Positions 1-64,000 of a DNA stretch of 64,000 nucleotides are shown piece by piece (position 1 is the first letter of the stretch; each line of letters begins with the position of its first letter). This stretch comes from Gekko japonicus. Lineage: Eukaryota. The translations under genes were made by a program, and so were the position numbers. Under the pieces are notes generated by a model that saw only the letters and a program-made list of their open reading frames with translations, ran no database searches and was not told the DNA's origin. The stretch spans positions 1,302,064 to 1,366,063 of the forward strand of contig NW_015165831.1 in assembly GCF_001447785.1 (NCBI RefSeq), in the 5' to 3' direction.

Positions 1-954
1 TTACCCTCCCTCTTCTCCTGCCTCCTCCTGGCTGAATGAGGGCTGGAAGCGGGGTGGCCGGAAGCGGGGGGCGGGGCTTCGTCATGTGCCCCGCCCCCCT
101 GCACCTCACCCGAAATGATCTCTGCCTGGGACTATTTCAGGCTAGGGCGATGGCACAAGTACCACACAACCTTATGAGCAAATGAGGCAGCCAAGTTAGG
201 CTGCTGCTGCTGCAAACAGCAAACACAGCACTGGTCAAGCAGTTGGAGGTTTGCAGAGTGGAGCTGGGGAGCTTGTGTTTTCAGTAGCCACAAGAGAAAG
301 GCAGCAGGTGGGGAGGAGATACTGTGGGGAAGTCAGCACTGCATCCCCTCCATAAGGAGTGGCCAGATTGGATTGCACTGGGGGTGTGATTCTGCCCTCT
401 TCTAGCAGCAGCTGCAGATGCCTCTTGGAAAGCAAGGACCTTTTGAAGCTAAAACGAGAGCTCTGCCTATTAAGAGTGGCTGGGCTCCAATCCAAGGGGA
501 CATATTTGCAAGTCACCATCATATGTGGCAGAGAAGTTAATGTTGTTTTTTTTGTAATCCACAGGCTTTGAAACCAGTTGACAGAACTCTCTGTGATAAA
601 AAGCAGATTTTTAAAAAATGGTGTGTTATTTTGATTTTGCATCTCTTTAAAGCTTTGGAGGCTGGTAGATGGCAAAGGGCAAGTCCCTCATTGGTTATGG
701 CCAAAAGGCTGCCTATCTATCCTAGCCTTCCCCCAAGTAGTTCAGTGCAGTAGTACACATGGCTGTCCTGTGTTCTGTTTAGTCATCACAACAACCCTCT
801 AAGGTAGGTTAGGCTGAGAGAGTGTGACTAGCCCATGGTCACCCAGGTAGCTTCATAGCTGAGTCAGGATTTGTACTCAGGTTCTAGCCCAGCACCCTAA
901 GCACTGCAACATCCATTTATTTCTCTCTCTCTCACACACACATATACACAGATT

Positions 955-1200
955 CAGGTGGGGTAGCCATGTTGGTCTGAAGCCGCAGAACAAAGTTTGA
1001 GTCCAGTGGCACCTTTAAGACCAACAGAGTTTTATTCTGGGTATAAACTTTCGTGTGCGTGCACACTTCTTCAGGTACAGTGAAAACACTGTACTTATAT
1101 GTTTTCACTGTATCTAAAGAAGTGTGCGGGCACACGAAAGCTTATACCCAGAATTAAACTCTATTGGTCTTAAAGGTGCCACTGGACTCAAACTGTTTTC
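955..1200. mobile_element. Penelope-like element remnant in inverted arrangement (relatives at about 10495, 27870, 31100, 40760, 51490, 55215)
   Basis: Inverted copies of GAGTCCAGTGGCACCTTTAAGACCAAC...CACTTCTTCAG with CTGAAGA..GAAA cores. Confidence 0.7.
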
Positions 1201-1858
1201 TTACACATATACACATTTTTTAAAACTTTCTTCTTTTGCTGTCTTCTCTCTACCGGTTTCTCCTCTACTTTTTTACCTTAATGGACAGCTTTGTCTTTCC
1301 CTCTTCCCACGGATTTGTCAGTCATTATTTACATTTGCATCTTACTTTTCAGAGAGAGTGCCAAGTCTTTGACAGCTTTTTTTTAAAAAAAATCTGATTT
1401 GATCCTCCCAACCAATGTTCCTGCTCAGCATGATTCACCTCCTTACTCAGTGGCTGTGGGTCCCCTTTAACAAGGACCTCCCACATGCTAACCAACCCAT
1501 TGTCTCAGTCCCCGACTTCCAACTCAGCCCATTTCCCCCTGGCTTCTGCCCCCTGGGCACTCACCTGCACTCCTTCTGGGAATTCTCATGGTCTGGAAAG
1601 AGAGGCTCCAATCAATTGCTGGGACTGGCCTCTGCTCTACTCACAGGGGTATTTCTAGTCCAGGTGGCTGCCTCTCCTCTCACCTGAGCCCAGCCCACCA
1701 CAGCCTCTACCCTCCCCATCTCCCCACCCACTTCCAGACTAGGAGAAAGAGCTCATCTGTCTCTCTAGGCAGAAAGAAGCCCTTCCTGCAGAGGTCTCAG
1801 TAAAGACCAGCCTCTGTAAGCCGTTCATACGTTGGAAACATCACACTAGCAATTCCAT

Positions 1859-2060
1859 AGGGAGGGGCTGTGGCTCTGTGGAAAAGGCTCTACTTGGCAT
1901 GCAGAAGGTCCCAGGTTCAATCCCAGGCATCTCCAGTTAAAAGGACCAGGTAGCAGGTGATGTGAAAGACCTCTGCCTGAGACCCTGGAGAGCCCTTGCC
2001 AGCCAGAGTAGACAACAATAAACCAAGGGTCTGATTCAGTATAAGGCAGCTTCTGGTGTG
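1859..2060 (+). mobile_element. tRNA-Ala-like SINE (others about 8510, 10075, 12258, 25990 on -, 40245, 45845, 46730, 58220)
   Basis: tRNA-like head ...TGCAGAAGGTCCCAGGTTCAATCCC followed by a shared body. Confidence 0.8.
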
Positions 2061-2473
2061 TTTATGTATGTACAAGTCAGGGGCTGGATTCATAGAGTGG
2101 CAAAGTGCTAGTTCTAAACATGCGCTGCTCGTCGAAATGATCTTTGCATAAGAAGCACCTACATACCTGAGGGCTCTCTTGGGTAAGTCTCCTTATTTCA
2201 TTAATTAATTAATTAATTAATTAGGTTTATACCCCACCCTCCCCGCCAAGGTGGGCTCAGGGCAGCTTACATAAAATTTCATATAAATAAAATTAAAACC
2301 CATCATAGACAAACATAACATAAAATAGCATTCAATTAAAATACTCCTAAACGCTGGACCATGATCTCATAAAGCGAGAACAGAAGATTACATACAAAAT
2401 ACCACGTAAGGTGACAGTATATTTATGATGGTGTTCACGCCAGTTTGATTTTCTCAACTTAATTGTGCAGCGG

Positions 2474-2818
2474 CAGGGCTATTTTTGGGCAGGAACGAAC
2501 AAGAACGGAGTTCCGGCTGGCTTCAGAATTGGCCACGCCCACTACAGCCAAACCCTCTGCGTGCGTGGCTACAGAGGGAAGGCCTGGAGAGCCACCCCCC
2601 CCCCCAGCGACTCCAAGACGGGCGGCCCGGGGGGCCCAGGCAAGCCAAGGGGGGGCTTCAAGGGGGGGGCTTGTCTGGGCTCCCCGCAGTCGTGGGACGC
2701 CCGGGCAAGCCAAGGGAAGGCACGGGGGTGTGGCCTATAGGCTAATTAGTGGTGCTGCCAGGGGTGTGGCCTATTATGCTAATGTTCCTGCTGGGCTTTT
2801 TCTACGAAAAAAGCCCTG
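2474..2818 (+). mobile_element. Non-autonomous hAT element (TIR CAGGGCT)
   Basis: 8-bp TSD TGCAGCGG. Confidence 0.9.
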
Positions 2819-4059
2819 TGCAGCGGGCACAGGCTGAAGATGGAAGGTAGTGAAACCAGGGCACAGGGACACTCCTCGGTGTGTGATGCTTCCACCTGGC
2901 AGGGGCAGAGCCGGAGAACCACATTCTCTCACAGTGGGTGGCCACCAACCATCTTGAGTTCTCTGCACAAAGCAGACAAGGTGCCATTGCTGAGGCACAG
3001 CAGACCCTCTGGGGCCTCGGCCAGTGCTCCGCCTCAACACCCTCCAACCCGACTTTACACACGTCAAGGTGTCTAAATTCATTTTGCCCCCATGCTTGGA
3101 TTGGACCGGTGACAGGTGTGGTGGCTATCCAATCCACACTCTTGTGAGCAGAGCAGTTCTGCTTCTTTTTTCAGACCTGGAGTGATGAGGTCATCAACCA
3201 GCATTCCCCATGGAGAGACGTTATTGCTTAACAGCAGTGTGTGCACTCACTGTCCCAGGAGTAATTCCATCATGGGGCTTGCAGCAGCCATGTTTTTGGG
3301 AGGCAGTTACATCCCGGATTTAAACACACACTCCCAGACCTGGCCTAGGATCTGTCTTCCCTATCAGACAACCACCTTGCATGAGAAAAGGGAAAACCCA
3401 CACAGCGGCCTTTATAAAACAAACCCAAACTCTTCAAGGAACCCTTGAAATTTTTCCTGATCAATACAAAGTCAAAGAGGCCCAGTTGTTCTTTTTCCTT
3501 CACCCTTTTATCTTCCTTGAAACTCCCCTGCCAGTTTGGTGTAGTGGTTACGAGTGTGGACTCTAATCTGGGAGAACCAGGTTCGGTTCCCCACACTTCC
3601 ACATGCAGCTGCTAGTGTGACCTTGGGTCAGTCACAAGTTCTTTCAGAACTGTTCTCTCAAGGGCAGTTCTCAGGAGAGCTCTCTCAGCCCCACCTACCT
3701 CACCACAGGGTGTCTGTTGTGGGGAAGGGAAGGAGATTGTAAGCCAATCTCCTCCTCCTCAGAGGAAAAGTTAAACTTAAAAAGATCCAAGTTTTTTTTC
3801 ATACAAAGAGAAAATACCTGTATGGGGGGGAGAGGCTTGTGGTGCTGAAAAGGCAGAAGGGAATGCTTTTTGGCGAAAACAGTAAGCAAGATGTGGAATG
3901 CACTTTCACTGTACACAGTTTGGTGTAGTGGTTAAGTGTGCGGACTCTAATCTGGGAGAACCGGGTTTGATTCCCCACTCCTCCACTTGCACCTGCTGAT
4001 GTGAACTTGGGTCAGTCACAAGCTCTGGCACAGCTGTCCTTGAAAAAGAGCAGTTTGTG

Positions 4060-4185
4060 TCAGAGTTCTCTCAGCCCCACCCACCTCACAGGGTGTCTGT
4101 TGTCGGGAGGGGAAGGGAAAGGCCTTTCCCTTCCCCTCCCGACAACAGACACCCTGTGAGGTGGGTGGGGCTGAGAGAACTCTGA
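4060..4185. repeat. Perfect 126-bp palindrome inside a Squam3-like SINE (3916-4232)
   Basis: 63-bp arms centred on AGGCCT, no mismatch seen. Confidence 0.95.
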
Positions 4186-5049
4186 GACTCCAAGTGAAGG
4201 GCGGGGTATAAATCCAATCTCTTCTTCTTCTTCTACTTGTGTATTATTAGCATTGATTATCTTTTATGGCTTTTTCGAAGGCAAGTTCAAAGATCTGTCT
4301 ATCAGCTACTCTCAGCCACATGCAAAATCTCTGGCACCTTCTCCAAAGTCCCATTTTAACAACTGGTTTACCCTGCATTGACTTTGGCCTCTGAACTGGG
4401 ATGGTTTCACTCTCTTGAGGCCACTGCAGATCCAAGAGCAAAGTAATTCTGGAATGAAGCTAAGGGGTCAAACCAGAGGAGATGCTGGAAGATCTATAAT
4501 TAGCCTCTCCCCAACATTTTATAAAGGCCAATTGCAGCCAAGACCTGACCTGGATAGCCTAAGCTTAGAGTTGCCAGCTCTAGGTTGGGAAATACCTGGA
4601 GATTTGGGGGTTGAAGCCTGAGGAGGGCGGGTTTTGGGGTAGGGAGGGACCTGAATGAGGTATAATGCCATAAAAAGTGGCCATTTTCTCCAGGTGAACT
4701 GATCTCTGTAATCTGGAGATCAGTTGTAATACTGGGAGATCTCCAGCCACCACCAGGAGGTTGGCAGCCCTACCCAGGATGGCCCTATCTCATCAGATCT
4801 TGAAAGGGAAGCAGGGTTGAGCCTGGTTAGTAATAGGTTGGGACTGCAAAGCTCCCTCTAAGCTATTGGGGTCTTGTGAACAAAAATCCTACTTTGTGAG
4901 CTACCGGCATTAAAGTTGTGAGCGAGCGATTTGGCTACTGCACAAATTAGTTTGCTCCGGAGCCATCCTTCCTGAGCTAAGACAAAAATGTGTGAGCCGG
5001 AGGCTGAAAAACTGTGAGCTAGCTCACACTAACTCAGCTTAGAGGGAAC

Positions 5050-5430
5050 CAGGGCTATTTTGGGGCAGGAACGGAGTTCCGGCTGGCTCCTGAGTTGGCC
5101 ACGCCCAGCAGGAACTCATTAGCATAATAGGCCACACCTAACAGCAGAAACTCATTAGGATTGGCTACATTAGGGGTATGTGGCCTAACATGCAAAGAAG
5201 TTCCTGCTACAAAAAAAGCCCAGGGTTTTGACAACAAAGTAAACAGAATAAGAAGCAAAAGGTGGGTGTGGCTGGATGGCCATACTTCTGGTAACATGGG
5301 GTGTGGCCTAATAGGCTAATGAGCTGTGCTGTCAGGGGTGTGGCTTAATATGCTAATGAGTTTCTGTGGTTGGGTGTGGCCTATTATGCTAATGAGTTCC
5401 TGCTGGGCTTTTTCTACAAAAAGAGCCCTG
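5050..5430 (+). mobile_element. Non-autonomous hAT element nested in another MITE inside a 5S-derived SINE
   Basis: TIR CAGGGCT, TSD GAGGGAAC. Confidence 0.88.
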
Positions 5431-6852
5431 GAGGGAACACTGTTTGGGAGACTACCAAGGAAGTCCAAGGTTACTATGCAGGGCAGGCAATAGCAAACCA
5501 CCTCTGAGCATCTTTTGCCCTGAAAACCCAATGGGATCCCCATAAATTGGGTGCTGCAACTTGATGGCACTTTCCACCAAATTTGGCAGCCCCACTGGTC
5601 CCAATTCAGACCAGGGCTGTGGCACAAAGGGAGTCGTGGCTTAGCCCTTCCTCCCTACAACGAAATCGACTTCCCTACATCATTTTTCCGGGGCCAAACA
5701 GCCTCTGAGGAGGGAGGTTTGTTTTGATCAGTGAAACCACATAGGAGGAGAAAGGTTAACACATGGCTGATCCAAAATAGCTATTTCCATTTTTGAAGCA
5801 CAGGGAAGATCCAATTAGAGACTGCTCAGCATTGGCCCCAATTATTCCTCAGTTGGATGCACTGGAGCAACTGTAGAACGCTTGCATTTGGGGTCTCAGT
5901 TGGAATCGCTCAAGTAGGGCCTGTGAGAAACTCCCCCAGGGGGGTGTTCAGAGAACCAAGGACAAGAAATTAGACCCAGCCTGGCTGGGCACTCTGTGCT
6001 TTCTCCTCTGACCAGGCAGACATCCAGGCGGTCCATTTTCTCGCCAAGTGCCCTGATGTGCACCTGGCTTTGAGTGCATTAAGTAGGTAATTATGCTGCT
6101 TTCGAAAGAGGCAACGATTTCTTTACAATAATATTTCATCCCATTTGGTACTTGGGTTGTTCTAAGGCACAGGGCCAGTAATTTCAGCCATATCCCGGCA
6201 GAGGCAGTAAATTGATAACAGCTTTTTCCAGGCTGGTGTTTTTCACCGAACCATTCAGCTATGGCAAGCGGAATCCAGAAAATCATCATTCTCCTTTCCT
6301 CCGCTTTATCCTGACAACAACATCCCTGTGAGGCGGGTTTGGCTGAGAGATTGTAACTGACCCAGGATCACCCAGCAAGCTGCCATGGCAGAGAGGGAAT
6401 CAGAACCTGAGTCTCCTAGGTCATAGTCTTACCCTCTCCAACCATTGCACCAAACTGGCTCTCAGAGACGGCATCAAAAGACAGTCAAAACCTTTTGCTC
6501 GGTTCCTTCTCTTCTGTTTCCAAGCTTGCTCAAATCTCAGTGTGCCGTCTCTTTCCAGGCACCATGCCCTTGCCCTTTGACTCCTCTTGCCTCGAGCTCC
6601 TTCAGCACGGAGTCCATTCCTGCACCCTTGGCCAGCTCCACACCATGGAACCAAAGCTTCATTCACTGGGGAAATGTCTGTTGAGGGCTTTTTAGTCCTG
6701 GCAGCTAAGAATCAGGGCTTCCAAAGTCAGGGGCAGTATATCTCTGAATACCAGCACCTGGGCACAAAGGTTTGGAATGGCCACCATGGCTGTGTCTGGC
6801 TTATGAGTTCCAGAGGCATCTGGGGGCCGCAATCGGTACAATGTAGTAGATG

Positions 6853-7556
6853 GAGGGCTATTTTTGGGCAGGAACGCACAGGAACAGAGTTCCGGCTGGC
6901 TTCCGAGTTGGCCACACCCAGCAGGAACTCATTAGCATAATAGGCCACACCCAACAGCAGGAACTCATTAGGATTGGCTACTAGGGTTCCCAAATGTGCC
7001 CGGGGGACGGGGAACCCCCCGCTTCGGAGCCCCCGAGTTCCGCCCCGGAGGAATCCGGGCCCGGGGGAAACCCCGCCCCCGAAGCTGCGTCAGCAGAGGT
7101 GACGCAGTCACGTCGCTGACGTTGGGGGTGTGGCTGAGCTCGTCGGGGGGGAAACCATATGTTCCCCCCCGACGAGCTCGGCCACGCCCCCAACGTCAGC
7201 GACGTCTGACGTCACTTCTGGTGACGTCGCAGCGGCGCACGCGCGCAAAGACGAACGGCGAACTCCCGGCCAGGACGGAGCCTCCCCCGCTGGTGAGTTA
7301 AAAGGATTTGGCAACCCTATTGGCTACATTAGGGGTGTGTGGCCTAACATGCAAAGGAGTTCCTGCTAGAAAAAAAGGCCCTGGGTTTTGACAACAAACA
7401 AGGTAAACAGAATAAGAAGCAAAAGGTGGGTGTGGCTGGATGGCCACACTTCTGGTAACATGGGGGTGCGGCCTAATATGCTAATGAGCTGTGCTGTTGG
7501 GTGTGGCCTATTATGCTAAAGAGTTCCCGCTGGTCTTTTTCTACAAAAAAGCCCTG
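6853..7556 (+). mobile_element. hAT element (TSD AGTAGATG) containing a nested GC-rich TAGGGTT-TIR element at 6982-7319
   Basis: Outer TSD AGTAGATG; inner TSD TTGGCTAC. Confidence 0.9.
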
Positions 7557-9382
7557 AGTAGATGGACTTCCAGTCTGATCCTACACAGCATCTTACCAAG
7601 GAGACCTAGAGATGCCATCCTTCAGGCCTTCTTCTACTCTTCTTTCCACCTGGTCTGTCATCTTTGAGCTCATCTGTGCTCTCTTTCCATTTTCTCACAC
7701 TCTCACCCTTATTGTTTTCTTTAGCAAAAGCTGTACCCACCCTTCCAGCTTTGTTCTGACTACACTTACCTGCAACCCCAAGCATGCAAATCTGAGATTA
7801 AGTTCCAACGAAACTTTTGGTGGTGTAAAGTGTCCTCTGGCAGCCCCAGAGGATTTTCAAAGCAAGAGAAAATAGGTGGTTTTCCATTGCCTGCCTCTGC
7901 GTATCAACCCTTGGCTTTCTTGGGGGGGGTCTCCCATCCAAGGACTTACCAGGGCCAACCTTATTTAGGGTCTGAGATCTTTTACAATGGTTGTAAATCA
8001 CCCAGGGCTGCTTGTGGGGTGGGTGATTCATACATTTAATGAAATAAAAATAAATAAATAAATAGCCCGGACCATCCAGATCAGGGAAATAAATCTTATT
8101 TTATTTATTTAATTAGATTTATATCCCATCCTCCCCACACGGCAGGCTCTGGGCGGGTTCCAAACATACAGATTGGCAAATAATGCAGATTTACAATTAA
8201 AACCATTAAACTCAGTAAAATCGCCAAAACACTAAACATACAATGTGCCTCAACAGATTATGTTAATTCCAGCGATGTTGTGGTTCCAGTCAGATGGGGA
8301 GGCGGAGGCTTAACCCCACCCCATTGTGCCATGGTCCTGACCTGACCTGACCTGGGAAGCCATGTGCCTGCTTAAAAAAACGTAATGCTTGAGAGCTCAT
8401 TCATTGAGCCTCCCAATCATTCCCAGTCTTTCCAACCTTCTCTCCTTCATTGTTGGACCTAAAGGCAGTGAGTTTGGGGTGCTTGTTGTAAGACCAGTTG
8501 GTGGCTAGGACTAAAGGGCCTCGTGTGCATAAGGTCCCAGGTTCAATCCCGGGCATCTGCAGCTAATAAAAAAATCACAGTATTAGGTGATGTGAAAGAC
8601 CTCTGCCTGAGATCCTGGAGCCGCTACTTGTCAGGGTAGACAAGGCTGGTCTGGCTAGAGGCAGCTACATGTGTTGGGGTGATTTTTACAATTCAGGTGG
8701 CTGGAAGAATGTGAATAGACATTGCAAAGGCTGAGACTGCACCTGCCCAAGCTAGCAGAAGTTGATGGAGGCAAGATTCAGCTGGGCATGTGGGTGGGCG
8801 CACTTGGCGCCCCACCTCGCCACTCTTCCCCATCTGGGCTCAGAAGCTGCCCGGTGGGGGGGGGGGAGTTTTCGCGGTGCAGCTCCAGGTGAGTGAAGAT
8901 GCAATTTTTTTAGCCCAGTGGCTGCAGACTGAGCACCGTTGTGAGGCTGCTAAATCAGCCAGAGCAGAGGGTGGATGGATGCCAAGCCAGCCGGGTGTGG
9001 GGTGGCCGGGCTGGTGGGCAGGAGGAGGGAAGTCGTCCATTGTCTGGTTCAGGATTGTGTCCGATGGGAGGAGTGGATAGACTCCCCCCGTGTGGCAGTG
9101 AGCATTTGCCACCCACCTGCAATTGCGGAAGAAGGCTGGATTACCAGAAAGACACACACGGACCTCTTTTCCACCACGGGACTTCTGCGCCGTCGTGAAA
9201 CAGTTGCAAGTTGTGCCCCGGGAGGGGGCGCATAAAAGCCAACCACATGTGCCCCTGTGGGGGGGGGGCATTTAGCAGCCCATTCAAGAGGGCAGGCAAA
9301 GGCCTTAGTGGGAGAGGACTCTTTGCATGCAGAAGGTCCCAGGATCAATGCTCCCTCTAAGCTGTGGAGTCTTGTGAGCAAA

Positions 9383-10012
9383 TGTAATGTATTCAGCCCT
9401 GACCGCATGTGAGGCAATCGTGTTTGAATGTTGTTTGGAGAAGATTTTTTAAAGCAGTGCAGAGGTGCAATGACAATGGAGCCGCCATGAAAGGACAATA
9501 AACACATGTGGATGTGCAAAAGTATGCTAGCACTGTTGAGGTGTGAAAACGACACCAAATGTAGACAGTTTTTGTAAAGACGGTGTCAGAAGACTGGGAC
9601 ACACGTGGGAAAGACAAATGCAGATTCGACCACTGTCTCTTAACCTCAGCCTCCAGAGGGGGGGTCACAAGAGAGTCAGCTAGAAAGTCAGGCAAACTGT
9701 GAGCATCCTTCCTGTTTACTCTTCTGCCTCTGTCCCTTTGATGTGTAGACGGATACTCTCAGGGAACTGCTTCCTTCTTTCTGTTCTCACCTCTCTCACA
9801 CACACACAAAAAGAAGGAGCACGTTTTGCTCTCCACCTTTGGCACCATGGATGCAGATGCATTCTGCATCTTCATACATCCAGCTAGTTAGATTCTATCC
9901 CTATCTCTCAGCCTGCACTATCTAGAATGTAGTTCCTAAATAAAGGTTCTGCTATTAGTTTGAAATTGACAAGTGGCTCTGTGTAACTCTGTAACTGCAC
10001 TACCAACATACA
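9383..10012 (+). mobile_element. Probable solo LTR
   Basis: TGTAAT...ATACA termini, AATAAA near 9938, interrupts a MITE end; TSD not clean. Confidence 0.5.
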
Positions 10013-10827
10013 GAACAAAGAAGCTACTGCTGCATGTAGCCCTTGTGCACTGTGCTAAATAAGATAGAGATTCCTGGCTTATGGTTCAGTGGTAGAGCAT
10101 TGTATGAGGAAGGTCCCAGGTTCAGTCCCCATCATCTCTGGTTTAAAAAGATCAGGTAGTAGGTGTTGTGAAAGTCCTCCGCTTGGGAATTCTGGAGAGC
10201 TGTTGCCAGTTCGAGTAGATAGACAGATGATCAATGGTCATCTGAGACAGCAAGAAGGCAGCTCCATGTGCTGAGATGTTCCATGGAAATTGGATATGAA
10301 AGATCATCAATAGCTGGGGTCTACAACCTGCACTCCCGAGTGGTGGAGTCTGTAAACTCTAGATCTGTAAACCTGTTCTGAGGTTTGTTTATTTAGTGCA
10401 TTGTAATCCTGCCTTTCCTCCAGGGAGCTCGGCACAACATACATGGTTCTCCACACTTCCGTCATGTTAACCTTACCACTACCCTGTGAACAACGTTTGA
10501 GTCCAGTGGCACCGTTAAGACCAACAAAGTTTAACTCCTGGGCATAAGCTTTTGTGTGCATGCTCACTTCTTCAGATACACAACACTTTTGAACTTGTGG
10601 GTGCCTTTGGAATTCTGACACAAGGTGATGGGCACAACTACTACAAAATGGCTGCCATGGGAGGAAGGAAGAGCTAGGTACAGATGGTTGTTGCAGGAAG
10701 TGAAGAGATACACAGACAGAGGGAAGCCCAAATGCAGGGGAGAAGAGGGCCAGTTAAAAATATATATATACTGCAAAGACGTGTGAGAGAGAACACAACC
10801 AACACTGTGGTGGCGTATATGAACATC

Positions 10828-11173
10828 CAGGGGTCATTTTGTAGAAAAAGAGGTGCAGGAGCTCATTAGCATAACATTAGCATAACTTGTTTGCATATGC
10901 CACACCTCCTGGCATCACTGGACTGTTTTGGAATGCTAGCTATTGAGAGAGGGAACATGCAGATCTGTCCTCACAGAGGAAGGAGAGCTTGTACCTGAAG
11001 GCGGGCCAGGGGGGGGGGGCTCTGCAACTTACCTGGCTGGCTGCTTCTTGCTCCTTGTGGCCAGACTGAGGGCTGCTGAGAGCAGGGGGCAGGGCTTGTT
11101 GCATGGGCCTGCCCTCTGGGCTCCTTACTGCCGGAGCTCCGCTCCTGTGCGCTCCCGCAGGAAATGACCCCTG
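10828..11173. mobile_element. hAT MITE (TIR CAGGGGTCATTT)
   Basis: TSD TGAACATC. Confidence 0.88.
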
Positions 11174-12739
11174 TGAACATCTGCACAACCAATCAGATCT
11201 CCAGTGGCCAATCAGAAACCCCGCTGGGCAAAAGCCTCACCTGGCCTAACCCACTTTCTAAAAACAGTTGGTGGGCATCAGGAAAAGTCTTGGTGGGCAC
11301 CATGTTGGGGACCCCTGGGTTAGACAAAGGGGACGACTGGTCCAAGGTCACCCAGTAATTATTATTTTTTAAGCAAACAGAGATTTAAACCATTTTCCAT
11401 GGTCCTAACCTCTAGCCACTATGCCACACAGATCCTTTTCACTTGAGAAGAAACCTGGTGCTTTCTGGATGCAAAGCGGGTTTTCTACAGCACTTTCTCT
11501 AGACCAGTGGAAAATGTTGTTCCTAATAGCGATGCTCGAATACATTGTGGGACCTCTGTGTGTTTTAATCCAGACTGGAAATTCCCACAGAAGGATGTTT
11601 CTGTAGCCTGGCCAAAACAAGGGGAAAGATAGCCAAACCCAAGGGGGGGTACTAATTGGGGTGGTGATCGTTCAGACAGACCCACCTGCAAGGGATGAGA
11701 ATCTGAATGGAGTCTGGAAAATGTTCCAGCTGGCTGTTGATAGACAAGCCTTCCTGTTTAAGCTTGTCCCAGAAATTACCTTTCCATGTACTTTGCAGAG
11801 GGGAAAATGAGCTAATTTAGAGACTAAGTCAGATTAGGTGGGGACTCAAATGGAGAACAGTTGCTTGGGACTGGGGTGCCTTTTATGGTGTGTTTTCTGC
11901 CGGTAACTATGGCGACAGAGAGAGGTGAGCTTGAAGGCTGAGCTGGAAACCCCCTTGGAATAATCTCTCCATTCAACCGGAAGTTCTTAAAAGGGTGTTG
12001 CTGGTACCCGTTGACCTGAGTTCAGAAAGAAAGAGATGGTACAAAAGCTCCCACCAGTTCAGCCTTCCTTCCCTCCCAGACCTGAGGACAGGGGACAGAA
12101 CCACCCACCCACTTCTGAGTCCCTTTGTGCAGCTCACTTTGACAAAACCCCTTTTCCTCAGCTATCCGTATCCTGCCTTCCTCAAGGAACTCAAAGTGCC
12201 CTACGTGGGGTTATCCTTTTAGGTTATGCAGGGCTGCAGTCCATTGTACTACCCTTAGGGGAAGGGCTGTGGCTCAGTGGAAAGAGCCTCTGCTTTGCAT
12301 GCAGAAGGTCCCAGGTTTGATCCCCAGCATCTCCTGTTAAAAGGACCAGGCAGTAGGCAATGGGAAAGACCTCTAACTGGAGACCCTGGAGAGCTGCTGC
12401 CAGCCAGAGTAGACAACACTGACCTTGATAGACCAAGGGTCTGATTTAGCTTCACGTGTGTACGTGTGTGAACCTTGTCAACTAGGCAGGGATTTGAACA
12501 TAGGGGCCCCCAAGCCTTGCCTGAGTGGGTGATGTGAAAATACCTGTACAGAATCCATTTCTTACCTGGTAAAGTGAACATCTATAGTCACCTGCTGGGG
12601 TTCAAGATCAACAGCTCAAGAGGTGGATTAAGGTATTTTCCAGGCATTTGGTTCTGTGGAGCTATGACAGCGATCCCCAATGTGGGTGCCATGGTACCAG
12701 CTGGATACCAGGATTTACTTTTTTTACAGTAAGAGTAAA

Positions 12740-13090
12740 CATAAGAACATAAGAGAAGCCAATGTTGGATCAGGCCAATGGCCCATCGAGTCTAACGCTC
12801 TGTCACACAGTGGCCAAAAATACCAGGTGCCATCAGGAGGTCCAGCAGTGGGGCCAGGACACTAGAAGCCCTCCCACTGTTCCCCCCCCCCCAAGCACCA
12901 AGAATACAGAGCTTCACTTGCCCCAGAGCCCCTATCTATACCTTGTGGCTAATAGCCACTGATGGACCTCTGCTCCATATGCTTATCTAATTCCTTCTTG
13001 AAGCCGTCCATGCTTGTAGCCGCCACCGCCTCCTGTGGCAGTGAATTCCATGTGTTAATCACTCTTTGGGTGAAGAAGTACTTCCTTTTA
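12740..13090 (-). mobile_element. CR1-clade LINE 3' fragment (related copies about 15260-15485 and 48480-48630)
   Basis: (CATAAGAA)n tail followed by a shared body in three places. Confidence 0.65.
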
Positions 13091-13137
13091 TCAGTGGTAG
13101 TTCAGCAGTGGAATTGGCTGCCTAGGAAGGTGGTGAG

Positions 13138-13425
13138 AGCCAGTTTGGTGCAGTGGTTAAGTGCGCGGACTCTAATCTGGGAGAACCGGGTTTGATTCCC
13201 CACTCCTCCACTTGCACCTGGCTGGATGACCTTGGGCAAGCCATAACTCTGGCACAGCTGTTCTTGAAAAAGAGCAGTTTCTGTTAGAGTTCTCTCAGCC
13301 CCACCTACCTCACAGGGTGTCTGTTGTGGGGAGGGGAAGGGAAAGGAGTTTGTAAGCCGCTCTGAGACACCTTTGGGTAGTGAAGGGCGGGGTATAAATC
13401 CAATCTCTTCTTCTTCTTCTTCTTC
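13138..13425 (+). mobile_element. tRNA-derived SINE, Squam3-like (others about 3530, 3916, 23940 on -, 57237)
   Basis: Box A TGGTGCAGTGG, box B GGTTTGATTCC, (TTC)n tail. Confidence 0.8.
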
Positions 13426-14088
13426 TCACTGGTAGTTGTTAAGCGGTGGCTGGACAAACACTTGTCCGGGATGCTTTAGGCTGATCCTGCATTGCACATT
13501 GGATTGAACTAGATAGCCAGTATGGCCCCTTCCAGCTCTATAATTCTATATGTGACTTGGAGCTGACTCCCCCAACCCATCAAACCTAAGCTGCACCATA
13601 TGTGTGTGTTTTAGCTATGGTGATGGCATGTTTCCCCAATGCATTTCCTTAATTTTGCATTTTTACTTGAGCTTCTATCTCTATCTGTCTGTCTCTAACC
13701 TGCCCTTCTTCCGTGGTTGGCATACGTAGCCTCCCTCCCATTTTATCCATGCAGGGATCCTGTGAAGTAGGTTCAGTTAAGTGCTCGGCTCAAGGTCACC
13801 CAGTGAACTTCATGGGACAGTAGGGATTTGAACCTGGGTCTCTCTGACCCTAACCCATATTTCTACCCACAGTACTACACTAGCTTTGGGGGGGGGGGGG
13901 GAGCTCCTTCAGAACAGGGTAATTAGGATCCGGAAGCGGCCAGAGGAGAGGGTGCCACGGCAAAAACATAGGAGGAAAGCCACCTGGGGTGACTTTTTGG
14001 CAAGAGTTAAGCACCTTCTCTACTCTTGTCCTGATCCCCATCACACACCGACACCAAAACAACTTTTCTAGTTTAAAAATAAATTATA

Positions 14089-14437
14089 GTAAAGCTAAAG
14101 TTTCCCTTGTTCGAAAGCCAGTCGAATCCGACTCTAGGGTTGCGGTGCTCATCTCCGTTTCAAAGCCGAAGAGCCAGCGCTGTCCGAAGACGTTTCCGTG
14201 GTCATGTGGCCGGCATGACTAAACACCAAGGTGCACGGAACGCTGTTACCTTCCCACTGAAGTGGTACCTATTTATCTACTTGCAATTTCTTGCTTTCAA
14301 ACTGCTAGGTTGGCAGGAGGTGGAACTAGAGACGGGAGCTCACTCCGTCATGCGGCACCCGGGTCTCGAGCTGCTGGACTAACAACCTTCCACAGCCTGC
14401 AGTTCAGCGTCTTAACCACTTGAGCCACCGCAGCTCC
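14089..14437 (-). mobile_element. Sauria SINE
   Basis: Reverse complement of the 29587 copy; tRNA-like head, degenerate (ACCTTT) tail. Confidence 0.88.
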
Positions 14438-16033
14438 AAAAACGAATTATACATGGTGTATAATTGGACCCTTTCTTTGGTACCAAATTGTCACTCCATT
14501 GTTCTATGCTACTTCTGCCACGGCACTGTTCATTATAACTAGTTGTGTGGCACAAGCTTACTTAGTTGTGGCACAGATGAAGCACAGTGGAGCAGGCCTG
14601 TTTTACCCAGCTGGATAAAAAACAACCAGGTGGAAAACTCATCTAATACAGAACGAATGCACACTCCATTAATTTCAATGTTCAATTTATTACAGGTCTA
14701 TACGACCGAAGTCTTGACCAGAAGAAAATGCAAAAGGGGGGTAAAATAGGTACATAAAATTAACATAACATAACATATGACAAGGTGCATAATCACTCCA
14801 TTAATTTAGAGACCTCCCTTCCTTCTTGATGTTCTATTAGTGCTGAGTGCGAATGGCTACTTACCAATTACACAGTCTGCACATTCCTCTTAAGAGCCAT
14901 CTTCTGCAGGCACTTCCTTATTAAGGACCCCCTGCCCCTTGGATTAGCTGACTATAGCATTTGGAGGGCCCTAATCAAAGGCTATGTGGCAAGATTTTCT
15001 CGTTACAGTTCCGGTCTTATCGGTGGGGTGATTTCTCTTTGCAATTAGCTTCTATTTTATCCATCCGGTACATTTTATACCAGTCTTCCTTCAAGGAGAT
15101 GGGGGGGATATTTGTTTGTTTGACTTATAGACCGCCTCCCCCACGCATGGGGCTCAGGGCAATGAACAACATTTTGATAGATACATTTCAATAAATACAT
15201 TTATAATCAATTTAAAAACAGTTAAAACAATGAACAATCTCAGATTGTTTCAGATGGCATTAAGAACATAAGAACATAAGAGACGCCAATGTTGGATCAG
15301 GCCAAAGGCCCATCCAGTCCAACACTCTGTGTCACACAGTGGCCAGAAATACCAGGTGCCATCAGGAGGTCCACCAGTGGGTCCAGGACATTAGAAGCCC
15401 TCCCACTGTTGACCCCCCCCCAAGCACCAAAAAGACAGAGCATCACTTGCCCCAGAGCCCCTATCTATACCTTGTGGCTAATAACCGGCCATACTTAGTT
15501 ACACCAATGGGCCAGATTCTCCCTATGGCAAGCATGATTACTGTTTTTATATGTTTTAATGTGTTTTAATTTTTATTGTATTTATTGACATGCTGTGTCC
15601 CGCCCTGAGCCCGTTTACGGGATGGGTGGGATATAAATGCGAAAAATAAAATAAAATAAACTGATGTAATGAATCCAGCCTCCAGGTGGGACCTGGGGAT
15701 CCCCTGGAATTACAGCTCATCTCCAGACTACAGAGATCATTTCCCCTGGAGAAAATGGAGCCTTTGGAGGGTGGACTCTGTGGCCTTGTACCTCACAGAG
15801 GTCTCTGTCCTCCTCCAGCCTCCACCCCCAAATCTCCAGGAGTTTCCCAACCTGGATTTGGCAGCCCTATCCCCCATCTCTCACCGGTGGGCAGGGACCT
15901 GGTAACCCTAGATCTATATGATTTTGAATTAATTTTTCCCATAACTTACCCTTGTAAAAGAATCACCTTGCTTCACAGACAGTAATTCGTCTGGAGCGCT
16001 TATATACCTCAGCTGGCAGCAGTTACTACATGT

Positions 16034-17081
16034 CAGGGGTCTTTTGGGAACGGAGCATACCGGAGCGCCGCTCTGGGAGCCCAGGAGCTGGCAAAATGGC
16101 GGCTGCAGCAAGCCCCACTCGCAGCTCCCCGTGCTGCGGCCCGTTGCTGCCTTCCCGGGGCCCACGCTGGAGCACTGCGGCCCCAGGGAGGCCAGAGGAT
16201 GCCCGTCGCCGCCTCCCCGGGCCAGCGCCGGAGCGCTGCGGCCCGGAGGACGCTGGAGGATGCCCGTTGCCGCCTCCCCGGGCCAGCACCGGAGTGCTGC
16301 GGCCCGGAGGAGGCCAAAGGATGCCCGATGTCGCCTCCTTGGGCCAGCGCCGGAGTGCTGCGGCCTGGGGGAGACCAGAAGACACTTCCCGCTGCCTCCC
16401 CAGTCCAGCGCTGAAGCACTGCAGCCCGGGGGAGGCTAGAAGAGGGCCCACCACCACCTCCCCAGGCCAGCGCCGGAGCGGGGTAAGTGAAGGATCTGTG
16501 GGGGGTGGCGGAGACTTGATTGGGGGAGTGGGGGGGTGGGAGAGCCTCCTCCTCCCCCCATCTCTTTGTACTCTTTCTTTCCCTCCTTTCCTTCCCCTTC
16601 CTTTTCATTTCCTCCTTTTCTTTCTCTTTCCGTTCTCTTCCTTCCTTCCTCTCTTTTTCTTNNNNNNNNNNNNNNNNNNNNNNNNNNNNNNNNNNNNNNN
16701 NNNNNNNNNNNNNNNNNNNNNNNNNNNNNNNNNNNNNNNNNNNNNNNNNNNNNNNNNNNNNNNNNNNNNNNNNNNNNNNNNNNNNNNNNNNNNNNNNNNN
16801 NNNNNNNNNNNNNNNNNNNNNNNNNNNNNNNNNNNNNNNNNNNNNNNNNNNNNNNNNNNNNNNNNNNNNNNNNNNNNNNNNNNNNNNNNNNNNNNNNNGA
16901 AGGGGAGGCTTTTGAAGATGCCTTCCCCCCCCCCCTTTTGCTTCCCCTTCTGACATCTCTTCCGGTGATGTCAGGGGGCACTGCATATGCTAATGAGATA
17001 TTATGCTAATAGCCTAGTAGCTCATTAGCATACCATATGCTAATGAGCTCCTGCAGCTCTTTTTCTATGAAATGACCCTTT
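16034..17081. mobile_element. hAT element with internal about 60-bp GC-rich minisatellite and an N gap
   Basis: TIR CAGGGGTC, TSD CTACATGT; about 5 repeat units at 16160-16480. Confidence 0.85.
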
Positions 17082-17410
17082 CTACATGTTAGGTCTCTTA
17101 GTGGCAAAGCATCCCTGGTCAGAGTCTTCCCCCCCCCCGTCAAGTCACAGCTGATTTATGGCAACCCCATAGGGTTTTCAAGGCAAGAGAGGTTCAGGGC
17201 TGGTTTGCCATTGCCTGCCTCTGCGTAGCAACCCTGGTATTCCTTGCATGTCTCCCTTCCAAATACTGACCAAGCAGTCAAGCTTTTTTGGTTGTAGCTG
17301 CAGAATAAATTCACTGGGGGGAAAGAATGGTGCATATGGCAGGCACAGAATCCGAACTCAAGCTTAAAGGCTTGACTGCTCGGATTCTCTGCAGTAAGCT
17401 GTGCATGCAT

Positions 17411-17752
17411 CAGAGGTCATTTCGAGGGGGGGACACGGGGGGACGCAGTTCCCCCGGGTGAGGCGCAGGGGGCAGGGCACATGATGAAGCCCCGCCCCCT
17501 GCTTCCGGCCGCCCCGCTTCCAGCCCTCATTCACCCAGGAGGAGGCAGGAGAAGAGGGAGGGTAAGTTGCTTCCTCCCTGCCTCTCCCCACCCCTGCCTG
17601 CCTGGGGCCAGGGAGGGCCTTGGCGGGGCTTCCTCGCACTCCCGCTGGCCTTGCAGGTCCACCGCCGGGCCCCTGATGTCAGGGGATGTGGCATATACTA
17701 ATGAGTTATGCTAATGAGTTCCCCTAGCTCTTTTTCTACGAAATGACCCCTG
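17411..17752. mobile_element. 342-bp hAT MITE family copy
   Basis: TIRs CAGAGGTCATTTCG / CGAAATGACCCCTG; near-identical to 27373-27714, 33680-33997 and the partial copy at 1-125. Confidence 0.9.
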
Positions 17753-18289
17753 GTGTGCATAATAGGCCTAAGAGCAGTGGTTCCTGGAATGGAGGAGGTT
17801 CTGGAACAACAGTTTTTGCAGCTGGAGGACCCTTGTTTTGATTTTAAAAACCTCAGGTCCCCAAATGCCTCCTCTCCTCCTTCAGTGGCACTGGCTGTGT
17901 GCCAGACGGATGCTTTTCAAATGGTGCCCATGGCAGCCACTCGTGTCTATCAAACAATACAATGGGAGCTGCATCACCTACACTTTAAAAGCAACTTTCA
18001 GTAAAGTCTTTGTATTGGCTATACAAGAGAGAGAGGGCCACAACTCCAAAGGCCCTGGTCTGTCTCACCAGTTGATGGACATTGTACCAGATACAGAAAC
18101 TTCCTTTTTGAACAGGGGTGGGGGAAGAGGCCTAAGAGCTGCTCAAGAAAATACAAAAAAGTTTATCTCTCTGGAAAGTCACTTACGCCTGCAGTGCAGT
18201 GCAATGATTGTTACGGAGAATTAAGCCCTGGAACACTTTATTCCTTCTGCTTCATCCTTCTCATAGATTCCTGCTTCAGCAACCACTAT

Positions 18290-21200
18290 TTAGGCTTCAT
18301 CCTGGATAGTGTAGATCACCAAGTCTTTAGAGAGGTCCTCATCTGCCGTCCCGCTATCCTGATCATCAGAACGCAAGCCAGAGTCCAGGGCCTCTTTGTG
18401 TTTGCGTAGTTTGTAAAGGAGGGTCACCAAGTTCCGCTCCACCTGCCCCAGGGACTTCATGGAGGATCGGACGGAGCAGCCATGCCTGGGAAGACCAGGC
18501 GTTTGGGCTGGGGACATCTTGCAGTCCATAACCTGTGCAGAAGAAAGCAGCACAGTGGTCGTTCGAGCAAGCCGCAGTACCCTTTACAGGTGAGGGGAGC
18601 ATCAGATCTCCAGACACTTCCCGTGCATGGAAGCATGCTCCGAATTGTAATGGTTCAATGAATTTCACCCTCTACTTGCATCCGGCTTTCGTGTCTGGGG
18701 AATGGGAAGGTCAGGCAATGGGTTCCTCCAGTCCCCTCAATCCATATCTCCTGCACCGACTCTTAAGTGATGTCTGTACAATTTACCCCAGAGATCACTG
18801 CACCCTCCAATCCCCAGCTAACATATTCGGCAGTTGCCTCACCGAATCCACACTTCCTGCTTTCATAGCCTTTTGGATCACGGTTGCAGCCAACAGCTCC
18901 ATTTGTTCCTAGAAGCTTGATAATGTAGCACGGTTGGCTGCAGCTTTATAGGACCCCTTCCCATCAGCGCTGGCTGTTGGGGGCCCCAATCATAGAGTTG
19001 CCAGCCTCTTGGAGCTCCCCCAGAACTACAACTCATCTCCAGGCTACAGAGATCGGTTCTCCAGGACAAAATGGCTGCTTTGAGGGTAGACTCTATGGTG
19101 CTATACCCCACTGAGGTCTCTCCCCTCACCAAACCCCACCCTCCCTAGGCTCCACCTCCAAATCTCCAGGAATTTCCCAACCCTACATAATACTATAAGA
19201 CATTATGGTTGGTAGGGTTGCCAGCCTCCAGTTGGTTATGCAGGAAATACAACACTGTGTATACTAATTTTATAATATATATAGAAGAGTCATATCCAAG
19301 TGTTTGTATGGTTTAAAATCTTTATTCATAGACTGTGGTAATTATATTGATTTTAAACCATACAAACACTTGGATATGACTTTTCAATGTATATTATGAA
19401 ATATTAAAGACATGTGTAACTACTACAAAATAATCAAGGAAATGTGCTATATCATAAGTATAATCAAGGAAATGTGCTATATCATAAGTATAATCAAGGA
19501 AATGTGCTATATCATAAGTATAATCAAGGAAATGTGCTATAAGTATAATCAAGGAAATGTGCTATATCATAAGTAAGTCCATGCATAATATATGACCAAT
19601 GTCTCAGTAGATGTAATGCCAGAGATCCCACTTGTAAACTCAGGGTAATCAGACTCTCTTACTGAATGTCGGACGTAAAGACGATCTCCGCTGCAGCGTT
19701 TCCAGGGATGCATGGTTCCAGTGAACCAGTTTCAAGCTTGAAAAAGCCTTAAGCAAAACGTGATTTCCATTAGCTGGCTTGCATGTTGGGGTCACTGGAC
19801 TAGACTAGATTAGTCATTAGACTAGATCTAATGGGTGGACATTACAAGGGAGTCGATACCGGCTAAATATCAGGAGAAACTTCCTAACTGTAAGAGTGGA
19901 TGAGCAGTGGAACAGACTGCCTCGGGAGGTGGTTTGATGCTCCCTCACTGGACATTTTCAAGCGGGGGCTGGACGACCATCTTTTTGGTATGTTGTAGGG
20001 CTATCTTTTGGCTATGCTGCTGCAGAGTGCAGGGGGTTGGACTAGATGACCTGCAAGGTCCCTTCCAACTCTAATATTCTATGATTCTATGATATTCAAG
20101 CATTGGTAGGGTTTAAAATCTTTATTCATGGATTGTGGTAGTTATACTGAATTATATTAGATATTATACACAGTGTTGTATTTCCTGTATATTCCTGATC
20201 CTGACTGTGTATCTCACTTGTTGTAGCCTCCAGGTGGCACTTGGAGGTCTCCCAAAATTTGAACTGATCTCCAGGCAACAGAGATCAGTCCCCGTGGAGC
20301 AAATGGCAGTTCTGAAGGATGGACTCTATGGAATTACACCTTGCTGAGATGAGATCCTCCCCTTCCCCAAACCCTGCCATTCCCAGGCTCCACCCCCAAA
20401 TCTCCAGTATTTCCCAACCCAGAGTTGGCAACCCTAGTTGGCATGGAAGGGAATTATATTTTAAAGAGTGTTTGACAAGGAAATTCTGAGCTCAGATGAT
20501 CCTATCAGCATGGAGCATATCTCTAATCCTGTATTAGGATGGTAGTGTTGCCAGCTCCAGATAGGGTTGCCAAACCTTTTTTTCCAGCGGCAGAACTCTA
20601 TGTTTTCCCCTCAAATGGCTGTGGCCCCGCCCCCAGCGTGCCCGGCGTCATCACGTCACATCTGGGTGACGTGGACGCGGGGGTGGGGTTTCCCCTGGGG
20701 CCCGATTCCGCGGGGGTGGAAATTGGGCCTCCAAAGCGGGGGGGGGGGGAATCTGCCCCCCGGGGGGATTTGGCAGCCCTAGCTCCAGACTGGGAAATTC
20801 CTGGAGATCTGGGAGTGGATTTTGGGGAGGGGGGGATTTGGGGAGGGGGGGAACCTCAGCAAGGTGTAATGCCATGGAATCCACCCTCCAAAGCAGCCAT
20901 TTTCTCCAGGGGAATTGATCTCTCTAGTTTGCAGATCAGTTGTGATTCTTGGAAATCTCCAGACAAACACCCCCCCCCCAAGGTTGGTGACTCTAGTGTG
21001 TAGACATATGATTCCATTCCTGGGACCAGACTCCTGTCTCCAGACAGCACAGCCGCTGTTCCAGAAGGGAGAAATGCACCCGATGTCCAGCACTGCACCC
21101 ACCAACCAGCATGTCCCTCACGTGGGCACTCACCTTCGTCCCCTGCCACGTGGGGCATGGCTCCATGGGGAAGTCATCCAAGAGCCAGGCCAGGCCATAA

Positions 21201-21376
21201 AAGCCCATGAGGCTCAGCAGCCACAGCACGATCCTCCGCTCCAGCCCCTCAGGCAGAGACTGCAGGCCTTGGTCGCTCTGGACCTCAGAGGCCTTGTCCT
21301 GCTTATACAAGACAGGGGCGGCCCAGCCCCCCGTGCAGCAGAGGGCGAGTACAAGGAGCCTGCTGCCCAGGACCAT
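18290..21376 (-). CDS. FAM209-like single-pass membrane protein A, 2 exons (21376-21134, 18532-18290), 161 aa
   Basis: GCCATGG start; exon 1 = MVLGSRLLVLALCCTGGWA (signal peptide) ... QSLPE ... IVLWLLSLMGFYGLAWLL (TM) ... GTK, then AAG|GTGAGT donor (phase 0). Acceptor ctttcttctgcacag| opens exon 2 VMDCKM...SLGQVERNLVTLLYKLRKHKEAL...DLVIYTIQDEA*. AATAAA on - strand at 18237-18242. Family call is from recalled similarity to human FAM209A/B. Confidence 0.75.
19431..19575. repeat. 30-bp tandem repeat, about 5 copies
   Basis: Unit TAATCAAGGAAATGTGCTATATCATAAGTA; one unit has a 5-bp deletion. Confidence 0.95.
19822..20092 (+). mobile_element. CR1 LINE 3' fragment (same subfamily as 63032 copy)
   Basis: High similarity to 63290-63570; ATTCTATG tail. 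Confidence 0.85.
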
Positions 21377-24300
21377 GGCCTGCTTGCTCCTGGTTGTCAT
21401 AGGCCTTGCCATGGCAGTGGCCAGCAGTGACATCACAAACCCCTCGGTAGGTGAAGCAGCTTGGGCTCTTGACCTCCTCGGTTTCCACAGAACGAGTGTT
21501 GGTGGTCTGCGAGTGAAGCCCAGCCATGAAGGCAAGCGGGAGGACTGAGCTTCACAAAAGTGGCCTACTCCCTAAAGCCCCCTGCATGTCTTCTTGGGGC
21601 TCAAGTAGGGATGCCAGCCTCCAGGTGGGACCTGGGGACCCCCCAGAATTACAGCTCCTCTCCAGACGACAGAGATCAGCTCCCCTGGAGAAATTGGATG
21701 CTTTGGAGGGTGGACTCTAGGCCATTGTACCCCACTGAGGTCCCCAGTCTCCACCCCCCAGTTCTCCAGGAGTTTCCAAACCTGGATCTGGCACCCCTAC
21801 GCCCTCATCCCCTGCTAGGGTTGCCAAGTGGCACTTACCTTGCCGGCGGGGGACTCCCGGGTGGATCTCGGCATGCGCGCGTGCCGCACACACGTCATCA
21901 GGAAGTGACGTTATGATGCCGGGCACGCTGGGGGCGGGGCCATGACCATACAAGGGGAAACCATAGAGTTTTCCTTTGTATGGCTGTGGCCCCGCCCCCA
22001 GCGTACCCGCGTCGCTTCCTGGTGACGCGCACGTCGGGGAGGAGTTCCCCCCAGGGCCCGATCCAGCGGCGCCGGGGAACATCCAACTTGGGATCCCTAT
22101 CCCCTGCCAGGGGGGACATAGCAACCCTAGGCTGAACCCTGGCTTTAAAAACATATTCTGGAGTCAAATCCCCACTGATATGAAGCCCTAGGTGGCATAT
22201 TCCAGAGTCAGAACCAGACCCTTCCCATCCTGCACCTCTGATAGGGCTGCCAGCAGGGTTCTGCTATTACAATGATCTCCAGACGATCAAGATCAGTTCA
22301 CCTGGAGAAAATGGCTGCTTTGGAGGGTGGGCGGTATGGCTTTAATCCTGCTGAGGTCCCTCTCCTCCTCAAATGCCACCCTCTCCAGGTTCCACGATCT
22401 CCGGGTATTTCCCCAGCCCAGAGCTGGCAAATCTAGTTGCCAGCTGTGGAAATTTTGGGGTTGGAGCCTGGGGAGGGGAGAGACCTGAGCAGGGTATAAT
22501 GCCATAGAGTCCATCCTCCAAAGCAGCTATTTTATCCAGGGGGACTGATTGCTGTAGCCTGGCGATCAACTATAATTCTAGGATAGCTCCAGCCACCACC
22601 TGGAAGTTGGCAACATTAAACGTAGATCCCGGCCCAAGTACAGGATGTGATTAGGTAGGCCCTAGATTCAGTGAGAGCTAGGGTAGCCAATAGGATTGCC
22701 AGGTCTGGGTTGGGAAACCCTGGAGATTTCGGGGGTGGAGCTTGAGGAGGGTGGAGTTTCGGGAGGGACCTCAACAAGGTACAAGGCCATAGAGTCCACC
22801 CTCCAAAGCAGCCATTTTCTCTATGGGAACTGGTCTTGATTGTCTGGAGATCAACTGTAAAAGCAGGAGATCTGCAGGTATTACCTGGAAGTTGGCAGCA
22901 CCAGTGGCCAATCTCCAGGTGGGGCCTGGCGTACGATTGTCAGGTCAATGTTAGGAAATTCCTGGAGATTTGGGGGCGAAGACCGGGGAGGGTGGAGTTT
23001 GTGGAGAAGGCGCTCAGGCGGGATGTGATGCCACATAGTCTAAACCCCCCCCCCCAAAAAAAGCTGCCATTTTCTCCAGGGGAACTGATCTCTGTAGAAT
23101 GGCGATTCGTGGTAATTTCTGGAAAACTCCACCCGCCACCTGGGAGTTGGCAACAATGCTCCCTCTAAGCTGTGGAGTCTTGTGAGCACAAATCCTACTT
23201 TGTGAGCCACTGGCATTAAAGTTGTGAGCGAGCAATTTGACTACTGCATAAATTAGTTTGCTCTGGAGCCCTCCTTCCTGTGCTAAGACAGAAATGTGTG
23301 AGCCGGAGGCTAAAAAACTGTGAGCCAGCTCACACTAACTCAATTTAGAGGGAACACTGGTTGGCAATCCTAGCCTGGAGGGGTCCTAGAATTATCACTG
23401 ATCTCCAGACTACAAAGCTCAGTTCCCTTGGTGAAAACAGCTGCTTTAAAAGCTGGGCTCTATGGCATTATACTCACCTGTAGTCCCTCCCCTGCCTTCC
23501 CCAAACCCTATCCTCCACGGCATCATCTCCAGACCTCCAAGAGTTTCCCAAGCCAGAGTTGGCAGCCCTAGTGAGAGCCCAAGGCCATCTGTGTCCCTCT
23601 GTCAGCTCTTGCTCTAGTGTTCCGTAGAGCCAGAATGGTGTGGGGGTTAGCGTGTCAGGCTAGGATCTGGGAGACCCAGGTTCAAATGCCCCCGCCCTGC
23701 CATAGAGACTTGGTGGGTGACCTTGGGCCAGTCACACACTCTCAGCCTGACCTACCTCACAGGGTTATATCGTGAGACGAAAATGTAAGAGAGGAGAACA
23801 AAGTGAGCTACTTTGGATCCTTATTAAAGAAATGGATTAATTAATTAATTATCGTATGGCAGTGGGTGTAGTATAGCCAGGAGATCCGAAGATTGTCTGG
23901 CAGCCTGAAACTCTAGCTCTTTTTGTGGCGAGCTGGGTTTGTTTTTTTTGGGCTGAGAGAACTGTGACTGGCCCAAGGTCACCCAACTGGCTTCCTGTGG
24001 AGGAGTGGGGCATAGAACTACAGTTCTCCAGATTAGAGTCCGCCGGCACCGCTCTTAACCACTACACCAAATTGGCTCTCCTATTGGAGAGAAAAGCAGT
24101 GTATAAACAAAGTAACAAACAAACAAATAAATACCCATATCTTCTAGATTGCCAACTTCCAGATGTGGCCTGGAGCCCACCTAGAATTACAGCTGATCTC
24201 CAGACTCAGGAAGGTCTGGGTTGGAAGACATGGCAGCTTCAAAGGGTGGACAGGACTCTATGGTCTCACATTCNNNNNNNNNNNNNNNNNNNNNNNNNNN

Positions 24301-25352
24301 NNNNNNNNNNNNNNNNNNNNNNNNNNNNNNNNNNNNNNNNNNNNNNNNNNNNNNNNNNNNNNNNNNNNNNNNNNNNNNNNNNNNNNNNNNNNNNNNNNNN
24401 NNNNNNNNNNNNNNNNNNNNNNNNNNNNNNNNNNNNNNNNNNNNNNNNNNNNNNNNNNNNNNNNNNNNNNNNNNNNNNNNNNNNNNNNNNNNNNNNNNNN
24501 NNNNNNNNNNNNNNNNNNNNNNNNNNNNNNNNNNNNNNNNNNNNNNNNNNNNNNNNNNNNNNNNNNNNNNNNNNNNNNNNNNNNNNNNNNNNNNNNNNNN
24601 NNNNNNNNNNNNNNNNNNNNNNNNNNNNNNNNNNNNNNNNNNNNNNNNNNNNNNNNNNNNNNNNNNNNNNNNNNNNNNNNNNNNNNNNNNNNNNNNNNNN
24701 NNNNNNNNNNNNNNNNNNNNNNNNNNNNNNNNNNNNNNNNNNNNNNNNNNNNNNNNNNNNNNNNNNNNNNNNNNNNNNNNNNNNNNCTGACCTCCCTCTC
24801 CTTCCTCACCAAATTCTGCCCTTCCCATGCACAGCCCCTAAATCTCTAGGAATTTTCCAAGCTGGAGTTGGCAGCCCTACGTTCTTCTTTCTCTAGGTCC
24901 TTCATGATTTCCCCTCATCCCACTAGGGTTGCCAGCTCTGGGTTGGGAAATACCTGGAGATTTGGGGGGTGGAGCCTGGGGAGGGCGGAGTTTGGGGAGG
25001 GGAGGGGCCTCAGCAGGGTGCAGTGCCACAGAGTCCATCCTCCAAAGCAGCCATTTTCTCCAGGGGGACTCGTCTTGGTCGTCTGGAGATCAACTGTAAT
25101 AGCGGGAGATCTCCAGCCACCACCTGGAGATTGGCAACCCTACATCCAACTCTTTTCCTCCCTTCCCTTGCTCTGGACTTTGTGGCTTTTTTGCCTCACC
25201 TTCCCCTTGGTTTTGCCTGTGCTTCACCCTACAGCCTTCAGCTTGGCTCCCCCACCCAGCCCCAGAGATGTGTTCCACTGCATTCTCTGCCATAGTTTAT
25301 TCTTTCTTTCCAGGGCCCTTCTGGGCTGCAGACCCCGCGACAGGCCTCAAGC

Positions 25353-26855
25353 TTAGTCCTCCACAATGTTATACACAGCCAGGTTAAAGGCCTTTCCGCT
25401 TTCTCTGGCCCGCCGGCAGTCTGATGTCTTGCAGCCTCGATGGCGCACAGCAAGGCTGGCCTTGCGGCTTCGCACTAACGTCATGAGCTTCACCAGTTCC
25501 TGCTCCATCTCTGTGAAGGCCTGAAGAAGGCGGTTTTCCAGCTCCTCTGGCCTTGAGAGGGCCACTTCCTGCTGAGGAGAGGGAAAGGAAGGACCTTAAT
25601 TAGACAGGACCATGGTGGCCATAGTTGAAAATCTTTTATTTTCCCTTCTTTCCCCCCGGAAGGCTGGATTTGATACCAGCACTACCCCTTCCATTAAAGG
25701 CTGTCTGACATTCAACATGGGATGTAGACATGTCATGTCGCCTTAAGATCAGGGTCTGATCCATCTCCCCACATTCCTTCATCTATCCAGATGAAGAAAT
25801 CTGGAGCGCATGATACATGGTTCTTCACACTCTCTATGTAGGACGCTTGCTCATCTCCCTTGTGACTTTAGTGGAGCTCTGAGTGATTTTGATCCAGGAT
25901 GGAGTATGCAGCCTGAATATTTCGGGATAGAGGTTGTTTAAAGAGGGGAGAGGCTGAAGGGCTACGCTTGGAGGACCTCTTCAGCCTACATGAAGCTGCC
26001 TTATACTGAATCAGGCCATTGGTCCATCAAAGTCAGTAGTATCTACTCAGACTGGCAGTGGCTCTCCAAAGTCTCAGGCTGAGGTCTTTCACATCACCTC
26101 CTACTTGGTCCTTCTGAATGGAGATGCCAAGGATTGAACTTGGGACCTTCTGCATGCCAAGCAGAGGCTCTACCACTGAGCCAGGGCACATCCCAGTGTG
26201 TTCATTGATGGGGGGATAATATCATGAGGGGCTTCAGGGGAAGGTGCTGCTACTTAGATACAAAAAGCCATGTATCGTACAATCACTTCTTATCCAGGAG
26301 TAGGGCTGCCAATCTCTGAGCTGGGGAATTCCTGGAGATTTGGGAGTAGAGCTCGGGAAGGACTGAGTTTGGGAGGGGGAGGAACCCCAGAGGGGAATAA
26401 TGCCACAGAGTCCACCTTTCCATTTTCTCCAGGGGGACTGGCCACTGTAGTCTGGGGATCAGTTGCATTTCCATGAGATCTCCAGTTCCCCACCTGCAGA
26501 TTGGCAACCCTGTCCAAGAGATCAGTGAGACCAAGGCTGTCTCCAAATCCATCTGGCTCCACACCCACTACTGGTGCTCAGCCTCTGCCAGAGAGAATTG
26601 GGTTAAAAAAAACACCCTGCATGATCTGAATGAAGCAAAACAAGAGGATTACCCCTTCACCTTTCTTTCCTCTGCCTTCTCCTCATTGGGCATCTCAAAG
26701 CTACGTTTTGTCCCAATTGCCAGCAGCACCAAAACCACGGTAGAGATAAATACCCAGACCTCCCATGGGCTAGATTCCTTCTGTCCATCGACTGTAGCTT
26801 TGGCTCCAGCAAAGCATCCCTGGCAGAAGCAGAACACCCACATCAGAATGAGCAT
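25353..26855 (-). CDS. FAM209-like single-pass membrane protein B, 2 exons (26855-26661, 25571-25353), about 137 aa
   Basis: ACCATG start; MLILMWVFCFCQGCFA signal peptide, VWVFISTVVLVLLAIG TM, exon ends ERK|GTGAAG (phase 0). Acceptor tttccctctcctcag|CAG (NAGNAG); exon 2 has AFTEMEQELVKLMTLVRSRKASLA and C-terminal NLAVYNIVED*. AATAAA on - strand at 25296-25301. Confidence 0.75.
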
Positions 26856-27372
26856 GGTTAATGGCAGAGTGGTGAAATCTTGTGGGCAAAGTGGACCATA
26901 GCGCACAGCTGTGACATCACAGATAAACCAAACCCATTGGCCACTGGCTTGTGGGGTTCTAGTGACACAGGCAGTGAATTCCATTGGCTCACCAGAGTAC
27001 TGGTCTCCTGGCTGGCCGTGCCTTATTCCAGTAATTAGGAAGGCCAGCCTCCAGGTGGGACCTGGAGATCCCCCGGAATTATAGCTCATCTCCAGACTAC
27101 AGACATAATTTCCCCTGGAGAAAATGGATGCTTTGGTAGGTAGACTCTATGGTGTTGTACCCCACTGGGGTCCCTGTCCTCCCCAGGCTCCATCCCCAAA
27201 TCTCCAGGAGTTTCCCAACCTGGATCTGGCAACCCTACAGTGGCCAGGGGGAAACTGGCACTATTCCAGCTGGAATCAAAGAATTCTGTCCTTAGCTAAG
27301 AAATGTCCTGCCTCATCTCTTGAAAAAAGGAAGCTGCTGAAATGGACCTTGTGGTATGGATCTTGTTCCACT

Positions 27373-27714
27373 CAGGGGTCATTTCGTAGAAAAAGAGCTA
27401 GGGGAACTCATTAGCATAACTCATTAGCATATGCCACACCCCCTGACATCAGGGGCGTGGCGGTGGACCTGCAAGGCCAGCAGGAGTGCGAGGAAGCCCC
27501 GCCAAGGCCCTCCCTGGCCCCAGGCAGGCAGGGGTGGGGAGAGGCGGGGAGGAAGCAACTTACCCTCCCTCTTCTCCTGCCTCCTCCTGTCTGAATGAGG
27601 GCTGGAAGCGGGGCGGCTGGAAGCAGGGGGCGGGGCTTCGTCATGTGCCCCGCCCCCTGCACCTCACCCGGGGGAACTGCGTTCCCCCCGCGTTCCCCCC
27701 CGAAATGACCTCTG
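27373..27714. mobile_element. 342-bp hAT MITE family copy, opposite orientation
   Basis: TSD GTTCCACT. Confidence 0.9.
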
Positions 27715-29586
27715 GTTCCACTTCAGCCCTGTAAGTCCTTGGAAATTTCTACCATGGCAGCTTCCCAACATGGGATAGTGGGTGGTCATCCTTCCTTGAA
27801 GCTAGTGATACAGTAGTACGAGTGTGCTTGCACATGAAAGCTTTTTTTGTTGTTCAGTCGCACAGTCGAAAGCTTAGACCTTGAATAAAACTTTGTTGGT
27901 CTTAAAGATGCCACTGGACTCAAACTTTGTTCTTGAAGTACCAAGTGGGAGAGTTTCTCCTCAGATTGGAGTTTGTGTCTGAATGTTGTCTCTTGAGGGT
28001 GGGTGGGTGTATAAAACAATTCCCACAAGTAGGGAAATACCACGTCATCTCTCCTCCTCAGCATGCTAGGGTTCTGTTTGGTTTCAAGCAGGTTGCTCTT
28101 AACAGGGGAGAATTCAAACCGGAACCCAGAATCAGGAAAACTGGCCCTTGTAGGGAAGAGGAGAAGCAGGGCTGTCCACTGGGACCATTCAAACGTGACG
28201 TGACGCAATGCAGGAGACGTTTTATTGCTTGATTCCGCTAACATAAATGGATTCTTCCAGCTCTGAGCTGGTCCAATTCTTCATACCTCTGGAGAATTCT
28301 GAGGCAGAAATGCTATGCACGCTTTCTTCAGAATGTCTCTCTGAAACCAGTGGGGATTACCCACATACACATCTGTTGGCTATCCCACCACTTAGGGTGG
28401 CCTGTCTGGCATCCACCACACAGCTCAGGCCTTTTCCATTGTGGCACTGGCTCAGTGGGATGGGGTCCTGGAAGGGGTGAGGGCCCCCCTCCCTGGAGAT
28501 CTTCAGGAGGCACTGAAAGGCCTGCCTGTTTGCCAGAGCTTGGGGGGGGGGTTGAATGGCATTTTAAAGGGATGGGGGAGAGATTTGGGGTTTGCTATTT
28601 TATTTTTGAGTTCAACTGTCACGGAGGGAGCCTAAAGAAGGGCAAAGCAGTTGTGCTCTGCTCCCTCCTCCAGGAAACAAGGGCTAGTTGTTGCCGTGGG
28701 ATGACCAAGGGAGTTATGCTATTATTTTGGGCTGCGGAAGAGAGTCCATGACCTGAAGGGCCCAGGCTAGGCCAACCGTGTCAGATCGCAGAAACTAAGC
28801 AGGGTTGGCCCTGATTAGTACTGGGATGGGAGACTGCCAGGGAAGCGAAGTCCAGGCTCACTACGCAGAGGCAGGCAATGGTGAACCAACTCTATTAGTC
28901 TCTCGCCTTGAAAACCCTACAGGGTCACCGTAAGTTGGCTGTGACTTGATGGCACTTTCCACCAGAGGGGCCAACACCACATCTCCCAGTCTTGGACAGC
29001 TGGAAATAGCACGCTGGCATTACGCTGCCTAAGCATCATGTGGCGACAAGGAAGCTCTAAGAAAGCTCACGGGCAGGGTGTTCCTCAAAGAACTGGTGGC
29101 AGGTCAATGCCAACGTAGGTTAGACGGTAGACTTTTACTGGACAAAACCAGGAACATACAAATGCTCTCATTAACACACAGTTCCTCATCATCAGAGAGA
29201 TGTATGAGAAAAGAAAATCAGTCTATCGTATCTGTTCACCAAGGATGCATATGTGCAGCTACTTCATGTGATTGGTTTTCAAATATATATATATATACAT
29301 TATATACACACACACACACACACACATATATACACACATGCACTCTTCTAAACTAATGGTATTTATTTCTTTGTTTACATTATTTATGGTTCACCTTTCT
29401 GACTGGAACTCAAGGCAGATTACACAGAGGGAGCCAATATAATCCACAGGGCGGGACATTCAGTAAACAATGAAAAAGGATTTGGATTGTAGAACCAACC
29501 AGAAGTCAAAACACAGAACTGAAGCAAACACTAAATGACATCAAATTACGTAGGATCCAATTTATGGCAGACTATACACAGTAGTA

Positions 29587-29937
29587 AGGGAGCTGCGGTG
29601 GCTCAAGTGGTTAAGACGCTGAACTGCAGGCTGTGGAAGGTCGGTAGTTCAGCAGTTCGAGACCCGAGTGCACCGCATGACAGAGAAGCTCCCGTCTCTA
29701 GTTCCACCTCCTGCCAACCTAACAGTTCGAAAGCAAGAAATTGCAACTAGATAAGTAAGTACCACTTCAGTGGGAAGGTAACAGCGTTCCGTGCGCCTTG
29801 GTGTTTAGTCATGCCGGCCACATGACCACGGCTGGCTCTTCGGACAGCGCTGGCTCTTCGGCTTTGAAACGGAGATGAGCACCGTAACCCTAGAGTCAGA
29901 TTCGACTGGCTTTCGAGCAAGGGAACCTTTACCTTTT
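29587..29937 (+). mobile_element. Sauria SINE, full length
   Basis: GGGAGCTGCGGTGGCTCAAGTGGTTAAG head, ACCTTT tail, 14-bp TSD TATACACAGTAGTA. Confidence 0.9.
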
Positions 29938-31135
29938 TATACACAGTAGTATGAATGACGGTCCCTAATAATTTGTCCAAGTAATTTTGTGAATCATTTT
30001 GTACAGTACTACCCTATTGCCTTGGTAGAAAAGCCCTCTTGAAAATTATCTTTCCACATTGCAAACTCAGCCATGTTGCAAATTGACCTCTTAACCTTTC
30101 TCTCTTGCCAGCCACTGGGCCTCTCCAAGTAGAGTTTTGAAGCGGGNNNNNNNNNNNNNNNNNNNNNNNNNNNNNNNNNNNNNNNNNNNNNNNNNNNNNN
30201 NNNNNNNNNNNNNNNNNNNNNNNNNNNNNNNNNNNNNNNNNNNNNNNNNNNNNNNNNNNNNNNNNNNNNNNNNNNNNNNNNNNNNNNNNNNNNNNNNNNN
30301 NNNNNNNNNNNNNNNNNNNNNNNNNNNNNNNNNNNNNNNNNCGGAAATTGGAAAGTCTACACCCTAATGGGCCAAGTGTCCTGTTAGGCAGTGGAAAGGG
30401 AAGAAAGGGAATGCAGTGGCTTTCCAGGTTGCTCACAGACAGTGTCAAGGGTCAGCACAGTGAGGCAATTGCCTAGGCCTAACATCTAGCAAAGGGTCTG
30501 CAGATTGGAGACAGGCAGCCTATCTGCTCCTCAGAAGCTACTTATAAACATTGCCTGTGATGTCCCAGGGGCGATATCCCATTTCCTGCTGGGGGAAAAG
30601 CACTGTTCTTTTGTTCTTCTTGCTGACGCTGCCTAGGGGGCCTAAAAAAGGGCAAAACGCTTGCGCTCTGCTCAGTTCCTCCAGGGTTTGTCTGTGCATG
30701 CACTTGAAAGAGCAGTGTGCTCACTGGAAGGGGGCAACATCTGGCAGCATACTGGCCAATCTCCCCCCCCCCAGAAACCAGCAGATGATCCTTTGTAGCC
30801 CACTATCTCCCAATGCTAATGCAATCCACACAGCCCCTTCCCCAAGTCCAAAAACGGAGAGCCAAGAAAGGCTCTCAGCTTCATACTGTGGGCGATGGGG
30901 GAGTGTCCATCTAAAACAGGCGAGCTGCCCTGTGAGTTGTCTCAGAGAGTTGAAATCAGCCACAGACTTACAGGGTAGCTGCCCTGGTTAAGCCACCCTC
31001 TCTGTTTTTGATTGTCTTATCTGGACTTTTCTCTCTGGAGTTTGGGCCGTGGTCCATTATTCCTTTCCTCCCTCTTATCCTCACAACAGTAAAAAGCTCT
31101 GTAGCACCTTTAAGACTAGCAAACTTTATTGTAGC

Positions 31136-31461
31136 TAGGGTTGCAAAATCCGTCTTCGCCGGGAGCGGGGGGCTCCCGGCCGGTGTCGGGGGGGNNNNNN
31201 NNNNNNNNNNNNNNNNNNNNNNNNNNNNNNNNNNNNNNNNNNNCCCACTGGGGATGGGGCCACGGCCATACAAGGGAAAACCATAGAGTTTTCCCTTGTA
31301 TGGCCGTGGCCCCGCCCCCAGCGTGCCCGGTGTGCCCATGTCACTTGCTAGTGACGCGCAAGCCGGGGGCGGGGTTCCCCCGGGGCCCGATTCCGTCGCG
31401 TCGGAAATCGGCCCTTCAAAGCAGGGGATTCCCCGCCCCCCGCCCACATTTGGCAGCCCTA
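31136..31461. mobile_element. GC-rich TAGGGTT-TIR hAT element interrupting a Penelope remnant (relative at about 21816-22130)
   Basis: TSD ATTGTAGC; internal hairpin. Confidence 0.88.
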
Positions 31462-31467
31462 ATTGTA

Positions 31468-31507
31468 GCATAAGCTTTCGAGAAACACAGCTCTCTTCGT
31501 CAGATGC
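31468..31507 (-). ncRNA. Minimal hammerhead ribozyme motif (Penelope-type)
   Basis: - strand GCAU-CUGACGA-AGAGA..UUCUC-GAAA-GC-UU-AUGC: intact core, stems I and II, palindromic AGCU helix III. Confidence 0.6.
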
Positions 31508-32302
31508 ATTTTTTACTATTTTGCAGCAACAGACTAACATGGCTAACTCCTCTGGATCTTATCCTCACAACAACCCTAAGACGTAGGTCAGGCTGACAGA
31601 CAAAAATGGGCCCTACGTAAGAAATGACTGGGAGGAAAATTCTTCTACATTCTTAACAAATGTGGCATTGTGAATGTCAGTGCAATGAAGACAGATGGAG
31701 ACCATCTCCATTTAGCCATGAAGCTTCTTTGGACCAGTCATTCCTTCTCAATCTAACATACTTAGCAGGGTTGTTGTGGGGATAATACAGGGTTTGTGAG
31801 GAAAAATGGGATAAAAATGTACTAGAAAGAATATTGTTTCAGAGGGTAGCCATGTTGGTCTGCCGTAGAACACTTCAATTTGAGTCCAGTAGCACCCTAG
31901 AGACCAACAAGAGTTACTGGACTCAAATCTAGATAAAATATGAGGAAGATCAGGAAGGTTACATGGGAGCTAGGACCTGGTAGATGGGAATGAAGCAAAA
32001 GACAGACTGGCCCTCCTCCCACTCTAATTCTCCCCCATCCCCAAATTGCCCAGGTCTTGGCAATCCTACCCTGCCTCTGTCTGAGCCTTTAATGTGGCCT
32101 AAGGCAGAAGAGATGTTCAGTAACCGAGTCAGATGGGTTCGTCTCACCAGTCCCGAATACAGTCCTTTCTGGAGGGCCACTTTGGACAGTACAACCATGT
32201 GCTAGGCAACTGGTATTGAGGTTAACTGGTTTGGTTAATCCAGTCACCATTAGTTAGCAGAGTGCTTAAATAAAGCTACAAATACAGGAGTGTATTACCA
32301 GG

Positions 32303-33277
32303 TTGTTGTTGCTGTTCAGTCGCACAGTCGAGTCCGACTCTTCTTGACCCCATGGACCAGCTCCTGCCAGGCCCTCCGGTCTTCCGCCATCCTCTGAAGT
32401 TTGCTCAACTTCATGTTCGTTGCATCGATGACACTGTCTAACCATCTCATCCTTTGCCATCCCCGTCTTCTTTGACCTTCAATCTTTCCCAGCATCAGGG
32501 TCTTCTCCAGTGAGTGCTCCCTTCTCATTTGGTGGCCAAAGTATTTGAGCTTCAGTTTCATTATCTGGCCTTCCAGGGAACAGTCAGGGTTGATTTCTTT
32601 TAGGATTGACTGATTTGTTCTTCTTGCAGTCCAAGGGACTCTCAAGAGTCTTCTCCAGCACCATAGTTCAAAACAATCTATTCTTCGGCGCTCGGCCTTC
32701 CTTATAGTCCAACTCTCGCAGCCATACATGACTACTGGGAATACCATTGCTTTGACCATGCAGACTTTTGTTGGCAGGGTGATGTCTCTACTTTTTATCA
32801 TGCTGTTTAGGTTCGCCATCGCTTTCCTCCCAAGGAGCAGGCGTCTTTTAATTTCATGACTGCTGTCACAGTCTGCGGTGATCTGGGATCCCCGGAACGT
32901 GAAGTCTGTCACTACTTCCACGACTTCTCCTTCTATTTGCCAAGGAGTGATGGGGCCGGATGCCATGATCTTAGTTTTGTTGATGTTGAGCTTCAAGCCC
33001 ACTTTTGCGCTCTCCTCTTTTACTCTGAGCAAGAGGCTCTTTAGATCCTTTTCACTTTCAGCCATTAGAGTGGTATCATCTGCATATCTGAGGTTGTTGA
33101 TCTTTTCCCCAGCAATCTTAATTCCCGCTTGTGATTCATCCAGGCCAGCATTTCGCATGATGTACTCTGCATATATATTAAATAAGCAAGGTGACAATAT
33201 ACATCCTTGTCGTACTCCTTTTCCTATGCTAAACCAATCAGTTGTTCCATATCCGGTTCTAACTGTTGCTTCTTGGC
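32303..33277 (-). mobile_element. 5'-truncated RTE-clade LINE (BovB-like), open RT C-terminal ORF 33197-32316
   Basis: INNLRYADDTTL, ELWCWRRLLRVPWTARR motifs; (AAC)n tail; probable TSD CCAGGTT. Confidence 0.93.
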
Positions 33278-33679
33278 CAGGTTACTCAGCTTAAAAAACT
33301 ACACAGAGTCACACTGCAAGTTTAGAAGAGAAACACTTCTCTTTTTATTTGAGAAGTACACTTTGGATAGGAAAGAGCTTGTTATGTCTTCACTGTATCA
33401 AATGTCATGTTAAGCTTGAGACCTTAGCCAGGATTCTAAGCTGGAACAATCCTATTGGCTAATGTATAATTGTAACCAATCAGAAGTCAGAGAACTGTGC
33501 TGGAGGGAACAAATCTGATTGGTTGTTATCTTTACAATGCTACTGATCCTTAAGTATTCTAGGGCGTGGCTACACCAGCCTGAGATAGTTTAAAAGGGAG
33601 CTATGCTCCACTTTTTGTTGTTCTGTGTTCTTCTGAGGTTCCTGTTATTAATAAAACTGATTTCACTGTTACTTACGAC

Positions 33680-33997
33680 CAGAGGTCATTTCGGGGGGGG
33701 GGACACGGGGGAACGCAGTCCCCCCGGGTGAGGTGCAGGGGGCGGGGCACATGACGAAGCCCTGCCCCCTGCTTCCGGCCACCTTGCTTCCAGCCCTCAT
33801 TCAGCCAGGAGGAGGCAGGAGAAGAGGGAGGGTAAGTTGCTTCCTCCTGGGGCCAGGGAGGGCCTTGGCAGGGCTTCCTCGCACTCCCGCTGGCCTTGCA
33901 GGTCCACCGCCGGGTCCCTGATGTCAGGGGGTGTGGAATATGCTAATGAGTTATGCTAATGAGTTCCCCTAGCTCTTTTTCTACGAAATGACCCCTG
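33680..33997. mobile_element. hAT MITE inserted in the Gypsy 5' LTR
   Basis: TSD CTTACGAC; absent from the 3' LTR. Confidence 0.92.
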
Positions 33998-36900
33998 CTT
34001 ACGACTGGGCATGGAGTTCAATAGGTAACAATTGGCGACGAAGGTGGGATACTAAGAGCAGGTAGTCAGCCCCGCTGAACAGACGACAGGATGGAGAACA
34101 AAGACACACACCCGGCCGAGCCAGCTGAGGCACCACTTGCCGTTGTGGTCGCTCCAACCGCTGCGATGGCTGTCAACCCGGCGTTCGAGGTGTTAGAACC
34201 GGGAATGGAGGACTGGGATTCATACCTGTCCAGGTTTGAATTCCATCTACAGGCGAACTAGATCATGGACGAGGCGAGGAAGAAGGCAACACTGCTCAGC
34301 TTCTGCGGCAAAACCGTCTTCAAAGTCGCCCGGTCCCTGGTTGCCCCAACTGACATTCAGACAGCGACATGGAAGGTCATCACAGACTGGCTGAAGGCTC
34401 ACTTCTCGGGCCCAACCGAGTCCATTGCCGAGTACATCACTGCTCTGCGGAAAGCAGCACGCACCTGCAACTTCACCAACCTCGAGGAAGCTCTTCTCGA
34501 TTGTCTCATGTGTGGTCTGTGGGACGAGAGGATGCAGCAGCGCCTGTTCGCCAAAACAGCGCTCACATACAACGTGGCCTACACAGAGGCTGTCGCTGCC
34601 GAGGCTGCCGAGAGGTCAACGCGACAGGTCCATCAGCGCCATTCCCAGACCGGGAAGGACCAGTCAGTGCACCACCAGTCAACCAGTGGGTCCGAAGAGG
34701 AGACCGATGACGTACATCGGACGCAAGCCGCACGACACAGGCAGACCCCTGTGAAGACTGCATCGCAATGCTCCTGCGCAGGTTGTGGCGGAAGTCACGA
34801 GCGGGACCAGTGTTGGGCGCAAGACTTCATCTGCCGCACCTGTGGGAAATGGGGCCATTTGGCAAGGGTCTGCCAGGCCAAGAAGAAATCACCACCGTTG
34901 TCTCCTGCTGCAAGGCCTCGAGTTCGAGTCAAGGACGGCGAGCGGTCTGCCAACTGCCACCGGACCGATTGCTGCACCTGCCCGTCGACAGTCCTGAGCA
35001 CTGGAGCAAGCCCCAGAGGGAAGATCCTGGTCACCATTCGGCTAGACGATGTTCCTTGCGACATGGAGGTCGACTCCGAATCTGCCATGACTGTCATTTC
35101 GTCGCAGACCTGGCAACGTTTGTTCCCGCGGAGGAGTCGCCGCCACCTGACACCGTCAACTGCGCACCTCTTCAATTTTCAAGGGCGGCGTATTCCACTG
35201 GCTGGCCAGGCCAGTTTTGAAGTGGAGTTCAAGGGTCGCAAGGTATCATTGTCCCTCCTTGTTGCTGAGGGAGACCGGGCCAGTCTGTTGGGCCTAGATT
35301 GGTTCAAACCCCTCGGTATTGCTGTAACCAGGGTAAACAAAGTGTGTGTAAATAAAGGGGAATGCATTTATGGTGAGTTCCCAGAGGTTTTTGATGGGGG
35401 GCTTGGTCAGTATACTGGTCCACCTGTGAGGTTCGACCTAGACCCCACAGTAGCGCCTATCTGGTTAAGATATAGGAAGGTTCCAATCTCAATTAAAGCA
35501 AAAATAGAGGCTGAATTAGACAAACTAATCGCTTAAGGTATTCTGGAACCCATTCCTTATGCAAAATGGGAAACTCCTATTGTAACTCCTGTGAAATCTG
35601 ATGGCTCTGTACGTATCTGTGCCGATTATAAGTGTACAATTAATAAGGCTTTGCAACAGCATTCTTATCCGGTGCCAGTGATTAGCCATGTACTGGCGTC
35701 ACTGGGGGGTAGAAAGGTTTTCGCCAAGTTAGATCTAGTGCAAGCGTACCAGCAGCTCCCTGTGGACGCACAAGCTGCTGAAGCCCAAACAATTGTGACC
35801 CACTGGGGTGCGTTCCGTGTAAATAAGTTACAATTTGGGGTCAACGTCGCCCCAGGAATCTTCCAAGGTTTTATGGAAGGTCTGTTACGAGGGTTATCGG
35901 GAGTAGTTCCATACTTTGACAATGTGTTGATTGCAGGATCTAACGAGTCTGAATTACTGAACCGACTAAGGGCGGTCTTGGGTCGCTTCAAAGAAGCGGG
36001 TCTTAAAGTAAAAAAGTCCTTGGAGTATCGCAAGTTGAGTTCCTGGGGTTCCTTATAGACAATCAAGGAGTCCACCCCACGGCAGATAAGATTTCTGCAA
36101 TCCAGAATTGCCCAAGTTTGAAAAAAGAGCTGCAATCATTCCTCGGAATATTAAATTTCTGTCACTCCTTTTTGCCTCACAAAGCCTCTGTGGCCGAACC
36201 GTTGCATGGTTTATTGTATAAGGGGATGAAATGGGAGTGGGGTGCGAAGCACGAGAAAGCATTTGCCTCTGTCATAGCACTTTTGTCATCTAAAGCTGTG
36301 TTAACGCAGTATGATGAGGAAAATGTTACTATTAGCTGTAGACGCTTCCCCGTATGGGGTTGGCGTGGTTTTGAGCCACATCATGGCGGATGGGCGGGAA
36401 GCACCCGTAGCGTACTATTCGTGGTCCCTGATGGCTGCCGAAAAGAACTACACACAGATTGACAAGGAGGCTCTGTGGCGGGAATTTAAAAATTCCACAA
36501 CTTTGTTTATGGCCGCTGGTTCCTCCTTGTCACGGATCACAAGCCGCTGCTGGGACTGTTCTCCCTGGACCAGCAGATGCCCAACGTGATGTCTCCCTGC
36601 ATGTTGTGGTGGGCCATTTTTCTTTCAGCTTATGACTTTGATTTAGAGCACTGACCGGGCAAGGCTATCAGACATGCAGATGCTCTCAGCCATTGCCCTC
36701 TGCCCCAAATGGACGTTGATCCTGCTCCCGCCTTTAAAGTCTTGGCCATTGACGAACTGCCTCAGCCTCCGGTCCACTCCTTGGACATTGCTGCTGCTTC
36801 AGCTAAGAACTCTGTTCTGTCCTGAGTCCTTAACTGGGTTTGGAGGGGGTGGCCGGCAGGTCGTTTTGAACCGGAGTTTTGGCCGTATAGTTCACAGCAA

Positions 36901-37392
36901 ACTGAAGGGATGTTTACTGTGGGGGAACCGGGTGGTGGTACCTCTTAATCTTAGGGAGAGGGTCCTGGAAGCTCTCCACAATGGCCATCCAGGCATAGTG
37001 CACATGAAAGCACTCGCACGCAGCTATGTCTGGTGGCCTAAGCTTGATGCGGACATTGAGGAGTGGGTGACGAACTGTATGGGTTGCCAGCAATCGCGAC
37101 CAGACACTCCTCAGGCTCCCATTTAGCACTGGGAGAGCACTCACAAGCCATGGTCTCGACTTCATGTCGATTTCGCAGAGCCGTTTCAAGGCCAAACATT
37201 TTTTATTATTGTAGATTCATTTTCTAAATGGCTTGAAGTTGTAAATATGCATTCAACGACATCACATGCTGTGATTAATATGTTGCGCCGGGTCTTTGTC
37301 ACCCATGGGCTACCGGACGGTGTCCGACAACGGGGCCCAATTTACCTCTACGGAGTTTGCCAAGTTTCTAGAGGACATACTTATATGGCATG

Positions 37393-38146
37393 TGTGACGA
37401 CCCCTTATCTGGGGAGGCCTGGTTTCACTTTAAAAGTGTTCTTTTTATTTTGTTATATTGGGGATATCCGGCTGCCACCAGGAAATTTAAGGCTTTCCAA
37501 ACCTTTATACTATACTGTTTCTATTACTGGGTAGGTAGGTCAAGTTTAAGGCTTTTCAAGGTACTAAGTGTTCCTGAGGAAGGATTCCTTTCAGCTGGTA
37601 TGTTTAAATAAAAGTAGATTTATTGAAATACTTCATAAATAAAAAGGTATAACAAAGTAACTGGTAATGTGAATATTCTGATAAATTGTTTGGTTTCACA
37701 CAAGCACTGCTCCCTTCCTCTACAGGGATTTATCAGGTAACTTTGTAACCCTTTAACTCAAGATCATCTACGTTTCTTGTTTCCCTCCAGTCTGCCACTC
37801 AGACTTTCATATAATTTCTGTTCTCTTAAACTTTACTGTTTCATATACATTCAACTTTTTTCCATACACAGAACTAGCTCCTATATCACACACAAGACTG
37901 CTTCTCTCCCAGACTTCAGAACTAACTAAAAACTTATCAACTGTCTTCATCAACTGTCAAACCTCTAACTGTCACTCTTGACAGACATACCTATTCATCC
38001 ACTCAGAAACACTTCCAAAACCCCTCCCCCTCTCTGTCAATCACCAATCACACCACTCTTGTCTCTTCAACCACTCTAATATATCTCAGCCATGCAATCA
38101 AACTTTTAAAGAGACACACACACACATAAAACAAGGAATCATTACA
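37393..38146. mobile_element. Solo LTR of a different family inserted in the Gypsy integrase
   Basis: TGT...ACA termini, 5-bp TSD GCATG (37388-37392, 38147-38151); integrase sequence (HVMSAPFHPATNGQAERMV) resumes after it. Confidence 0.85.
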
Positions 38147-39558
38147 GCATGTAATGTCTGCACCGTTCCATCCTGCCACAAACGGGCAAGCCGAACGGAT
38201 GGTTTAGACAACTAAGGAAGCACTTAAGAGAATGGGTCAGGGTGACTGGGGGCAGAAGTTAGCTTCATTTCTGCTCAGACAACACATCACGCCCTGTACT
38301 GCTACAGGAAGGAGCCCAGTTGAGCTCCTGATGGGCCGCAGGCTTACCACACTGCTAGATAGGCTCCATCTGGACTTGACAGAGACCCGATCCCCCAGAG
38401 CTGAGGTCCTGGAAATGCCACACACATTGAAACCAACTGACAAGGTTTTCACGCGCAATTACGGAGAGAGACACTTATGGCTTCCCGCCATAATCACAAA
38501 CGTTCTGGGTTCCCATATGTATGTGGCGCAGCTAGCAGACGGCAGGAAACTGCAGCACCACATAGATCAGCTCAGGCAGAGGTGGGCTGACTCCAGACTC
38601 GAGTCCAGCACTGAACCTGACACGATCCCTCACCCAGAAGGTGAACAACGAGGGCCTCCAGATGAGGAGGTGAGTGTTGCAGAGGCCCACATAGAACCTG
38701 AGGATGGGCAATCCCCAACTCAGGAATTTGATCCCTTGGATACCGGCTATCCAGACTCACTGGACAGTGAGTCATCCAGGGCCCCCGAAACCTTGTCACC
38801 ACCCAAACCTGAACCCATTGGAAGGTCACCCTCCTATCTTAGAGATTATGTCTGTCCCGGTATTGTTCCATCTTAGGGGGGAGGAATTGTTATGTCTTCA
38901 CTGTATTAAATGTCATGTTAAGCTTGAGACCTTAGCCAGGATTCTAAGATGGAACAATCCTATTGGCTAATGTATAATTGTAACCAATCAGAAGTCAGAG
39001 AACTGTGCTGGAGGGAACAAATCTGATTGGTTGTTATCTTTACAATGCTACTGGTCCTTAACTATTCTAGGGTGTGGCTACATCAGCCCGGGATAGTTTA
39101 AAAGGGAGCTATGCTCTACTGTTTGTTGTTGTGTGTTCTTCTGATGTTCCTGTTATTAATAAAGCTGATTTCATTGTTACTTACGACTCGGCGTGATAGA
39201 TTACTAATTTACTAGCTAAAGGATGGAGGCAGATGGCGAGAGGCCCATCTGCCTCACGGTGCCAAGAGAAGACAGCGTGTCCCTCTCTTGGTGCGTGCAG
39301 GTAGGGAACAAGTCTTCATTCAGAGTGAGAGAGAAGTAGGAAAGGGGAATTGGTCCCTGAGATTACAATCTGGATATCAAAAAGTAGAAGAGTAGATATA
39401 GAAGAGTAAATACAGGAAGAAAGGTCAGTGTGCCTACCTAGCTATCAAGCCTCTCTTGCCACTCAGTCTGGAGGTCTGAGACAGGGGACATTGCATCTGG
39501 AACTTCCAACACTGGCACATCCCTTTCAATGGGAACAGCTCTCGGCAGGGTGCTAGAG

Positions 39559-39877
39559 CAGTGGTGGCGAACATGTGGCATGGGTGCCAGAGGCGGCACT
39601 CAGAGCCCTCTCAGTGGGCACGTGTGCCATCGCCCCAGCCAGGCCCAGACCGTCATTTAAGTGTGGAATTCTCTGCCAAATAATTTTAAGTAAATGAAAG
39701 CATTTGGGATTGCTTTCATTACTTTGTTTGGATCATCTTATGTTAATGTATGAGTTGTTTTTTTTTCTAAAGTAAAACCTCAGTCAGGTTAAATTGCCGT
39801 GTTGGCACTTTGCGATAAATAAGTGGGTTTTGGGTTGCAGTTTGGGCACTCGGTCTCTAAAAGGTTCACCATCACTG
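39559..39877. mobile_element. hAT-Charlie-like MITE
   Basis: TIR CAGTGGTGGCGAAC / GTTCACCATCACTG; degenerate 8-bp TSD. Confidence 0.75.
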
Positions 39878-40786
39878 TACTAGATGGTGTGTGCATGGAG
39901 CAGAATCCCTGGCTGGTAGACGCACTTTCAGAGTGGCTGCATTTTGCTTTATTGTAAACCACCCCTATGCCTGGAACTCTCTTGCTCTGTTTGGGATTTC
40001 TCATTTGGGTGATAGCAGATCAGCACTTCAGTGTCTTTGGTTGTGTGGGGGGGAATTGACAAAAGGGCCACCAGAGCAGCAGTTTCAGTCCCCATTGCCT
40101 CAAACGGAAGAACATTACCTTCTGTAATCACACCCAACTTTTTAAATTAAAATATGAAGTTAATTACATTTTGAGGGCAGTCTGCCTGCTCCTCTCCCGG
40201 GAGATGGTTAAGATCTCACAATGTCACCTGTTGACTGATGTTAGCTGTGGCTCTGTGGTAGAGCATCTGCTTGGCATCCAGAAGGACCCAGGTTCAGTCC
40301 CCAGTGTCTCCAGTTAAAAGGCATTAGGTGATGTGAAATACCTCTGCATAAGACCCTGGAGAGTTTCAGCCACTCATGGTAGACTCAGCCACTCAGAGTC
40401 CTGGATTAACCATTAAGCAAAATAAACACATGCTTGGGGCCCTAAGGGAAGGGGGGGGTACCACAGTTTCCCCCTAGCTATCATGCACTTAACTCTTTCA
40501 CTGCCACACTCGACTGCTTTTTAGTGTTAATTTTTAAAAAATGTTTATATTTAATATAGTTGTGGGGTCTGGCCTGGAAGAAAACTGAAGTTGGGTAATC
40601 TCTTATTTCACTTTCAGCACTTGTTGAGTCTTAATGTCTTATCAGTTAAGCAATGGAAGGGCCAAGGGGCACCATTGTCTGGCTGTGTTTAGGGCAACAG
40701 TTGGCCTTAATCCAGGCCTGACCGTGATGGACCATTGTTCTGATTCAGTATAACTTCAGGTGAGTCGCTGTGTTGGTTTGATGCAA

Positions 40787-40962
40787 TAGAACAAAGTTTG
40801 AGTCCAGTGGCACCTTTAAGAACAACAAAGTTTAATTCTGGGTCTAAGCTTTCGTGCATGCACACTTCTTCAGATCTGAAGAAGTGTGCATGCACGAAAG
40901 CTTAGACCCAGAATTAAACTTTGTTGCTCTTAAAGGTGCCACTGGACTCAGACTTTGTTCTA
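40787..40962. repeat. 176-bp spacerless palindrome derived from a Penelope remnant
   Basis: 88-bp arms centred on AGATCT, two mismatches. Confidence 0.95.
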
Positions 40963-41149
40963 CTGATCAAGGCAGTGTCATGTGTCTGTGTATCCCTAGT
41001 GGGTAGCAAATACTGGGAAACTCAGATACTAGAATAAATGGATATTATCTAGATTTCATTATCCACTCTTGGCTTTCCTGGCAGGAGCCCTCCACTGGGG
41101 CTCTGAGCATCCCTTAGTTATCCGGGAGAGGGGGGGTGGGGCTGTGCGT

Positions 41150-41960
41150 CCCGGGAAAGAAGGCTGACTTGACCGCGTGTCGCCGCCAGTGGGCAGAGCG
41201 ACCCTCCCTCTTTGTGGCCGGGCACTTTTGCGCAGCTCCGAGGAGGCCAGGGAAGGAACAGCCGGGCGGCCTCCATTTCCCCAGCCTCTCCACACTAGGG
41301 CGGCATCCCCCCCCCCCTCAGGCCAGGCCTGGACCTGCTGCGCCATAGCATCGCCTCGTCGTGGACGCCGGACCAGCGGAGCGTCCCTCGCCAAAGCGCA
41401 CTCGGCGGCGCCCGGCAGCCTGCACCGAGCTCGACTCCCTGCGGAGAGCCCGCTGAGCGCCGCTGGCTCTGTGCCCAGAGCGAGAGGCGCTTCCCTCGTC
41501 CCGACTCCGCCACTTGGGGGCTTTCGGCCCCCTCCCATCATCACATGATGCAGCCAGAGAACATGGCGCAGGCCTAGGCGAGCGAGCCAGGCAAGGTGGG
41601 CGCATCGCGTGGCGCGCCGAGCAGGAGACCGGCCGTGCTGTGCAGGTGAGGGGCCCGCCGCGGGAGGAGGGAAGGAGATCGCAGCGCTGGCCGGCCCTTA
41701 GCAGCGGCCCCGAGCGGCGGCCGCCTTTTCTGGGGCCTGGGCCGGGACCTGGCGGTTCACCGCAGGGGAAGGAGGGGAGCCGCAGGGAACGCCGAGCTCG
41801 GCGAGTTGCGCGGCCGGCGCTGCGGGGAACCTTCTTCCCGGCCCCTGGCGTGGGAAGGATGCGCGGGCGCCGGGCTGGGGCCCCTCTGGGCTCTGGCTGC
41901 TTCCTCCTCTCTCTCTCTGGAGACGGGCTTGGCGGCCCTGAAAGCCACGGCTGTGGCCTG
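41150..41960 (+). promoter_or_regulatory. CpG island promoter and non-coding first exon of the RBM4-like gene
   Basis: Very high GC and CpG density; donor CAG|GTGAGG at 41646 fits an intron to the acceptor at 42313. Confidence 0.75.
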
Positions 41961-42329
41961 CAACGGGGCAGAGTTGGGGGTTGCCAATTCCTAGGTGGGG
42001 GCTGGTGAGCTTTTGGAATGACCACTTAGTCTCCAGATTACATAAATCACGTATTTATTTAAAGCATTTATTCCACCTCTCCTGGAGAAAATGGCTGCTC
42101 TGGAAGCTGGACCACATGGCCCTATATCCTACCAAGGGCCCTCTTCTCCCTAAACCCCACCCTCCCAGGAACCATCCTCAAATCTCCAGGATATTTCCAA
42201 ACCCAGAGTTGGCAACCCTATGCCAGAAATAGAACTGGGCAGGGGAGGTGGGTCTAAATTGTATCCCGAGAGCTAATTCACCCCCCCCCCTGCTTTTACG
42301 CACGGATGGCCAGGGGCCCCGTAGTTGCC

Positions 42330-43283
42330 ATGGTGAAGATCTTCGTTGGGGGCCTGTCTCCGGTGGTCACGGCCGAAGAACTGCGCAAGCTGTTTGAGCA
42401 GTATGGCCAGGTGAACGAGTGTGACATCCTGAAGAACTTTGCCTTTGTGCACATGGAGAAAGAGGACGAGGCGCACCAGGCCATCAGCTCCCTGCACAAA
42501 AGCGAGTTCTTTGGGGCCCACTTGACCGTGGAGTACGCCACCTCCAAGATCCGCAACGCCACCAAGATCTACGTGGGCAATGTTTCCGCCAAGGCCACCA
42601 CTGCCCAGATCAGGCAGCTCTTTGAGAGGTTTGGCAAGGTGGTGGAGTGCGACATCGTGAAGAACTATGCCTTCGTGCACATGGCGAAGGAGCGGGAAGC
42701 CATGGATGCCATCTTGAACCTGAATGACACCCCCTTGGAGGACCAGAAAATCTTCGTCACTCTCTCCAAGAGCAATGGCTCCCTCCGGGCCACTAAGGGG
42801 GCTACTGTACCCACCCCACCAACCCCAACCCCGAGCTACTACTTCTCTAGGGGTCGCATTCCCACTCCTGCCACGACATACACCCCCTACTGCCCCAGGG
42901 CCTGGTACGACAGAGAGTATTGCGACCGCTACTCCTATGAGCTCTACGATCGGGCCCGGGCAGCCTATGACAGGGCCTTGCCTACCCCTGCAACCTCCGC
43001 CCCAGCTGCCTACAGGGAAAGAAGCCCCGTGGGCAGGCGGACAGCGACCCCTACCGCTGTAGTGGCCCAGTACACCGATCCTTATGCTGCTGCGGCAGCT
43101 GCTGCCGCCGCCGCCGCCAACCAAACATACAGCCAAGCCTACAGCCAGCCTGGGTACGCAGCTGCCGCCGCCGCCGCTGCCGCCACATACTCCCAGTACA
43201 GCATAGGCACCGCCTACAACGTGGCGGAATACTACGAGAGGTACGCCAGTGCCTACGCTGCCCAGTACGCGCAGACGTTCTGA
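42330..43283 (+). CDS. RBM4/RBM14/lark-family RNA-binding protein (2 RRMs, Tyr/Ala/Pro-rich tail, no zinc knuckle), 317 aa, single coding exon
   Basis: GCCATGG start MVKIFVGGL; RNP1 motifs KNFAFVHM and KNYAFVHM, ECDI motif typical of RBM4/RBM14; YRERSP and poly-Ala tracts. Upstream acceptor AG at 42312-42313 makes 42330 the likely start rather than 42306. Confidence 0.92.
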   Translation: MVKIFVGGLSPVVTAEELRKLFEQYGQVNECDILKNFAFVHMEKEDEAHQAISSLHKSEFFGAHLTVEYATSKIRNATKIYVGNVSAKATTAQIRQLFERFGKVVECDIVKNYAFVHMAKEREAMDAILNLNDTPLEDQKIFVTLSKSNGSLRATKGATVPTPPTPTPSYYFSRGRIPTPATTYTPYCPRAWYDREYCDRYSYELYDRARAAYDRALPTPATSAPAAYRERSPVGRRTATPTAVVAQYTDPYAAAAAAAAAAANQTYSQAYSQPGYAAAAAAAAATYSQYSIGTAYNVAEYYERYASAYAAQYAQTF

Positions 43284-43301
43284 CCGTGGCCCGCCCCCGC
43301 A

Positions 43302-43595
43302 GTAAGTGTTCAGTGATCATAGGTTGCATGCCAGGTGGCCGAGGTGGGGGAGGGCAGAAGGAATTACTCATGGGGGCCCTATCAGTGCCCAGAGCAAGCC
43401 GAACAGTGCACTCTGGCCTCTCTCCACCCTGTGTCAGTAAAAATGCGGGAGACGAGGTGTATCCAGAAGTGCAGTAGACGGGTCATCTCCCTGCTGGCCG
43501 TGCGTGCCTGCACATGCAGGGCTGCACGTTGTGTTCAAACTGTGTACGTGTATATATGTAATATGTACATCTAAGTGGTGTAGATTTCTTTGCAG
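43302..43595 (+). other. Probable 3' UTR intron of the RBM4-like gene
   Basis: GCA|GTAAGT donor 18 nt after the stop; acceptor tttctttgcag at 43595; ATTAAA at 44189-44194 downstream. Confidence 0.6.
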
Positions 43596-46500
43596 GCCCC
43601 TCCGTGCTTGTGCGAGGTAGCACCGAAGCCATGGCTCTGAGACCCCCCCTTTGCCGATCACGCTCTAACCTGCGCTGGTTTTTTAACATCGGCTTCCTTC
43701 GAAGGTTGGTGATGCTGCCTTTTGGTTCACTGCTCCTCCTCTCCCTCTCTGCCTTCCCCTCTTTCCTCGTTTTATTATTTTTTTCCTCCCCCACCCCCCC
43801 ACCCCCGTTTTCATCCGGTCGTTACCGTAAAGCCTGCTTCGAAGAGCCGCCTCGCCAACCCCGCCTTGCGACCGAATCCGAAGATAAAATTTTGCTCGTA
43901 GGAAAACGTGTCCGTTTTTGAACTCTCCCGCCCAAAGCGACGGGCGCTTGCAGCCTCAGCCCACTCCGCTAGCTAACCGTTGCTTGCTGCGTGTTGCGTA
44001 ACCGAGCTCTCGTTCCTGGAGCAGAGCCGAGAAGAGCCACGAGCTCCGTAGCCAATGATGCTTCCTTTGCTTTCGCTGTATGACCTGGGTACTCCTTTCT
44101 TTGTATAACTGGTGAACAGAGTTTGTTCTTGTCGCCGCAACTTGTTTGGTTTCTCTTTTATTTCCCCGTTTTTAAAATATTGTTGATTATTAAACGGCTT
44201 TTACAGAACCTCTCGCGTCTCGTCGTAAAATCAGCGTCGCTTGGATTATACCCCTTTGTCCGACTTTGCCCTGCCTTCGACCTCCGTCCTGCCTTCTGCA
44301 TGGGGGGGACCGGCCACTGTCATATCCCGCTCCCGGCATTCGAAACGCCTCCCCGCCTACGTTAACGTCCTCCCCCTCCCCTCTACTTTCCCTCAAGAGC
44401 ATCGTCTGCTCCTCTCTCTTGCCTCCGCTGCTGTCTCTAACCCCAGTTTCTAGCTCAGGGAGCTCAGGACCCTTTTTTTGCCAAATGCCGTGAGCCTCGT
44501 GTGCGAATGCTGGATTCCCAGCTCTTTTGGCTATGCCTTGAAAGCCTGGGGTTGGTTTACAAACCACCTGTGCCAAGCGCCCGTGTTTTAACCCTCTTTT
44601 TTCCCATTGACTCTCTTTCTGTGAACAGCCGTGTCCGGAAGGCTCAAGGGGAAGGGATCTCGGGCAGAGCTGACCTGAAGCAAGACAGCGCCTTCTGTTC
44701 TGCCACCGGCCAGCTGACCAGCGTGGAGCTTCTCCAAGCACCTTGAGGGAGCCTCCGACCACTCCCCCCCTCCTTCTCTTTAGTGTAGGCGCTGGAAAGA
44801 AAGGTGGGGGCTGGCGGGTGGAGGCCACTTCTGAGGCCTGGCCAATGGGATTCTTACTCCTCTGCATTTCCCTTCCTCACCACCCGGGATGGAAAGGTTA
44901 TGGGAAGAAAGCCCCAGTTTGTTTTACTGGAAGGGGGTCATGTAGTTAGCCACACAGCTATGTGGTAGGCATTTGGGGGGGGGGGCACTAGAACTTTCCT
45001 TCCTGTGAGGGGAACAAAAGAGACTCAAGTTTTGCTGGAGGTGGGGGGAGGCCAGCACCCTTCTAAGAGCACATGGGAATCAACAGAATTAGCCCATCAA
45101 GATGCTTTAGAATCATAGAGTTGGAAGGGACCTCCAGGGTCATCTAGTCCAACCCTCTACACAATGCAGGAAGTTCACAAATACCCCCCCCCCGCACTCC
45201 CAGTGATCCCTGCTTTATGCCCAGAAGAGGGCAAAAAACCCCAACCTCCCAGGATCCCTGGCCAAACTGGCCTGGAGAACAATTGCTTCCTGACCCAAAA
45301 GTGATGATCAGCATTTCCCTGGGCGTGTAAGAAAGGGCCACAAGAAGTTAGGTGCAGGATGGCAAATCAGATGCTTTCGGGAGATAGGCTAAGAGGTGTG
45401 TCCACTTTTCAACTAATGGGTCAAGATGCACAGGTGGGTCATGCCCTTGGCTCTAAGGGAGCAGCAGTAGAAGTAGTTATTAATTAAAAAAAAGAAAAGA
45501 ACGGACTTCCTATACTTTCACTAGTTGAGGGCATTTCAGCAGGGCCAGCTTCTCCCAGCAGTACAGAGCTGAAATTGCCTCATTCTGGGCAATATTTAAA
45601 AGGACAGGAAGTTGGAGAGAGTGAAAGAAATTTTTCTCCCTCTCCCAGAATACTAGGGCATCCAATGAAGCTGATGGGCAGTAGGTTCAGGAAGGACAAA
45701 ATGAAATACTTTACACGGTGAGTGATTCAAATGTGGAATTTGCTGCCAGAAGATGTAGTAATGGCCACAGGAATAAACAGCTTTAAAAGGGGACTAGATA
45801 GATTAATGGAGGATTGCTCTGATCGAGCAGGGCCTTTATGTTCCACTGTGGCTCAATGAAAGAGCCTCTGCTTTGCATACAGAAGGTCCCAGGTTCAATC
45901 CCTGGCATCTCCAGTTAACCTAGGACACTGGAGAGCCACTGCCAGTCTGAGTAGGCAATACTGACTGCGTAGACAATACTGATGGACCAGTGGTCTGATT
46001 CAGTATGGGGCAGCTTCATGTGTCTACTATTGAGAGATGAGCTGGAAAGGAATACATAGGTGTATTACCCTCCTAAAGGTCACATATTTCAGGCTGGCAT
46101 TAAATGTTGGCCCTTGGAGGTGACGAGGGTGGTGCCTTTTTTGGCTGCCAGCTACTTAGCTGTCCTGTTACTCCCCCGACTTTTTCAGTGGAATCTTTTG
46201 AAGGAAATACGCTGCGCACACTTGACAGTGGGCCACGGCCCATCTGTGCTTGTGTGTTGGCTGAACTGAAAGCTCGGCGGTCTCAGAGCTGTAATAAAGC
46301 AGAAGGACGCAGGCTGTGAGACGGAAGCAAGCCGCCCCCTCCTGATCCCCCTGGTTTGTTTTAGATCCCTCTGCCCGATTCTCAAGGCGCTGTGGGGAAC
46401 TGAGCGGCAGCTGCAGTTGGCTGACGGATTCCCTGGCAGCAGAGTCAGATCTCAAGTCCAGCCCACGTGGCATGGGGAAGCCAATGGGGCAAGGCCGTTC

Positions 46501-49094
46501 AGGTAAGTACTCTTTCTCCTGTACAGCCAGGCCTGGGTGTCATAGCACCAGCATGGAGAGAGCTGGTGGGGGACCTCAAAATAGAGCAGTCTCTCCAGGA
46601 CGTACACACAAGCTCCAGGTTCTTCCGGCTTTCTTGTACCAGAGGTGGTCGAGGCTGTGTGCTTTCCCAGAACCCCTTCCCTCTACCATACCAGATGGAA
46701 GCTGAGCTGAACAGCACACTGAGTGCGGCAGGGGCTGTGGCGCAGCAGTAGAGCATCTGCTTGGCAGGCAGAAGGTCCCAGATTCAGTCCCAGCCAAAAG
46801 GACGATGTAGTAGGCAATATGCAAGAACTCAGCCTGAGACTCTGGAGAGCTGACCAGGGCTTTTTTTTCTGGGGGAACTTGCTGGAATGGAGTTCTGGAA
46901 CCTCTTTGACAAAATTCTTTTTAAAATGTGTAAAAGTTCGTGAGTTTTCAGCATACAGATTGAATCATAGAGTTGGAAGGGACTTTCAGGGTCATCTAGT
47001 CCCACCCCCTGCACAAGGCAGGAATTTCACAAATACCTCCCCCTCCACACCTGTAGTGACCGCTGTTCCAGGCCCAGAAGATGGCAAAAAACCTCCCTGG
47101 CCAAACCGGCTTGGAGCAAAATTGCTTCCTGACCCCAAAGTGGCGATCAGCATTTCCCTGGGCGTGTAAGAAAGACTGAAAACTTCATTTCCCTCTTGGG
47201 AGTTCCAGCACCTTCCCCCCCCCCCAAAAAGCCCTGATGCTGACCTTGATATACCAAAGGTCTGACCCCATATAAGGTGTTGGCACATGTGGTAAGATGA
47301 AAGCGCTAAGTAGGGTTCTTCAGGTTGCACCTCCAGCCACACCTCCAAGCTGAACCGATTGGGCCCCCTATTCTCCGTCCTTCTCTGGGCCTTTCTGCCC
47401 TTCCCAAGGAGGGCTCCTGAGTTCTTCCTCGATCGATTGGGGGCTCGTGGGATTCAGAGTCCTGAGCCTCTCTGTCTCCACTGGGAAGATTGCTTTGTCC
47501 AGGATTCTGGGGGAGGAGAAGGTGCCGTTTCAGGGGTGCAGGTTCACTCCCTAGCGAAGTGACGAACGAGGTCAACAGCTTGCAGGGAAGGCTTTGTAGC
47601 CTTTGCTGTTTTAGTAGCCACCGCCTTGCATTTGCAAAACTAAGGGGAGGGGGTTTAAAATATTTTAAATAAATAAAGTTTAAAAATTGTCTCCGGCTGT
47701 GCCCAGATTTGCCTTCCTTCTGTGGCTTTAGCATTGCGTGGTCTGGGGCGTAACGGGAACTGGGCTGCCTCCACCTTGAGCCGTGAAGTAAGGAGATTGG
47801 AGAGGCAAGATTCCTTTGCTGTGATCATCATGGTGTGCTCAGCCAAAACAGCTGCCACAACAGCTGTGCAGAAATGCACAAGAAAAGGGATTCTGCGCTT
47901 CTCTCTGACTTAAAACATGATGCTGGCAAGGCAGAGCCACCGCCCTGTGGGACTTTGCACAAGCACGGCCTTGTGTTTGAATTCAACCACTACCCATGGG
48001 AAGCGGCACACCCAGCGGCCTAGTTCAAATGCGGCATTGTGCAAAAGTCCCCCGTCCCCCCACCGAGAGTGCTTTTACCTCAGCCAGCATCACTCTTAAA
48101 TAAAGACCGAAGGGTGGACCAGTCTCTCTCTGTGGTCCCTGCAGAATGCTATGAACCAGTTGCCCAGAAGAAGGAATGGGGGCCATTGGCTGCAAAGTGG
48201 AGAGGGTGAAGCCCAGGCGGGTCAGTCAAGGCATACTGTGGCAGGGTGGGGTTCAGCAAGAGCCAGTGGCAGCAAGTGCATGTTGGGGAGGCTTGGGATG
48301 GCGGGTGAGTGCCAGAACCAGGTGTGAACTCTGAGAAGGTGGGTGGTTGAGCTGAGGACTGGGATAGTGGAAAAGGTAACTGCAACAGTGGTTTGTGTGG
48401 TCTGCCTTCTCTCCAACAAGGCGATGGGGCAGTGAGACCAGGGAGAAGCATCCACCTGGGGCTCCTGGCCAATGTTGTCATAAGAACATCAGAACTGTCC
48501 TGCTGGATCAGACCAGTGGTCCATCTAGTCCAGCATCCTGCTCTCAGTGGCCAGCCTGTTCTCTGGAGGGCCAACAACAGAGCATAGAGCCCGAGGCCTT
48601 CCCCTAATGTTGCCTCCTGGTGCTGGGATTCAGAGGATTCAGAGGGTGTTGGTGGCTTTCCTGCTTTGACTGCTGGTGGGAAATGTGTGGTTCTCTGCAA
48701 AGTATTTGCACCACGGGAGCAAGAGACCTGGTGTATAAAGAGCTTCTCCAATGGTGGGCTTAAGACCTGTGCCCTTTAGTCTGGGAGGGGAGTGTCCAGA
48801 AGGCTCCATCTCCAGCAGTTCCCATACTTGGTAGAAGCTGTCTCAGAGTTCATTGGAGCAGTCAGAAGCCACAGGATGATCCAGGCTGCTCCCACATGGC
48901 GACAACCCCCCATTGTGCACTCATGGTCATTGCAACACAAAGGTATTTGCAACCAAGCATTCGTGGGGGGGAGGTTATTCTCAACTATTCCCTTGGTATT
49001 TCCTCATATTCCCTCCCACACCCCATACACAGCCAGAAGGGTTTTTTGCTGATAGTTGGTATATTGCTATAGTCAGTCTTAGGATGCTGTAGAG

Positions 49095-49507
49095 CAGGGG
49101 TGTCAAACATAAGGCTCGGGGGCCGGAACCGGCCTGTCCTGAACTCTTGTGCGGCTCACTAGTGCAGGGGAGGGAACAGGAGACTTCTCGGGGTGGGTGG
49201 GAGCCACTCCAAATCTGACTTCAGCATGGTGGAACCACCTCACCTGCAGCAGTCAGGCTGCATGGGAGCATCTGCCCAGTGCTGCACCGCTGGTTCTCCA
49301 CCAATATGAGTTTTCCTTTGCAACCCCCTCCCAGCCAAGGGGGCCTTGCAGTGAGGATACACCAACTCAGAGCTACAGGCTGCTTTCCTTTATACAGCTT
49401 ATATCTCGAGTATCTGGCATTACGTTTTATGGTACACATGGCCCAGGCCAACAAAGTGACATTTATGTCAGATCCGGCCCTCGTAACAAATGAATTTGAC
49501 ATCTCTG
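49095..49507. mobile_element. hAT-Charlie-like MITE
   Basis: TIR CAGGGGTGTCAAA; TSD CTGTAGAG / CTATAGAG. Confidence 0.8.
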
Positions 49508-52500
49508 CTATAGAGCTATTGCAACAACGACCCTGCAAAAAGCCTTTACATGTGGGGGAGGGGAGAGGGATGGTGGATACAAGAGGAGATGAAGGGGGAA
49601 TGGGTACCAACGTGGGCGGGGACTGAAAATCCACACCTTCCCATCTGCATGGTGGGCAAATCCACTTTTGACTATGATCTTCCCGGAACGATGAGAACAA
49701 AGCTGGTTTGGGAAGCATCACAGGAAACCACAATGGCAGATGGAAGGAGAACAGTTGGGGAACAAAGTCACATGGATGCTCTGGGGGGACCCCCCCCCAA
49801 AAAAAACACACCTTGCTACAATGTGGGAGACACAGTGGAGTAAATCACTTGTATGTACCATTTCTCGCATTCCTGGACTGAAATTGCTTTTTGAAGTAGC
49901 ATCCCAGGATCTAGAGCAAGAGAGACCCCCATGAGGGCATGCACATCATTAAAGCTGCACTTGCTGAACAGATTCATAGCTGGACACATTCTTCCTCCTT
50001 CAGTTCTGCTTAAGTGTCAGTGCAGCTGCGAGCAGGTAGGAATTGGACAATGGATTGGTAGAGGCAAGGCAGTTAATTGGCACTGTCCTAGGGTTGCCAA
50101 GAGGCCTGCAGAAAAATGTCCTGACCTTTAAATAGAGGCTTAATGGCCCAGACCTGGATAGCCCAGGCAAGCCCAATCTCACCAGGTCTTGGAAGCTAAG
50201 CAGGGCAGACCCTGGCAAGGACTTGGGAGACCTCCAAAGGGATACCAGGGCCAGAACGAAGAGGCAGGCATATGAAGCCACCTCTTTGAAACATCCTAGC
50301 CCCATTGGAAGTTGCCAGAAGTCACTATGACTTCCAAGCTTGCAAGCAGATACCCACACAAAAATACAAAAAATAGAGAGAGGCTTAATGGAACCTTATT
50401 TAGCTGGTGATGTGATTTACCTTTATACCAGACTTCAGCTGCCTATGTTCATGTTGGTGTAGTGGTCAAGAGTGTTGGCCTAGTTTCGGGAAGGCCCAGG
50501 TTCAAATCCCCACCCCTTGGGTGAGCTTGTGCCAGTCACAGCCTCTTCGCCTAACCTACCTCGCAGAACTGTTGTGAGGATAAAAATGGAGGAGGAGGAG
50601 AATTGTGTAAGCTGCTCTTGGCCCCATTCGGGAGGCCCCATTAATTCATTAATGCCTAGGGAACAAGGCATTTTCCTCCAGGCTTGTTGGCAATTCTACT
50701 TCTGATAAGTACAAATACACTATTTATAAATTACATGAAGGTTGATACAAAATGAATTTCTGAAAGACGTCTTGGGACTGAGATGGGAAGTGTGATGCAT
50801 TCCCTTTTCTAAAAGGAAGTTATATTTTTGTAAACAATCCTTCACTTTAAGAGAGGTGTTAAGGCTCTTATACTTTAAGGGCTTCATTTGAATGTTTACG
50901 TCGCTGTTTATTTATACCGCTCTTACTCCACGTACGAAGATTGCTCCCAAATATAATTGGGAACCGGAAATTACGTTAAAACACCATTAAGACCTTAGCC
51001 CTTATGGAGATAAAAAACGGCAAGCTCTACCACCACCCCCTAGTGGCTCTGCGGTGCCATAGACACGCACGGCTGTTCCTTTCCCTTTCCTGGAAGGGGC
51101 GGGTCTTGATAGGGAACGGCTGCTAAAACAAAGAGTTACAGACAGTCCTAATAATTGTTTAACGCAGCTTCCGGTACCTGACAGTGGGAAGAGCAGTGGA
51201 AATACCTACAGAAACAACGCTCCGGACAATTGAACCCCTAAAGCATAACGAAGATACAGATTTCTTATCTCACTACACATGCTAACGTCATTCAGTTCTC
51301 GCATCTGTTTGTTAACCCTGTTATTATAATGTATGCTAATTTATTGCTATTCACAGGTCTTACCAATTGCCTTTGTCCTATCTTAAGTATATTTACCGCT
51401 CAGTTACTTATGCATCTTGACTCTAATCAGCTCTACCTGGCAACAACCTCCTCACCCACTACCTATATATAATGGTTGGTGACTTCTGTTTCACTGTGCC
51501 TGTAGAAGTGTGCCTGCACACAAAAGCTCATACCTTGAATAAAACTTTGTCGGTCTTAAAGGTGCCCCTGGACTCAAACTTTGTTCTGCTGCTTCAGACC
51601 AAAATGGCTACCCAACCAGAAACTCAGATGACAATTTTAAGCAGCCATGTTGGTCTGGGAATTATTCATTCATTTATTTAAAACGCTTATTGGTAGCAGG
51701 GTTTCCTCCTTATGGAGCTCAAGACGGCTTACAACATAAATAGTCCTGGTGCAATTGAAATGTCTCAGATGAAAACATTTCTTGAGTTCTGCGAAACTCT
51801 TAATAAGCAAAATTATGCGTTCCGACTTACAACTGAGTTACTAACTGGCATCAAGGAGGGTGAAGCACTATGTCTGTTGAACCTAGACCTCACTGACCCC
51901 CCCCCCCCTTTAAAATTACATTTTTAATTATCTGTTTGGTTGCTGGAAGTTACTCTGGCAGCCAATTTTGTCTGAAAAGCATATGGTAAAGATAGAAAGT
52001 TGTATTACTTGGATTGTAAAGTGGTGGAGCACCGAGTTCCCACAATTTCTATTAGAAGTCTTATTAACAAACAAATTAAACTCACACATTCCTACACCAA
52101 CAGCCCAAGTTTTTTTCCATTTAAAAACAAACCCCCTGATTCTATTGCAACAGCCGATGAAGAAGCATCCTCATTCAGTGAGCAAAAGGACATTGTGGTG
52201 GTGGGGGGGGGATAATTATATGAAATGAAAGGATTGCCGGGAGACGGAACTTTAAAAGTGCCCAATGCATTTTATTTCCCTATGAATATGGGCCTCTTCT
52301 GTTCGGGTTTTTTTGTCTATTTGTTTAAAATCAGACCCCGGGTTAAAGCACCACAATCGTTCCTTGTATAATGACTGCTTAGATGTTTTGATACAATTTG
52401 TTGTTTTAAAAATAAATCTATTCGCCTTTCAGGTGCCAAGATGCTCCCTTTTTTTTGTTTCTGCTGCAGCAGATTAACACGGGATTCAATTATTTTCTTC

Positions 52501-52659
52501 TGGAATCTAACAAGGCCCTGACTTTAAATAATTTATACAATAGATAAACACGGGTTCGTATTATGTATTTCCACTCCTCTGGTCCCATTCAGGGAGGTTT
52601 GCTGGAATGGCAATCGGAAGTGAGAGTTGCATGGAACCCTTTGTTTATATATCTCTTTG

Positions 52660-52940
52660 ACTGAGAGTTCTCCGGCGGAGGCCTGAGGGGCGGGGCCGGA
52701 GGAGCCTAGGCCACCACCCCCTAGGCCCGGCGTGACAGCGGGAGAAGTGCTGCGAGCTCGCGTGAACTATGGGGCTGCTCAGCATCCTGAAGAAGATGCG
52801 CCAGAAGGAGCGCGAGCTGCGACTGCTCATGCTGTATCCTTCCGCGAGGAGGAGAGCGAGGCCGGTGCTCCCCGTGCCTTCTCCAGTCCTCGCATTAATC
52901 CGGTTTATTTATTTGTGGGCGCAGCGGCCATCTGATGCGT
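52660..52940 (+). promoter_or_regulatory. ARL2 CpG-rich promoter
   Basis: Local CpG enrichment and GC box GGGGCGGGG near 52687 upstream of the ATG. Confidence 0.65.
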
Positions 52941-55900
52941 CATTAGAGTAACACTTACTTTAAAATCGTGCCTGTCGAGCTGCATCGGGAAGGCATAGAT
53001 TCAGCGGGGCGTTATGATCAGAGTAATCGTGTGATGGATAAAATGTCTCTGTACATGTACAGAATGCCTAATCGGGGCTGGCAACTCTGGTTTGGGAGTT
53101 TCTGGAGATTTGGAGGTGATGCTGTATTATAAGGAAGGTGATTTGGGGGAAGGGCAGTACAGGGGCAAACTCTAGCTTGGTAAATAATTAGAGATTTGGG
53201 ATGGTGACTGGGGATGCTGTAATATTGGGAAGGAAGGGAACTCTGCATGGATGCTGTGGAGGTTGTCCTTCCAAACTAGTCTTTTGTGCAGGGTAATTGA
53301 TGTCTAGTCTGGAGATCATTTGTAATTCTGAGAACTCCTGCCACTACCTTGAGTTTGGTATCCCTGTGCCTTACCTGTAACAAAGGGAATATCTATTGGG
53401 CAGCTGTGTTAATCTGTAGCAGCAAAATGGAACAGGAGTCTAGTGCTTAAAAGAAGATATAATGAAAAAAGTAATTACTTCACTTGGAAGGGGTGACGTC
53501 CATCCCGACTGTTGTTAGAGGAGAAAAGTAGGATGAATATCAAATCTAGTGGATTTTGCAATGGGTGCTTTGCCAGAAGACAGGGACTTTTAGAGCAGCA
53601 ACAGAGTACCCTGAAAAATTAAAATGTTCATCCACTGGATTCTGAATAGTGTAATTTTTAATGTCAGAATTTGTGCACTCTGATCATGTACAGAGTACCA
53701 GTGCTTCATCTTTGAGTAATCACGGCCAGACCAAGATTCCTTGTATAAAAAAGGGAGTAATTCTATGCACATGTGGACTTCTTGGCCTGACTAATCACAA
53801 TTGTTTTATGGGACAGGCTTTTAGCAGTCTATGGCAGCTTTGAGAAAATTTAAGCAAAGCTCTCTCTGTAGATTCCTTTTTTCTCCTATGCTTTTTTCTC
53901 CTTAACCCATCTCTCTGCAGGGGCCTAGACAATGCGGGTAAGACAACCATCCTGAAGAAGTTCAATGGGGACGAGATTGACACCATCTCGCCCACATTAG
54001 GGTTCAACATCAAGACGCTGGAGCATCGTGGGTGAGCCCTCCAGTTCTCCTACGCCACTTTGTGCAGGAAAGAAGGATCTAGCTCAGTCTTCCTCTTCCT
54101 ATTTCTCCTCCTCGCAGTACCCTGGGCACTCCCCTCTCTATTTCCAGTGATCTAGTTTCAGTTGGTAGCCGTGTGGATCTACAGTAGAAGGGCTCGAGTT
54201 GAGTCCAATAGCACCTTTAGAGACCAACAAGATTTTCAGGTCAAAAGCTCCCTTGAACAAGTATCTTGAAGAAGGGAACTTTGACTCTCAAAAGCTTCCA
54301 AAAATCTTGCTGGCCTCCGAACCTTGCTCTTCAGTGAACTAAACTTCTTTTTCCGCCAGGGCCAGTTTTTAACCCCTTCATGCCCGACGTGGCATCTCTT
54401 TTGCAGCTTCAAGCTGAACATTTGGGATGTGGGGGGCCAGACGTCCCTGCGCTCTTACTGGAAGAACTACTTCGAGAGCACGGATGGCCTCATCTGGGTG
54501 GTGGACAGTGCCGACCGCCAGCGTCTGGAGGACTGCAAGCGGGAACTGCAGAGCCTTCTGGTAGAAGAGGTAGGAGCTGTGTGGGGGAGGGCAGCTGGTA
54601 GTAGGTTTACCCCCCCCCCCATCAGGCCTGCAGATGCAGAGTAGGGGTGGCACCGGCTCTGTTGCTGCAAATCTGGACTGGGGGGGGGGGGAGAAGCATA
54701 TTAGCACTTCAAGGAATGAGGATGTACAACATTTTCCCCCCCTCTCTGCTTGTTTCTCCAACAGCGCTTGGCAGGAGCCACCTTGATCATCTTTGCCAAT
54801 AAGCAGGACCTGCCAGGGGCCCTGAGTCCCAGTGCCATCCAAGAGGTGAGAGCCAGTGGTCATATTGAGGCATGGGGGTGGGACCAATACACAGGTGGGG
54901 GTGGGCTGGGCAGCTTCAGGAAAGGAGGGATGTTCCTGGAGGCTAGCAGGAAGGAGAATGGATAGCTGCTTTCTTTTTCGTTCTTTTTCTTTCCTATGCT
55001 GCTTTTTGTTGCTACTGAACACAACAAAATGAGCAGGGATTGTCAGGGTTGCTGTAGGTTTAATCCTTCATCGAGCAGGGGGTTGGACTAGATGGCCTGT
55101 ATGGCCCCTTCCAACTCTATGGTTCTACGAGCAAAGGACAGGTACCAAGAAACTTGATCCATTAAAAACGTTGACACAAATTAAGAAGTCAGAAAAAGGC
55201 TTGTCTGCACAATACAGGATGGGTAGTCGTGTTAGTCTGTGTAGTAGTAGAAAAGAGCAAGAGTCCAGTAGCACCTTAAAGACTAACAAAATATGTGGCA
55301 GGGGATGAGTGTTTGTAAGTCACGGCTCACTTCTTCAGACACCAAGATGGGTAGCCATGTTAGTTTGTCTGTAGCGATATCTGAAGAAGTACCTGAAGAA
55401 GTGAGCCGTGACTCACGAAAGCTCATCCCCTGCCACGTATTTTGTTCGCCTTTAAGGTGCTCCTGGACTCTTGCTCTTTTCTACTGCACAGTACAGGCAA
55501 TACACAAATAAGTGGATTCTTCATCAAATCAAGCCTGGACTTTCTCTAGAAGCTAAAATGACTAAACTGAGACTATCGTAGTTCGGTCACATTGTGAGAA
55601 GACAAGAGTCACGGGAAAAGCAATCCTGCAAGGAAAAGTGGAAGGCAGCAGGAAAAGAGGAAGACCCAACATAAGATGGATGGACTCAGTCAAGGAAGCC
55701 ACAAGGGCCCTCAGTTCGCAAGACCTGAGCAAGACTGTTAATGACAGGACGTTTTGGAGGTCATTAATTCATAGGGCTCAAGTGGTTAAGACGCTGAACT
55801 GCAGGCTGTGGAAGGTCAGTAGTTCAGCAGTTCGAGACCCGGGTGCCGCATGAGGGAGTGAGCTCCCGTCTCTAGTTCCAGCTCCTGCCAACCTAGCAGT

Positions 55901-56851
55901 TCGAAAGCAAGAAATTGCAAGTAGATAAATAGGGACCACTTTGGTGGGAAGGTAACAGCGTTCCGTGTGCCTTGGTGTTTAGTCATGCCGGCCACATGAC
56001 CACGGAAACGTCTTCGGACAGAGCTGGCTCTTCGGCTTTGAAACGGAGATGAGCACCGCAACCCTAGAGTCGGATTCGACTGGCTTTCGAGCAAGGGAAA
56101 CTTTACCTTTACCTAATTCATAGGGTGGCCATAGGCTGGGAGCAACTCAATGGCACTTAACACGCGCACACACAAAATACATCCTGACATTGCTGCCTAA
56201 ATTGGATGAGAGAAGAGGCAGCCCTTCTTTCAGCTGGCAGCCCATTCCGTAAAGATAGGGGCAGCACTGCATACATTCCTGCTCTGGCAATCTTTCTTTC
56301 TTTACTTAATAGTCCATCTTTCTCTCTGGGACTCAAGGCAGACTTCACAGAGTGAGTCAATACAGTCGACGGATGGGACATTCAGTAAACAATGCAATAG
56401 GTTCAGGTTTGTAGAACCAAACCAGAAGTCTAAAAACAGCAAAGCATAAGTATTAACGTGACACATTAAATGCATTTCTAGAACCTGGAGCCAATTCCTG
56501 AGTGGGAACTGGGGCCCTGGTGACACTTTACCCTTGGCCTGAGTCTGCTCCAGCAGCGCAGGTATCAGCACTTCTGGGGTTCCTAGAAAATAGCTAGTGG
56601 TGGGGTTAAGGTGTTTTTGGTCTTGGGGCCCCCAGTGAAGCCCCTGCCTGCTCTTTGGGCCTTCTCCGAACCTTGCACAGGCTTCACCCTCTTTCTGATT
56701 CTTCTACCTTTTCTAGGCTTTGGACCTCGACAGCATCCAGACCCACCACTGGTGTATCCAAGGCTGCAGCGCTTACACTGGAGAGAATTTGCTGGCAGGC
56801 ATCGACTGGCTACTGGATGACATCGCCAGCCGGATATTCACAGCGGACTGA
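52769..56851 (+). CDS. ARL2: ADP-ribosylation factor-like GTPase 2; exons 52769-52833, 53921-54031, 54407-54569, 54765-54845, 56717-56851 (184 aa)
   Basis: Spliced product [31 protein letters not shown]...WDVGGQ...FANKQD...CSAYTGENL...[11 protein letters not shown]; exon lengths 65+111+163+81+135 = 555 nt, all GT-AG; AATAAA at 57150-57155. Confidence 0.98.
52834..53920 (+). other. U12-type (minor spliceosome) GT-AG intron 1 of ARL2
   Basis: 5' site GTATCCTT and branch site TCCTTAAC (53899-53906) close to the 3' AG match U12 consensus. Confidence 0.92.
55777..56113 (+). mobile_element. Sauria SINE nested in an old RTE LINE 3' fragment (about 55520-56170) in ARL2 intron 4
   Basis: 12-bp TSD TAATTCATAGGG; flanks translate to RTE C-terminus ([19 protein letters not shown]). 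Confidence 0.88.
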
Positions 56852-57552
56852 GTGGCCGTGGGGGCAGGTGTACCCCACCACCCCCATGCACATGTGTAGC
56901 TGGGGACTCGGACTCCATTTCCATTCCCGGGCCACTCAGACGGCTGGTCCTGCCCTCTGACCTGGGATGAGGTCTCGCCTTTGTGACGAATCTGCCAGAT
57001 TGAAGTCTGGGGCAGGGACTGTTTCTGCTGAGCGTGGTCCTCAGACAGGTCTTGCCTGCGACGGAACAGTGACAGGGGATGCTGGGGGCGGGGGGAAGAG
57101 GCTCCCTTCTCCCTGTTCTCTGTATGGAATTGTGTCCAATGTATATCTTAATAAAGCTGCTGCTGTGATTCAAAGGTGTTTGTTTAATAACTGTAGAGGC
57201 CTTTTCTTCCTTCTTCCCTGGCCACCACCCTCTACACCAGTTTGGTGTAGTGGTTATGTGTGTAGGTTCTAATCTGGGAGAACCGGGTTTGATTCCCCAC
57301 TTCTCCACATGCAGCCAGCTGGGTGACCTTGGGCCAGTCACAGTTCTCTCAGAGCTGTTCTCTCAAGAGCAGTTCTCTCAGAGCTCTCTCAGCCCCATTT
57401 ACTTAATAGGGTGTTTGTTGTTGGGAGAGGAAAGGAAGATTGTAAACCGCTCTGAGTCTCTGAGTGAAGGGCGGGGTATAAATCCAATCTTCTTGGGCTG
57501 GTGTAGAGTTGGGCTGATGCAAACCACTTTTCTTGAGTAGGGTCAGTTGCTA

Positions 57553-57745
57553 GCCTGATCTCATCAGATATCAGAAGCTAACCAGGGTCGGCCCCTGGTT
57601 AGTATTTGGATGGGAAACCGCCAAGGAATACCAGAGTCACTATGCAGAGGAAGACTGTGGTAAACCACCTCTGAATTTCTCTTGCCTTGAAAGACCTACA
57701 GGGTTGCCATAAGTTGCCTGCGACTTGACAGCACTTTTTAGCACC
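57553..57745 (+). mobile_element. 5S rRNA-derived SINE with RTE-like 3' end (others about 4780, 7850, 17155, 28780, 50170, 59460)
   Basis: Degenerate 5S internal promoter region (GAAGCTAAcCAGGGTCGG..CTGGTTAGTATTTGGATGGGA) fused to a non-5S tail. Confidence 0.8.
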
Positions 57746-60700
57746 ACCTCTGTGAACTTCCTACTTTATTTCAGGGCTGGCAGACAACATGCTTGAGGTA
57801 AATGGAAGCCTGGCAAGGATTTACAGAGTATAAACTACAGGTGCTGCTAAGAATGGGCTGTGATCCTTCATCAATCTAGTTAGGGTTGAACTGCAGTAGA
57901 ATCTCTAGGTTTGCAATATGAGAAGGCAAGCAGATTCCAGTCTAGCTATCCCTTCCAAGGTATACATGGCTCTCCCTGCTTCTGTCTCCACAATTCTGTG
58001 AGGTGGCTCAGATGAACTAGTCCAAGTTCATCTAGTGAACTTAATGTCTAAGCAGGGTTCTGAGTCTTAGCCACTCCACCAGAGTGCTTCTGAGTGGCTA
58101 GGTGGAGAAATCATCCTACTTCTGTGAGTGGTTTATCTGTGGAAGAGGCTGCTAGCAAAAGAGGCCGTGGAGTGTCCTCTCTGGATGTTTTCAAGAAAAG
58201 CCTGGGCAGGCAGTGGACCGTGGCTTTAAGGGGAGCACCTGATTTGCAGATAGAAAGCCCTAGGCTCAACCCCCAGCATCTCCAATTCAAAGATTCCAAG
58301 TAGTTGGTGCTGAGAAAACCTTTCCTTTACCTGAGACCCTGGAGAGTCTCTCTGAATCAGAGGGTACAATACTAGGATGGATAGACCAACGGTTCAGTTA
58401 ATTATAGACCTATATAGGTAGGGGTGCTTCAGGAGCTGTATTGATCTCCCAGAATAAGGGTCAAAGCAAATAAGCTGAGATGTTTGTTTGGACCAACTGG
58501 TATTTGAAAGGCAGGGTTTGTGTTCTTGAGCTACATGTGACTGTGCTTCAAGCATCTGCTGATTTCTGATCTCCCGCTCGTCAAAAGGCCACAGGCATGG
58601 GATAACAGCAAAATTGACTCCACAAAGGCCCATGACTGTGTTTTCAGTCTTGTCCAGTCGCAAGAAAGATTGAAACTAAAATCCCTGCATCCTTATTATC
58701 TAGATTAGGGGTCCACCACCTTTTTAGAGTCTGTGGGCCCCTCTGGAATTCTGATGCAGCAGGTGGAATCAATCACAAAATGGCTGCTGCAGGAGGTGGA
58801 ATGGCACAGAGGAAGCTCATGTGTGGAGGAGAAGACGGGTAATTTTAAAAATGCACTGGGAGAGAGGAGAGAGAGGATAAAACCGACACTGTGGGGGCTG
58901 GCGGCAGCTGTTATTTTAATCTGCACAGCCAATCACATCTCCAATGGCTACTGAGATGCCCTGCTGGGCAGAAGCCCCACCTGGCCCCGTCCACTTTCTA
59001 AAAAATACTTGGTGGGCGCCACGGTACCCACAAGCACCATGTTGGGAACCCCAATCTAGATGGACCCTCCAGGTTTAGAGACAGCGTACCTTTGCCTTAT
59101 TTATTGGATTCTTGGGCGCAAACAAGAAGATCTGGTTCTTGGTTTCATTACCTGCATGTAAGTTTTCAGAGGCAACTTGCAGATCCATCTTGGAAACAGG
59201 ATGCTGGATGAGACGACTTTTGGTGGTGACTATGGGTTCAGGGGCAAGAGCCCTGCATTGAAAAACACCCAAGTTTAGTTTCTAGCTATGAGGATCAGGT
59301 AGCAGGTGATGTGGAAAACCTCTGCCTGAGCCCCTGGAGAAGTGCTACCAGTTAGAGCAGAGATCCAGCAAGGCGATGGTTTCCCAAGTTCTGTTTCTGC
59401 ATTTCAAATATTAGCTGGTCCATAAGAGCTTCTCTCTTTCGTTGATGTCAACTCGCAGCTGGCTTTTGATGACCTAGTGAGGGTTTTCAAGGCAAGAGAA
59501 ATTCAAAGGTGGTTTGCCATTGCCTGTCTCTGTGTAGCAACCCTGGACTTCCTCACTGGGGCCAACCCTGCTTAGCATCTGAGATCTGAAGAGATCGGGC
59601 TAGCCTGGGCCACTACTCACAAACTTTGGATATATATTTTTTGTCGTGTGTGTGCGTGTGTATGGTGGGGAGATGATGATGAGTCCTATGGTCCTATTCA
59701 ACTTATTCAGAGAACCATTGAGTTAAAATTATTTTTGAAGTAGGACCTACTTCTAAACACACTATTTCAGAATCCACCATTGCCGTGCCTCAGACAGTGT
59801 GGGTTCAGGAGGCCATGGGCATCGAGTACGTCCATCACCTTCCACGTGGCTGGTGGCTGGGAGTGAGCTGATCCCCTGAGAACTCATGGGGGTGTCAGCT
59901 GAAGGATGGGGTGGAAACGTGGCTGCTCTGTCCTCCCTTTTCCCACCACAGGGATGGGGGGTGGTGGAGGTTCTGAGCCTCCTCTCCCCCCTCACGAGCT
60001 TTAAACCATGATCCGCCTGACAGAGGGTTGTGACCCACTTGACTTAGTTTGAGAATCACTGTGCTGAGGTGGACAGCTGCTGCAAAAGGCCGCCTACAAC
60101 CCACTCAGCCGTTGCCATGCTTGTGTTCGAAGTTCTGCACATCGCTTTTGTTTGGAGCTTGCAAACTTTGTTCCTTCCTATGCTTCTTGTTTACTTGGCT
60201 TAAGCATTTCCTTGCACCCCCATGACTTTATGCCAGCATGGTGTAGTGGTTAAGTGTCAGACTCAGGCCTGGGATCACTGGGTTCAAATCCCTACTCTGC
60301 CATAGGAGCTTGCAGGGTGGCCTTAGAACAGTCACTCTCACAACAACCCAGGGTTGCCAACCTCCAGATGGTGCCTGGAGGTCTCCTGCTATTACAATTG
60401 ATCTCCAGACTACAGAGATCAGTTCCCCTGGAGAAAATGGCTGCTTTGGAGGGTGGACTCTATGGCATTATATCCTGCTGAGATCCCTCCCCTTCCCTCC
60501 CCAAAGCCCACCCTCCCCAAGCTCCACCCCCAGAATCTCCAAGTATTTCCCAACCTAGAGCTGGCAGCCCTACAACAACCTCACAGGGTAGTTGTGAGGA
60601 TAAAATGGAGGAGAAGGAGGGAAACAGCTCAGGCTTCCCACTGGGGAGGAAGGTGGGTATAAATGAAGTAAATAGATCCCCCACTCTTTTGCAAGCCACA

Positions 60701-61451
60701 ACCAAGGCAAGAGGCCTGAATTTCTAACAGGAGCAGAGCTGGGACTTAAGCTGGCTCAGCGCACTGGGCGTGCTTGCATGTGACCCTAGATCCGTGGAAG
60801 GCTGTGGCAGGCTTTATTCTAAGCTCCCCCAGCTCAGCAGCCAGAAAACCAGCCCCTCCGCTATATGTGATCACGTGCACCATATTATTTCTAACCAAAA
60901 GCAAGGAAGGGAGGAGAGAACCAGGGAAGGAAGACACTATTCATTTCCAATAATGATGTCTTTTTTATTCCCTTTCTCCCTCATTATATAATTTCAAGGA
61001 ACATCTTTGCTCCTGGTTAAATTCCACATGCCCCGCTGCACAAAAACTGTGTTGTTTTTCTCCCATTGTACAAAATTGAACAAGGTGCGCGTTGGACTCC
61101 GTCTTGAAGTAACTGAAGGGTGCGGCAAAAGAACTCTGCATGCTCTCAGAGAGCTCCTCTAAACATCTGCACATGCCTTCCCCAACTTTATTGGCACTAT
61201 TTTAAAAAAGTCAAGTTAAACAGCAACACTACACCAATAACCTGGCTGCCCTGACGAACTAACCCAACCTTTCCCAAGCCTATCCTCCAGGGCAGCAGAG
61301 AACAGAGAAAGGGGTGGAACTATCAAGAAGAGAAGAGCAGAGCCAGAGATCCTGGGTAGCATGGCTGACGGGAAGCATGTTTCTATTCCAGATTGTCAGC
61401 CTCAAGACACTTGCAAGACAGCAGGCCCTATTTGCATTCAGTGGGACTTAG

Positions 61452-61590
61452 TTAAAGGTAAAGGTGCCCTTGCTCGAAAGCCAGTCGAATCCGACTCTAG
61501 GGTTGCGGTGCTCATCTCCGTTTCAAAGCCGAAGAGCCAGCGCTGTCCGAAGACGTTTCCGTGGTCATGTGGCCGCCATGACTAAACACC
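61452..61590 (-). mobile_element. Sauria SINE 3' fragment
   Basis: Matches the 3' half of the other copies. Confidence 0.85.
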
Positions 61591-61879
61591 AATTACTTCT
61601 GAGTTATTATGCTTCGGCCGGGACTGCGCGTTGTTAGCACTCCGTCCGGATCTGTGCTAGAGGGTTGCGTTCTGGGGTTGTAAAAACAAGGTGCATATTC
61701 TATATGAACACGGGGCCCTAGCTCAAGTTATGCGCTTTACGCAATATCCTGATTAACTCCACCATTCCTCGTTTTTGCATCACACGCAATATCCTGATGA
61801 ATTCCTCATTTTCCCCTCACTGCAGTGCAATACTAAATCCAGCCCTTTGCAGAGGAGTCCTGCCCCTAAGCTTTCCTGA

Positions 61880-62330
61880 ATAGCCGCAGCGTCGCACTTT
61901 GCAGACACTCCCTCCGCCCTGGTCTCAAGGCCGTGAAGCCATCAGCTACGCATGCGCTTTGAGTGTAGGGCTGGACGCGCAGTCGCGACTCGGATAGCCC
62001 ATCGCTCTGCTGCCTTTGGCCGCTGCTGGCTACGCGGGGAGTTCTGGATTTAAAGGGGCCGCATCGCCCAAAAGGGCGTCGGGATGTCCCGTCGGGCGAA
62101 GGATGAGTACCACCGGCATTACACCGTCACCGACACCCGAACCCACCCCAAAGGCTACACTGAGTACAAAGTGACCGCCAAGGTGAGGGAGGGGTTTTCG
62201 AGAACCCCCCCAATCCCACATTGAGGGGAGGGGGCGAAGTGCGTCAATAGGGCTTCTGTCTGTTCGCGGAGTTTGCTTCCAGTGGGTGGAGCCTATGCAG
62301 GAGCAGCAGCGCGCAAGACCCTCTGTACAT
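61880..62330 (+). promoter_or_regulatory. SNX15 CpG island promoter
   Basis: CpG-rich; NRF1-like ACGCATGCGC near 61948. Confidence 0.65.
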
Positions 62331-62782
62331 GTGCAGAGTACTTTTTTCCTCGGGTGTGGTTCCCCGGCAGGGTCTGAGCTGCAAGTTGCATTTGTTCCCT
62401 TACACGTTTTTTTTTAATCTCTATTGAAGGCAGAGCTCCGATACAATCATTGCAGGGAACCCTGCAAGAAATAAAGGCGCCTGCGCTACCGCCCCTCCCC
62501 TTTCTGAAATATTAAAAATGGGAGGGGGGAAGACAGGACCCCCCCCCCGCCCCTCTGGATGGCCCTTTGCTCTTTTAGTATTTGTATGTGCTTTTATAAC
62601 AATTAGATTTTAGCTGGTTTTAATGACATATGCCACTTTGTGGCATATTGATCAGGAGAAAAGTAGGATATAAGTAAAAAAATATTAAAATTAGAACATA
62701 AGTCTTGTCGAGTCTCAACATCTGGCTCTATTTTTCTCTCCTCCAGTTTGTCTCAAAAGTGAATCCAGAAGATGTCAAGGAG
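62084..62782 (+). CDS. SNX15: Sorting nexin 15, first two coding exons (62084-62182, 62747-62782); gene continues beyond the window
   Basis: MSRRAKDEYHRHYTVTDTRTHPKGYTEYKVTAK|FVSKVNPEDVKE is the start of the SNX15 PX domain; GT-AG boundaries; lies directly downstream of ARL2 as in mammals. Confidence 0.95.
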
Positions 62783-63031
62783 GTATGTCCGTCTTTATAC
62801 TTGCCTTACAGGTTATGCTAAATGCAGGAGGGAGGAACTGAGGACTGAGATTTGCCCAGGTACAGAGGGTGCTTCCCTTGGCTGCATATCTTTTCAGTGG
62901 CTGAGGGGATAATAAAGTAATACTGGTAGGGTGTGTTGGCCCTCCTCAGAAATGGATTTTATCTGCACAATCACAGGGTCAACATCTGCCTCCCATCCCC
63001 AGCCATCACTTTCCGGCTCAAAACTGCTTTA

Positions 63032-63571
63032 ACCTGGAGTACTGTGTCCAGTTTTGGGCACCACATTTTAGGAAGGATGTTGACAAGCTCGAGCGTGTCC
63101 AGAAGAGAGCAACCAGGATGGTGAGAGGGTTGGAATCTAAGTCTTATGAGGAAAGGCTGAAAGAATTGGGTATGTTTAGCTTGGGAGAGAGAAGGCTTAG
63201 AGGGGACATGATTGCAGTCTTCAAGTATTTGAAGGGCTGTCATGTAGAAGATGGAGCAGATCTATTCTCTCTTGCTCCGGATTGCAAGACTAGATCGGAT
63301 GGGTGGAAATTACAAGGGAGTCAATATCAGCTAAATATCAGGAGAAACTTCCTAACTGTAAGAGTGGTTGAGCAGTGGAACAGTCTACCTCGGGAGGTGG
63401 TGGATGCTCCTTCGCTGGACGTTTTCAAGCGGAGGCTGGACGACCATCTTTCGGGTATGTTGTAGGTATGTAGGGCTATCTTTCAGCTATGCTCCTGCAG
63501 AGTGCAGGGGGTTGGACTAGATGACCTGCAAGATACCTTCCAACTCTAACATTCTATGATTCTTTGATTCT
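63032..63571 (+). mobile_element. CR1 LINE 3' end
   Basis: LEYCVQFWAPH...SYEERLKELGMFSL..RRLRGDMI CR1 RT C-terminus; ATTCTATG tail. Confidence 0.92.
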
Positions 63572-63818
63572 AACCCGGAGTATTTTGATACCAGGTCCCC
63601 AAGTGGTGTATTCCTGATTCTCCGGTTCCAGCCGCATTTTCCCCCTGTGTGATCGCTCCTCCGGTGTTGAGCCACTTCTGATTTAAACCCCTTCCCCGCT
63701 CGAAAGCTGCCCGAGGCTTCCGCTTTTCGCCCATTTTTTAAAAAGCGTTGGCGGTGTGCGCATAGGTGGAGGTCCACCACAGGGTTATTAAAAACAATGT
63801 TTAGATGGTGCTTAGTTT

Positions 63819-63979
63819 TAGCGTTCCGTGCGCCTTGGTGTTTAGTCATGCCAGCCACATGACCACGGAAACGTCTTCGGACAGCGCTGGCTCTTCGGCT
63901 TTGAAACGGAGATGAGCACCGCAACCCTAGAGTCGGCTTCGACTGGCTTTCGAGCAAGGGAACCTTTACCTTTACCTTT
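63819..63979 (+). mobile_element. Sauria SINE 3' fragment
   Basis: Matches the 3' half, with (ACCTTT)n tail. Confidence 0.85.
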
Positions 63980-64000
63980 CGTTTTAGCCTTTAGACAAGT

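Follow-up and report, generated by a model that had tools for sequence, protein, structure and literature searches.

A tandem pair of two-exon genes for small predicted membrane proteins in Gekko japonicus and their possible relation to mammalian FAM209

FAM209 is a sperm-head protein. To our knowledge, acrosome anchoring depends on just two known proteins of the inner nuclear membrane, and FAM209 is one of them. The mouse protein comprises 170 aa with a signal peptide, one transmembrane (TM) segment and an inside C-terminus, and FAM209 orthologues are described as absent outside mammals (PMC8627553). Our literature search for FAM209 together with reptiles gave no paper with both terms among the matches listed. 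An earlier note on a stretch of Gekko japonicus DNA (64 kb, here called the window) had proposed two hidden minus-strand genes of two exons each, here A and B, as members of the FAM209 family. We found both gene models where the note had placed them, each with consensus splice sites (Table 1), and compared them with other squamate proteins, with each other and with FAM209.

In gene A, coding exon 1 encodes a signal-like N-terminus, a luminal stretch, a TM segment (RIVLWLLSLMGFYGLAWLL) and a juxtamembrane PMEPC before the consensus donor (AAG/GTGAGT); further in-frame ATGs lie 5' of its start at 21400 and 21412. Exon 2 follows a consensus acceptor ending in tttcttctgcacag and carries a conserved PRHGCSVRS, a helix of the form LKSLGQVE.NLVTLLYKLRKHKEAL, an acidic tail and the terminal DLSKDLVIYTIQDEA. 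Gene B combines a signal-like N-terminus, a short luminal stretch that includes W-E-V-W, a TM segment (VWVFISTVVLVLLAIG) and a charged linker in exon 1, which closes with the consensus donor AAG/GTGAAG. Its exon 2, entered through a consensus acceptor ending in ccctctcctcag, encodes a helix running to LLQAFTEMEQELVKLMTLVRSRKASL, the loop RHRGCKTSDC and a second helix with the end KAFNLAVYNIVED. The proteins of the window are 137-161 aa long.

Table 1. Positions of gene A, gene B and associated features in the window
Feature	Position	Strand	Remarks
Gene A AATAAA poly(A) signal	18237..18242	-	48 nt past stop
Gene A coding exon 2	18290..18532	-	80 aa plus stop
Gene A intron	18533..21133	-	phase 0; full of SINE-like repeats; junction as in Gekko kuhli P0001
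Gene A coding exon 1	21134..21376	-	81 codons; from sequence and hydropathy
CRE-like 11-mer TGTGATGTCAC	21427..21437	-	51 nt 5' of gene A ATG
Assembly gap (N)	24274..24786	.	between gene B 3' end and gene A promoter; outside both models
Gene B AATAAA poly(A) signal	25296..25301	-	52 nt past stop
Gene B coding exon 2	25353..25571	-	72 aa plus stop
Gene B intron	25572..26660	-	phase 0; junction as in G. kuhli P0003 and Sphaerodactylus P0004
Gene B coding exon 1	26661..26855	-	65 codons; from sequence and hydropathy
CRE-like 11-mer TGTGATGTCAC	26911..26921	-	56 nt 5' of gene B ATG

Several features that the note had described as common to the two genes are borne out. Kyte-Doolittle hydropathy gave two hydrophobic stretches in each exon 1, the N-terminal one signal-like, in agreement with a signal peptide and one TM in both proteins. 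The shared helix and the C-terminal L-x-[IV]-Y-x-I-acidic motif are conserved, and the AATAAA signals, put at about 50 nt past the stop, lie close to that distance in both genes. The single intron sits 15-16 residues past the TM in both gecko genes and is in phase 0 as described, but the lysine said to precede it is not kept even among the gecko A orthologues. Nor is the QSLPE motif, for which other geckos have QYLPE, RYVPA and LCLLE, and we rejected it as a shared feature.

AlphaFold2 placed helices of the gene B protein at residues 2-24 (signal), 31-52 (TM), and 73-108 and 115-136 (tail), with pLDDT of about 77-91 for the two tail helices. The tail is thereby modelled as a helical hairpin, its loop holding an invariant H-x2-C-x4-C. 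Hydropathy for A and B and this model for B suggest that both are type-I single-pass membrane proteins. Upstream of each ATG lies a copy of a CRE-like 11-mer, TGTGATGTCAC, of which the 64 kb window holds two against 0.04 expected. The sequence flanking the 11-mer is also similar between the gene A and gene B copies, and two CCAAT boxes are found farther 5' of the gene B copy. This shared element is the sole hint of testis-specific, post-meiotic expression.

Gene A has orthologues with the same junction, annotated as hypothetical proteins, in Gekko kuhli (K2H54_001334 / K2H54_004303), Paroedura picta (LOC143832981) and Sphaerodactylus townsendi (A0ACB8G9X2), at 67-90% identity. Against G. kuhli P0001, exon 1 was 90% identical and exon 2 was 85% identical (residues 90-169), while against an unspliced gecko contig ORF the identity fell off directly past the donor. 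The start codon differs among the models of gene A and its gecko orthologues, which show otherwise no notable difference, and relatives of gene A were found in geckos only. For gene B, orthologues with the same junction are present in G. kuhli and S. townsendi: exon 1 shares 97% identity with G. kuhli P0003 and 68% with Sphaerodactylus P0004, and 71/72 residues of exon 2 are identical to P0003.

A HMMER search with the B profile over a library of 1.84 billion proteins returned six squamate clusters, including Podarcis muralis (LOC144325759), Pogona vitticeps (LOC140702841), Phrynocephalus forsythii (JRQ81_009117) and two fragments; further relatives are S. townsendi A0ACB8G9N5 and G. kuhli K2H54_004298. 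These five named, uncharacterised proteins, which are true orthologues or near relatives of gene B, matched it with E 1e-19 to 1e-80. The similarity is significant over the full length, with conservation of a MEQELVKL..VR..K helix, the H-x2-C-x4-C loop and an FNL.VY.I.E end. Gene B and its squamate relatives have the junction (where visible), the helix, the Cys loop and the terminal motif in common, whereas their N-terminal halves are strongly divergent, the Podarcis model having a longer N-terminus (170 aa) and the Pogona model being without a clear signal peptide. In the A and B families alike, conservation is strongest in TM, helix and terminal motif. Judged by these sequence comparisons, gene B is a member of a small family present in three squamate lineages (geckos, lacertids and agamids), and gene A evolves faster than gene B.

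The recognisable genes of the window are ARL2 (plus strand, 53.9-57 kb) and an RBM4-like two-RRM ORF (42258-43280), with retroelements between them. These neighbours differ from the genes known beside mammalian FAM209, and synteny between the two loci was not found; the earlier note had likewise called the locus unlike that of FAM209 on human chr20. The assembly gap is separated by 2.9 kb from the ATG of gene A, to which it lies 5', and by about 0.5 kb from the poly(A) signal of gene B, to which it lies 3'. It is crossed by no reading frame and is bordered on either side by interspersed-repeat copies, so scaffold continuity there is not provable from sequence.

We compared both families with the Pfam FAM209 profile (PF15206; gathering cut-off 27 bits; HMMER inclusion level E < 0.01), which was run on the window exons separately, the full-length tests being made on natural orthologue proteins. 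Exon 2 scored 11.6 bits (E 0.22) for A and 13.4 bits (E 0.064) for B, and exon 1 of either gene had no match. Nine of nine B-family proteins matched the profile at 14.6-21.0 bits (E 0.00029 to 0.027), none reaching 27 bits; as the nine are homologous to each other, their agreement amounts to about one observation. Six of them fell below 0.01 (E 0.00029-0.0042), while on two proteins unrelated families reached similar E (Calc_CGRP_IAPP, E 0.0062; DPM3, E 0.0033), which places the noise floor near the FAM209 signal. Eight of the nine had FAM209 as their best-scoring Pfam family, the TM, the helix and the C-terminal motif aligning in the same order. The matches were co-linear and always covered profile positions of about 93-144, and two of them also aligned the protein TM with that of the profile (profile 42-121 and 47-144). 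A 57-aa B-family fragment without the TM still scored 18 bits, showing that the match is not driven by hydrophobicity. Four gecko A-family proteins had no match to PF15206. The proposed FAM209 membership finds weak agreement across the B family, below the gathering cut-off, and the A family is unmatched apart from the exon 2 score of the window.

Could the two models be non-functional, either chance ORFs or decaying pseudogenes taken up by automatic annotation? In G. kuhli the entries come from automatic annotation as 'hypothetical protein' and bear the flag UNVERIFIED_CONTAM, and gene A diverges rapidly (identity with G. kuhli 85-90%), as such an origin would have it. We consider it highly improbable, given that frames and junctions are intact for A in three gecko genera and for B from geckos to agamids and lacertids, the conservation in related lizards that the earlier note had put forward as a check. 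The focus of conservation on TM, helix and terminal motif, the collapse of identity directly past the donor site and the 97-99% identity of gene B to G. kuhli argue in the same direction. Because proteins of other geckos match the junctions residue for residue, both models are more than chance. The relation between A and B is less direct, since BLASTP exon by exon found no similarity between them and their likeness is visible with profiles only. When the B-family HMM was run over the six-frame open segments of the window (n=1672), its best non-self match was gene A exon 2 (E 0.009; next 1.5), and the reverse search with the A family gave B exon 2 (E 0.072; next 1.0). By hhalign, on thin profiles, the two families aligned with P 6.9e-5 over 58 columns, helix and terminal motif end to end and reaching the C-terminus. 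These reciprocal best matches and the hhalign result suggest that gene A is probably a distant paralogue of gene B, the pair that the note had called tandem being probably tandem paralogues. One may instead suppose that gene B alone is FAM209-like and gene A an unrelated gecko-specific neighbour that resembles it in architecture by coincidence. The silence of BLASTP, the unmatched A-family proteins, a poor AlphaFold2 model of the A family (pLDDT 44) and the thin A profile (Neff 1.3) would all sit well with that. Set against the profile matches, and against the strand, exon number and intron phase common to A and B and the unique 11-mer equally far upstream of each ATG, it appears unlikely to us.

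The likeness to FAM209 might itself be convergent or due to chance, A and B then being small type-I membrane proteins of a family that is specific to squamates, is unrelated to FAM209 and has a non-acrosomal function. Every FAM209 match lies under the curated cut-off, other Pfam families score alike on the same proteins, and the locus is a different one. The library-wide HMMER search with the B profile found neither mammalian FAM209 nor any other mammalian protein among the 1.84 billion. Look-alikes of P0003 and P0007 in the ESM Atlas were long-helix structure matches only, with no FAM209 lead, and a profile search of the PDB with the B family returned only butyrophilin TM/juxtamembrane matches (E about 1), among them a TM-plus-helix match to BTN3A1 at 12.5 bits. 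However, FAM209 is the sole recurring family, its matches always co-linear and reaching the C-terminal end of protein and profile alike, and six of these are better than the HMMER inclusion level. The fragment without a TM scores like the full proteins, and size and architecture agree with published FAM209 (PMC8627553). On balance we regard an unrelated family as somewhat unlikely, and a FAM209 link of the gene B family as plausible but unproven.

The explanation that we favour, and to which as a whole we give an even chance, is that A and B are real tandem genes, that A is a distant paralogue of B, and that the B family and mammalian FAM209 are probably remotely related. Both genes are protein-coding, lie on the same strand and specify small type-I single-pass membrane proteins. 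In each, a predicted cleavable signal peptide is followed by a short luminal stretch, a single TM helix and a tail that would be cytoplasmic or nucleoplasmic. Conserved in this tail are an amphipathic helix and, at the C-terminus, a hydrophobic-x-[IV]-[YF]-x-I-x-acidic motif. Gene A, so far gecko-only and faster-evolving, probably arose by tandem duplication, and A and B both keep the CRE-like promoter element equally far from the ATG. If they are FAM209 relatives, the expected site of the proteins would be the spermatid ER or inner nuclear membrane, the helical tail lying on the nucleoplasmic side and binding DPY19L2 and associated acrosome-anchoring proteins.

A broader proposal is that FAM209 is not a mammalian invention and belongs to an amniote-age family, with gene B and its gecko paralogue A at a different locus, a CREM-type spermatid promoter, a DPY19L2-linked acrosome role, and an H-x2-C-x4-C loop lost or replaced in mammals. 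We hold it tentatively, a little short of an even chance; the amniote age in it derives wholly from the sub-threshold FAM209 profile match. If true, a squamate relative would move the origin of the FAM209 family back to the amniote ancestor and would show that what is truly conserved in FAM209 is the helix together with the terminal [IV]-Y-x-I-x-acidic motif. The DPY19L2-FAM209 link could then also be probed in a non-mammalian system. Should the FAM209 link be false, there would still be a squamate family of two nameless, easily missed small genes, whose architecture is clear and which have a promoter element in common.

Compared with FAM209 itself, the gecko proteins show both differences and likenesses. 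Full-length gene A proteins are without a match to the FAM209 profile, and gene B differs from FAM209 in its much shorter luminal part and in the invariant H-x2-C-x4-C loop between its two tail helices. Common to FAM209 and the gecko proteins are the small size (170 aa in mouse, 137-161 aa here), the signal peptide, the one TM and, on the topology predicted here, the inside tail.

Both two-exon genes proposed in the earlier note, here called genes A and B, are present on the minus strand, and neither is visible as a single open reading frame (ORF). Both introns are in phase 0. By Kyte-Doolittle scan, exon 1 of either gene encodes two hydrophobic stretches: one at the N-terminus, closing with a small-x-small site, and after it another of about 19–20 residues. 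The splice junctions read from the sequence coincide with those of independent annotations, in which the Gekko kuhli orthologues of A (P0001) and B (P0003) run on into exon 2 of the window. In particular, exon 2 of gene A aligned to P0001 from residue 90 with 85% identity, and exon 2 of gene B to P0003 from residue 66 with 71 of 72 residues identical.

Features of the A-B locus and its surroundings
Feature	Position	Strand	Details
Gene A exon 1	21376-21134	minus	81 codons; donor AAG|GTGAGT
Gene A exon 2	18532-18290	minus	80 codons + stop; acceptor pyrimidine-rich, ends cag
Gene A AATAAA	18242-18237	minus	
Gene A extra in-frame ATGs (two)	21400, 21412	minus	
Gene B exon 1	26855-26661	minus	65 codons; donor AAG|GTGAAG
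Gene B exon 2	25571-25353	minus	72 codons + stop
Gene B AATAAA	25301-25296	minus	
Gene B W-E-V-W	26754-26765	minus	short luminal stretch beside TM
Gene B H-x2-C-x4-C	25416-25442	minus	RHRGCKTSDC
N run (assembly gap)	24274-24786		2.9 kb upstream of gene A start
Further assembly gaps (three)	16662-16898, 30147-30341, 31195-31243		outside the A-B finding
SINE-like repeat (examples)	20271-20453, 22279-22437, 22687-22847, 60405-60572		
GC-rich repeat, ~300 bp	17367-17711, 27414-27731		outer sides of A-B pair, opposite orientation
LINE-like reverse-transcriptase remnant	32316-33197	minus	293-aa ORF, C-terminal part by eye
Ty3/gypsy-type LTR gag-pol	34265-38873	+	423-aa gag-protease-like ORF, then RVT_1 and integrase zinc-binding
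Open frame, RBM4-like by eye	42258-43280	+	uninterrupted 341 codons, two RRM domains, RRM_1 E 2e-29; may be an intronless copy
ARL2 exons	53925-57000	+	LDNAGKT, WDVGGQ, NKQD in successive exons; Pfam Arf E 2e-23 on 54285-54641

Each exon 1 was searched separately, with the surrounding open frame used solely as a length filter. That of gene A matched a ‘hypothetical protein’ of 169 aa from G. kuhli (90% identity) and, on a sequencing-run contig, an unspliced ORF of 127 aa; that of gene B matched proteins of 137 aa from G. kuhli (97%) and of 132 aa from Sphaerodactylus townsendi (68%). With the full-length G. kuhli A protein as query, Paroedura picta LOC143832981 (78%) and S. townsendi A0ACB8G9X2 (67%) came up as well. 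Invariant columns of the A alignment fall into four blocks: the end of the signal peptide, the transmembrane segment (TM) plus flanking DD-PMEPC, the PRHGCSVRS-helix and the terminal DLSKDLVIYTI.DE. Against the unspliced contig ORF, identity is lost immediately past the donor of gene A; judged from sequence, these blocks and this drop form the pattern of a coding gene. Identity to G. kuhli is 85–90% for A and 97–99% for B, and on these comparisons A is the faster evolving of the two. Both genes are already in databases as nameless predictions from related species; new here are their link to each other and a possible one to FAM209.

BLASTP found no similarity between A and B. An HMM of eight B-family proteins, applied unfiltered to every open six-frame segment in the window (1672), recovered B’s own exons followed by exon 2 of gene A (E 0.009, 12.7 bits), with noise from E 1.5. 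The mirror search with the A-family HMM placed exon 2 of B at E 0.072, the next match being at 1.0; no third A or B copy was found in the window. Aligning the A and B alignments with hhalign gave P 6.9e-5 and a probability of 63% over 58 columns, which begin where the helix starts and reach the final residues of each protein. An independent point for the relationship is added by the 11-mer TGTGATGTCAC. The 64 kb contain exactly two copies of it (0.04 expected), each on the minus strand: one lies 51 nt upstream of the ATG of A, the other 56 nt upstream of that of B, and their immediate flanks agree too. The core TGATGTCA of this 11-mer differs from the cAMP-response element by one base, and CREM-dependent spermatid promoters typically carry CRE-like boxes near the start site. 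Taken together, the sequences make it quite probable that A and B are paralogues.

The assembly gap between the genes, about 0.5 kb past the poly(A) signal of gene B, is crossed by no exon or frame of either, so frame continuity across it is not at issue. An interspersed repeat flanks it on both sides, and the order and distance of A and B therefore rest on the scaffold join. Two observations hint weakly at adjacency elsewhere: the G. kuhli orthologues carry locus tags K2H54_004298 and K2H54_004303, five apart on one 178-Mb contig, and both genes are annotated in S. townsendi. The interspersed repeat is SINE-like, has more than 12 copies in the window, and is also present inside the intron of gene A and close upstream of gene B. 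A GC-rich repeat, called from near-identical translated ORFs, contains TGATGTCA in each of its two copies.

We next considered the family assignment. In the paper that established its function, FAM209 (PF15206) is described as 170 aa long, with a signal peptide, one TM and its C-terminus inside, and its orthologues are stated to occur in monotremes, in marsupials and in eutherians but in no other taxa (PMC8627553). When the window’s four exons were scanned singly against Pfam, neither exon 1 matched, and exon 2 matched FAM209 at E 0.22 for A (profile 93–147 of 149) and 0.064 for B (93–121). Natural full-length B relatives scored better: nine of nine matched PF15206, which was the top family in eight. 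E-values were 0.00029 for P0007 (21.0 bits), 0.0021 for P0008, 0.0031 for P0005, 0.0035 for P0004 (from S. townsendi), 0.0036 for P0003, 0.0042 for P0006, 0.021 for P0010 (second to DPM3) and 0.027 for P0009. These matches always cover profile 92–95 to 121–144, and in two proteins start further back, at position 42 or 47, and take in the TM. Hydrophobicity is not their cause, since P0008, a 57-aa fragment without TM, still scores 18 bits. However, none of the nine reaches the curated cut-off of 27 bits, unrelated families appeared once each at similar E (Calc_CGRP_IAPP, 0.0062; DPM3, 0.0033), and the nine count as about one observation because a single conserved core is common to all. No FAM209 match was found in four A-family proteins by Pfam scan. 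The earlier note’s interpretation is partly supported; homology of B to FAM209 appears somewhat favoured on sequence, and the whole reading, an A-B pair linked to FAM209, has about an even chance.

When 1.84 billion representative proteins were searched by HMMER with a profile of two B orthologues (E ≤ 0.001), six clusters came back and nothing beyond them: S. townsendi, Podarcis muralis / P. lilfordi, Pogona vitticeps, Phrynocephalus forsythii and two fragments from sequencing-run assemblies. B thus occurs in Gekkota, Lacertidae and Agamidae, which on the accepted squamate tree dates it back to the ancestor of squamates. A was not found outside geckos by word-based search, which would miss distant copies. 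No window gene resembles the neighbours of mammalian FAM209, and the proposal that the locus differs from the mammalian one holds within these 64 kb, which contain ARL2, the RBM4-like frame and retroelements. The Ty3/gypsy pol is broken, since its domains are split over several frames.

AlphaFold2 modelled the B alignment (mean pLDDT 68) as a signal helix (2–24), a TM helix (31–52), a low-confidence linker, a long helix (73–108, pLDDT 80–91), a short loop and a second helix (115–136); the model of A was too poor (pLDDT 44) and was set aside. H109, C112 and C117 are invariant in the tail loop of B, forming an H-x2-C-x4-C that may bind a metal or form a disulfide. Proteins of the A family instead have a conserved RHGC ahead of the helix. 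We read A and B as type-I membrane proteins that act through the conserved helical tail and its terminal motif, with the tail facing the cytoplasm or nucleoplasm. Any role past this architecture is inferred: if FAM209 is taken as the model, the tail would dock partners at the spermatid nuclear envelope. With its W-E-V-W, gene B conforms to WxxW, the consensus for C-mannosylation, which DPY-19-type enzymes carry out. Mouse FAM209 lacks this consensus (PMC8627553). Among B-family proteins, those of Gekko and Sphaerodactylus (W-E-F-W) carry the motif, and those of Podarcis and the agamids do not.
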